Shown: positions 1 through 64,000 of the stretch, piece by piece
How positions within the stretch are numbered: position 1 is the stretch's first letter
How the letters are laid out: each line of letters begins with the position of its first letter
Source: an uncultured Candidatus Binatia bacterium
GTDB lineage: Bacteria > Desulfobacterota > Binatia > HRBIN30 > CADEER01
Assembly (NCBI GenBank): GCA_964475125.1
Contig: CAYYWP010000002.1
Coordinates: 2,036-66,035, forward strand
Length of the DNA stretch: 64,000 bases
Direction: 5' to 3'
Notes under the pieces: generated by a model
Told to the model about the DNA's origin: nothing
What the model saw: the letters and a program-made list of their open reading frames with translations, nothing else
Databases searched by the model: none
Made by a program: the position numbers and the translations under genes

Positions 1-19349: not shown

Positions 19350-21187
19350 AGAAGTCTGCGGCCCGCAGCACATCCGCACCGCCGGCAGCGCGCGCCGCCC
19401 GCAAGCCGCGGGCGACGCCCAAAGCCTCGAAGACGTCGCGCGCGCGAACCGCGGTGGCGATCGATCCGATCCGCGTCTCGGTGATCGACAACCGCCTCGA
19501 CGCGATCTCGAAGGAGATCGGTCTGACGATGCTGCGGACGTCGCGCTCACCGATCTTTTCCGAGGCGCGCGATTTCGTCACCGGGATCTTCGACGGGCAG
19601 ATGCGACTGGTGGCGCAGACGGCGTACATCCCGGTGCTGATGGGCACGCTGCCGTACGCGATCCGCGGCATCGTCGACACCTTCGGCGACGATATCGAAG
19701 ACGGCGACGTGTTCATCCTCAACGATCCCTACCGCGGCAACAACCATCCGCCGGACATCACGATCGCCAAGCCGGTGTTCTATCGCGGCAGGCTGGAATT
19801 CTGGTCCATCTGCAAGGGCCACCACGCCGACGTCGGGGGCGGAGGCGTGGCCGGCTACAACCCAGGGGCGCGCAGTGTCTACGACGAGTGCACGCGCATT
19901 CCGCCGGCGAAGTTCTACATCGCGGGCAGGCTGAACCGCAGCCTGCTCGACATGTTCCTCAGTAATCTCCGCCTCGGCTTCATCGTCGAGGGCGATTTGC
20001 ACTGCCAGGTCGGCGCGGTGACGATCGGCGCCCGCAACCTCACCGCGTTGCTCGACAAGTACGGCCCCGACGTGCTGCACGCCGCGATCGAGCGCATCTT
20101 CGACGCCTCGGAACAGCAGCTGCGCGCGGCGATCGCGAAAGTGCCTCCAGGCGTGTACCGCGCCGAGCGGCTGATTGATCATGATGGCATCGACAAGAGT
20201 CAGATGAAGCATGTGCGCGTCGCCGTCGAGGTGCGCGGGTCGTCCATTCGCTTCGATTTCACCGGCAGCGATTCGCAGGCCGCGGGCTACATCAACAGCA
20301 CGCTGCCGAACACCGTGTCATCGGCCTATCTCTCGCTGTTTCTCTCGATCGGCTCGGGCCTGCGTTTCAACGAGGGCGCGATGCGCGCCTTGAGCGTCAT
20401 CGCGCCGCCCGGCACCGTGGTGCATGCCTTGGAGCCGGCGCCGGTGGCCGGCTGCACGATTTCGGCGGCGCAATGCATCATCGAGGCGGTGTGGCTCGCA
20501 CTCGCGCAGGCGGTGCCCGAGCAGGTCGACGCGGGCTGGGCGCGCTGGTGCGCGCCGGCGACGATGGGGCTCAATCCGCGCACCGGGCGTCCGTTCGGCG
20601 ATATCCATTTCATGTGCAAGGGCGGTGGCGGGGCCTCGTTCGGTCTCGACGGCTGGGACCACCTGGGCACGGTGGTCTGCGCCGGCGGCTTGCGCGCGCC
20701 GGATCCGGAACTGCACGAACTCGTCAATCCGTACACCGTATTGCAGTACGAGTACTGGCCCGACAGCGCCGGCGCGGGCCAATGGCGCGGCGGCCTGGGC
20801 ACGATCTATCGCTGGCGCGTCGAGACCGACAAGATCGCGGCGGCGAATTTCGGCGGCGGCAATCGCGCCGAAACGGCGCCGTACGGGTTGCAGGGCGGCA
20901 GGTCCGCGCCGCCGCACGAGCTGTTTCTGCGCCAGGGCGACGAAGTCGTCACGGTCGACGCCGAGAGCTTCTACGATCTCGACACCGGTGACGTGTTCGA
21001 GATCTACCAGAGCGGCGGCGGCGGCTACGGCGATCCGCTGGCGCGGCCGGTCGAGAAAGTCCGCGAGGACGTGATCAACGGGGTGGTATCGGTAGACGGC
21101 GCGCGCGGCGACTACGGCGTCGTGATCGATCCGGAGACGCTGCAGGTCGATCGCCTCGCGACGCAGCGCGTGCGCGCGCAGCCATGA
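19346..21187 (+). CDS. hyuB: hydantoinase B / oxoprolinase family subunit
   Basis: AGGAGGGGGG RBS before the ATG. After a 37-aa basic N-terminal extension the sequence is a typical HyuB (DPIRVSVIDNRLDAISKEIG...). 613 aa. Confidence 0.9.
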   Translation: MKKSAARSTSAPPAARAARKPRATPKASKTSRARTAVAIDPIRVSVIDNRLDAISKEIGLTMLRTSRSPIFSEARDFVTGIFDGQMRLVAQTAYIPVLMGTLPYAIRGIVDTFGDDIEDGDVFILNDPYRGNNHPPDITIAKPVFYRGRLEFWSICKGHHADVGGGGVAGYNPGARSVYDECTRIPPAKFYIAGRLNRSLLDMFLSNLRLGFIVEGDLHCQVGAVTIGARNLTALLDKYGPDVLHAAIERIFDASEQQLRAAIAKVPPGVYRAERLIDHDGIDKSQMKHVRVAVEVRGSSIRFDFTGSDSQAAGYINSTLPNTVSSAYLSLFLSIGSGLRFNEGAMRALSVIAPPGTVVHALEPAPVAGCTISAAQCIIEAVWLALAQAVPEQVDAGWARWCAPATMGLNPRTGRPFGDIHFMCKGGGGASFGLDGWDHLGTVVCAGGLRAPDPELHELVNPYTVLQYEYWPDSAGAGQWRGGLGTIYRWRVETDKIAAANFGGGNRAETAPYGLQGGRSAPPHELFLRQGDEVVTVDAESFYDLDTGDVFEIYQSGGGGYGDPLARPVEKVREDVINGVVSVDGARGDYGVVIDPETLQVDRLATQRVRAQP

Positions 21188-21258
21188 GCGCGGGCGCCGG
21201 CGGCGACCGCGCCGCGCGCCTGGTCTACGGCAACGCCGCAAGGAAAGGGGGAGCCGGG

Positions 21259-22881
21259 ATGAGCGAAGACATCCGCGACGCCGAACGGCAGGTATTCGAG
21301 ACCGGCTCCGGCATACCGATCGAGGAACTCTACGATGCCGGTGCCCTCGGCGGGTTCGATCCGGCGCGCGACCTCGGCGTGCCCGGCGAGTTTCCGTTCA
21401 CGCGCGGGCCCTACGCGGGCATGTACCGCACGCGCATCTGGACGCGCCGTTTCCAGGTCGGTTTCGGATCCCCGCAGGAATCCAACCAGCGTATCCGTTT
21501 TCTGCACCAGCACGGCGCCAACGGCTTCGTGATCACCATTGATCTGCCGACCTCCTACGGCTTCGATTCCGACGATGCCATCGCGGAGGGCGAGGTGGGC
21601 GTCACCGGTGTCGCGATCAGCACGCTGGAGGACATGCACGCGCTGTACGACGGTTTCGGGCCCGACAAGGTGTCCTATGCGCTGTCGATCCGCCCGCCGG
21701 TGTCAAGCGTGACGCTCGCCATGCTCGCCTGTGTCGCGGAAGACAAGGGCGTGCCGCTCGCCGCGGTGATCGGCACGCAGCAGAACGACCCCTTCTTCCA
21801 GATGAGCGGCGGGCCGCTGCAGACGATCACGCAGTTCTTTCCGCTCGACGGCACCATTCGCCTGTGCCTCGACAATATCGAGTTCATCTCGCAGCGCATG
21901 CCGCGCCTGAACTGGATGGTGACCAACGGCTACAACCTGCGCGAGACCGGCGTCAACGCCGTGGAAGACGGGGCCTTCACGCTGGCCCACGCCTTCGACA
22001 TTTTCCGCCTGGCGCGGGCGCGTGGACTCGACGTCAACGAATTCCCCAAGCGCGCCTCGTTCTTTCTCTCCGCATCGATCGATTTCTTCGAAGAGGTCGC
22101 CAAGTTCCGCGCCATGCGCCGGCTCTATGCGCGCACCATGCGCGACGATCTCGGTGCCACCGACGAGTCCTGCTGGCGCATGCGCTTTTCGGTGCAGACG
22201 GCCGGCAACACGCTCACCACGCAGCAGCCGGAGATCAACATCGTGCGCGCCGGGGTCGAGGCGATGGCGGCGGTGTTCGGCGGCGCGCAGTCGATTCATC
22301 TCTGCTCCTACGACGAAGGACACGGCCTGCCGACCGAAGAGTCCTCGCGCATCGCGCTGCGCACGCAGCAGGTGATCGCCTACGAAACCGGTGTGACGCG
22401 CACCGTCGATCCGCTGGCCGGTTCCTATTTCGTCGAGCAACTGACCAACCGGCTGGAAGCCGAGATCGCGGCGAAGATCGCGGAGATCGATGCGATGGGC
22501 GGCATGGCCCAGGCGATCCGCGAGGGTTGGCTGGAGCGGCAGATCAACGCGGCGCGGTACCGCAACCAGCGCGATCTCGACAGCGGGCGGCGCACGCTGG
22601 TGGGTGTCAATCGCTTTACCATACCGCCGAGCGAGGAGCGGCCCGTGTCGGTGCACAAGATTCGCGCCGACGAGTGGGGCGCGAAACGCGTGGACTATCT
22701 TCGCGCCTACCGCGCGGCGCGCGACGGCGACCGCTGGAACGCGGCCCTGGCGCAGATCGCCCACTCGTGGAAGAGCGGCGCGAACATGGTGCCGGCGATC
22801 ATGAACGCATTGCGGTGCCAGGCGACGATGGGTGAGATCCACGAAGCGATGCGCCGCGCGCAGTCGTGGACCTTTCGTTGA
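21259..22881 (+). CDS. acyl-CoA mutase large (substrate-binding TIM-barrel) subunit. Not a canonical methylmalonyl-CoA mutase.
   Basis: [59 protein letters not shown]...[31 protein letters not shown] is colinear with the MCM alpha N-terminal domain. The MCM substrate residues Tyr89/Arg207 appear replaced ([15 protein letters not shown]). Start set at the ATG that follows the AAGGGGGAG RBS; the ORF track starts at 21184. Confidence 0.8.
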
Positions 22882-22899
22882 CGGAGCGGAGAGCGACCG

Positions 22900-23304
22900 A
22901 TGAGCACGCCGAAGCGGATCCTGCTGGCCAAGATGGGGCTCGACTGCCACGACACCGGAGTGGCGACGGTGGCGCATCAGCTGCGCGAGCACGGCTTCGA
23001 GGTGATCTACCTCGGCCTGCACAATTCGGCCGCACAGGTGATCCGGGCCGCGGTGGAGGAGAACGTCGACCTGATCGGCGTGTCCTTTCTCTCCGGTCAG
23101 CACATGGCGCAGGTGCGGGCGCTGCTGAGAGAAATGAAAGCGGCGAACGTCGACCGACCCGTGATCTGCGGCGGCGTGATTCCGGAGGACGATGCCGCGG
23201 ACCTGCGCGCCGCCGGTGTGGCCGAGGTGATCCGGCCCGGCGCGCTGACCGGCGAGATCATCGAGTGCGTCCACCGCGCGCTCGCCAGTGCGCGCGCGGC
23301 ATGA
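22900..23304 (+). CDS. acyl-CoA mutase small subunit (cobalamin-binding domain)
   Basis: MSTPKRILLAKMGLDCHDTGVATVAHQLREHGFEVIYLG...DLIGVSFLSGQHM. This is the DxHxxG B12-binding Rossmann domain. 134 aa. Confidence 0.9.
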   Translation: MSTPKRILLAKMGLDCHDTGVATVAHQLREHGFEVIYLGLHNSAAQVIRAAVEENVDLIGVSFLSGQHMAQVRALLREMKAANVDRPVICGGVIPEDDAADLRAAGVAEVIRPGALTGEIIECVHRALASARAA

Positions 23305-24923
23305 CCCTCGACGAGATCGTCGCGCGCAACGCGCGGCGCTACCCGGCGAAGCCAGCCTTCGTCATCGGATCGATCGCACGCAGCTGGGCCGAGACCGAAC
23401 GGCGGGTCGCGCGTCTCGCCGGATCGCTGCGCGCGCAGGGTCTGCGCGGCGGCGATCGCGTGGCGGTGCTGTTGCCCAACTGCATCGAGTATTTCGAGAT
23501 CTACTTGGCCTGCGCGCGCGCCGGCCTCGTCGCAGTGCCGCTCAACTATCGCCTGACCGGGCGCGAACTGGGCGCGATTCTCGCCCATGCCGATGCCGCG
23601 TTGATGATCGTCGGCGCGGACTATCTCGAGCCCTATCTGGCCGTGCGCGATCTGCTGCCGAGTGTGCCGGTGCCGTGCGTCGTCGGCGAGCGGACGATCG
23701 CCGGCGGGGCGCGTTTCGAGCCCTGGGCCACCGGAGAGGGGCCGACGCGGGTGCGCAGTGAGGCAGCGGAGACCGATTGCTGTGCGATTTTTTACACCAG
23801 CGGCACCACCGGTCCGCCGAAAGGCGCGATGGTCTCGCATCTCAATCTCGAGATGAACGGCTACAACCAGGCGATCGCGGATGCGAGCCGGCGCGCGGAC
23901 GTGAATCTCGTCGCCGCGCCCGTTTACCACATGGGCGCGGTGTTCATGGCCGTGACCTACATGATGCTCGGCTGCACGCAGGTGATCCTGCCCGCCTTCG
24001 AGGCTGGCGCCTGGATGCGCACCCTGGCATCGCAGCGCGCCTCGGTGTCGCTGCTGGTCCCGACGATGATCAACGCGATTCTCAATGATCCCGGCTGCGC
24101 GGCCGCCGATCTCTCGTCGCTGCGCCTGATCTTCTATGGCGGCGGCCCGATGCCGCCGGCGGTGCTGGCGCGCGCGCTGCGGCGCTTCGACTGCGCCTTC
24201 ACGCAGGGGTACGGCCTCACGGAAACGCTGGAGGCCACCTTCCTCACCGCCGAGGATCATGTGCCGGATGGCACCCCGCTCCAGCAGGCGCGCCTCGCAT
24301 CGGTCGGCCGCGAAGCGGTGGGTGCAGAAGTCCGCATCGTCGATGAGCGCGGCGACGATCTCCCGCCTAACGACGTCGGCGAGATTCTGGTGCGCAGCCG
24401 CAGCGTCATCTCGGGGTACTGGCGCATGCTTGAGGCCACGCGCGAGGCGATTCGCGACGGCTGGTTTCATACCGGCGATCTCGGGTACCTCGACGCCGAC
24501 CGTTATCTGTTCCTCGTCGACCGCAAGAAGGACATGGTCGTCAGCGGCGGGGTGAACATCTACACGAAGGAGATCGAGGCGGTGCTCTACCAGCACCCCG
24601 CCGTGCTGGAAGCGGCGATCATCGGGCTACCGGACGAGACCTGGGGCGAGAGCGTGACGGCGGTGGTCGCCCTGCGACCCGGCATGACGGTTTCTGAACC
24701 GGCCTTGATCGAATACTGTCGCGGTGCGCTGGCGAGTTACAAGAAACCGCGCGCGGTGCACTTTCTGCCCGAACTGCCGAAGAACCCCAGCGGCAAGATT
24801 CTCAAGCGCGAACTGCGCGCCCTCTTCGCGGGCAACACCGCCACGTCGTCCCCGCTGCCGCTCGCCGCGGCGGGTGGCCGAAGGCCGGGCGAGGGCGCAG
24901 CCGACGGCGGGCCACGCGCATGA
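23302..24923 (+). CDS. AMP-dependent acyl-CoA synthetase/ligase
   Basis: AMP-binding motifs YTSGTTGPPKGAMVSH, GYGLTETLEA, GWFHTGDLGYLDADRYLFLVDRKKDMVVSGGVNIY, PSGKILKRELR. The ATG overlaps the preceding stop (ATGA). Confidence 0.9.
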
Positions 24924-26716
24924 GCGCCCTGTACGACCCGCCGCGCGAAGAACAGCAGTTCCTGCTCGAACGGGTCAACGCCATCGATGACCTGCTCGCG
25001 CTGGCGTCGTTCGCGCATGCCGATGGCGACCTCGTGCGCGCGGTGCTCGACAGCGGCGCGGCATTTGCGCGCGATGTGCTCGTTCCCTTGGGCGCCGCCG
25101 GTGACGCCGAGGGCAGCCGCCTCGAGGCGGGGCGGGTGAAAACGCCGTGCGGGTTCCCGGCGGCGTATCGGGCCTACGCGAGCGCCGGCTGGCCCGGTGT
25201 CGATCTGCCGCTCGATCACGGCGGGCAGGCCCTGCCGCTGTCCGCGCAGGTGGCGTTCGCGGAGATGGTCAACGGCGCCAGCGTCCCCTTCGGCATGCTC
25301 ACCGTGCAGCTGCGCGCCGCCACGCACCTGCTGATCGAACATGCCGACGCGGCGCTGGCGGCGCGCATCGTACCGCCGCTGGCGCGCGGTGAATGGGCGG
25401 CGACGATCTGCATCACCGAGGCGGAAGCCGGCTCCGACGTCGGACGCATTCGTACGCTCGCGGCGCCGCGCGCCGACGGCAGCTACGTGGTCAGCGGCGC
25501 CAAGATGTTCATCAGCTTCGGCGATCATGACTGCGCGCCGCAGATCATTCACCTGCTGCTCGCGCGCACGCCGGGCGCGCCGGCCGGGACGCAGGGCCTC
25601 AGTCTGTTCGCCGTGCCGTCGCGCCGCTTCGCTGACCAGACACCGAACGCGATTGCGGTGAGCCGCATCGAGCACAAGATGGGCCTGCGCGCATCGCCCA
25701 CCTGCGCCTTGCAGTTCGACGGCGCGACCGCCTATCGCATCGGCGCCGAAGGGCAGGGCCTCAAGTGCCTGTTCACGATGGTGAACCTGATGCGGCTCGA
25801 AGTGGCGGTACAGGGCGTGGCGCTCGCGGAAGCCGCCACCCAGCGGGCCGTGTCGTACGCCGCCGAACGCCGGCAGGGCGGTCCCGCAGACGCGCCGCCG
25901 CTGCCGATCGACGCGCACGCCGACGTGCAGCGCATGCTCCTCGTCATGCGGGCGCGGACGAATGCGATGCGCGCGTTGGTGTTCCACGCCGCGCGTTGCC
26001 TGGATCTGGCCCGCGCCTCGCCCGAGGCGAACGGTCGCGCCCGCGCGCGCGCGCTGGCCGAGTTGCTGCTGCCGGTGTGCAAGACCGGCGGGGCGGAGAC
26101 GGCGTTCGACGTGGCCAGCCTGGCGGTGCAGGTGTTCGGCGGTCACGGCTATATCTGCGACAATGGCGTAGAGGGACTGCTGCGCGATAGCCGGGTCATG
26201 GCGATCTACGAAGGGACGTCCGGGATTCAGTCCTTCGATCTGCTCGCGCGCAAGGTGCTGCGCAACCAGGGCGAGCGGTACGCGGTGCTGATCGATGCCA
26301 TGCGCGCGGACGTCGCGCGCCATCGCGCCACGCCCCCGCTCGTCGACATCGCGGCGGGGCTCGACGAGGCGATCGCGCGCCTCGACGCCTGCACCGCGCG
26401 GCTGCGCGATCGGGCGCCGACCGATGCGCGCGCCGTCGAGTGGGCGGCCACCGACTATCTGCAGTTGACCGCACTGGTGTGCGGTGCGTGGATGTGGCTG
26501 CGCATGGCCGCGGCGGCGAACACCGGCAGCGCCGCCGATGCGGACCGCCGCCGCCTGGCGCGGTTCTACGGCGCCTGGCTGTTACCGCAGGTGGCCGTGC
26601 ACGAGGCGCGGATCAGGCTGGGGGATCCCATGGGTGAGGCGGCGACCAGTTCCTCTCCCGCCGCCCCTCGGCGGCGCGCCGGCGAGGGGAACATCCCAGG
26701 GAGCAGGGCGAGATGA
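24920..26716 (+). CDS. acyl-CoA dehydrogenase, long form (about 600 aa) with a C-terminal extension
   Basis: ACAD middle and C-terminal domains (ATICITEAEAGSDVGRIRTLA, GAKMFISFGDHD, QVFGGHGYICDNGVEGLLRDSRVMAIYEGTSGIQ). Confidence 0.85.
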   Translation: MSALYDPPREEQQFLLERVNAIDDLLALASFAHADGDLVRAVLDSGAAFARDVLVPLGAAGDAEGSRLEAGRVKTPCGFPAAYRAYASAGWPGVDLPLDHGGQALPLSAQVAFAEMVNGASVPFGMLTVQLRAATHLLIEHADAALAARIVPPLARGEWAATICITEAEAGSDVGRIRTLAAPRADGSYVVSGAKMFISFGDHDCAPQIIHLLLARTPGAPAGTQGLSLFAVPSRRFADQTPNAIAVSRIEHKMGLRASPTCALQFDGATAYRIGAEGQGLKCLFTMVNLMRLEVAVQGVALAEAATQRAVSYAAERRQGGPADAPPLPIDAHADVQRMLLVMRARTNAMRALVFHAARCLDLARASPEANGRARARALAELLLPVCKTGGAETAFDVASLAVQVFGGHGYICDNGVEGLLRDSRVMAIYEGTSGIQSFDLLARKVLRNQGERYAVLIDAMRADVARHRATPPLVDIAAGLDEAIARLDACTARLRDRAPTDARAVEWAATDYLQLTALVCGAWMWLRMAAAANTGSAADADRRRLARFYGAWLLPQVAVHEARIRLGDPMGEAATSSSPAAPRRRAGEGNIPGSRAR

Positions 26717-27915
26717 CAGAGGCATCCATTCCGTACGGTGCGTACTGGTGCACGCCGTTCGCGCGCTGGCAGGGCAGCCTGGCGCATCTGCACAGTGTCG
26801 AATTGGCCGCCCACGTCGCCACGCAGGCGCTCGCGGCGCGCCAGATTCCGCTCGCGGCGATCGACCACGGCATCCTCGGCATGTCGGTGCCGCAGCGCGG
26901 CTGTTTCTACGGCGTGCCGTGGTTGACCGGCCTGATGGGCGCCGCCGATGTCGGCGGTCCGACGATTTCGCAGGCCTGCGCGACGAGCGCCCGCGTGCTG
27001 ATGGCGGCGCAGCAGGAGATCACCGGTGGCAGCGCCGACTGCGTGCTCGCGATCACCGCCGATCGCGTGTCGAACGGCCCGCACATCTACTACCCGAACC
27101 CACTCGGTCCCGGCGGGCGCGGCGACACCGAGGACTGGGTCATGTCGAATTTCGAGCGCGACCCCTTCGCCGGATGCGACATGACCTTCACCGCCGAGCA
27201 CTGCGCCGAGAAGTGGAAGGTGTCGACGCCGGAGCAACATGCGATCGCGCTGCGCCGTTACGAGCAGTACCTCGACGCGACGAAGGTGGTCGACGGGGTC
27301 TCTTTTCAGCAGCGTTACATGACGCTGCCCTTTGCCGTGCCCGATGCGCGCTTCACGCGGACCGTCGCCACGCTGCACGGCGACGAGGGCGTGCACGCGA
27401 CGACCGCCGATGGTCTGGCGAAACTGCGGCCGGTGAAGGACGGCGGCACCGTCACCTATGGGGGCCAGACGCATCCCGCCGACGGCAACGCGGGGATGAT
27501 CGTCACCACGGCGGAGCGCGCCCGGGCACTCGCGCCGGCAGGCAGTCCGCGCATCGCGCTGCGCGGCTTCGGGCAGGCGCGGGTCGAGAAGGCGTGGATG
27601 CCCTCGGCCCCGGTGCCGGCGACGAGGCGCGCGCTGGCGGCGGTCGGGGTGGGCATCACCGACATCGCGGCGATCAAGTCGCACAACCCGTTCGCGGTCA
27701 ATGATGCGGTGTTTGCGCGCGAGTTCGGCATCGACGTGATGGCGATGAACAATTACGGCTGCTCGCTGGTCTACGGACATCCGCAGGGCCCCACCGGCAT
27801 GCGCGCCGTCATCGAGCTGATCGAGGAACTGGTCTTGCGCGGTGGCGGACTGGGGTTGTTCCAGGGCTGTGCGGCGGGCGATACCGCCATGGCGGTGGTG
27901 ATCGAGGTGGCATGA
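26713..27915 (+). CDS. thiolase family acetyl-CoA C-acyltransferase
   Basis: Thiolase N- and C-domain signatures: active-site Cys region GPTISQACATSARVLMAAQQ, then NNYGCSLVYGHPQGPTGMRAV..GCAAGDTAMAVVIE. 400 aa. Confidence 0.85.
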   Translation: MTEASIPYGAYWCTPFARWQGSLAHLHSVELAAHVATQALAARQIPLAAIDHGILGMSVPQRGCFYGVPWLTGLMGAADVGGPTISQACATSARVLMAAQQEITGGSADCVLAITADRVSNGPHIYYPNPLGPGGRGDTEDWVMSNFERDPFAGCDMTFTAEHCAEKWKVSTPEQHAIALRRYEQYLDATKVVDGVSFQQRYMTLPFAVPDARFTRTVATLHGDEGVHATTADGLAKLRPVKDGGTVTYGGQTHPADGNAGMIVTTAERARALAPAGSPRIALRGFGQARVEKAWMPSAPVPATRRALAAVGVGITDIAAIKSHNPFAVNDAVFAREFGIDVMAMNNYGCSLVYGHPQGPTGMRAVIELIEELVLRGGGLGLFQGCAAGDTAMAVVIEVA

Positions 27916-29453
27916 TGAGCGCGCCGCGCCGTTATCCGACGGTGGTGCACATGCTGATCGACGCGGCGGCGCGCGCGCCGGAGCGCGAAGCGCTGGTGTG
28001 CGGTGCGGAACGCCTCAGTTACGCCGACTACCTGCGCTGCGCCTGCGGCCTCGCCGGCGAGCTGAACGAAGTCGGCGTTGCCGGCGAGCGCGTCGCCTTC
28101 ATCCTCGGCAACTCGCTCGATATCTGCATCGCCTACTTCGGCGTGCACTTGGCGCGGGCCCAGATTGTACCGCTGAATCCGCTCTATACGGCCAGTGAAC
28201 TGGCGCCGATGCTGGAAGACGCCGCGCCGCGCGTGCTGATCTTCGATTCCGCCAATCGCGAGCGTGATACGGCGCTGGCGGCGACGCTCGGTATCCGCCA
28301 CACGCTGTGCATCGGCGGCGCGACCGATTGCCGGCGTCTCGCTCACCCGGCGGACTGGCCCGAGACGCGGTTGCCGGCCGACCTGCCGCGTGCCGACGAC
28401 CTCGGCACGCTGCAGTTCACCGGCGGCACCACGGGGCGCGCCAAGGGGGCCGACATCACGCACGGCGCGACCGCGACGAATATCGTGCAGCGCGAGCGGG
28501 TCTTTCCGATGCGCGACGATGTCGAGCGCTGCCTGTGCGTGATGCCGCTGTTCCACTGCTACGCCTCGCACATGAACCTGCACGCCATGGCCTATCACCG
28601 TGGCACGCTGGTGATTCTGCCGCGCTATCACCCGGCCGATGTGCTCGACGCGATGGCGCGCGAGCGCATCACGCTGTTCGGTGGCAGCCCGACGATTTTC
28701 GCCGGGCTCATGGGGTATGAGGGTTTCGCGGGCGCGGATTTCTCGCACCTGCACCTGTCGTCCTCGGGCGCCGCCGCGTTGCCGGCGGAACTGCTGGCGC
28801 GCTGGGAGGCGCGCACCGGCACGCCGATCGTTGAGGGGTTCGGGCAGACCGAGGCCGGCCCCGTGATCGCGTTCAATCCGGCGAACGGGGTGCGCAAGCC
28901 CGGCTCCGTCGGCATCCCGATCGCCGATACCGAGCTGCAGATCGTCGATAGCGAAACCGGCAGGCGCGTCCTTGCGGCCGGCCAGCACGGCGAGATCCGC
29001 GTGCGCGGTCCGCAGTTGATGCGCGGCTATCGAAACCGGCCGACGGAGACGGCGGAGGCGCTGCGCGAGGGCTGGCTCTACACCGGCGACATCGGCGTGC
29101 TCGACGCCGACGGGTACCTCTACATCACGGGGCGTCGCAAGGAAATGATCCTGGTCTCGGGCTACAACGTGTTTCCGCGCGAGATCGAGGAAGTGCTGCT
29201 CGCGCATCCCGCCGTCGCGGAAGCGGCGGTCGCCGGCAGGCCCGATGCGTACCGCGGCGAGTTGCCGCTGGCGTTCGTGGCCTTGCGCGCGCCGGCGGAT
29301 AGCGATGCGCTGCGCGACTGGTGCGCCGCGCGGCTGGCGCCGTACAAGATTCCCGCCGAATTCCGCGTGCTCGATTCGCTGCCCAAGACGGCGGCGGGCA
29401 AGCTCGACAAGCTGGCGCTGACGCGCGAGGCGCGCGTGTCTGCCGCTGGCTGA
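27912..29453 (+). CDS. AMP-dependent acyl-CoA synthetase/ligase, second copy
   Basis: LQFTGGTTGRAKGADITH, GFGQTEAGPVIAFNP, GWLYTGDIGVLDADGYLYITGRRKEMILVSGYNVFPREIE, AAGKLDKLAL. Confidence 0.9.
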   Translation: MMSAPRRYPTVVHMLIDAAARAPEREALVCGAERLSYADYLRCACGLAGELNEVGVAGERVAFILGNSLDICIAYFGVHLARAQIVPLNPLYTASELAPMLEDAAPRVLIFDSANRERDTALAATLGIRHTLCIGGATDCRRLAHPADWPETRLPADLPRADDLGTLQFTGGTTGRAKGADITHGATATNIVQRERVFPMRDDVERCLCVMPLFHCYASHMNLHAMAYHRGTLVILPRYHPADVLDAMARERITLFGGSPTIFAGLMGYEGFAGADFSHLHLSSSGAAALPAELLARWEARTGTPIVEGFGQTEAGPVIAFNPANGVRKPGSVGIPIADTELQIVDSETGRRVLAAGQHGEIRVRGPQLMRGYRNRPTETAEALREGWLYTGDIGVLDADGYLYITGRRKEMILVSGYNVFPREIEEVLLAHPAVAEAAVAGRPDAYRGELPLAFVALRAPADSDALRDWCAARLAPYKIPAEFRVLDSLPKTAAGKLDKLALTREARVSAAG

Positions 29454-29518
29454 GACCATCCGAGGTGAGCGTTGCCGGCCTCGGTTCAAGCGATGCCCGA
29501 CGGGCACTGACGACGGCC

Positions 29519-31543
29519 ATGGTCGAGAACCCGCTTCTGGCCACTCCCGCGCGCCCGCTGCCTCGCGCCCTCGGCGTAATTGGCGCCGGCACCATCGGCC
29601 CGGATATCGCCTACTACTTCAAGAGCGAGATCGCCGATCTGGCGCTGGTGCTCGTCGATATCCGCCAGGAGGCGCTCGATGCCGCGGTGGCGCGCATCCA
29701 CGCGTATGCCGAGAAGGCGGTGCAGCGCGGCAAACTGAGTGCGCGGCAGGCGGAGCGGGTGCGCGCCGATATCGTCACCGCCACGGATTACGCCGCGCTC
29801 GCGGCGTGTGACTGGGTGCTGGAGGCGGCGACGGAACATCTCGGGGTGAAGCGGAAGATCTTCGCCGACGTGGAAGCGGTCGTGGGCACGGACACGCTGA
29901 TCACCTCCAACACCAGTGCGCTGCCCGCCGCGCGCCTGTTCGCAACGCTGAAGCATCCCGAGCGCGCCACGGTGACGCATTTCTTTGCACCGGCGTTCCG
30001 CAATCCCGCCGTGGAGGTCGTGCGCTGGCCGCGCGTGGACGCCGCCGCGATCGATTACCTCCGCTGGGTGTTCGCCAGCACCGGCAAGGTCCCGTTCGTC
30101 ACCGCGGACGAGGTCTGCTTCATGCTCGACCGCATCTTCGACAATTGGTGTAACGAAGCCGCGGTGCTGCTCGGATGCGGCGCTACACCGGCGCAGGTCG
30201 ATACGGTGGCGGCCGAGTTCGCGCACGCCGGACCGTTCTTCGTCCTCAACCTGGCGAACGGCAATCCGATCATCATCGAGACCAACACGCTGCAGATGGA
30301 GGAGGGGGAGCACTATCGGCCGGCGGCGATCTTTCATACCGCGGGCCGCTGGGAAACCGTGGCGCCCGGCGCGCGCGTGCCGGTGCCGGACGATCTCTCC
30401 GCCGCGATTCGCGATCGGCTCGCCGGCATGCTGCTGTCGCAAGCGGTCGATATCCTCGATCGCGGTATCGGCACGCCCGAGGATCTCGATCTCGGCTGCC
30501 GCCTCGCCTTCGCGTTCCGCCAGGGGCCGCTCGAAATGCTGCGCGAGCGCGGCGAGAGCGAATGCCGGCGTCTCCTCGATCGCCTCGCGCGCGAGCGACC
30601 CGGCATGCCGATGCCGCGGCGGGCGCTGGCGGAGTACACTCGATTCTGCCGTTTCATCCTCGTCGACGATGTGCCTGCCGGCGACGGGCAGCTCGTCAAG
30701 CTCCTCACGCTGCGTCGTCCCGAGGCGCTGAACGCGATCCATGACGAGATGACGGACGAGATCCTGGCGACGCTTCGCGCCTTCGAGAACGAGCCGTGTG
30801 TGGCCGGTTTCGTCATCACCGGCTATGGCACGAAGGCATTTTCCTCCGGCGCCGACATCGGCCGTTTTCCGACCCTGCTCGGCGACGCCGAGGCGGCGGC
30901 GCAGTACGCCCGGGACTGTTCGCGGCTGCTGGTGTATCTCGATTCCTGCGCCAAGCCGGTGGTGGCGGCGTTGAACGGCATGGCGCTGGGAGGTGGCCTG
31001 GAGCTCGCGATGCGCTGCCACGGCATCGTCGCGGTGGCGCATGCGCGCGTGCAGTTGCCGGAAATCACGCTCGGCATCGCGCCGGGCATCGGTGCGCTGG
31101 TGGTGCCATACCGGCGCTGGCCGGCGGCCGCGGAACTGTTTCATCGCATGTTGCTGCGCGCGGAATCGGTGCCGGCGCCGGCGGCGGCGGCGCAGGGTGT
31201 CGTCAACGCCTGCGTGGCCACGCAGGCAGAACTGGTGCCGGCGGCGGTGCACTGCGCACTGGCCCTGGGCACTCGGCGCCATCGTGTCGCCGACGCGCCG
31301 GTTCGTGTCCCGCTGGTGGTCGCCGACCCGCAACCCAGGTCGGCGGTCGGGCAGGAGCTCAGTGCCGCCGTGAGCGCGATCGTGCGCGGCGCGATTGCCG
31401 ACGGTGCCGCGGCGGCGAGCTTTGCTGAGGCACTCGAAATCGGCTATCGCGCCTTCGGCGCGTCCGCATGCACGGCGGCCGCGAAAGAGGGCGTCAGCGC
31501 TTTCGGCGCCAGGCGTACGCCGGATTTCGCCAAGACCGGGTGA
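29519..31543 (+). CDS. bifunctional 3-hydroxyacyl-CoA dehydrogenase (N-terminal) / enoyl-CoA hydratase (C-terminal)
   Basis: N-terminal Rossmann GVIGAGTIGPDIAYYF with the 3HCDH fold. C-terminal crotonase LTLRRPEALNAIHDEMTDEIL...FSSGADIGRF...ALNGMALGGGLELAMRCH. The domain order is inverted relative to FadB. Start at the in-frame ATG 29519; the longer ORF starts at 29321 inside the previous gene. Confidence 0.8.
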   Translation: MVENPLLATPARPLPRALGVIGAGTIGPDIAYYFKSEIADLALVLVDIRQEALDAAVARIHAYAEKAVQRGKLSARQAERVRADIVTATDYAALAACDWVLEAATEHLGVKRKIFADVEAVVGTDTLITSNTSALPAARLFATLKHPERATVTHFFAPAFRNPAVEVVRWPRVDAAAIDYLRWVFASTGKVPFVTADEVCFMLDRIFDNWCNEAAVLLGCGATPAQVDTVAAEFAHAGPFFVLNLANGNPIIIETNTLQMEEGEHYRPAAIFHTAGRWETVAPGARVPVPDDLSAAIRDRLAGMLLSQAVDILDRGIGTPEDLDLGCRLAFAFRQGPLEMLRERGESECRRLLDRLARERPGMPMPRRALAEYTRFCRFILVDDVPAGDGQLVKLLTLRRPEALNAIHDEMTDEILATLRAFENEPCVAGFVITGYGTKAFSSGADIGRFPTLLGDAEAAAQYARDCSRLLVYLDSCAKPVVAALNGMALGGGLELAMRCHGIVAVAHARVQLPEITLGIAPGIGALVVPYRRWPAAAELFHRMLLRAESVPAPAAAAQGVVNACVATQAELVPAAVHCALALGTRRHRVADAPVRVPLVVADPQPRSAVGQELSAAVSAIVRGAIADGAAAASFAEALEIGYRAFGASACTAAAKEGVSAFGARRTPDFAKTG

Positions 31544-31654
31544 TCGGCCGCGCGCCATTCCGAGCGCCTCGATGGCGCGGCGCCCTCCACACGGCTCCGC
31601 GGCGGCGAGGGAAGACATTGTGCAACGCCCCGGCGGCGCGATAGTCTGCCGCCG

Positions 31655-32449
31655 ATGCCAGCCGAGCGCGCGACGACTCACACCTCCACGGGCCGCGGGC
31701 TCGCCGTGCTCGGCCTGCTGCTGGTGCTGGCCGGCGTCGTCGGCTACTTCGTCGTCGTCTTCCGCCTCGCGGCCTGGTGGCCGTCGGTGCGCAACGCGGC
31801 GCTGCCGAACTGGCTCCTCGTCATCGCCGGCGTGGCCCTCGCGGTCCTCGCGGTGCGCCGAGCGTCGAGCGGTCGCACGGCGAAAGTGCTGCTCGGCGTC
31901 GACCTGGCGCTCGCCGCGCTGTTCGCGGCGATCCTTTACGTCGTGCCCGCCGTCCCCGGCGCCAGCGGACCGGCGATCGGCGCGCCGGCACCAGACTTCG
32001 CGCTCCTCGACCAGAGCGGCAAGACCGTGCGGCTGGCCGACCTGCGGGGCGCGCCGGCGCTGCTCGTCTTCTATCGCGGCCACTGGTGACCCTTCTGCGT
32101 GTCGGAGCTGCAGGGTCTGCAGCTGAGCCTGGAGGAGTTCCGGCGCCGCGGTGTGCGCGTCGTCGGCATGGTCGTCGACCCGGTCGAGACCAACGCCCAG
32201 CTGGCACGCGATGCCGGGCTCGAGTTCACGATCCTCGCCGATCCCGACCTGCACACCATCGACGCGTACGGCCTGCGGCATCGTGAAGGACATGAGGGCC
32301 AGGACATCGCGCTCTCGGCCTCGGTGCTGCTCGACGCCGACGGCACCGTCCGCTGGAGCCACGTGACGCCCAACTTCCGCGTCCGTCCCCTCCCCGGCGA
32401 GATCCTCGCCGCGGTCGACGGGCTGCCGAAGGGGTCGCGAGCAGACTGA
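31655..32449 (+). CDS. membrane-anchored peroxiredoxin/Bcp-like (AhpC/TSA) selenoprotein. The in-frame TGA at 32087-32089 is read as selenocysteine in a UxxC motif.
   Basis: Two ORFs in the same frame (31655-32089 and 32099-32449) are separated only by a TGA. Joined they give three N-terminal TM helices, then APAPDFALLDQSGKTVRLADLRGAPALLVFYRGHW-U-PFCVSELQGL..GVRVVGMVVDPVETNAQLARDAGLEFTILADPDLHTIDAYGL...VLLDADGTVRW. This is colinear with Bcp/PrxQ (FYPKDDTPGCTTE), with UPFC occupying the position of the redox CxxC/peroxidatic Cys. A SECIS-like hairpin follows (next feature). Confidence 0.7.
32107..32123 (+). promoter_or_regulatory. bacterial SECIS-like stem-loop starting 17 nt downstream of the UGA
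   Basis: gcugcag-GGU-cugcagc forms a 7-bp perfect stem with a G/U-containing apical loop (GGUC if the closing pair opens). It resembles the fdhF SECIS apical hairpin (gcagGUCugc) and lies within the 16-37 nt window after the UGA. Confidence 0.55.
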
Positions 32450-32547
32450 GTGGTCGGAACGGCCCAGTCGCGGTATGACCGGGGCCTGCGCTAGGGCCAC
32501 CATGGTCAGCAGTGTGCGGGCGGTCGGGGTGGCCCTCGGTCAGCCTT

Positions 32548-32716
32548 GATCTGACAAAACCTCAACGCCGAGATGCAGCGTACGCAGAGGGCACCGTGGC
32601 GTCGTGCATGAGCTCGAGCGCTGCCCCATCGTCATCGTCAATAGGGCTCCGCGTTCTCTGCAGGCTCCGCGGCTCTGCGTTGAATCTCTGCTGTCCGATC
32701 AAGGGCAGCTCGCCGC
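32548..32716. mobile_element. MITE-like element, short copy (about 170 bp)
   Basis: Shares both ends and internal segments with 40681-41031: left end cttgatctgacaaaacctcaacgccgag...gcgtgcatgagctcgagcgct, right end ...ctctgcgttgaatctctgctgtccgatcaagg. It lacks the internal palindromic segment of copy 2. The termini are about 31-bp imperfect inverted repeats. Confidence 0.65.
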
Positions 32717-32775
32717 CCTTGGGCGCCTCGGTCGCGAACTCGAGACAACGCCAGATCCCGCACCACAGGCGCGGC

Positions 32776-33207
32776 TCATCGCCGACACGGATCGATCCAG
32801 CGAAGCCCGGGGAAGCGGGCGAAGTCGGCATCGGTCGAGTAGAGAATGTAGCCGCGCTCGACGGCGAGCGTTGCGAGGTGTGCATCCGTGGTCAGGTTGC
32901 CGGCGGTGCCCAATCGCTCGAGGTTGCGACGCAGCGCCGCGAAGTGCCCGTCGGCCGGGTGCGGAACGTGCACATGCGGCACTTGCAGCCAGCCCTCGAT
33001 GCGACCCAGCACATCGTGCACGGCAAGCGGTCGAAGAAGCACCCTTCTGTTGGTCGTGATGCGGATGAAGCCAAGCAGCGTGACCCACGCCAGGCCAACT
33101 CCCTCGGTACCGCTCAGGCAGGCGTCCCACCAGCGTCGCGCCCGCTCGTGCACCGGGGAATCGGAGTTATGCGCGTGAACGAGCACGCTGACGTCGGGCA
33201 GGATCAC
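32776..33207 (-). CDS. vapC: type II toxin VapC (PIN-domain ribonuclease)
   Basis: MILPDVSVLVHAHNSDSPVHERARRWW...TNRRV...NLTTDAHLATLAVERGYILYSTDADFARF is a PIN domain with its acidic residues. It lies immediately downstream of, and overlaps, an RHH antitoxin gene. Confidence 0.8.
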   Translation of the reverse strand: MILPDVSVLVHAHNSDSPVHERARRWWDACLSGTEGVGLAWVTLLGFIRITTNRRVLLRPLAVHDVLGRIEGWLQVPHVHVPHPADGHFAALRRNLERLGTAGNLTTDAHLATLAVERGYILYSTDADFARFPGLRWIDPCRR

Positions 33208-33469
33208 GACCCTTCCGCGCTGCAGGCTGAACGAAGGCCTCGGCTTCCAACTCGTCCGCCAGCTGATTGAGCTTGTCGAGATCGATTCCAGGCCGGAATC
33301 CGAAGGAGTGCGGCACGGTGCGCGGGGCGCGCACCTTCGGTTTGGCGGCCTCGCCCAGGCCGGCGCGGATTGCGCGGTTGACCGCTTCTTTGAACGAGAT
33401 GCCCATCTCGCGCGCCCGTCTGGCGAGCAGCCCCGCGAGGTCGTCGTCCAACGTGAGCGTGGTGCGCAT
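33167..33469 (-). CDS. vapB: type II antitoxin VapB (ribbon-helix-helix)
   Basis: MRTTLTLDDDLAGLLARRAREMGISFKEAVNRAIRAGL is the canonical VapB/RHH N-terminus. The 3' end overlaps the vapC start by 41 nt. Confidence 0.75.
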   Translation of the reverse strand: MRTTLTLDDDLAGLLARRAREMGISFKEAVNRAIRAGLGEAAKPKVRAPRTVPHSFGFRPGIDLDKLNQLADELEAEAFVQPAARKGRDPARRQRARSRA

Positions 33470-33648
33470 ATCCTGATGCCCTAGATGTCTGCAGATATGA
33501 TGTCAAGGCATCAGCACGTGATCACCGCGCCCGCTCCACTCGCAGCCGCCGAAGAGCGCGAACGACGGGATATCCACCTCGGCCGCTGGCGCGCCGGCCG
33601 GCTACAACTCCAGTCGCCCTGCGGGCTCCTTCCGTTTCCCCGGCCCGC

Positions 33649-35112
33649 TCATCTACCTTTCTCTTCTCCCCAGCTGTCTCCCATCTGGCGGTCGTTCCAC
33701 ATGTGGAGGTTGTAGAACTCCGGGCGCCGCCGGGTCCATTCTGCGACGAAGGCGCGCCACTCGGGATACTCGGCCGCCGGGATCGCCGGATCGAGGGCAT
33801 CGAGTAGTGGCCGGGACTGCGCCCACTCGAAGTACTGCCGTGTCGAGCTCACCGCCAGGGCGAGGATACCCAGGGCAACGATGACCACGAGCGGCGGAGC
33901 GATGCGCTCGCACGCCGTCCACACGGCGTGCACGGTGAGGCCGATGAACAGATAGAGCACGGGGACGAAGATGATGCCTCGCGCGCCGTTCAGACTGCCG
34001 ATCGTCAAGGCCTGTGTCAGGACGAACGGGATGAGCAGCAGGATCCACCACTGCCACGTTTGGGCGCGCCGGAACAGACCGAGAATCAAGCCAACCGCCA
34101 AGGCGATCGCGATGGGGCGGGACAAGGCGCCGGTCTTGATGCGCAGGTAGCGGTTCGACGGCTCGCGCCCGACCGACATGCGAGGCGCGAAGAGCTGATA
34201 CGTCTTGCGCCCGAAGGCGGCGAGCACGAGGCCGATCTGGTCCGGGATCGAACGCGCCGCGTTCTGCCCGCCGAGCAGGTACACGACGCGCGTGCGCTTC
34301 TGAAATCCATCCCAGTCGGCGACCACCGACGGGACCTGCGGCGCGAAGAGCGCACTCGTCACCAGCCCGATGACCATCATGCCGGCGAGCAGACGGCGCC
34401 GCGGTACCGCCGGTCGCCACAGGGCAGCACAACCGATGAGCAGCATCGCCGGCAGGATCGTCCGTCCGGCGAACGGGCCGTACAGCCCGAGCGCACACCA
34501 CACGCCAGTGCAGGCGAACGAACGCCAGGCGCCGGTTCGAATCGCCCGCTCCATGCACAGCGCCGCGGCGAGGAGAAAGACGCAGGCGTAGATATTCTCC
34601 CATCCGGTGCGGGAGAAATGCAGGTACCACGTTTCGGTGGCGAGCAGGGCGGCCGCCAACAACGCCGCGGGCGGCGCCACCGCCCGGCGCAAGAGCAGGA
34701 AGAAGAGCGCCAGGGCCGCGACGCTGAAGAGCGCCGCCGGCAGCCGTAATGCGACGAGCGACTCGCTGCCGCGCACGAACAGGGTGAGCAGATACACGCT
34801 CGCAGCCGGTTGGGGCTTCCAGTCGAGACCGAAGAAACCCGGGCCGCGTCCGTTGAGGATCTGGTAGGCGTTGACGAGATTGTCGCACTCGTCGTGGATC
34901 ACGATCGGCGGGACGCGATCGAGAGCGTACAAGCGCACGGCCAGTGCGGCGCCCATTACCGCCACCAAGCCGATCCATTCCCAGCCCTGCACGGGCGTTG
35001 GGGCTCGCGCGGTCTCCGCGCCACCGGCGCCTCGGGCGGCATCGAAGGGAGGCCGTCCCCATCGACAGCGCCGCGGAGGCGTCGGATCAGGTGGGTTCGT
35101 CATGATTGACAC
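33649..35112 (-). CDS. ArnT/PMT-like (GT39/GT83) polyprenyl-phosphate-sugar-dependent glycosyltransferase, polytopic membrane protein
   Basis: About 12 predicted TM helices. N-terminal loop motif VPPIVIHDECDNLVNAYQILNG and the overall hydrophobic pattern are typical of the ArnT/PMT family. The N-terminus and start codon are uncertain. Confidence 0.6.
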   Translation of the reverse strand: MSIMTNPPDPTPPRRCRWGRPPFDAARGAGGAETARAPTPVQGWEWIGLVAVMGAALAVRLYALDRVPPIVIHDECDNLVNAYQILNGRGPGFFGLDWKPQPAASVYLLTLFVRGSESLVALRLPAALFSVAALALFFLLLRRAVAPPAALLAAALLATETWYLHFSRTGWENIYACVFLLAAALCMERAIRTGAWRSFACTGVWCALGLYGPFAGRTILPAMLLIGCAALWRPAVPRRRLLAGMMVIGLVTSALFAPQVPSVVADWDGFQKRTRVVYLLGGQNAARSIPDQIGLVLAAFGRKTYQLFAPRMSVGREPSNRYLRIKTGALSRPIAIALAVGLILGLFRRAQTWQWWILLLIPFVLTQALTIGSLNGARGIIFVPVLYLFIGLTVHAVWTACERIAPPLVVIVALGILALAVSSTRQYFEWAQSRPLLDALDPAIPAAEYPEWRAFVAEWTRRRPEFYNLHMWNDRQMGDSWGEEKGR

Positions 35113-35225
35113 GCATTATCGGCTGGCGAGACGTGGTCCCGTATTTGACCTCATGCGCGCACCAGACGAAGCGGCTGCCTATCGGCACGCTGGTGACCAA
35201 TCCGGTCACGCGCCACCTGAGTCCC
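35101..35225 (+). repeat. about 125-bp duplicated internal fragment of the LLM oxidoreductase gene at 43760-44803 (gene remnant)
   Basis: gattgacacgcattatcggctggcgagacgtggtcccgtatttgacctcatgcgcgcaccagacgaagcggctgcctatcggcacgctggtgaccaatccggtcacgcgccacc is near-identical to 43850-43975, which encodes MIDTHIGWREVVPYLTLCAHQTKRLRIGTLVTNPVTRH. It lies in the gap between the ArnT-like gene and the cytochrome c gene. Confidence 0.8.
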
Positions 35226-35764
35226 TACTCGTTGCGGAACTCGAGCGCCTCGGGCCCGGGAATCACCCCGGCGGCGACCAGTCCCGCCACCACGCGCCGG
35301 CGCAGCGCGATTACCTGCTCGAGCTTGTGCCGGCGCAGGGCGCCGACCTCGGCCGCGGTGTAGGGCGCGAAGTCCAACGGGAGCTGCGCCTTCCCGTAGG
35401 TCTGCAGCAGCCAGTTGAGCAGCCGCGCCAGCTGCTCGTCGCTCAGGTGCGCCTGCGCGACATTGGGCACCTGCACCAGGTAGGCGCGGCCCTCGGCGGT
35501 GTGTGCGAAGTAGCCGACGCGATCCTTGAGGATGGGGATCTCGTGCGCCGAATAGCCGAGGTGGCCGTGGCACCCCTGGCAGTGGCGCGCATAGTCCTCG
35601 ACCGCGCCCTGGATGCGCGGCACGGGAGCGCCGCTGCGCTCGATCGGCAGGTCGGGAACGGGCGCGGCGGCATCACCCGCCTGCGCCGCAACGGCACCGG
35701 CGTAACCGAGCAGGGCCGCGGCCAGGCGCACCACCCGCGCACACGCGGCGCCCGCCCGCCGCAC
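35225..35764 (-). CDS. mono-haem c-type cytochrome (putative electron acceptor for the amine dehydrogenase)
   Basis: Signal peptide, then a single CQGCHG haem-binding motif. 179 aa. It is the last gene in the mau-like operon. Confidence 0.7.
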   Translation of the reverse strand: MRRAGAACARVVRLAAALLGYAGAVAAQAGDAAAPVPDLPIERSGAPVPRIQGAVEDYARHCQGCHGHLGYSAHEIPILKDRVGYFAHTAEGRAYLVQVPNVAQAHLSDEQLARLLNWLLQTYGKAQLPLDFAPYTAAEVGALRRHKLEQVIALRRRVVAGLVAAGVIPGPEALEFRNE

Positions 35765-35777
35765 CCGCCAACCCTCC

Positions 35778-36329
35778 TCAGACCTCGCCGATCAGCGCGC
35801 CGGATGAGCAGTGGTACACCATGCTCGGGGCGCCCAAGCACCAGATGATGTCGTTGTTGAGCTGCGGCCGGTAGGTCGGCATCTCGCCGGCGGTGCCGAG
35901 GCAGAAGCAGCGGCCGCACGAATCCTTGCCGCAGCAGTCGCGATAGGCGAGCAGGTAGAGCTTGCCGTCGTCCGGGTTGAGACAGCTGCCGATCCAGGAG
36001 GTCGGCGAGGGCACCGAGCCCGGCGGGCAGGTGGCCGGACCGCCGCCGCAGCAGGAGCACAAGTAGCCATCGGCGGCGCAGTAGCGCCAGTAGTTGCACG
36101 CTCGCGGGTCGGTGGTCTGCGCCTTGACCGCCGCGGCCCACTCGCGCGCGGCCTGGGCCCCGCTGGGCTCCGCCGCATGCGCCTTGCGGCTGACCGGCAG
36201 CACCGGCAGCACGGCCGCGCCGGCCAGCGTGGCCCCGAGTACGGACAGGAAGTTGCGCCGCGACACGCGCTGCGCGGCGCGCCGGCTCACCCGTTCGAAC
36301 ACCTTGTCCAGCAACTCCAGCTGCACCAT
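35778..36329 (-). CDS. mauA: methylamine (or aromatic amine) dehydrogenase light chain, TTQ-bearing subunit
   Basis: Tat signal SRRNFLSVLGATLAGAAV. Mature region ACNYWRYCAADGYLCSCCGGGPATCPPGSVPSPTSWIGSCLNPDDGKLYLLAYRDCCGKDSCGRCFCLGT...YRPQLNNDIIWCLGAPSMVYHCSSG is colinear with Paracoccus MauA, including the 12 Cys and the two Trp. Confidence 0.9.
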   Translation of the reverse strand: MVQLELLDKVFERVSRRAAQRVSRRNFLSVLGATLAGAAVLPVLPVSRKAHAAEPSGAQAAREWAAAVKAQTTDPRACNYWRYCAADGYLCSCCGGGPATCPPGSVPSPTSWIGSCLNPDDGKLYLLAYRDCCGKDSCGRCFCLGTAGEMPTYRPQLNNDIIWCLGAPSMVYHCSSGALIGEV

Positions 36330-36366
36330 CGTGTCCTCCCGACACCCAGGACGCGGCGCGGCGGCC

Positions 36367-37005
36367 TCACACCGCAGCCTTGTCGGCCGGCGCGCTCTCC
36401 TGCGGCCCGCCGTGCCGGCGCGCGCGCAGGTACGCCTGAATACTGCCGTAACCCGTTTCCTTGGCGATCGCCAAGCTCTCCAGATGCTCGCGGCTGTTCA
36501 CCAGCCCTTTGGCGCGGATCACGCCATCCTCGTCGATCAGGACCGCATAGGGCAGCTTGCCGACACGGAAGGCCATGCCCACCTGCGGCGAGTTGACGTA
36601 GGCCATGCCCTGCAAGCCATGTTGGGCGATCATCGCGCGCTGCTCGGCCAGGTCGCCATCGCCGACCAGCACCACGTCCAGCCGCTCGCCCTGGGCGAAG
36701 GAGCGGGCGATCGGCAGCAGCTTCTTGCACACCGGACAGGTCGGCGCCACGAACAGCAACAGGCGGCTGCGCCCGCTCTCGTTCGGCCCGCCCAGCCGCA
36801 GCGCCCGCGCGTCGATCGTGCTGATGCGCAGATCGGGCGCCATCTCGCCGACCTCGGGGCCGTGATCGGTGGTCAGCGCCCCCATCGGCGCCACGCGCTC
36901 GTGCAGAATGCCGACCTGCCGCACCATGCCGAACAGGATGGCGGCCAGCGCGACCACCACGACCCACAGCACGAGGTTGGAGACCACCAGGGCTTCGTAA
37001 GACAT
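36367..37005 (-). CDS. mauD: methylamine utilisation protein MauD (thioredoxin-like, CPVC)
   Basis: N-terminal TM helix, then LLLFVAPTCPVCKKLLPIARSF...AYVNSPQVGMAFRVGKLPYAVLIDEDGVIRAKGL. Start set at the internal ATG (MSYEALVV); the longer ORF overlaps mauE. Confidence 0.85.
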   Translation of the reverse strand: MSYEALVVSNLVLWVVVVALAAILFGMVRQVGILHERVAPMGALTTDHGPEVGEMAPDLRISTIDARALRLGGPNESGRSRLLLFVAPTCPVCKKLLPIARSFAQGERLDVVLVGDGDLAEQRAMIAQHGLQGMAYVNSPQVGMAFRVGKLPYAVLIDEDGVIRAKGLVNSREHLESLAIAKETGYGSIQAYLRARRHGGPQESAPADKAAV

Positions 37006-37598
37006 CACGGCGTGTTCCAGTCGCGCACGAGCTGGGCCTGCGCGGATTGGCCGGGGCGCATCGCGGCCAGCTCTTCCAGGGTCGGCGGCGGCCTGCGTGT
37101 CACATAGCCGGTGGCCAGATAGACAAAGAACAGGCTGACCGCGCCCGCGGCGATCGTCACCCAGTCGGTGCCTGCGAGCGCGCGCGTCCCCGCCGGCAGC
37201 GTGCAGAGGAGCGCCAGCGCCATGAGCAGCGCATTGCGCAACACCAGCCACCAGGACAGCGTCTGCTTGAGCGCAGAAGCGAAGCAGCCGCAGTCGATAT
37301 CGGACCGCCCGCGCGCGAGGTTGATGCCGATGGCGGCCGCGAACGCCGCCAGCAGCAGCAGCAGGCACGCCCCAGCGGGCGTGCGCAGCGGACCCGCCAA
37401 CACCGCCAACGCGAGCGCCAGCTCCAGCGGCGGCAGCGCCCAGCTCGCCGGCGCGACCAGGGCAGCTGGCAGCAGGCGGAAGTTGCGCACCACGCCAGGC
37501 AGCTCGGTCCAGGCCGCCATCTTGGTCACGGCCGCGCCGGCGAAGACCAGAAACAGCGCCAGCGCCGCGGTGTGCTGCAGGGCGGGGTCGATCATGCT
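37005..37598 (-). CDS. mauE: methylamine utilisation protein MauE (integral membrane)
   Basis: Four or five TM helices (ALALFLVFAGAAVTKM, ALPPLELALALAVLAG, LLLLLAAFAAAIGINLARG with DCGCF). Typical MauE size and position between mauB and mauD. Start at the internal ATG (MIDPALQ). Confidence 0.75.
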   Translation of the reverse strand, partial: SMIDPALQHTAALALFLVFAGAAVTKMAAWTELPGVVRNFRLLPAALVAPASWALPPLELALALAVLAGPLRTPAGACLLLLLAAFAAAIGINLARGRSDIDCGCFASALKQTLSWWLVLRNALLMALALLCTLPAGTRALAGTDWVTIAAGAVSLFFVYLATGYVTRRPPPTLEELAAMRPGQSAQAQLVRDWNTP

Positions 37599-37632
37599 CG
37601 CGTCCGCGCGTAGAGACAGGAGCGCCGGCAGC

Positions 37633-38814
37633 TCACATGCCGTCCACGTAGAGCAGGTAGGGCGAGATGCCCAGCGGCTCGATCGCACCCCGGGCTTTGC
37701 CCGTCTTCACGTCGTACACCACCAGGCTGGGCTTCTCGGTGAGCGTATAGAGCTGGGTCGCCTCGAGGTCCGGGCTCACCGCCAGCGACACCGCGTGATC
37801 CTTGAGCGTAATGCGGCTCACCCGTTTCTTCGCCGCGACGTCGAACACCCACACCTCATCGCCAGCCTGTTTGTGCGTCCAGCGCGCGCCCTCGTGCATC
37901 AGCACGAACAGCCGCTGGCCGGCGGAGTGGAACCCCGACATCTGCCAGCCGCCTGGCCGCCAGTGCTCGGCCTTGTCCTCGGCGGTGAGCAAGGACCACT
38001 GGGGCAGCATCTTCGCTTTCTCCTGCGACAGATCCACCGGGTAGACGTTGCCCTCGTAGCTGATGAAGTAGACGGTTTGGCGTTGCTTGTCGAAGGCCGA
38101 ATGCTCGAAGACCGGATCGTTCTCGGCGTCGAAGAACGGGCCGTCGCGCACCACCGCGGCCTTGAGGGTGGCGTCGAAGCTCACCGTGGCCAGCGTGCCG
38201 TCCGAGCATACCGAGGAGAAGCGGTTGCCCGCGGAGGGGAAGATCAGGCCGCAGCCGGGGATCTCGATCTCGCCCTTGTAGCGCTTCTCCTTCGCGTCGA
38301 TCACGCTCACCGTGGTCGCCGGCGCCAGGTTGTAGGACAGCAGGTAGCGCCCGTCGGGCGTGATGTCGGCGTTCGGCTTCTTGGTTCCGACCAGGAAGCG
38401 GCCCTTGGGCATGGTCACTTCCGCGGTGATATTCAGCGTCTGTGGATCGAAGAACGTGACCAGATCGGTGCGATCGCCGCGATAGCCCTTCGACCAGTAG
38501 GTGTCGAACGTGAACAGCTGGGAGTGATCGGGGGCGAGCGCGAAATTGGCACAGTAGCCGGCGTTCATCATGCCCACAACGTCGATCGTGTCGGCGTCGA
38601 CCACCCAGACCTTGCTCGACACCAGATACGGCAACACCGGTTCGAGCACGTAGACGCGGTGCGGCCCGGCCGGCGGGAGCTTGGCGACCTGATGGACTTC
38701 GGCGCCCTGCAGCTTGGCGGTATCGGGCAGGTCGTCCTTGGCGACGCAGCGCGACAGCGGAAGCGATGCGGCCAGTGCCGCGGACAGCGCCGCGCAGAGC
38801 GATGCGACCTTCAT
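37633..38814 (-). CDS. mauB: methylamine (amine) dehydrogenase heavy chain, 7-bladed beta-propeller
   Basis: Signal peptide MKVASLCAALSAALAASLP. Then ...RVYVLEPVLPYLVSSKVWVVDADT...GYCANFALAPDHSQLF...TVYFISYEGNVYPVDL is colinear with MauB heavy chains. Confidence 0.85.
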   Translation of the reverse strand: MKVASLCAALSAALAASLPLSRCVAKDDLPDTAKLQGAEVHQVAKLPPAGPHRVYVLEPVLPYLVSSKVWVVDADTIDVVGMMNAGYCANFALAPDHSQLFTFDTYWSKGYRGDRTDLVTFFDPQTLNITAEVTMPKGRFLVGTKKPNADITPDGRYLLSYNLAPATTVSVIDAKEKRYKGEIEIPGCGLIFPSAGNRFSSVCSDGTLATVSFDATLKAAVVRDGPFFDAENDPVFEHSAFDKQRQTVYFISYEGNVYPVDLSQEKAKMLPQWSLLTAEDKAEHWRPGGWQMSGFHSAGQRLFVLMHEGARWTHKQAGDEVWVFDVAAKKRVSRITLKDHAVSLAVSPDLEATQLYTLTEKPSLVVYDVKTGKARGAIEPLGISPYLLYVDGM

Positions 38815-38994
38815 GGCGTCCCTCCCGGGAGGCGTCCGACTGCGGCCGGACTCAACCGGCGGGCGGAATACTCGGGGCCGCTGTCGCGATTGTCAACTGC
38901 CAGGCGCCGCGGTCGAAGCCCCGGACACCAGCAGCTCCGCCCCACCGGCCGGTTTGCCGCCTCATCGCCGCGCGGTTGGGACGACGGTCAGCGA

Positions 38995-39765
38995 TCAATG
39001 GCCGGCGCTGAGTCCGCCGTCGACGGCCAGTATCGCGCCCGTCGTGTAGCTCGCGAAGGGTGCCGCCAGGTACAGCACGGCACCCGCGCACTCGTCCACG
39101 GTGCCGATGCGTCCCATGGGAACGCTGTCGCTCACGTGGTCGATCAGGGCGGCGCCGCCGATCGCCTCGCCGTCCCCGCGTAGCATTGGCGTGTCGATCC
39201 AGCCCGGACAGAGGGCGTTGACGCGGACGCCCTCCTTCGCCAGCGCCAGGGAAAGCATACGGGTCATGTGGACGACGCCCCCCTCGGTTGCCGCCTGCAC
39301 GGCGGCGCCCGGCCGCAGCCCGATGACGCCGGCGACGGAGGCGACGTTGATCACCACGCCCTTGCTCGCCTTCAGCGCCGGCAGGCAGCGCTGCGTGGTG
39401 AAGAACACGGCCTTGAGGTTCAGGTCAGTCATCTGCTGCCAGTACTCGTCGCTGACCTGGTCGAGCGGCGCGTCGGCGCCGCGGTCGACATTGTTCACCA
39501 GGATATCCAGGCCGCCCATCGCCGCGAGCGCAGCGGCCACGACTTCCTGGCGCTGAGGGGCGGATGCCACGTCCCCAGGCGCGGCGATCAGGCGCTGGCC
39601 GCCGCCGAGTCGCGCGATCGCCGCGCGCACGCCCTCGGCGCTGCGCCCGTTGACCGCCACGCTCGCGCCGAGGGCGTGGAACGCCTCCGCGGCGCTCAGG
39701 CCGATGCCCGTCGTCCCGCAGGTGACCAGCACCCGCTTGGCGGTGAAATCCAATTGGAACTTCAT
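38995..39765 (-). CDS. SDR-family protein with degenerate catalytic residues (probable pseudo-enzyme paralog)
   Basis: Rossmann motif VLVTCGTTGIGLS is present. NNAG is replaced by NNVDRG. The catalytic YxxxK position reads AAVQAATEGG, with neither Tyr nor Lys. The neighbouring paralog retains YAISK. Confidence 0.75.
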   Translation of the reverse strand: MKFQLDFTAKRVLVTCGTTGIGLSAAEAFHALGASVAVNGRSAEGVRAAIARLGGGQRLIAAPGDVASAPQRQEVVAAALAAMGGLDILVNNVDRGADAPLDQVSDEYWQQMTDLNLKAVFFTTQRCLPALKASKGVVINVASVAGVIGLRPGAAVQAATEGGVVHMTRMLSLALAKEGVRVNALCPGWIDTPMLRGDGEAIGGAALIDHVSDSVPMGRIGTVDECAGAVLYLAAPFASYTTGAILAVDGGLSAGH

Positions 39766-39819
39766 GCGTGCACCGTCTCCCGTGCGCCCGGACTGTTCAC
39801 TGTGAACCGCGCGGGTGGG

Positions 39820-40608
39820 TTACTGAGGCGGAGCGGCGATGTTGGAGCCGCCCCAGCTCGAGTTGGCGAGGCAGCCGCCGTCGTTGACGAGAACCGAGCC
39901 GGTCACGTAGCTCGCGTCCTCCGATGCGGCATACACGATCGCCGATGCCCCCTCGCCGAGCGTGCCGATGCGGGCCATCGGCACCGAGCGCCTGACGAAG
40001 TCGTAAATCTGGCCGCCCGTGGCCGCATTCTCAGCCTGTATCAGCGGCGTGTCGATGTAGCCCGGACACACCGCGTTGATGCGGATGCCATCGCCGACGA
40101 GCTCGAGCGCCAGCGCTTTCGTCATGCTCACCAGCGCGCCCTTGCTGATGGCGTACACGAAGCTGTCCGTCGGCCCGGCGCAGAGCCCGGCCACCGACGA
40201 CACCATGACGACGTTGCCCTTCGAACGCCGCAGCGCCGGCAGCGCGAACTTGGTGCAAAACATCGGCGCGCGCAGGTTGACGGTCATGATGTCATCCCAG
40301 TGCTCCTCGGTGACATCCATGACGAAGGCGAGCGGGTTGACGCCGGCGTTGTTCACCAGCACGTCGAGACCGCCGAGGCCCTGGATGGCGGCGTCGACGA
40401 CCGACCAGCACCCGGCGACCGTGCCGAGGTCGCCAGTTGCCGCCACGAGGCGCTGGCCGCCCATGTCGCGGATCGCCTGATCCACTCCGCTCGCCTTGCG
40501 ACCGTTGATGGCGACGCTCGCACCCGCTGCGAGGAACATCTCCGCGGCCGCACGTCCGATGCCCATCGTGCTGCCGGTGACCAGAACCTTCTTGCCGGTG
40601 AAATCCAT
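39820..40608 (-). CDS. SDR-family NAD(P)-dependent oxidoreductase
   Basis: VLVTGSTMGIGRAAA, NNAGVN, SSVAGLCAG...YAISKGAL, PGYIDTP. All canonical SDR motifs are present. Confidence 0.85.
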   Translation of the reverse strand: MDFTGKKVLVTGSTMGIGRAAAEMFLAAGASVAINGRKASGVDQAIRDMGGQRLVAATGDLGTVAGCWSVVDAAIQGLGGLDVLVNNAGVNPLAFVMDVTEEHWDDIMTVNLRAPMFCTKFALPALRRSKGNVVMVSSVAGLCAGPTDSFVYAISKGALVSMTKALALELVGDGIRINAVCPGYIDTPLIQAENAATGGQIYDFVRRSVPMARIGTLGEGASAIVYAASEDASYVTGSVLVNDGGCLANSSWGGSNIAAPPQ

Positions 40609-40680
40609 CGCACGCTCCCCCGTGCCTAGACGCCGACCGCTGCCGAAAATCGCCCGACCGCCGGAACGCTAGCCTTGCTT

Positions 40681-41031
40681 GATCTGAACAAAAAACCTCA
40701 ACGCAGAGCCTCAGAGTACAAAGAGGAAACAGAGGCAGCGTGCATGAGTTCGAGCGCTAGTGTCCTGTATCCGAAATTCGCTGCCTATCTCGGCGGCCCT
40801 CAGCGCCCCTGGCGGCGTTGGCCTCCTCGGAATATAGCCAGATATTCCTGCGTCGGCCGCCTTGCCAAGGCCGCCGATGCCTCGCCGATATATGCAACGA
40901 ATTTCGGATACAGGACACTAGCTGATCGTCATCGTCAACTGGGTTTGGGGTTCACTCTCGAGACCCTCGTGCTCCGCGTTCCTCCGCGGCCTCCGCGCCT
41001 CTGCGCTGAGTTTCTTTTTTCCGATCAAGCC
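40681..41031. mobile_element. MITE-like element, long copy (about 350 bp) with a internal 23-bp perfect inverted repeat
   Basis: Termini cttgatctgaacaaaaaacctcaacgcagag / ctctgcgctgagtttcttttttccgatcaag form a about 31-bp imperfect TIR (about 26/31 matches). The internal tagtgtcctgtatccgaaattcg ... cgaatttcggatacaggacacta is a 23-bp perfect inverted repeat around a about 115-nt loop. The flanking internal blocks (gcgtgcatgagttcgagcgct, atcgtcatcgtcaa) are shared with 32548-32716. Confidence 0.7.
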
Positions 41032-41152
41032 TAGCACGACCGGCCCCGCTCTCAAGCGCGCGGTTGTCGATTCCGACCAGTCCCTGTCTTGCTGGCCCGC
41101 CGGCCATCCGTCACCATGGCGCCGTCGATTCAACCGAGGGAAGGAGACGTTC

Positions 41153-41593
41153 ATGACCGTGCAGCCGTCGACCATCGAGGTGGAGGTGGAACGCTGGTAC
41201 CGGGATGCCTTCGAGAAGCCCATCGTGGGGAAGCAGCAGCCGTTCGTCGACGCGGTCGCAGCGGTGTACGCGTCGCCGATGCGCTATCTCGAACTCGACG
41301 GCGAGATCATGCTCGGCGACGCAGCGGCCGCGAAGGCGTTCATCCAGGGCTTCTCGGACTGGCTGGACGCGGCGCCGGGTTGGACGGCAAGGGTGGCGCG
41401 CATCCAGGTGCGGGCGCTGAACGCCAGCGCCGCGGCGCTGGTGGTGGATTGGCAGCTGCACGACGCCCAGGGCAAGTCGCTGGCAGGGGGTGACCCGGTG
41501 CAGTACTTCTACATGGTGTCGAAGCACGCAGGCGGCTGGAAGGTCGTCGGCGAGGCGACGGTCATGGCGGAAACCCGGATCGACTTCGCGTGA
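41153..41593 (+). CDS. NTF2-like / SnoaL-like fold protein
   Basis: 146-aa ORF with the alpha+beta cone pattern of the NTF2-like superfamily (WYRDAFEK...YFYMVSKHAGGWKVVGEATVM). The GC3 bias is like that of neighbouring genes. Confidence 0.45.
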   Translation: MTVQPSTIEVEVERWYRDAFEKPIVGKQQPFVDAVAAVYASPMRYLELDGEIMLGDAAAAKAFIQGFSDWLDAAPGWTARVARIQVRALNASAAALVVDWQLHDAQGKSLAGGDPVQYFYMVSKHAGGWKVVGEATVMAETRIDFA

Positions 41594-41723
41594 GCCGGCG
41601 CGCGAGGGTCCGGACGGGGCGACACACGCCGGCCGTCTCGCCATGGGGACCCCGGACTGTCGAGGCGGTGCGCTCCACCGCCCCAACGAGTCACTACCGA
41701 GGCAATTCAAGACCGCTGAGACG

Positions 41724-42908
41724 TCAGTGAACGGGCGTCGGCGGACACGGCTGGCAGGCGCAGCGGTCGATACCGGCGACGTGCTGCAAGATGCGTACGG
41801 CATCCAGCGTGCTGACCGTACCGTCGTCGGTGAGGTCGCACTGCGATGGCGGCGGCGTCGCGGGCGGCAAGGTGTCGGTCACGACGAGAAGCACGCCGTC
41901 GGTATCACTGCCGACGTACAGGCGGCCGGCGTTATCCGCGGCCAACGCACCCGGTTTGGACACCGGCAACGCCGCGGGGTCGAACGAGACGTCGGACGGC
42001 GTTACGACATCGCGTGCGCCTTGCGCAGCACCAGTGCCGAGGACGGTCGTGATGATGCCGTCCGTGCCTACCCGTCGAATCCGATTGCCGTCGGCGATGT
42101 AGATCACACCCGCCGGACTCACGGTGAGCGTGGGGGGGCTTGAGAGTCTGGCCTGGGTTGCAGGTCCACCATCACCGCTGAACCCGAAGGTGCCATTGCC
42201 CGCCACCGTAGTGATGATGCCTGCGTTGTCCACCCGCCGGATGCGCTGATTGATGGTGTCGGCGATGTAGACGTTGCCGCCCTGCGCGAACACATCGCTG
42301 GGGTTTCGCAACCCCGCGGCCGTGGCAGGGCCGCCGTCGCCATGGAAGCTGGCAGTACCATCGCCGGCAAACGGCGCGAATGTACACGGGGCGGTGCACG
42401 GCGTGGCAATCTTCCAGATGCGCCCGCTCGCCGGATCGGCGACATAAACGGCGCGGCTGTCCGACGTCAAACCGGCCGGCTGCGCAACCCCCTGAAAGAT
42501 CACGACATCTTCCACGTCGCCGGCCGTGCTGATCCGCCGAACCCGTTGCCGCGAGAGCTCGACCCAATATACCAGACCGTCGCCGCCCTCAGTCACGTCG
42601 TTGGGCGTCCACAGCCGCGCGGTCGTCGCCGAGCCGCCCCGCGTGCCGCGCACGCCGGAGCCCGCGATGCGGATGATGGAGCCGTCCGGCAGGAGCTTGC
42701 GCACGCTCACGCATTGCGTATCGGCGATGAGCAGCCCGCTGGGTGTCAAGCTGATGCCGCGCGGAAAGATCGCCGCAGACAGCGCCGGCCCGCCATCCCC
42801 ACAGCCGCGCCCCGCTACGTCGCTGACCACGAACGCGGGTATCGATGCCGCTGACAGCGTGACCGCGGCGGCAACTGCCAGCCAAACAGCATAGCGATGC
42901 CACCGCAT
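41724..42908 (-). CDS. secreted NHL-repeat beta-propeller protein with a dockerin-like C-terminal Ca-binding motif
   Basis: Signal peptide MRWHRYAVWLAVAAAVTLSAAS. Repeated NHL-like blades (GNVYIADTINQRIRRVDNAGIITTVAG, GVIYIADGNRIRRVGTDGIITTVLG). C-terminal DLTDDGTVSTLDAVRILQHVAG resembles a dockerin / EF-hand loop. Confidence 0.6.
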   Translation of the reverse strand: MRWHRYAVWLAVAAAVTLSAASIPAFVVSDVAGRGCGDGGPALSAAIFPRGISLTPSGLLIADTQCVSVRKLLPDGSIIRIAGSGVRGTRGGSATTARLWTPNDVTEGGDGLVYWVELSRQRVRRISTAGDVEDVVIFQGVAQPAGLTSDSRAVYVADPASGRIWKIATPCTAPCTFAPFAGDGTASFHGDGGPATAAGLRNPSDVFAQGGNVYIADTINQRIRRVDNAGIITTVAGNGTFGFSGDGGPATQARLSSPPTLTVSPAGVIYIADGNRIRRVGTDGIITTVLGTGAAQGARDVVTPSDVSFDPAALPVSKPGALAADNAGRLYVGSDTDGVLLVVTDTLPPATPPPSQCDLTDDGTVSTLDAVRILQHVAGIDRCACQPCPPTPVH

Positions 42909-43112
42909 GACGCGACTAGCCGTCGCGCAGCGCCTGGCCCTGAATGCAGCGCGGCGACCACCGCGGCACACCGAACCGGACTCCATTGCTAGGTCCAGCA
43001 TGGTACCCACGACCGCACGCTATGCGGAGATGACGAGCTGTTGCAAGAACCGACTGCCGACATGGGGTAACGCGATTACCGCGTTGCGCCACGGCGATGA
43101 CGCGGCGCGGCT

Positions 43113-43391
43113 TCATTGCGCATTGGCTGGGCGCGCCGCTCTGCCCTCCGGCCGTCGGATTTCCAAGCGCTTCATCCGGCTGCGCAGCGTATTGGGATGG
43201 AGGCCGAGCATCTTGGCCGCGCCGTGGGGACCGTCGATGCGCCAGCCGGTTTCGTTCAAGGCCATGCGGATATGTCGCTTCTCCATGTCCGCCAAACTCA
43301 GGAGCCTGGACGACGTGTCCGCCGTGTCCGGTGGCGCAGCCGCTCGCGACTTCGGCTTCGGTTCGCCGAACCTGCCCTCACCGGCGAACAC
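43113..43391 (-). pseudogene. remnant of a sigma-54-dependent (NtrC-family) activator: only the C-terminal Fis-type HTH is present
   Basis: LSLADMEKRHIRMALNETGWRIDGPHGAAKMLGLHPNTLRSRMKRLEI matches the HTH_8/Fis DNA-binding domain. No AAA+ or receiver domain lies upstream. Confidence 0.55.
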
Positions 43392-43759
43392 GTGTTCCGG
43401 GATCTAGTATCAAGCGAATAGGACCGGCGACTCCCGAGCATTGCCGCGTTTCTCCCCTCCGCGCGATGTGAGCTTGACCTGCTCCGGAGCCGGGCTGACC
43501 CTGATTCTCGAGGTGGGGCTCGGTGTCAAGGAAGCCGTCCGAGCCGCCCACGAGATTTCGTGGCCACGAAAAGCCGAGACCTCGCGGCGGGCGCTGGGCT
43601 CGGCTTGGGTGCGATTGCGATGTCCTTTCGCGGCTACCCGGTTTGGCGGGGAATGTGCTTTAGTCATTCCTGAACGGGGTGCAGCATCCGCCGAAGGGTG
43701 CTTGGCTCCGCGCCGACAAAGTCAGCCCCGCAAGATCACAACCGGAAGGGAGGATGCAC

Positions 43760-44803
43760 ATGCAGTTCAGCCTCATGATCGAAACCAATCCACAGGCTCC
43801 GGCGCTCGCGAAGCTGGCCGAAGAGAACGGCTTCAACTGTCTCTTCATGATCGACACGCATATCGGTTGGCGGGAGGTGGTCCCGTATTTGACCTTGTGC
43901 GCGCACCAGACGAAGCGGCTGCGCATCGGCACGCTGGTGACCAATCCGGTCACGCGCCACCCGACCGTGGTCGCGAGCTACTTCGCCACGCTGCAGGAGA
44001 TCTCCAACGGGCGCATGGTCTGTGGCATCGCCAAGGGCGACTCCGCCACGCGCGTCATGGGCGAGCGGCAGGCGACCATGAAGGAGTTCCGCGAGGGGGT
44101 CGACCTGATCAAGCGGATGATGAACGGCGAGGAGATCCTGTACACGCCGAAACATCCCGACCGTTCGGCCTGGCTCAAGCAGGCCGGCGGCAAGCCGCTG
44201 AAGATCAAGTTCCACTGGTACAAGCCGCCCGCCAAGGTGCCGGTGTACATCGGTGGCTACGGCCCCAAGACCTTGCAGTTCGCCGGCGAGGTGGCGGACG
44301 CCGTGGTGGTGCAGGCGCCGAATCCCGATTCGCTGCGCTGGTCGCTCGGTCATGCGCACGCCGGCGCACGCCGCGTCGGTCGCGACCCGGCGACGTTGAA
44401 GACGGTGGTGTCGGGGCCGATCGTCCTCAACGACGACCTCAAACAGGCGCTGCGCGATGAGCGCTGGTTCGTGCAGGCCGTGTGGAACCACTCGGCGCAC
44501 CTGCTCGAGCACTACCGGCGCGAGGAGCTGCCCGAGTGCATGACCCTCGGGCTGCCGCAGGATTTCCACAGCGATTACACCGAGCACATCATCCGCGATG
44601 CCGAGGAGCTCTCGCAGGTGCCCGAGCGCGCCGTCGACCTGCTCACGGTCAGCGGGCCCGCCAGCCGCTGCATCGAGCGGCTCGAACAGCTCAAGGCCGG
44701 GGGCGCCAAGGAGTTCATCCACTACGCGGTGGCGAGACCGATGGCGGAGCTCGAGGCCACGATCCGCCGCATCGGCAAGGAGATCATTCCGCATTTCAGC
44801 TGA
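43760..44803 (+). CDS. LLM-class flavin/F420-dependent oxidoreductase, paralog of 967-2010
   Basis: MQFSLMIETNPQAPALAKLAEENGFNCLFMIDTHIGWREVVPYLTLCAHQTKRLRIGTLVTNPVTRHPTVVAS.... A GGAAGGGAGG RBS sits 7 nt upstream of ATG 43760. A 125-bp internal fragment is duplicated at 35101-35225. Confidence 0.85.
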   Translation: MQFSLMIETNPQAPALAKLAEENGFNCLFMIDTHIGWREVVPYLTLCAHQTKRLRIGTLVTNPVTRHPTVVASYFATLQEISNGRMVCGIAKGDSATRVMGERQATMKEFREGVDLIKRMMNGEEILYTPKHPDRSAWLKQAGGKPLKIKFHWYKPPAKVPVYIGGYGPKTLQFAGEVADAVVVQAPNPDSLRWSLGHAHAGARRVGRDPATLKTVVSGPIVLNDDLKQALRDERWFVQAVWNHSAHLLEHYRREELPECMTLGLPQDFHSDYTEHIIRDAEELSQVPERAVDLLTVSGPASRCIERLEQLKAGGAKEFIHYAVARPMAELEATIRRIGKEIIPHFS

Positions 44804-44978
44804 CCACCCGCTTTACCGCCGAGGGTGGGCCGTCTACACGTGCGGGCGGCGCGTCTCGCCGCCTCGGGAGGAGTTTGATGGGAGCCAGCATCGCCGGAGC
44901 ATCGCTGAGACGCGTCGAGGGCCCGCGCGTCCTCACCGCCCAGGTAGAAGCGGGATCCTGGCTTCGAGGTGACGCGGC

Positions 44979-47099
44979 ATGAAGCGAGTCGGGGTCGACG
45001 TCGGCGGCACCTTCACCGACCTGATCTACGTCGACGACGAGACGGGTGAGATCCGCGTCCACAAGCTACCCACCACGCCGCACGATCCGTCGCGCGGTAC
45101 CGTGCAAGGGATCGAGGAGCTCTCGAAGGCCGCGGGGCAGAGCCCCGCGGCGCTCGACCAGGTGTTCCACGGCACGACGATCGCGACCAACATCGTCATC
45201 GAGCACTCGGGCGCCAAGGTCGGGTTGATCACCACCGAGGGCTACCGGGACATCCTCCACATCGCCCGGCACAAGAAGCCGTTCAACTTTTCAATCTACC
45301 AGGACTTGCCGTGGCAACGGTACCCGATCGTGCGGCGGCGCTACCGGTTGACGGTGCCGGAGCGCATCACCAAGGACGGCTCGGTGCTGGTGCCGCTCGA
45401 CGAGGAGCGGGCGCGCGAGCAGGTCAGGAAACTGAAGCAGGCCGGCGTCGAGGCCGTCGCGGTCTGCTTCCTCTTCTCGTTCTTGAACCCGCAGCACGAG
45501 CAGCGGGTGGCGGCGATCCTGCGCGAGGAGTTCCCCGAGGCCTTTCTGTCCGTGTCCTCCGAGGTGCTGCCGCAATACCGCGAGTACGAGCGCTTCTCGA
45601 CCGTCTGCCTCAACGCCTACGTCGGTCCCAAGGTGGCGACCTACGTGCGGCGCCTCGAATCGGAGCTGCGCGGGCTCGGAGTGAAGACGGGGGTCCACCT
45701 GATGACCTCGGCGAGCGGCGTGTCGACGGCGGAGGCGGCGACGGCACGGCCGGTCAACCTGCTCATGTCGGGTCCGGTCGCCGGCGTCGTCGGCGGGATC
45801 TGGGCCGGGAAACAGGCGGGCTACGAAAACGTGATCACGCTCGACGTCGGCGGCACCTCGGCCGACATCGGGCTGGCGCAGGAAGGTCGGCTGCGCATGA
45901 AGCACCTGCTCGACACCAAGGTCGGGCCCTATCAGGCGATGATTCCGATGGTCGACGTCGACACGATCGGCGCCGGCGGCGGCTCGATCGCCTACGTCGA
46001 CCAGGGCGGCCTGTACCGCGTCGGGCCGCGCTCGGCGGGTGCCGACCCGGGTCCGGCGGCCTACGGGCGCGGCGGCACGGAGGCAACCGCGACGGACGCG
46101 ATGGTCAACCTCGGATGGCTCTCGCCGGACGACTTCCTCGGCGGCGGCATGCGGCTGCGGCCCGAGCTGGCGCGCCGGGTCTTCCAGGAGGGCCCGGGAG
46201 CCGCGCTCGGGATGTCGGTCGAGGAGGCGTCGATGGGCGCCGTGCAGATCCTCACCCACTCGATGGTGCAGGCGATCGAACAGAACTCGGTGCGCAAGGG
46301 CTTCGACCCGCGCGATTTCGTGCTCGTCGCCGAGGGCGGGGCGGGCCCCCTCTTCGCCGCCCAGATCGCGCTCGAGGTGGGGACGCCACACGTGCTCGTC
46401 CCGCCCTATCCCGGGGTGACCGCGGCGATGGGGCTGCTCGCCACCGACATGGTCTACGAGTACGCGATGACGACGTACCAGCGCCTCTCGGCGCTCGACG
46501 CGCCCGCGTTGCAGCTCGCCTTCGAGCAGCTCGAGCAGCGCGCCATGGCCCAGCTCCGGGCCGATGGGGTCCCCACCGAGCGGAGCGTGCTCCAGCGCGT
46601 GGCCGACTGCCGCTACTTCGGCCAGGGCTACGAGCTCCGCGTCGAGGCCGGCTCCGGCGCGATCGACCACGACTGGGTGGAGCGGCTGCGGGCGGACTTC
46701 CATCAGATCCACGAGCGCGAGTATTCGCGCCGCTTCGAAGAGGCGGATATCGAGATCCCGAACATCCGCGTCCGCGGCGTCGGTCTCCAGCCGCCACTGG
46801 AGATTTCCGAGATCGAGCCGGGCAGCGACTCGGCCGAGGCGGCGCGCACCCGCGAGGGCGAGGCGTGGTTCCGCGTCGACGGCGCGCTGCGCCAAGTGCG
46901 CACGCGCTACTACGACCGCGCCAAGCTGCGGGCCGGCAACCGCCTGCACGGGCCGGCGATCATCAATCAGTACGATTCGACGACGGTGATCCCGCCGGGG
47001 CTCTCCGCGCATGTAGACCGCTATGGCAATATCGTGATCACCATCGGTTCCGCCGCGGGTGTCGAGGCGGGCGCGGTGGGGACGGAGGCGAAGACATGA
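44979..47099 (+). CDS. hyuA: hydantoinase A / oxoprolinase family, second copy
   Basis: MKRVGVDVGGTFTDLIYVDDETGEIRVHKLPTTPHDP...ITLDVGGTSADI. 706 aa, paralogous to 17241-19349. Confidence 0.9.
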   Translation: MKRVGVDVGGTFTDLIYVDDETGEIRVHKLPTTPHDPSRGTVQGIEELSKAAGQSPAALDQVFHGTTIATNIVIEHSGAKVGLITTEGYRDILHIARHKKPFNFSIYQDLPWQRYPIVRRRYRLTVPERITKDGSVLVPLDEERAREQVRKLKQAGVEAVAVCFLFSFLNPQHEQRVAAILREEFPEAFLSVSSEVLPQYREYERFSTVCLNAYVGPKVATYVRRLESELRGLGVKTGVHLMTSASGVSTAEAATARPVNLLMSGPVAGVVGGIWAGKQAGYENVITLDVGGTSADIGLAQEGRLRMKHLLDTKVGPYQAMIPMVDVDTIGAGGGSIAYVDQGGLYRVGPRSAGADPGPAAYGRGGTEATATDAMVNLGWLSPDDFLGGGMRLRPELARRVFQEGPGAALGMSVEEASMGAVQILTHSMVQAIEQNSVRKGFDPRDFVLVAEGGAGPLFAAQIALEVGTPHVLVPPYPGVTAAMGLLATDMVYEYAMTTYQRLSALDAPALQLAFEQLEQRAMAQLRADGVPTERSVLQRVADCRYFGQGYELRVEAGSGAIDHDWVERLRADFHQIHEREYSRRFEEADIEIPNIRVRGVGLQPPLEISEIEPGSDSAEAARTREGEAWFRVDGALRQVRTRYYDRAKLRAGNRLHGPAIINQYDSTTVIPPGLSAHVDRYGNIVITIGSAAGVEAGAVGTEAKT

Positions 47100-49012
47100 G
47101 CATGACGGAATACGTGGCCGGCCGCCTGCCGGGGCCGCCCACCCGCAAGCGCGTCGAGGTCGACCCGGTCACCCTGCGCGTGCTCGGTGGCGCATTCAAC
47201 GCGGTCGCCAAGGAGATGGCGGGCGTGCTCTTCCGCATGAGCTACTCCTCGATCATCCGCGAGTCGGAGGATATCGGCGCCGGCATCTTCGATGCCGAGG
47301 GGCGCGAGTTCTGCGAGTCCGACTCGTCGCCGATGCACATCGGCTCGCTGCCCTGGTACATCCGCGGTTTCCTGCGCACGCTCGGCGGCGCCGGGAACAT
47401 CGCGGAGGGGGACGTGATCGTCCACAACCACCCCTACTTCGGCGCCTCCCACACGCCGGACCTCGGCATGGCCGTGCCGATCTTTGACGCCGGCGAGCTC
47501 CTCGGCTTCGCCGCCGTGACCGCGCACCTGCTCGACGTCGGGGGCTCGTTCCCGGGCGTGAACGCCGACGCGTTCGACGTGTACGCCGAGGCCAAGCTGT
47601 ACAACGGCCTGCGCTGGTACCGCCGCGGGGAGCTGAATCAGGACCTCGACCGGATGATCTTCGAGAATACCCGTACGGAGACGATGAACCGCGGCGACGT
47701 GAAGGCCATGCTCGCCGCCTGCCAGCTCGGGCGCGACCGCTTCCTGCGCCTCGTCCAGCGCTACGGCGCCGACGTGGTGATGAGCGCGGCGTATGACTGG
47801 ATGGATTACTCCGAGCGGATGCTGCGGGCCGAGATCGCGAAGGTTCCCGACGGGGTCTACGAGGCGCCGACGGGTTGGCTCGACGACGACGCCCGCAACC
47901 GCGGCGTTCGCCTCAAGGTGGCGACCAAAGTGATCGTCAAGGGCGACGAGGTCATCATCGACCTGACCGGCTCCAATGACGAGGTGCCGACCGGCTACAA
48001 CGTGCCCTTCGAAGGCTCGGTCCTCGTCGGCGCCTATTTCGCCGTGCGCACCATCCTGCTCGACGAGGCCACGTTCCCGGAGCACGTGCCGCAGAACGAA
48101 GGCTGCTTCCGGCCGGTGACGGTGATCGCGCCGAAAGGGTCCATCTACAACCCGAATTTCCCCCGCGCCTGCTTCTCGCGCTTCTGCCAGGTGCAGCGCA
48201 TCGTCGACAACACCATCCTGGCGCTGGCGGACGCGGTGCCGGGCCAGGTCACCGGCGGCAACTCGGCCGGCACGAACTTCTACTGCTACTCCGGCTTCCT
48301 CGAGCAGAAGGGCGAGTACTGGATCTACCTCGAGGTCAACGAGGGCTCCTACGGCGGCCGCCACGGGAAGGACGGGCTCGACTCCGTCGACAACCTGATG
48401 GCGAACACGCGCAACAACCCGATCGAAGAGCTGGACATGCGCTTCCCGGTGCGCTGCGAGCAGTACGAGCTGCGCCCCGAGGCGGCGGCACCCGGGAAGT
48501 GGCGCGGCGGCATCGGCATCGTGAGGCGAAACCGGATGCTCGTCGACGGAACGTGCTCGTCGGAGGGCGAGCGCATGCACGACGCGCCGCGCGGCATCTT
48601 CGGCGGCTGGGACGGGCTCGTAGCCTCGTGCCGGAAGAACCCGGACACGGCACGGGAGGAACGCCTGGAGGCGAAGGTGACGGGGATCCCCTTACGGGCG
48701 GGAGAGCTGATCGAGATCCGCGTGCCGAGCGGGGCCGCGTATGGCAACCCGCTCGAGCGGGTGCCCGAGCTGGTGCGCGAGGACGTGCTGGACGACTTCA
48801 CCACGATCGAGCTCGCCCGCGACGCCTACGGCGTCGTGTTCAAGGACCCGCACACGCTCGAGATCGATGTGCAGGCGACGGCGCGGCTGCGCGCCGAGCT
48901 GGCCGCGAAGCCGCGGTACAGTTCGCTCACGACCTACTACCAGGAGCGCGGGTTGCGGCGCTGCAACCCGCCGACCTCGATCGCCGGTAACAAGGAGTTC
49001 GGGCTCGAGTGA
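47096..49012 (+). CDS. hyuB: hydantoinase B / oxoprolinase family, second copy
   Basis: ATG overlaps the hyuA stop (ATGA). MSMTEYVAGRLPGPPTRKRVEVDPVTLRVLGGAFNAVAKEMAGVLFRMSYSSIIRESEDIGAGIFD is the HyuB N-terminus. The ORF-track entry 45311-49012 is an out-of-frame upstream extension. Confidence 0.9.
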   Translation: MSMTEYVAGRLPGPPTRKRVEVDPVTLRVLGGAFNAVAKEMAGVLFRMSYSSIIRESEDIGAGIFDAEGREFCESDSSPMHIGSLPWYIRGFLRTLGGAGNIAEGDVIVHNHPYFGASHTPDLGMAVPIFDAGELLGFAAVTAHLLDVGGSFPGVNADAFDVYAEAKLYNGLRWYRRGELNQDLDRMIFENTRTETMNRGDVKAMLAACQLGRDRFLRLVQRYGADVVMSAAYDWMDYSERMLRAEIAKVPDGVYEAPTGWLDDDARNRGVRLKVATKVIVKGDEVIIDLTGSNDEVPTGYNVPFEGSVLVGAYFAVRTILLDEATFPEHVPQNEGCFRPVTVIAPKGSIYNPNFPRACFSRFCQVQRIVDNTILALADAVPGQVTGGNSAGTNFYCYSGFLEQKGEYWIYLEVNEGSYGGRHGKDGLDSVDNLMANTRNNPIEELDMRFPVRCEQYELRPEAAAPGKWRGGIGIVRRNRMLVDGTCSSEGERMHDAPRGIFGGWDGLVASCRKNPDTAREERLEAKVTGIPLRAGELIEIRVPSGAAYGNPLERVPELVREDVLDDFTTIELARDAYGVVFKDPHTLEIDVQATARLRAELAAKPRYSSLTTYYQERGLRRCNPPTSIAGNKEFGLE

Positions 49013-49061
49013 GCGAACGCTTGACAGGATCACGTGCGCAGACGGTGAAAGGAGTCCAGTC

Positions 49062-51443
49062 GTGAAATACATCGGGCAACCCATTCCGGCCTTGAATAAC
49101 CGTATCCTCGCCGCCGGCCAGGCGACCTTCGTTGCCGATGTCCCGCTGGTCAATACCGCTCATCTGACCATGCTCCGCAGCGCCCATGCCCATGCGCGGA
49201 TTCGGTCGATCGACACCAGTCGGGCCCGCCAGCTCCCCGGCGTCCTGCTCGTGCTGACGGGAGCGGACCTGCGCGCGGTGATGCCTCCCACGCCCTTGGC
49301 GGCGGATCCAGCCGTGCTCGGCGGCAACACGGTCACCGTGTATCCCCTGGCGGTCGATCGGGTGCGCTACGTCGGCGAGCCGGTCGCCGCCGTGGTCGCG
49401 GACGACAAGTTCGCCGCCTACGCCGCCTTGGAGCTGATCGATGTCGACTACGAGCCCTTGCCGGTGGTCACCGACGCGGTCAAGGCGTTGGAGCCGGGCA
49501 GCCCGCTGGTCGAGCCGGACTGGGGCAGTAACATCCTGCTGCACAAGTCCTTCACCCGCGGCGACTTCGCCAGTGCGCTGCAGCGCGCCGATGGCGTGTT
49601 GCGAGGCACGGTCAAGGCGCACCGCTATGGGGCGGTGCCGATCGAGCCGCGGGCCTACGCGGCCTCCTATCATCCCTATCTCGACGAGCTGACGGTGTGG
49701 GCGTCGACGCAGATGCCACACTCGGTACGCGGCTACATCGCGATCGTGTTGGGCATGAGCGAGACCAGCGTGCGCGTGATCCAGCCGCATGTCGGCGGCA
49801 GCTTCGGTCTCAAGGTGCCGCCGTTCCCGGAGGAAATCCTGGTGGCGTACTTCAGCCGGGCGTTGCGGCGGCCGGTGCGGTGGATCGAAGAGCGCGGCGA
49901 GCATCTCGCGGTGTCCTCGCATTCGCGCGAGGAAACGCTGTCCTACACCGCCGGCTACCGCAGCGACGGGACCGTCATCGCGCTGGACGTGCGCGTGGTG
50001 GCCGACGTCGGCGCCCCGTCGGCGGTCGGCGGCTGGCCGATGTCGTTCGTCTCCGCGTTCGTCATCCCCGGCCCGTACAAGATCGACGACTGCAACGTGG
50101 AGCTCTATTCGGTGGTGACCAACAAGGCCCCGTGGACCCCCTATCGCACCTTCGGCAAGGACGCGGCGAATTACGTCATGGACCGGATCATGGACAAGGT
50201 GGCGCGGGCGTCGGGCCGTGACCGCGCCGAGGTTCGTCCGCGCAACTTCGTCCCGCCCGATGCGTTTCCGTTCCGCCAGGTCTCCGGCGCGGTGCTCGAC
50301 AGCGGGAACTACGGCGCGGTGTGGGATCGCCTGCTCGAGGCGATCGATTACCGCGGCTTCGCCAAGCGGCAACAAGAAGCCAGGCAGAGCGGGCGATACC
50401 TGGGGATCGGCATCACCTTCGAGCTCACGCCGGAAGGCGGTGCGATCCCGCACTCCCGGTTGATCCAGGGCTACGACGGAACGACCGTGCGGGTGAGCCC
50501 CGAGGGCCGCGTCACGGTGCTCACCGGCGTGACGTCGCCCGGCTCCGGGAACGAGACCGGCATCGCGCAGATCGTCGCCGACGAGTTGGGCGTCGACCTC
50601 GCCGAGGTGAAGGTCATCCAGGGCGATACGCAGTCGTGCCCCTTCGGGTTGGGGAACGGCAGCTCGCGCAGCGTGATGATGGGCGGCGGCGCCGGCGCGC
50701 TGGCCGCCCAAGACCTGCGCGAAAAACTCCTCACCGTGGCGGGAAAGATGTTGGAGGTGGCGCCGCAGGACTTGGACGGCGAAGGCGGGGTCATTCAGGT
50801 GCGAGGCGCGCCACAGCGCAAGGTCACCATCGCCCAGGTGGCGGCGGAGATTTACCGCCACACGTACGGGCCGGCGGCGGAGGGGGTCGAGCCGGGCCTC
50901 GAGGTGACGCGTTACAGCCGCATCGGCAATCTCCACCATCAGCCGGAGAAGCACGATGGCCATTTCAGCATGTATCCCACCTGGCCGAACGGGGCCTGCG
51001 GGGTCATCGTCGAGGTCGATCGCGACACCGGACTCGTCAAGCTGCTGCGCTGCGTGTTCGTGCACGACTGCGGGACGGTCATCAACCCATTGCTGGTCGA
51101 GGCCAACGTGCACGGATCCTTGGCGCAGGCATTCGGTGGCGCGCTGTACGAACGGCACGTCTATGACGAGGCCGGGCAGTACCAGACCGCCACGTTGATG
51201 GACTATACGCTACCGACTGCCGTCGAGCTTCCGAGCTTTGAGATGGCGCACCTCTGCACTCCCTCGCCGTTTACCGGCCTCGGCACCAAGGGCGCCGGGG
51301 AGTGCGGCATGAGCGCCCCGATCACCGCCCTGATCGGCGCGGTCGAGAACGCGCTGGCCGACTTCAACGTCGTCCTCGACGAGACCCCCGTCACGCCCGA
51401 CCGCGTCTGGAAGGCGATCCAGGACGGGATGGCGAAGGCGTAA
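49062..51443 (+). CDS. xanthine dehydrogenase / CoxL-family molybdopterin-binding large subunit
   Basis: GTG start 7 nt after a GAAAGGAG RBS. a/b-hammerhead N-terminus IGQPIPALNNRILAAGQATFVADVPLVNTAHLTMLRSAHAHARIRSIDTSRARQLPGVLLVLTGADL. Mo-binding domains (GGSFGLK, GTKGAGECG). 793 aa. No CoxS or CoxM genes are adjacent. Confidence 0.85.
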   Translation: MKYIGQPIPALNNRILAAGQATFVADVPLVNTAHLTMLRSAHAHARIRSIDTSRARQLPGVLLVLTGADLRAVMPPTPLAADPAVLGGNTVTVYPLAVDRVRYVGEPVAAVVADDKFAAYAALELIDVDYEPLPVVTDAVKALEPGSPLVEPDWGSNILLHKSFTRGDFASALQRADGVLRGTVKAHRYGAVPIEPRAYAASYHPYLDELTVWASTQMPHSVRGYIAIVLGMSETSVRVIQPHVGGSFGLKVPPFPEEILVAYFSRALRRPVRWIEERGEHLAVSSHSREETLSYTAGYRSDGTVIALDVRVVADVGAPSAVGGWPMSFVSAFVIPGPYKIDDCNVELYSVVTNKAPWTPYRTFGKDAANYVMDRIMDKVARASGRDRAEVRPRNFVPPDAFPFRQVSGAVLDSGNYGAVWDRLLEAIDYRGFAKRQQEARQSGRYLGIGITFELTPEGGAIPHSRLIQGYDGTTVRVSPEGRVTVLTGVTSPGSGNETGIAQIVADELGVDLAEVKVIQGDTQSCPFGLGNGSSRSVMMGGGAGALAAQDLREKLLTVAGKMLEVAPQDLDGEGGVIQVRGAPQRKVTIAQVAAEIYRHTYGPAAEGVEPGLEVTRYSRIGNLHHQPEKHDGHFSMYPTWPNGACGVIVEVDRDTGLVKLLRCVFVHDCGTVINPLLVEANVHGSLAQAFGGALYERHVYDEAGQYQTATLMDYTLPTAVELPSFEMAHLCTPSPFTGLGTKGAGECGMSAPITALIGAVENALADFNVVLDETPVTPDRVWKAIQDGMAKA

Positions 51444-51500
51444 CGACCATATCCGGACGGTACGGACGGGCTCGCCCCAGCGCGCGCCGGGCACGGCACC

Positions 51501-53912
51501 ATGAGCTATATCGGACAACGCATTCCGTCCTTCACCAACCGGGTGCTGGCCGCCGGCCAGGGCACCTTCGTCGGCGACGTTCCGCTGGCGAACGCGACCG
51601 CGCTCGCGATCTTGCGCAGCCCGCATGCCCATGCGCGCGTTCGTGCCATCGACACGCGGCGCGCGCGCCAACTCCCCGGAGTGCTCGCGGTCCTGACCGG
51701 CGCCGACGTGCGCGCCGCGATGGGGCCGACGCGCTGGGCGGCCGATCCGGCGGATATGGGGGGCCACTCGCTCCCGGCCTACCCCTTGGCCGGGGAGCGC
51801 GTCCGGTTCGTGGGGGAGGCCGTGGCGGCGGTGGTCGCCGAGGACAAGTACACCGCCTACTGGGCGCTCGGTCAGATCGACGTGGACTACGAGCCCCTGC
51901 CCGCGGTCACCGACGCGGTCAAGGCGCTCGAGCCCGACAGCCCGCTCGTGGAGCCGAGCTGGGGGACCAACGTCATGCTGCAGAAGTCGTTCACGCGCGG
52001 CGACTTCGCGGCGGCGCTGACGCGCGCCGACGGGGTGGTGAAAGGGACCGTCGAGGCGCACCGCTACGCGCCGGTGCCGCTCGAAGCGCGTGGATACGCG
52101 GCGGCATACGATCCCTACCAGGACAAGCTGACGATCTGGTCGTCGACGCAGATGCCGCACTCGTTGCGCCAGTTCGTCGCCGAGACATTGCGCCTCCGCG
52201 ACACCGACATCCGCGTCATTCAACCGCACGTCGGCGGCGGCTTCGGCCTCAAGATCGCGCCGTTTCCGGAGGAGATTCTGGTCGCCCATCTCAGCCGCAC
52301 GCTGCAGCGGCCGGTGCGGTGGCTCGAAGAACGCAGCGAGCACCTGATGGCGGGAGGCCACGCGCGCGAGGAAACGCTGTCGTTCACCGCCGGGTATCGC
52401 AACGACGGGACGGTCATCGCGCTCGACGTCGATATCGTCGCCGACGTCGGTGCGCCGGCGGGATTGTGCGGTTGGATACAATCGTTCGTGACCGCCTTCT
52501 GCGTGCCGGGCGCCTACAAGATCGACGACTGCAACGTCCGGATGCGCACGGTGGTGACCAATAAGGGGCCCTGGAGCGGCTACCGCGCCATGGGCAAGGA
52601 AGCCGCCTCGTATCTGATGGACCGCATCATGGACAAGGTCGCGCGGGCGCTCGGCCGGGATCGGGCCGAGGTCCGGATGCGCAACTTCGTCCCGGTCGAT
52701 GCGTTCCCCTTCCGTCAAGTCGGCGGCGGCGTCCTCGACAGCGGCAATTACCCCGCGGTGCTGAACCGGATGCTCGACGCGATCGACTACACGCACTTCC
52801 CGCAGCAGCAGCAGCAGGCCCGGAACGAGGGGAAATACCTCGGCCTCGGCATTGCCTTCGAGCTCACGCCGGAAGGTGGGGCGGTCCCGAGCTCGTTTCT
52901 CCAAGGCTACGACGGCACGACCGTCCGCGTCAGTCCCGAGGGTCGCGTCACGGTGCTCACCGGGGTGACGTCACCCGGCTCGGGGAACGAAACCGGGATC
53001 GCCCAGATCGTGGCAGACGAGCTGGGAGTGGACATCGACGAGGTGCGCGTGATCCAGGGCGATACCGACGCCTGTCCGTTTGGCCTCGGGAACTACAGCT
53101 CGCGTAGCATCATGATGGGCGGCGGCGCGGCGCTGCTGGCCGCCCGCGACCTGCGCGGCAAGATTCTTGCGGTGGCCGGCAAGATGCTGGAGGTGGCGCC
53201 GCACGACTTGGACATCGCCCGTGGGGTCATTCAGGTGCACGGCGCGCCGGAACGGAAGGTGACCGTCAGGGACGTCGCCGCCGAGGTCTACCGCCATACC
53301 TACGGCCCAGCCGCGGAAGGCGTCGAGCCAGGCCTCGAGGCGAGCCGTTACAGCCGCATCGGCAACGTGTATCACCAGCCCGAGAAACAGGACGGCAAGT
53401 TCAGCATTTACCCGACCTGGCCGAATGGGGCGTGCGGCGTCGTGGTGGAAGTCGACCGCGACACCGGACGCGTCACGCTCCTGCGTTGTGCCTTCGTGCA
53501 CGACTGCGGCACCATCATCAACCCGCTGCTCGTCGAGGCCAACCTGCACGGCGGATTGGCGCAGGGATTGGGCGGCGCCGTCTACGAACGCCACGTGTAC
53601 GACGACGCGGGACAGCTCCAAACCGCAACGCTGATGGACTACACCATGCCCACCGCGGTCGACCTGCCGCGCTTCGAGCTCGGCCACCATGAGACGCCCT
53701 CGCCGTACACCAACCTCGGCACCAAGGGGGCGGGGGAGTCGGCGATCGTCGCGCCGCTCGCGGCGGTGGTCGGCGCGGTCGAGAACGCGCTGTCCGACTT
53801 CAACGTCGTCATCGACGAAACGCCGGTGACGCCCGATCGCGTGTGGAAGGCGATTCGGGAAGGGATGGCGACGGCATCGCGTCGTGCGCCGGTGCACCCG
53901 CAATCGTCGTAG
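51501..53912 (+). CDS. xanthine dehydrogenase / CoxL-family molybdopterin-binding large subunit, tandem paralog
   Basis: MSYIGQRIPSFTNRVLAAGQGTFVGDVPLANATALAILRSPHAHARVRAIDTRRARQLPGVLAVLTGADV.... 803 aa, about 70% identical to the preceding gene. Confidence 0.85.
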   Translation: MSYIGQRIPSFTNRVLAAGQGTFVGDVPLANATALAILRSPHAHARVRAIDTRRARQLPGVLAVLTGADVRAAMGPTRWAADPADMGGHSLPAYPLAGERVRFVGEAVAAVVAEDKYTAYWALGQIDVDYEPLPAVTDAVKALEPDSPLVEPSWGTNVMLQKSFTRGDFAAALTRADGVVKGTVEAHRYAPVPLEARGYAAAYDPYQDKLTIWSSTQMPHSLRQFVAETLRLRDTDIRVIQPHVGGGFGLKIAPFPEEILVAHLSRTLQRPVRWLEERSEHLMAGGHAREETLSFTAGYRNDGTVIALDVDIVADVGAPAGLCGWIQSFVTAFCVPGAYKIDDCNVRMRTVVTNKGPWSGYRAMGKEAASYLMDRIMDKVARALGRDRAEVRMRNFVPVDAFPFRQVGGGVLDSGNYPAVLNRMLDAIDYTHFPQQQQQARNEGKYLGLGIAFELTPEGGAVPSSFLQGYDGTTVRVSPEGRVTVLTGVTSPGSGNETGIAQIVADELGVDIDEVRVIQGDTDACPFGLGNYSSRSIMMGGGAALLAARDLRGKILAVAGKMLEVAPHDLDIARGVIQVHGAPERKVTVRDVAAEVYRHTYGPAAEGVEPGLEASRYSRIGNVYHQPEKQDGKFSIYPTWPNGACGVVVEVDRDTGRVTLLRCAFVHDCGTIINPLLVEANLHGGLAQGLGGAVYERHVYDDAGQLQTATLMDYTMPTAVDLPRFELGHHETPSPYTNLGTKGAGESAIVAPLAAVVGAVENALSDFNVVIDETPVTPDRVWKAIREGMATASRRAPVHPQSS

Positions 53913-53990
53913 AGAGAGGAACCGATGGCAGACGGAGCGCAAGCCAGGGCCCGTCGTTGGCCGGGAAGCCGGGGGTTGTGAGGAGACAAC

Positions 53991-55418
53991 GTGACAGGAC
54001 ATGCTGAGACTGGTCGGCGCGACCCGAAATCATCGGGTGCCTCGCCGCCATTGGAACAGGCGCTGATTCGGTTCATTCAGGAAATGCGCCTCGATCGTCT
54101 CGGCCAGGGGGTTCGGGCGGCGGTCAGTTGCCTCCTGCGCGATCAGCTGGCGGTGCAAATCGGCAGCGCGAGCTTGCCGTGGTCCCAACGAGTGCTGGCC
54201 TACGCGAGAGCGCGGCAGCGTCCGGGCCGCAGCCGCGTGGTGGCGAGCGGCGTGCAGATGAGCGCCGCCGATGCGGCGTTCGTCAATGCGATCTACGGGC
54301 ACGGCTTCGAATATGACGACGCGCATCGCGCCAGCGCGAGCCATCCGGGTCCCTGCGTGGTTGCCACGGCCTTGGCCCTCGGCGAAGAGCTGAACGCCTC
54401 GCTCGACGAGGTCATCGCGGCGATCGTCGCTGGCTACGAGGTCTACACCCGCATCGGCTGCCTGGCGGCTCCGGACCTCCTCAAGCGCGGCTTCCACCCG
54501 CACGCGATCCTGTCCAGTTTCGGCGCCGCCGCCGCGACGGCGAAACTGCGGCGACTCGACGCGGAGACGACGCTGCATACGCTGGCGATCGCGGTCAGTC
54601 ACGCGTCCGGGGTGACGGAGTACAGCTCGACTGGCGGGTCGGTGAAGCGGGTCCATTCCGGCATGGGCGTGCGCAGTGGGATGATCGCTGCCGACATGGC
54701 GCAATTCGGCATCACCGGGCCGCGGGCGTTCCTCAGCGGGGCCAAGGGCTTCTTTCGCACCTTTCTGCAGCGCACGGCCGGAGCCGATCCCGAGCGGTGG
54801 TTCGGTGCGGAGCACGGCTTCGAGGTCGAGAAGATCTGGCTCAAGCCGTATTGCTGTTGCGGCTGCATCCACGCCTATCTCGATGCGATCCGCCCGTTTA
54901 CCGCCCGGCTCGCCGAGATCGCGGAAGTGTCGGTGCGGATCCAGCCCTCCGCCAACGTCATCGTCGGCACCGCCAACGCCAATGCCTATGAACCGCAAAC
55001 CATCGAGAACGTGCAGTTCAGCTTGCCGATCCAGATGGCGTTCGCGTTGCTGGGCTACGGCAACGGCATGCGCGTCCATCTCGATTATCTGGACGGAAAA
55101 CTGGATATGGATACCGTGACCGCGACGGCGCGTCGGATTCGTCTCGTCGAGGCACCCGAGCTGGACGAGCAGTACGCCGGCAAGTTCGTCGCCGACGTGA
55201 CCGTGCACTTTGGCAACCGGCAATCGGAGCACGTCTTCGTCGAGGATCCGGTCGGGACCGCCGAAAAGCCGATGCCGGAGTCAGACCAGGACGCGAAGTT
55301 CATGGAATTGACGGCGAACGTCCTGGGTGGTGAGCGCGCCAGTGCGCTGCTGAGCGCCCTACGGGCGCTCGACCCCCGCATGGCGGTGACGGAGCTCACC
55401 GCCATGTGCGCGCTGTGA
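53991..55418 (+). CDS. MmgE/PrpD family protein (2-methylcitrate dehydratase / cis-aconitate decarboxylase superfamily)
   Basis: GTG start after a GAGGAG RBS. ...SGVQMSAADAAFVNAIYGHGFEYDDAH..SHPGPCVVATALALGEE...ILSSFGAAAATAKL is typical of MmgE/PrpD. Confidence 0.8.
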   Translation: MTGHAETGRRDPKSSGASPPLEQALIRFIQEMRLDRLGQGVRAAVSCLLRDQLAVQIGSASLPWSQRVLAYARARQRPGRSRVVASGVQMSAADAAFVNAIYGHGFEYDDAHRASASHPGPCVVATALALGEELNASLDEVIAAIVAGYEVYTRIGCLAAPDLLKRGFHPHAILSSFGAAAATAKLRRLDAETTLHTLAIAVSHASGVTEYSSTGGSVKRVHSGMGVRSGMIAADMAQFGITGPRAFLSGAKGFFRTFLQRTAGADPERWFGAEHGFEVEKIWLKPYCCCGCIHAYLDAIRPFTARLAEIAEVSVRIQPSANVIVGTANANAYEPQTIENVQFSLPIQMAFALLGYGNGMRVHLDYLDGKLDMDTVTATARRIRLVEAPELDEQYAGKFVADVTVHFGNRQSEHVFVEDPVGTAEKPMPESDQDAKFMELTANVLGGERASALLSALRALDPRMAVTELTAMCAL

Positions 55419-55452
55419 CGCGACGCCGGACGAGGACGACAGGAGAGAACGA

Positions 55453-56343
55453 ATGAGCGCGGCCCCGATGAAACCCATCCGATCCTTCCTGTTCGTGCCG
55501 GGCAACAAGCCGAGCTGGATGGAGAAGGCGGCGGCGGCGAAAGCGGACGCGCTCATTCTCGATCTCGAAGACAGTGTGCCGCCCGACTCGAAGGCCGAGG
55601 CGCGGGGGATCGTGCAGTCGAAGCTCGCCTGGCTGGCCGAACACCGCCAGCGCACCTTCGTGCGGATCAATCGCAGCCCGCATCTCTACGACTTCGACGA
55701 CATCCTGGCGGTGGTCGGGCCGCACGTCGAGGGCATCGTGATCCCCAAGCCGATCGGTCCGGAGGATGTCGATTGCGTCTCGATGATGCTGTCCGAGGCC
55801 GAGTTCCGGAAGGGCGTGCCGATCGGATCGACCCGCGTCGTGCCGCTGCTCGAAACCGCGCGCGCCATGCAGCTCGCCTATGAGATCGCCCTGCGCGATC
55901 GGGTCTCCGCGCTCTGCGGTTCCACCGCCAAGAATGCCGACGTCGCGCGCGCGCTCGGGTTCGTCTGGTCGCCCGAGGGGCGCGAAACGCTCTACCTCAA
56001 GTCGCGCGCCGTCATGGCGGCGCGCGCCGCGGGCAAGTTGCCGATCGGCGGGGTGTGGCAGCAAGTGCACGACCTCGAGGGCCTGCGAAAATCGGCCCAA
56101 CAGGACCGCGCCCTGGGCATGACCGGCGAGCTCGTGCTGCATCCGTCGAACGTCGCCATCCTCAACCAGATCTACTGCCCCTCCGCCGAGGAGGTGGCCT
56201 ATTATGAGGGCATGATCGTCGCCCACGAACAGGCGCAGGCGGAAGGGCGTGCCGCCACCATTTACGACGGCGAGCACATCGATATCGCCCACGTGCAGAC
56301 CGCCAGGGAGATCATCGCCCTCGCCCGCAGCTACCGCAGCTGA
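55453..56343 (+). CDS. HpcH/HpaI aldolase / citrate lyase beta (CitE)-like acyl-CoA lyase
   Basis: IRSFLFVPGNKPSWMEKAAAAKADALILDLEDSVPPDSKAEAR...HVEGIVIPK is the CitE-like TIM-barrel signature. Confidence 0.8.
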   Translation: MSAAPMKPIRSFLFVPGNKPSWMEKAAAAKADALILDLEDSVPPDSKAEARGIVQSKLAWLAEHRQRTFVRINRSPHLYDFDDILAVVGPHVEGIVIPKPIGPEDVDCVSMMLSEAEFRKGVPIGSTRVVPLLETARAMQLAYEIALRDRVSALCGSTAKNADVARALGFVWSPEGRETLYLKSRAVMAARAAGKLPIGGVWQQVHDLEGLRKSAQQDRALGMTGELVLHPSNVAILNQIYCPSAEEVAYYEGMIVAHEQAQAEGRAATIYDGEHIDIAHVQTAREIIALARSYRS

Positions 56344-56403
56344 GATGGGTAGGCGACGGCGCGTGCACGGGCGCGAACAGGCCTGACCGAAGAGAGACCG
56401 CCG

Positions 56404-57597
56404 ATGACCAGTGAATCGACTGCCGCCGGCGCGGCACACGGGGCGCGCGAGCGCAACCTCGACGAGATCCGCACCGCGGCACGCACGCTGGCGCGCCGGT
56501 TTCCGCTCTCCTACTGGCGGGAACACGACAAGGAGGGGAAGTACCCGTGGGATTTCGTCCACGCCTTCGCCGCCGGCGGGTGGATGGGCATTCTCATCCC
56601 CGAGGCGTACGGCGGCATGGGGCTGGGGGTGACGGAAGCAGCGGTCATGCTGGGCGAGATCACCGAATCCGGCGCCGGCATGAGCGGGGCATCCGCCATC
56701 CACTTCTACGTCTTCCCACCCCAGCCGATCGTGCGGCACGGCTCCGAAGCGATGAAGCGAAAATACCTGCCGGCGCTCGCCAAGGGCGAGTTGCTCATGG
56801 CGTTCGGCGTGACAGAACCCACGGCCGGCGTCGACACCTCGCGCATCCGCACCAAGGCGGAACGGCGCGGGGATGTTTGGGTCATCGATGGCCAGAAGGT
56901 GTGGACGACGAACGCGCAGAACGCGCGCAAGATCCTCATCCTGGCCCGCACGTCGCCGCGCGACGAACGGCGCCCGCTCGACGGGATGACGTTGTTCTTC
57001 GCCGACCTCGACCGCGAGCGCTGCGACGTGCGCGTCATCGACAAGCTCGGCCGCGCCGCGGTGGATTCGAACGAGGTGTTCATCGACGGCCTGGAGGTTC
57101 CCAACGACGATGTGGTCGGCGAGGTCGGGCGCGGCTTCCACTACCTGCTCGACGGCCTGAACCCCGAGCGCATCGTAGTCGGCATGGAAGGCGTCGGCAT
57201 CGGTCGCGCCGCGTTGGCCCTGGCGGTCGCGTACGCCAACTCGCGCGTCGTGTTCGAGCGGCCGATCGGACAGAACCAGGCGGTCGCGCACCCCTTGGCG
57301 GAGTGCTGGATCCGGCTCGAAGCGGCCGAGAGCGTCGCCATGAAAGCCGCGGCGCTCTACGACAGCCATCAATCGTGTGGCGCGCAGGCGAACGCGGCGA
57401 AGTTCCTCGGTGCCGAGGCCGGCTTCGACGCCTGCGACCAGGCCATGCAGACGCACGGCGGCTATGCGTACTCGAAGGAGTACCACATCGAGCGATTGTG
57501 GCGCGAAGTGCGCTTGCTCAGGCTCGCTCCCATCTCGCAGGAAATGGTGCTCAACTTCGTCTCGAACAAAGTGCTCGGCTTGCCCAAATCCTATTGA
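56404..57597 (+). CDS. acyl-CoA dehydrogenase
   Basis: WMGILIPEAYGGMGLGVTEAAVMLGEI, AFGVTEPTAGVDTSRIRTKAERRGDVWVIDGQKVWTTNA, QTHGGYAYSKEYHIERLWREVRL. Confidence 0.9.
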   Translation: MTSESTAAGAAHGARERNLDEIRTAARTLARRFPLSYWREHDKEGKYPWDFVHAFAAGGWMGILIPEAYGGMGLGVTEAAVMLGEITESGAGMSGASAIHFYVFPPQPIVRHGSEAMKRKYLPALAKGELLMAFGVTEPTAGVDTSRIRTKAERRGDVWVIDGQKVWTTNAQNARKILILARTSPRDERRPLDGMTLFFADLDRERCDVRVIDKLGRAAVDSNEVFIDGLEVPNDDVVGEVGRGFHYLLDGLNPERIVVGMEGVGIGRAALALAVAYANSRVVFERPIGQNQAVAHPLAECWIRLEAAESVAMKAAALYDSHQSCGAQANAAKFLGAEAGFDACDQAMQTHGGYAYSKEYHIERLWREVRLLRLAPISQEMVLNFVSNKVLGLPKSY

Positions 57598-57636
57598 CGC
57601 CGAAGGCGCGGATTGAGCGAGACCAGAGGAGACGGC

Positions 57637-64000: not shown

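Follow-up and report, generated by a model that had tools for sequence, protein, structure and literature searches.

A probable selenoprotein of the peroxiredoxin-like family with a predicted membrane anchor, encoded by a gene split in error at an in-frame UGA

The closest described relatives of the gene considered here form the "Prx-like thiol:disulfide oxidoreductase" selenoprotein family (PF00578 with a UxxC motif), known from the literature since 2004-2005. Members were predicted in Geobacter, Syntrophus and Desulfotalea, and the same family appears in ocean metagenomes, where the Sargasso Sea study called it "Prx-like protein" and GOS "Prx-like 1". A 2026 review describes it as "predicted with high confidence" and states that no member has been biochemically characterised. 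The gene at positions 31655-32449 has several characteristics in common with Prx-like 1: an AhpC/TSA domain, a predicted selenocysteine (Sec) in a thioredoxin-like UxxC that replaces the TxxC of peroxiredoxins (Prx), widespread Cys homologues, and a putative SECIS hairpin just 3′ of the UGA. Judged by the published definition of the family (PF00578, UxxC; reference sequence WP_010940744.1), its placement as a new member of this family, itself predicted some 20 years ago, is well supported by these sequence features.

Two further groups of proteins offer useful points of comparison. SelL carries the motif UxxU. Selenoprotein L and the proteins of the SelL-related model NF040769 are similar to the present protein in having a Prx-like domain with the redox motif at the same place, but the motif here is UxxC, and the score (55 bits against a cut-off of 120, the second-best NCBIfam match) lies below the cut-off, so the protein is not a member. 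The ResA/CcmG (DsbE)/TlpA proteins also have a domain of the thioredoxin superfamily in which helix 1 begins at W-C-x-x-C, and they are tethered to the membrane with the catalytic domain outside, as is predicted here; similarity to ResA in the PDB reaches E ~1e-12. They differ in having a single anchor helix, a Cys-only motif and a link to cytochrome c maturation, and the best fold matches of the present protein are to Prx, not to ResA.

All features of the gene lie on the forward strand of the window (the whole 64-kb stretch of DNA that was analysed). The gene begins at ATG 31655, and its first ORF runs to ...LLVFYRGHW before reaching TGA 32087-32089; the same frame then resumes with PFCVSELQGLQL... 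and continues to a stop at 32447-32449, a TGA without a hairpin in SECIS register. The preliminary description held that two ORFs in one frame are parted only by TGA 32087-32089, and both sequence and translation bear this out. Read through, the gene is complete, with 264 codons plus the stop and the UGA (Sec) as codon 145, and its 264-residue product consists of three predicted transmembrane helices followed by an AhpC/TSA domain that extends across the TGA. The continuity of this domain had also been claimed: with U replaced by C, the AhpC-TSA match covers residues 108-234 (31976-32356) and the domain therefore spans the TGA (PF00578: 104 bits against a cut-off of 26, E=5.2e-30; PF08534: E=3.2e-22). 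Other annotations of the gene give two ORFs of 144 and 116 aa, and split ORF pairs at orthologous loci share this layout, both halves being conserved as protein. Positions 31655-32449 are thus one gene that gene callers have split in error. TGA is the ordinary stop in the window, where it closes most of the predicted genes, so the code has not been reassigned. The in-frame TGA at 32087-32089 most likely encodes selenocysteine.

Comparison with related sequences bears on this reading in two ways: what stands at the position of the TGA, and how the frame behaves after it. The preliminary description proposed looking for Cys at this position, and Cys is found there in the full-length homologues P0036, P0042 and P0043 and at the loci L029 and L034. 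It also named as grounds for doubt the case that the two halves are normally separate genes. In the Cys forms they are never separate: each of these homologues reads as one unbroken ORF with FYRG-x-W-C-P-x-C, and P0036 has the membrane domain as well. In 15 related genome loci, which belong to several phyla, FYRGxW is followed by TGA (the carriers are Binatia-like MAGs, Acidobacteriota, Polyangium, Myxococcota and Phycisphaerae); two further loci, both from other Phycisphaerae, have TGC there. At the DNA level the pattern FYRGxW-TGA-PxxC occurs at no fewer than 120 metagenome loci (>=120), with in-frame continuation in every match listed. The databases hold about 40 clusters of ~145-aa proteins that all stop at ...FYRGHW, and the best 120 matches to the C-terminal half are fragments of ~113 aa that are at least 57% identical; no close full-length Cys orthologue is among those 120. 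Purifying selection acts on the codons 3′ of the TGA in the read-through frame (dN/dS 0.2-0.45 for most pairs), and the P/F/C codons of close orthologues show only third-position changes. The GTG at which the second ORF would start (32099) is GTC, GCC, CTT or CTG in orthologues, so there is no conserved independent start.

The TGA falls within the redox motif, U-P-F-C (TGA CCC TTC TGC, 32087-32098), where as the predicted Sec codon it stands in for the first Cys of a CxxC (FYRGHW-U-PFC). Its position at the start of the motif had been recognised correctly; the Bcp-type alignment proposed with it does not hold, as Sec aligns with the Thr of PxxxTxxC. In an alignment to 2ywn (sequence E=5e-13), the second Cys (PFC) aligns with the peroxidatic Cys of Prx and Sec with the conserved Prx Thr, while Arg takes the place of the Prx Pro and Ser that of the Prx Arg, so that only the peroxidatic Cys position is retained. 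The PxxxTxxC active site and the catalytic Arg of canonical Prx are absent. Given this alignment and the replaced Pro and Arg, the active site is better described as a thioredoxin-like UxxC centre on a Prx fold than as Bcp-type. PrxQ/BCP and AhpE accordingly share the fold and the aligned Cys with the protein but differ from it in these three residues (Pro, Thr and Arg, here Arg, Sec and Ser) and in its N-terminal three-helix membrane domain. For the fold comparison a model of the Cys homologue P0036 (pLDDT 85) was used in place of the Sec protein; against 3hjp Bcp4, 5epf BcpB and 4x0x AhpE it gave target-normalised TM-scores of 0.83-0.88, with Foldseek E-values down to 4e-12. No NCBIfam model attains its cut-off for the read-through protein, neither the Prx models (Bcp 58 vs 140 bits, PrxQ 41 vs 260, AhpC 23 vs 272) nor the oxidoreductase models (ResA 52.5 vs 170, TlpA 19.8 vs 230, DsbE 18.4 vs 123).

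Bacterial SECIS (bSECIS) elements have been defined by an apical loop of 3-9 nt, a stem of 4-16 bp, a G in the first two loop positions, a UGA-to-loop distance of 16-37 nt, and an MFE <= -7.5 kcal/mol (PMC13188914). The SECIS-like hairpin in the coding sequence at 32106-32124 lies within all four published criteria: it has an 8-bp stem (AGCUGCAG/CUGCAGCU) and a 3-nt GGU apical loop (32114-32116) with the loop G, the loop begins 24 nt after the UGA, and the fold energy of the isolated hairpin is -12.6 kcal/mol. This agrees with the preliminary description, which had pointed to a downstream hairpin as a SECIS element; the 7-bp core that it placed 17 nt after the UGA is present, and the stem is one pair longer than was thought. 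The hairpin also encodes part of a helix peptide, ELQGLQL. Only 1 of 200 shuffled sequences folds as well as the isolated hairpin. In contexts of 71 nt and 44 nt, the energy stays within the usual range for DNA of 68% G+C, which means that conservation, and not stability alone, is the evidence to be weighed. An Rfam scan of the window at gathering thresholds gave no family matches. The likeness to the E. coli fdhF SECIS that had been suggested from the G/U apical loop goes further than the loop: both are hairpins in the coding sequence just 3′ of a Sec-UGA with a G-G-U apical loop, and the cores (UGCAGGUCUGCA in fdhF, UGCAGGGUCUGCA here) are almost identical. Differences are that the fdhF loop lies 17-18 nt after the UGA (24 nt here) and that the stem here is perfect, without the bulged U; SelB binding is putative here.

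Conservation of the hairpin among TGA orthologues, which had been put forward as a check, is observed, and it includes compensatory changes. In an in-register alignment of 13 sequences, 93% of cells pair and double changes occur at 3 pairs (slid controls reached at most 44%). A model-based alignment of 58 sequences has 86% of cells pairing and double changes at 7 of the 8 pairs, a result equalled by 0 of 500 shuffles; this alignment was fitted to the hairpin model and hence leans towards it. A model-fitting hairpin follows 83 of 128 Sec-UGAs (65%), compared with 4-14% at control offsets within these genes. Among the Cys forms it is found in one of five, and L034 is a Cys form with a good hairpin. 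The spacing from UGA to loop is 16-25 nt in nearly all family members, and the G-G/U loop signature is kept. The stem of the Binatia-like clade consists of the commonest codons for L-Q-G-L-Q, so that hairpin and peptide are inseparable there and the covariation comes only from the wider family.

A membrane anchor had been claimed as well, and a hydropathy scan finds three hydrophobic helices in an N-terminal membrane domain (31706-31942). The predicted transmembrane helices comprise residues 18-36 (31706-31762), 49-67 (31799-31855) and 78-96 (31886-31942), and three N-terminal helices are also present in the AF2 model of the Cys homologue P0036. The first loop contains the conserved motif P-x-V-R-N-x-A-x-P-N-W, in which R46, N47, P51, N52 and W53 are conserved columns across 41 orthologues, and the second loop is rich in Arg and Lys. 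The mean number of Lys and Arg residues in the same 41 orthologues is 6.2 for the N-terminus and loop 2 together, versus 2.2 for loop 1 and the linker. By the positive-inside rule this would place the N-terminus in the cytoplasm and the catalytic domain outside the cytoplasmic membrane (a predicted N-in/C-out topology). The suggestion that membrane-anchored members are uncommon was not upheld: two to three N-terminal hydrophobic helices occur in about 45 of 120 Sec forms, a count of the sampled Sec forms with a complete upstream ORF, which come from metagenome contigs, many of them from soil.

The surroundings of the gene were searched for Sec machinery and for other selenoprotein genes. A Pfam scan of essentially all coding ORFs in the 64-kb window found no selA, selB or selD. 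ARAGORN detected no tRNA gene there either; in the 2 Mb of loci collected for comparison it detected 34 tRNAs, none of them tRNA-Sec. The Binatia-like loci examined likewise contained neither selA/B/D nor tRNA-Sec. A tblastn of all loci with approximate E. coli SelD and SelA queries returned a SelA-like match in L104, which was rejected as a DgaE-family lyase, and a genuine SelD match in L130, a family member of another lineage. At L130 the selD is 3 kb away from the family gene and has its own in-frame TGA, at HGAG-U-ACK (TIGR00476, 371 bits). When other TGA-interrupted genes were sought, the window gave only ordinary gene junctions and ten related loci (~200 kb) gave nothing convincing. There is no conserved neighbourhood, as flanking genes differ at every orthologous locus examined, and the surroundings contain neither ccm or res genes nor genes for CcdA or DsbD. 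A functional link to mau-like genes was considered and rejected: they are on the opposite strand, ~4.5 kb away, and absent from orthologous loci. Between them and the selenoprotein gene are a toxin-antitoxin pair and a glycosyltransferase gene. At L007, a second copy of the gene, at ~18.07 kb, is decaying.

Could the TGA be a real stop? The locus would then be a disrupted pseudogene, or a small membrane protein followed by a 116-aa C-terminal Prx fragment translated from GTG 32099. Such a reading would account for the fact that gene callers split the gene in every assembly seen, and it is in keeping with the Sec machinery not being found in the window and related loci and with the decaying copy in L007. 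It is hard to reconcile, however, with the recurrence of this TGA at one and the same codon in over 120 independent sequences that span several phyla, with purifying selection on both halves, or with the P-F-C between TGA and GTG, which is conserved as amino acids with varying third positions. Several orthologues have no start codon where the GTG stands, the cut would separate strand beta-1 from the catalytic helix with loss of the first redox residue, and the Cys homologues are single ORFs. A real stop is therefore highly improbable. An error for TGC or TGT in sequencing or assembly would take only one base change, and the window derives from a metagenome-type assembly, but the identical sequence is present in an independent assembly (Logan ERR13655530) and TGA is found in all orthologues; this reading is refuted in practice and its probability is negligible.

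Translation through the UGA might also occur without selenocysteine, if near-cognate tRNAs read the codon as Trp or Cys and the hairpin were a generic stimulator of read-through or a by-product of encoding ELQGLQL. This is compatible with the 64-kb window, within which no Sec machinery was found, and with the Binatia-like stem, where the preferred codons of a conserved peptide suffice and selection on the RNA is not required. Across subfamilies, though, the peptide varies and the pairing is kept, with use of non-preferred codons (CUU paired with AAG or AGG), and the G-G/U loop and 16-25 nt spacing of nearly all members are what would be expected for SelB binding. The near identity of the core to the E. 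coli fdhF SECIS, the redox Cys of homologues at the same position (a classic Sec/Cys pair) and the family member beside a Sec-containing selD in L130 all point the same way, and insertion of Trp or Cys is accordingly very unlikely.

The best explanation, and one that is very probably correct, is that the gene encodes a 264-residue membrane-anchored Prx-fold selenoprotein, an oxidoreductase in which UGA 32087-32089 is read as Sec by means of the hairpin at 32106-32124. What is observed is a single gene with a Sec/Cys pair, a conserved UGA, a conserved and covarying SECIS-type hairpin, a Prx fold and a hydrophobic anchor. In the proposed mechanism the hairpin would recruit SelB and Sec-tRNA(Sec), which would read the UGA as selenocysteine during translation. 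In the resulting U-P-F-C centre, the selenolate and the resolving Cys would cycle through a selenenylsulfide. Since the Thr, Arg and Pro of Prx are replaced, an oxidoreductase is predicted and not a canonical peroxiredoxin; an outward-facing selenol/thiol oxidoreductase is most likely. Predicted to be tethered to the cytoplasmic membrane with its N-terminus inside the cell and its catalytic domain on the outer face, the enzyme may reduce disulfides or (lipid) hydroperoxides, and a thiol donor would re-reduce it.

The finding leaves the picture of how Sec is decoded, and of the family's predicted chemistry, as it was. It does matter for annotation: the database entries for this gene and for dozens of orthologues consist of two truncated ORFs labelled "hypothetical protein / peroxiredoxin", neither of which gives the right product or contains the catalytic residue. 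The published descriptions of the Prx-like selenoprotein family that were found make no mention of a membrane anchor, of Candidatus Binatia or of soil lineages, and the membrane-anchored form makes up about one third of the family in the sampled metagenome contigs. A tentative further idea, which is possible and on balance doubtful, is that the three-helix FYRGHW-U-PFC proteins form a distinct, undescribed and outward-facing subfamily of Prx-like selenoproteins, one that lacks a near Cys counterpart in the Binatia-like lineage, and give the first evidence for Sec decoding by Candidatus Binatia (Binatota); a selenol held next to the bilayer might then act on lipid hydroperoxides or envelope disulfides, rather than in the soluble function assumed so far. 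A literature search on selenocysteine in Binatia or Binatota yielded nothing relevant on the point, and the lineage nearest Candidatus Binatia appears, from the gene described here, to use selenium.

The gene at 31655-32449 (+) is very probably a genuine selenocysteine (Sec)-encoding gene, an interpretation supported by a conserved TGA and reading frame, by homologues with Cys, and by a conserved, covarying hairpin. In translation of the window, the frame from ATG 31655 reaches TGA 32087-32089 after ...LLVFYRGHW and continues beyond it as PFCVSELQGLQLS... until the stop at 32447-32449. Since a mechanical ORF listing starts afresh at the first GTG, it shows a pair of ORFs, 31655-32089 and 32099-32449; sequence and translation agree with the preliminary description that one frame is split solely by this TGA. 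A continuous AhpC/TSA domain had also been proposed, and the 264-residue read-through product (Sec entered as Cys) has Pfam hits to AhpC-TSA at residues 108-234 (E=5.2e-30) and to Redoxin (E=3.2e-22), so a single domain runs across the TGA. Were the second half a gene of its own, it would begin at GTG 32099, a codon that reads GTC, GCC, CTT or CTG in several orthologues; the second half thus lacks a conserved start. In close orthologues, the codons for P, F and C that separate the TGA from this GTG differ at third positions only. Nor is the code reassigned, since TGA ends most genes in the window. An independent assembly has the identical sequence.

A protein search with the read-through product returned about 40 clusters of ~145-aa proteins all ending in ...FYRGHW, which are gene calls truncated at one shared codon. 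The full-length relatives from the same search (P0036, P0042 and P0043) carry Cys at the TGA position, as the proposed check on homologues had anticipated; P0036 (261 aa) reads FYRGSWCPYC and has an N-terminal hydrophobic region like that of the window protein. With the C-terminal half as query, the best 120 matches were ~113-aa fragments (at least 57% identical) with no full-length protein among them, and from the matches listed the gene appears to be interrupted in every case within its clade. At the DNA level, FYRGxW is followed by TGA in every one of the nearest genome-collection loci, which come from MAGs bearing the label Candidatus Binatia or "delta proteobacterium" (identity 57-77%). 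The same codon stands there in genomes of Acidobacteriota, Polyangium and Myxococcota and in one of Phycisphaerae; two other Phycisphaerae have TGC. The pattern F-Y-R-G-x-W-TGA-P-x-C occurs at at least 120 metagenome loci, and all listed matches stay in frame into ...SVD/SPQ.... Codons 3' of the TGA are under purifying selection in the read-through frame (dN/dS 0.2-0.45 in most pairs).

The hairpin lies at 32106-32124 (AGCUGCAG-GGU-CUGCAGCU) and was correctly placed in the preliminary description, although its stem is one pair longer (8 bp) than the 7 bp given there. In isolation it folds at -12.6 kcal/mol, a stability reached in 1 of 200 shuffles; in a context of 44-71 nt the fold energy is ordinary for DNA of 68% G+C, so in-context stability alone is no evidence. 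Consensus bacterial SECIS elements have an apical loop of 3-9 nt with a G in its first two positions, a stem of 4-16 bp, a UGA-to-loop distance of 16-37 nt and an MFE of at most -7.5 kcal/mol (2026 review, PMC13188914). With its GGU loop, 8-bp stem, 24-nt spacing and -12.6 kcal/mol, the window hairpin falls within all four bSECIS criteria. The suggested likeness to the E. coli fdhF SECIS holds as well: the window core, UGCAGGGUCUGCA, differs from that read from NC_000913, UGCAGGUCUGCA, by one extra G.

Conservation of this hairpin could reflect the peptide rather than the RNA. In the Binatia-like clade the hairpin is invariant and its stem consists of preferred codons for L-Q-G-L-Q, so the two constraints are inseparable there. 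The wider family separates them, with stems such as GCUUGCC-GGUCU-GGCGAGC (L017, peptide ELAGLAS), GCUUGGG-GGA-CUCAGGC (L021, ELGGLRR), GCUUGAG-GGU-CUCAAGC (L136, ELEGLKR) and CUCCGA-GGUC-UCGGAG (L051, ELRGLGA), and other registers in other subfamilies (for example AACUCCG-AGUUG-CGGAGUU, spacing 16). In an ungapped alignment of 13 sequences, 93% of cells pair and three of eight pairs show two-sided changes, against pairing of at most 44% in slid controls. A covariance model built from these sequences yielded 58 sites; in the resulting alignment, which the model biases in its own favour, pairing extends to 86% of cells and seven of eight pairs show double changes, values reached by none of 500 shuffles. 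A stricter test (contiguous stems only, the four published criteria) found a qualifying hairpin at 83 of 128 distinct Sec sites (median -8.4 kcal/mol), compared with 4-14% at seven control offsets within the same genes; one of five Cys forms qualified. The expectation that the hairpin is kept in TGA-containing orthologues is borne out.

One Binatia MAG contig (L007) has a second gene copy at 17660-18270 (+), 7.7 kb downstream of the first, which appears to be a duplicate in decay: it retains FYRGHW-TGA and the hairpin (with a GGG loop), and its covariance-model score is still 35 bits, but PFC is replaced by PLQ and the frame is lost soon after. A Phycisphaerae Cys (TGC) homologue (L034, 479-530 (+)) has a bSECIS-compliant hairpin (stem 7 bp, spacing 24, -10.5 kcal/mol), which could be either the relic of a SECIS that outlasted a Sec-to-Cys change or a chance structure. 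Across metagenome loci L084-L203, 12-40 nt past each TGA, register and loop are specific to each FYRGxW-U-PxC subfamily, most commonly AGUUG/AGUUA loops at spacing 16, GGU/GGA at 20 and GGU at 24; the putative SECIS has repeatedly been rebuilt upon the same helix-1 codons.

Three hydrophobic helices (residues 18-36, 49-67 and 78-96) precede the catalytic domain, and R46-N47...P51-N52-W53 in loop 1 is nearly invariant. Mean Lys+Arg across 41 orthologues is 6.2 in the N-terminus and loop 2 versus 2.2 in loop 1 and the post-TM3 linker; by the positive-inside rule the N-terminus is predicted to be cytoplasmic and the catalytic domain outside. Contrary to what had been supposed, such anchoring is not uncommon: among 120 Sec forms sampled for which the upstream ORF is complete, 45 have 2-4 N-terminal hydrophobic helices. 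An AlphaFold model of P0036 (pLDDT 85) shows three helices at the N-terminus and a compact domain, whose best solved matches are Bcp4, BcpB, PrxQ and AhpE (target-normalised TM-score 0.83-0.88). Aligned to the Prx-like 2ywn, Prx P-x-x-x-T-x-x-C corresponds to R-G-H-W-U-P-F-C, with Sec at the Prx Thr, the second Cys at the peroxidatic Cys and Ser at the catalytic Arg. The protein thus combines a Prx fold with a thioredoxin-type U-x-x-C centre. A canonical Prx was rejected because the active-site residues do not match, and scores fell below NCBIfam cut-offs for Bcp (58 vs 140), SelL-related (55 vs 120) and ResA (52 vs 170). Tethered to the membrane, the protein would most likely reduce disulfides or hydroperoxides at the predicted outer membrane face, its selenolate/thiol couple cycling via a selenenylsulfide. 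No CcdA/DsbD-type gene lies nearby.

Upstream is a beta-oxidation cluster (two acyl-CoA ligases, acyl-CoA dehydrogenase, thiolase, and 3-hydroxyacyl-CoA dehydrogenase/enoyl-CoA hydratase ending at 31543). Downstream, on the opposite strand, are a PMT-type glycosyltransferase and, directly adjacent at 32776-33469 (-), what is probably a toxin-antitoxin pair: a 143-aa PIN-domain (VapC-like) ORF preceded/overlapped by a 100-aa ORF without a family match. Neighbours in orthologous loci are unrelated, so the gene stands alone. The 64-kb window contains no tRNA, SelA, SelB or SelD, and neither it nor ten related loci contain other TGA-interrupted genes. Sec use in the family gains indirect support from a bona fide selD (L130, 75-1166 (-); TIGR00476, 371 bits) that lies ~3 kb from a distant Sec-containing Prx-like member (FYRGHWUPYC); its in-frame TGA at HGAG-U-ACK indicates that this SelD is itself a selenoprotein.

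Elsewhere in the window, 37005-38814 (-) encodes a homologue of the methylamine dehydrogenase heavy chain (PF06433, E=1.5e-71) and, after it, a membrane protein of the MauE family (PF07291); among the ORFs immediately downstream (35225-36967), none was recognised as MauD or the light chain. Two very long ORFs at 4119-13888 (+) (1700 and 1593 aa) have unusual composition (second-position G+C 0.57-0.61); the first has only a weak RHS-repeat match, the second no Pfam match. Two separate hydantoinase/oxoprolinase A+B pairs lie at 17241-21187 (+) and 44979-49012 (+), and behind the latter come two molybdopterin subunits of the xanthine dehydrogenase family (48741-53912), the first of which has its start within the last part of the hydantoinase B frame.

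The Prx-like selenoprotein family is itself already known, and the window gene adds a member. Characterised by a thioredoxin-like UxxC and PF00578, it was already counted among known families in 2005, when the Sargasso Sea study listed 22 sequences; "Prx-like 1" numbered 225 selenoproteins and 2,740 Cys homologues in GOS, and the family has been found in Geobacter, Syntrophus and Desulfotalea. In a 2026 review it is listed as "predicted with high confidence", its motifs being given as UxxC/UxxU. Compared by family description, the window gene has both stated features (UxxC and PF00578). A literature search found no paper connecting Binatia or Binatota with selenocysteine. Modestly new are the lineage, the fact that no close Cys orthologue was found in the clade, and how frequent and well conserved the three-helix anchor is.

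Follow-up and report, generated by a model that had tools for sequence, protein, structure and literature searches.

The feature under study occupies positions 40672-41031 of the window, by which we mean the whole 64-kb stretch of DNA that was analyzed. Its neighbors, in the DNA of an uncultured Binatia-like soil bacterium, are two divergent genes, one of the SDR type (start at 40608) and one NTF2-like (start at 41153), and it is referred to here as copy B. A shorter relative, copy A, is located at 32543-32705 on the plus strand (163 bp), in the gap where the 3' ends of two convergent genes, one AhpC/TSA-like and one with a PIN domain, face each other. The initial annotation had placed both copies in intergenic DNA, and the third-position GC coding signal and Pfam agreed with this position. 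It had also stated that no transposase ORF was present; indeed, none of the Pfam-scanned ORFs of the window contained a transposase domain. Two ORFs run across the copy B region, one of 119 aa on the plus strand (40675-41034) and one of 53 aa on the minus strand (40757-40918), and both exemplify the spurious small ORFs that the elements had been said to create. The 119-aa ORF had no homologue among 5.8 billion proteins.

From the four ends of copies A and B, we derived a degenerate terminus pattern, CTTGATCKGA-N(2-12)-YTCARCGCMGAG. This pattern matched four times in the 64-kb window, compared to no match in 100 dinucleotide-preserving shuffles. The matches (32545-32572 and 40678-40708 on the plus strand, 32673-32703 and 40999-41029 on the minus strand) fall one at each end of the two copies, which confirmed that these have common termini in inverted orientation. 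Copy B, on the plus strand, measures 360 bp in total, with an own part of 199 bp (40672-40759 plus 40921-41031) and outer arms of 52 nt that are 75% complementary. At its left end it carries a 4-nt extra GCTT (GCCTTGCTTGATC), and at its right end it reads GATCAAGCC in place of GATCAAGGC. A CTAG at the left border (40669-40672) is partnered by a CTAG at the right border (41031-41034), and the duplication at the left corresponds either to the central TA (40670-40671) or to all four bases. In the right arm, TRF detected a subterminal array of 8-9-nt repeats on the plus strand (CTCCGCGGC, 3.8 copies; 40972-41005), which is mirrored in the left arm by NNCAGAG repeats at about 40699-40737. Copy A has its own inverted-repeat arms, which match those of copy B, and is flanked by TCAG on the left and GCAG on the right, that is, by a direct, non-palindromic CA(G) repeat. 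Its right end had been put at 32716, about 10 nt too far; the refined end is 32705.

A second element resides inside copy B. This inner MITE is 159 bp long (40760-40918), its inverted repeats start with GTGTCCTGTATCCGAAATTCG, and it is bordered by TA at 40758-40759 and 40919-40920, in each case within a CTAG. The arms are 38 to 40 nt in length and 93% complementary, with 87 nt between them. An internal 23-bp palindrome had been described here; it is present, but the true arms, of 40 nt, are longer. The block 40760-40918, together with one TA, is absent from all eight other aligned members of the outer family (164 to 193 bp). Removing it with one TA regains the family length exactly, so that the junction reads GAGCGC-TA-GCTGATCG in copy B versus GAGCGC-TG-(C/A)CCCATCG in the family. 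The same register is found in the other copies of the window, GAGCGC-TG-CCCCATCG in copy A and GAGCGC-TG-ACCCATCG in copy C (described below). Since the other family copies act as the empty site, copy B arose by insertion, rather than copy A by deletion. The initial annotation had taken the 170-bp copy for a deletion derivative, a view that has to be abandoned given the absence of the block from every other aligned member. It was right that the extra block is missing from the short copy, but a stretch of about 31 nt in the family core, kept in copies B and C, is missing from copy A as well. Judged by this anatomy, copy B appears to be one MITE that took up a second, unrelated MITE at a TA/CTAG in its core. 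The inner MITE was a singleton, with no relative among the plasmids, proteins, viral contigs or related loci searched; in the related loci neither exact patterns nor nhmmer gave a match, and the inner inverted repeat found none in the viral contigs. It is the anatomy of the inner MITE that suggests its mobility.

Using a profile built from the family, we found a third outer copy in the window, which the initial annotation had overlooked. Copy C, at 60228-60456 on the minus strand, was recovered by nhmmer with E values of 3e-13 and 2e-12, and the three window copies together ranged from 7e-40 to 3e-13. Its core is inverted relative to those of copies A and B, and it takes up all of the DNA that separates a CoA-transferase gene from an AMP-binding gene. 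The intact end, TTAG followed by CGTTGATCGGAC, overlaps the TAG stop codon (60226-60228) of the CoA-transferase gene. At the opposite end, the terminal 13 to 17 nt are missing, and the copy runs up to the ATG (60457) of the AMP-binding gene. We rejected the idea that the MITE end was the source of this start codon, because an ortholog without the element has the same ATG-(P/S)-E-L-N start. Copy C is also a host to another repeat, a perfect 61-bp hairpin at 60299-60359 (25-nt arms, 100% complementary), which belongs to a REP-like family (GCTCAGGGTGAGCGG) that is present again at 58885-59016. Two of the three copies in these 64 kb therefore host a nested element, which is a MITE for copy B and a REP-like hairpin for copy C. 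Over their full length, copies A, B, and C are 56 to 66% identical, with blocks at 84 to 97%. This low mutual identity and the damaged ends of two of the copies indicate that they are old, and they are probably immobile; the suggestion that they mark recent insertions did not hold.

The family is not restricted to the window. We scanned 185,579 species genomes with the pattern and accepted a match solely if (Y)TAG preceded it and the octamer array came after it. Six of the 19 matches were accepted: L001 and L015 in one MAG, L002, L003, and L016 in a MAG labelled Deltaproteobacteria, and L018 in a third MAG. Chance matches in coding DNA accounted for the remaining 13, about the number estimated beforehand from the information content of the pattern. 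Three more copies (L021, L027, and L029) came from soil-metagenome contigs, so that nine copies, complete or partial, are known beyond the window, from three MAGs and as many soil-metagenome contigs. Several copies occur per genome, with three in the 64-kb window, three contigs of MAG bins.329, and two of cluster3_bin.132, and the flanking DNA differs for every copy in the MAG and metagenome contigs. L003 and L016, from one MAG, are 95% identical, which indicates that the family was recently active there. In a blastn search of 72,556 plasmids, copy B had no match. The single match of the outer terminus in viral contigs was a coding-sequence coincidence and was discarded. The terminus sequence retrieved only unrelated primer matches from the full-text literature, and in the title and abstract of the one paper on Binatia and transposable elements nothing appears to concern this family. 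The outer family is known so far solely from uncultured high-GC bacteria, namely, Binatia and similar MAGs, and soil metagenomes. It is previously undescribed, whereas the kind of element is itself well known; the lineage is little studied.

Full copies of the outer family are 173 to 199 bp long and are built to a common plan. The terminus is a 13- to 15-nt terminal inverted repeat, GCCTTGATCKGAC, with an A-rich spacer of 6 to 9 nt next to it. Each arm continues with YTCAACGCAGAG and then about three further 8-9-nt CGCRGAG repeats; TRF found this periodicity of 8 to 9 nt, with about four copies, in either arm of other family members as well. Between the arms lies an asymmetric core of about 60 nt with the motif ATC..CAT.G...AT.GGGTT. 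In the eight aligned copies, the terminal 13 to 15 nt and the TCAACGCAGAG block were invariant or nearly so, and the core motif was kept across copies that are otherwise 45 to 65% identical. The octamer arrays may serve as extra transposase-binding sites. The conservation of the core exceeds the needs of a purely parasitic MITE, and to that extent it counts against a plain-MITE reading. A DnaA box or IHF site in the core was also considered, but a perfect TTATCCACA was found in L021 alone and was treated as chance.

We compared the flanks of nine end-pairs, from eight outer-family copies and the inner element. CTAG was present on both sides of L002, L021, copy B, and the inner element, and TTAG on both sides of L015 and L029, so that identical YTAR tetranucleotides bordered six of the nine. 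The remaining three differed at one outer base: L003 (CTAG left, CTAC right), L016 (TTAG left, CTAG right), and copy A, with the flanks given above. These three fit a 2-bp duplication too. TA stood on either side of the seven canonical full copies (six from other genomes plus copy B), and CA on either side of copy A. Such sites are rare: the 64-kb window has 12 CTAG sites (0.19 per kb), 3 TTAG sites (0.05 per kb), and 3 CTAA sites. Repeat elements are bordered by 7 of the 18 YTAR sites, and the outer and inner elements of copy B are bracketed by 4 of the 12 CTAG sites. The initial annotation had proposed a target-site duplication around cctt/aagg. A duplication is present, but cctt/aagg belongs to the inverted repeat; the real duplication is the TA or YTAR outside it.

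Because CTAG is palindromic, a 2-bp and a 4-bp duplication are ambiguous, and the 2-bp model (TA, with element ends G...C) and the 4-bp model (YTAR) each leave about three single-base exceptions. IS630/Tc1 elements duplicate TA and, as stated in a passage of PMC2170065 citing Tenzen & Ohtsubo (1991), IS630 favors TA within CTAG; in this the outer family is similar, with CTAG at most of its copies. Occasional non-TA insertions are reported for ISY100 (PMC2170065), and the CA/CA flanks of copy A resemble these. In the case of IS5, a 4-bp YTAR target (CTAG, TTAG, CTAA) is duplicated (PMC5009759). On these sequences, IS630-type mobilization (TA within CTAG) and IS5-type mobilization (4-bp YTAR) would fit the flanks equally well. 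As palindromes, TA and CTAG might themselves have been parts of the inverted repeat, but three observations speak against this. Non-palindromic flanks are direct repeats, TTAG/TTAG at L015 and L029 and CAG/CAG at copy A; at copy C, the TA lies within a stop codon; and the register of the nested site dictates that one TA must belong to the host element. The flanking TA(G) doubles as the stop codon of an adjacent ORF at copy C, L003, L016, and L021, which makes four copies or more, with L002 as a possible fifth.

We then compared the window with related loci. The nearest named homologue of the CoA-transferase, at 85% identity, belongs to a Candidatus Binatia MAG. Contig L040 of this MAG is syntenic with positions 49061-63242 of the window (14 kb) at 79 to 85% nucleotide identity. 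Where the window has copy C, the spacer in L040, L041, and L042 measures 87 bp and gives no family match, compared to a spacer of 228 bp in the window, all of which is element. The CoA-transferase gene ends in TAG in the window and in TAA at that codon in L040; as part of this stop codon, the flanking TA of copy C is host sequence. At the SDR locus, L036 and L037 (76 to 78% protein identity) lack the element in the DNA upstream of the SDR operon, and in both a CTAG is located at -64 from the SDR ATG, the same distance as in the window. The gene beyond the site of copy B differs in the relatives, so that one flank is comparable. For the closest metagenome relatives of the SDR and NTF2-like genes (P0002 and P0122), the spacer is 288 bp, versus 544 bp in the window, a difference in length that is suggestive but not decisive. 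For the outer family, the comparison gave no base-perfect empty site, as spacers are unalignable at 80% genome identity and copy C is short of one end. The initial annotation had mentioned a conserved regulatory leader as an alternative; the absence of the element at the orthologous SDR and CoA-transferase loci speaks against it.

Other small elements are present as well. A 193-bp insert at 58882-59074 of the window is one of them, and an element with a CATGAAGAG array was seen in L043. A single CTAG separates the two CoA-transferase genes at one point in L040, whereas the window there has CTAG, 189 bp, and CTAG, which marks an independent insertion by a further small element.

Together, these results identify the 350-bp feature as a non-coding MITE remnant of about 200 bp that hosts a second, unrelated MITE of 159 bp. 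Outer-family members of 163 to 199 bp and the inner element are of MITE size and have no coding capacity. Terminal inverted repeats, target-site duplication, several unrelated sites per genome, and presence/absence polymorphism were all found. The initial description of a MITE-like, non-autonomous element with terminal inverted repeats was therefore upheld by the terminus pattern, the arms, the duplications, and the copies at unrelated sites. Direct support extends to the inverted repeats, the duplications, the unrelated insertion sites in several genomes, the absence at an orthologous site, the nesting, and the non-coding nature. We consider it likely that the stretch 40672-41031 represents a non-autonomous DNA transposon (MITE), now decayed and about 200 bp in size, with a nested MITE, moved in trans by a DDE enzyme. 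We infer a transposase, of an IS630-like or IS5-like family, and with it a possible binding role of the subterminal repeats and any effect on neighboring genes.

According to our model, a DDE cut-and-paste transposase with its gene elsewhere in the genome would act in trans to move the outer and inner elements. The enzyme would make staggered cuts at a TA-centered target (CTAG, TTAG or CTAA), which would result in the duplication of 2 or 4 bp. The 159-bp inner MITE would have been inserted later, at a TA/CTAG within the outer core. At 68% GC the target tetranucleotides are very rare and concentrated at stop codons and in spacers. Copies would consequently end up in intergenic positions, and often precisely at a stop codon that the duplication would restore. 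YTAR sites being largely stop codons at this GC content, such insertions would be harmless, and the copies may be tolerated because TA/CTAG targeting funnels them to stop codons and spacers. We searched the window and about 200 kb of related loci for an autonomous element bounded by the same ends and found none. L018 was considered as such an element and dismissed, since its facing ends, 3.3 kb apart, enclose an SDR gene and two acyl-CoA dehydrogenase genes and not a transposase.

In a different route of mobilization, an HUH enzyme (RAYT/TnpA-Y1) would transfer the element in single-stranded form, and the element would be REPIN-like or IS200/IS605-like. The (Y)TAG at the ends would then be a cleavage tetranucleotide instead of a duplication, and the element would insert 3' of a host CTAG and bring its own CTAG at the other end. 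GTAG is the tetranucleotide next to REP hairpins, and one end of L003 shows it. Like REP/REPIN sequences mobilized by RAYT, the family consists of short palindromic intergenic repeats with a conserved tetranucleotide next to the hairpin. A small subterminal hairpin is possible in each arm (GCGTTGA...TCAACGC in copy C and CCTTGA...TCAACG elsewhere), other REP-like hairpins exist in the window, and, CTAG being palindromic, filled and empty sites would look alike under either model. However, the non-palindromic flanks covary as direct repeats, twice independently as TTAG/TTAG and as CAG/CAG in copy A, which would be unexpected if one side were host target and the other an element-encoded site; the flanks act as direct duplications, whereas REPINs are defined by having none and by a conserved tetranucleotide that forms part of an inverted REP doublet. 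Moreover, the ends are long, symmetrical inverted repeats of at least 50 nt with tandem octamers, not two different subterminal hairpins, the elements are 2 to 4 times longer than REPINs, and no HUH or RAYT gene was seen in the window. On this evidence, we regard the HUH route as quite improbable. Even less probable is a simple segmental duplication or gene-conversion tract in this genome, with the palindromes due to chance. The initial annotation had connected this reading with there being only two copies that lack target-site duplications. The window does contain just three copies, and these are diverged, but the same architecture recurs in unrelated places, in no fewer than three MAGs and three metagenome contigs, homology stops exactly at the inverted repeats, and the flanks are the rare CTAG and TTAG. 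The copies and flanks elsewhere have already effectively refuted it.

The palindromic arms raised a further alternative, in which the repeats would not be mobile elements but genes for a structured non-coding RNA, or else hairpins with a cis-regulatory or terminator role, under selection for their fold or for a protein-binding core. Both copies can fold into long hairpins (z = -2.65 for copy A and z = -11.8 for copy B, the latter mostly due to the inner arms), the asymmetric core motif is kept in distant copies, and a terminator would make sense between the convergent genes that flank copy A. Nevertheless, Rfam gave 0 matches over the whole window at the gathering score. A lenient Rfam search of 32300-41300 gave chance-level matches only, the one on the element being MIR8788, with 21.9 bits versus a gathering score of 124 (E = 5). 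In an alignment of eight sequences, only 1 of 33 consensus pairs showed a compensatory change, the covariation term was +2.51, and variable positions broke pairs; the spacers of the two arms were not complementary. The lack of an Rfam match and the near absence of compensatory changes argue against a structured RNA, and the scarcity of such changes indicates that it is the sequence of the arms that is conserved, which is what protein-binding ends would be expected to show. Copies are found between convergent, divergent, and tandem genes in no fixed orientation, the element is absent at orthologous loci, and promoter and terminator scans around copies A and B gave no signal. An RNA would also leave the rare TA/CTAG flanks unexplained. 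We judge this alternative very unlikely, and the DDE-mobilized MITE remains our preferred reading.

Bacterial MITEs derived from IS630/Tc1-mariner elements include Nezha in cyanobacteria, the Correia elements in Neisseria, and RUP in Streptococcus. The elements described here resemble IS630/Tc1-derived MITEs in being 100 to 400 bp long, non-coding, and intergenic, with terminal inverted repeats and a duplicated TA. Unlike for those MITEs, no IS630-type transposase with these ends was found. In our judgement, the outer-family sequence is probably unrelated to Nezha, Correia, and RUP. To our knowledge, four 8-9-nt subterminal repeats per arm are not standard at IS630 ends. The eukaryotic PIF/Harbinger-Tourist elements are relatives of the IS5 family. 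Similarity to the IS5 group lies in the identical YTAR tetranucleotides at six of the nine end-pairs, with TTAG/TTAG occurring twice. The single outer-base mismatch in three end-pairs (L003, L016, and copy A) is unlike the IS5 group, and no IS5-type transposase was found. IS5-group ends begin with GG or GA, whereas outer-family ends begin with CC. Nested MITEs are seen among the plant Stowaway and Tourist elements; in bacteria, as far as we know, they have rarely been described. As in plants, one MITE here served as the target for another, and the nesting can be recognized from the empty site that the remaining copies of the host element supply.

We also entertained three bolder readings, which taken jointly we hold to be unlikely. 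A guild of unrelated small TIR families, all targeting the rare CTAG/YTAR, might inhabit Binatia-type genomes; its members may be the outer and inner elements, the 58882-59074 insert, and the array element of L043, and copies would in this way come to lie exactly on stop codons and restore them. The octamer arrays and the asymmetric core could point to an undescribed transposase clade with multiple subterminal binding sites, or to a core function recruited by the host. Finally, the facing ends of L018, with TA flanks around a three-gene SDR/acyl-CoA-dehydrogenase operon, could represent a cargo-carrying version that moves metabolic genes.

The practical value of the family lies in annotation; mechanistically it is unremarkable, and knowledge of transposition is unchanged. 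Gene callers produce false ORFs on these elements, as they did with the 119-aa ORF of copy B, and such repeats may break metagenome assemblies. A family HMM could flag both kinds of error in the poorly studied Binatia and related MAGs. In addition, a nested copy contains an internal empty site and so reveals the order of insertion.

Between two CTAG sites in the window lies a 193-bp block (a 189-bp insert plus the flanking CTAG; 58882-59074). At the corresponding position, the syntenic contig of a Candidatus Binatia MAG, L040, carries a single CTAG (9958-9961, ATCAT-CTAG-AGCGG). The two loci are a clean pair of filled and empty sites, and the inserted sequence is a small element other than the outer MITE family. 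Inside the block we found two REP-like hairpins of the type GCTCAGGGTGAGCGG / GTCGAAGGGTGAGCGG. Members of this hairpin family, which start with TGCTGAA and end with TTCAGCA, occur at 58885-59016 and 60299-60359; one of them, whose 25-nt stem is perfect, sits inside MITE copy C (60228-60456). L040 also differs from the window in gene content: a MaoC-like hydratase gene (L040 6903-7462), which has the HpcH-like lyase gene on one side and the acyl-CoA dehydrogenase gene on the other, is absent from the window at 56343-56387.

The locus L043 contains another CTAG-flanked element, about 270 bp long (1625-1905), whose ends CCTCACTGCCGCCCAATTTG / CAAATTGGGCAACAGTGAT are inverted and which carries arrays of 9-mers (CATGAAGAG) in mirrored arrangement. 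Its architecture is like that of the outer family, but the sequences are unrelated. Upstream of the SDR gene in the relatives L036 (5933-5955) and L037 (same region), TGTCGGGTCGACGAAAT follows the CTAG. When compared with the terminus of the inner 159-bp MITE nested in copy B, CTAG-TGTCCTGTATCCGAAAT, 13 of 21 positions are alike. TGTCGGGTCGACGAAAT may be a remnant end, or the resemblance may be due to chance.

In the MAG contig L018, two truncated outer-family ends (2561-2595 and 5851-5918), each adjoined by TA, face each other 3.3 kb apart, and one SDR gene and two acyl-CoA dehydrogenase genes lie between them. Either the two ends are remnants that arose independently of each other, or together they mark a derivative that carries cargo.

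Upstream of the short MITE copy (32543-32705), an AhpC/TSA-like gene (31955-32449) is apparently split into two ORFs. Both share one frame, and the in-frame TGA (32087-32089) falls within a redox motif, FYRGHW-[TGA]-PFC (UxxC), with a hairpin, AGCTGCAG-GGT-CTGCAGCT, about 17 nt 3' of it. This gene is probably not a pseudogene; it would encode a thiol peroxidase/redoxin that contains selenocysteine, and the hairpin would be a SECIS-like stem-loop.

Other repeats are present in the window. A 253-nt stretch is duplicated with 97% identity (2118-2370 and 16810-17062); at each site it takes in the start of an ORF (967-2163 and 15817-16965, respectively) together with the region upstream of it. In the spacer 3' of the gene at 33649-35112, a 104-nt fragment (35117-35220) matches part of the luciferase-like monooxygenase gene (43679-44803) with 92% identity (43861-43964), and a further pair links 1781-1859 with 43896-43974. 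Long low-complexity coding repeats (9700-10470 and 12090-13850) adjoin an RHS-repeat protein gene. They comprise a Thr/Pro-rich tract with a period of 18 nt and Gly-rich tracts of GGC, and are located within very large ORFs and in the DNA around them.
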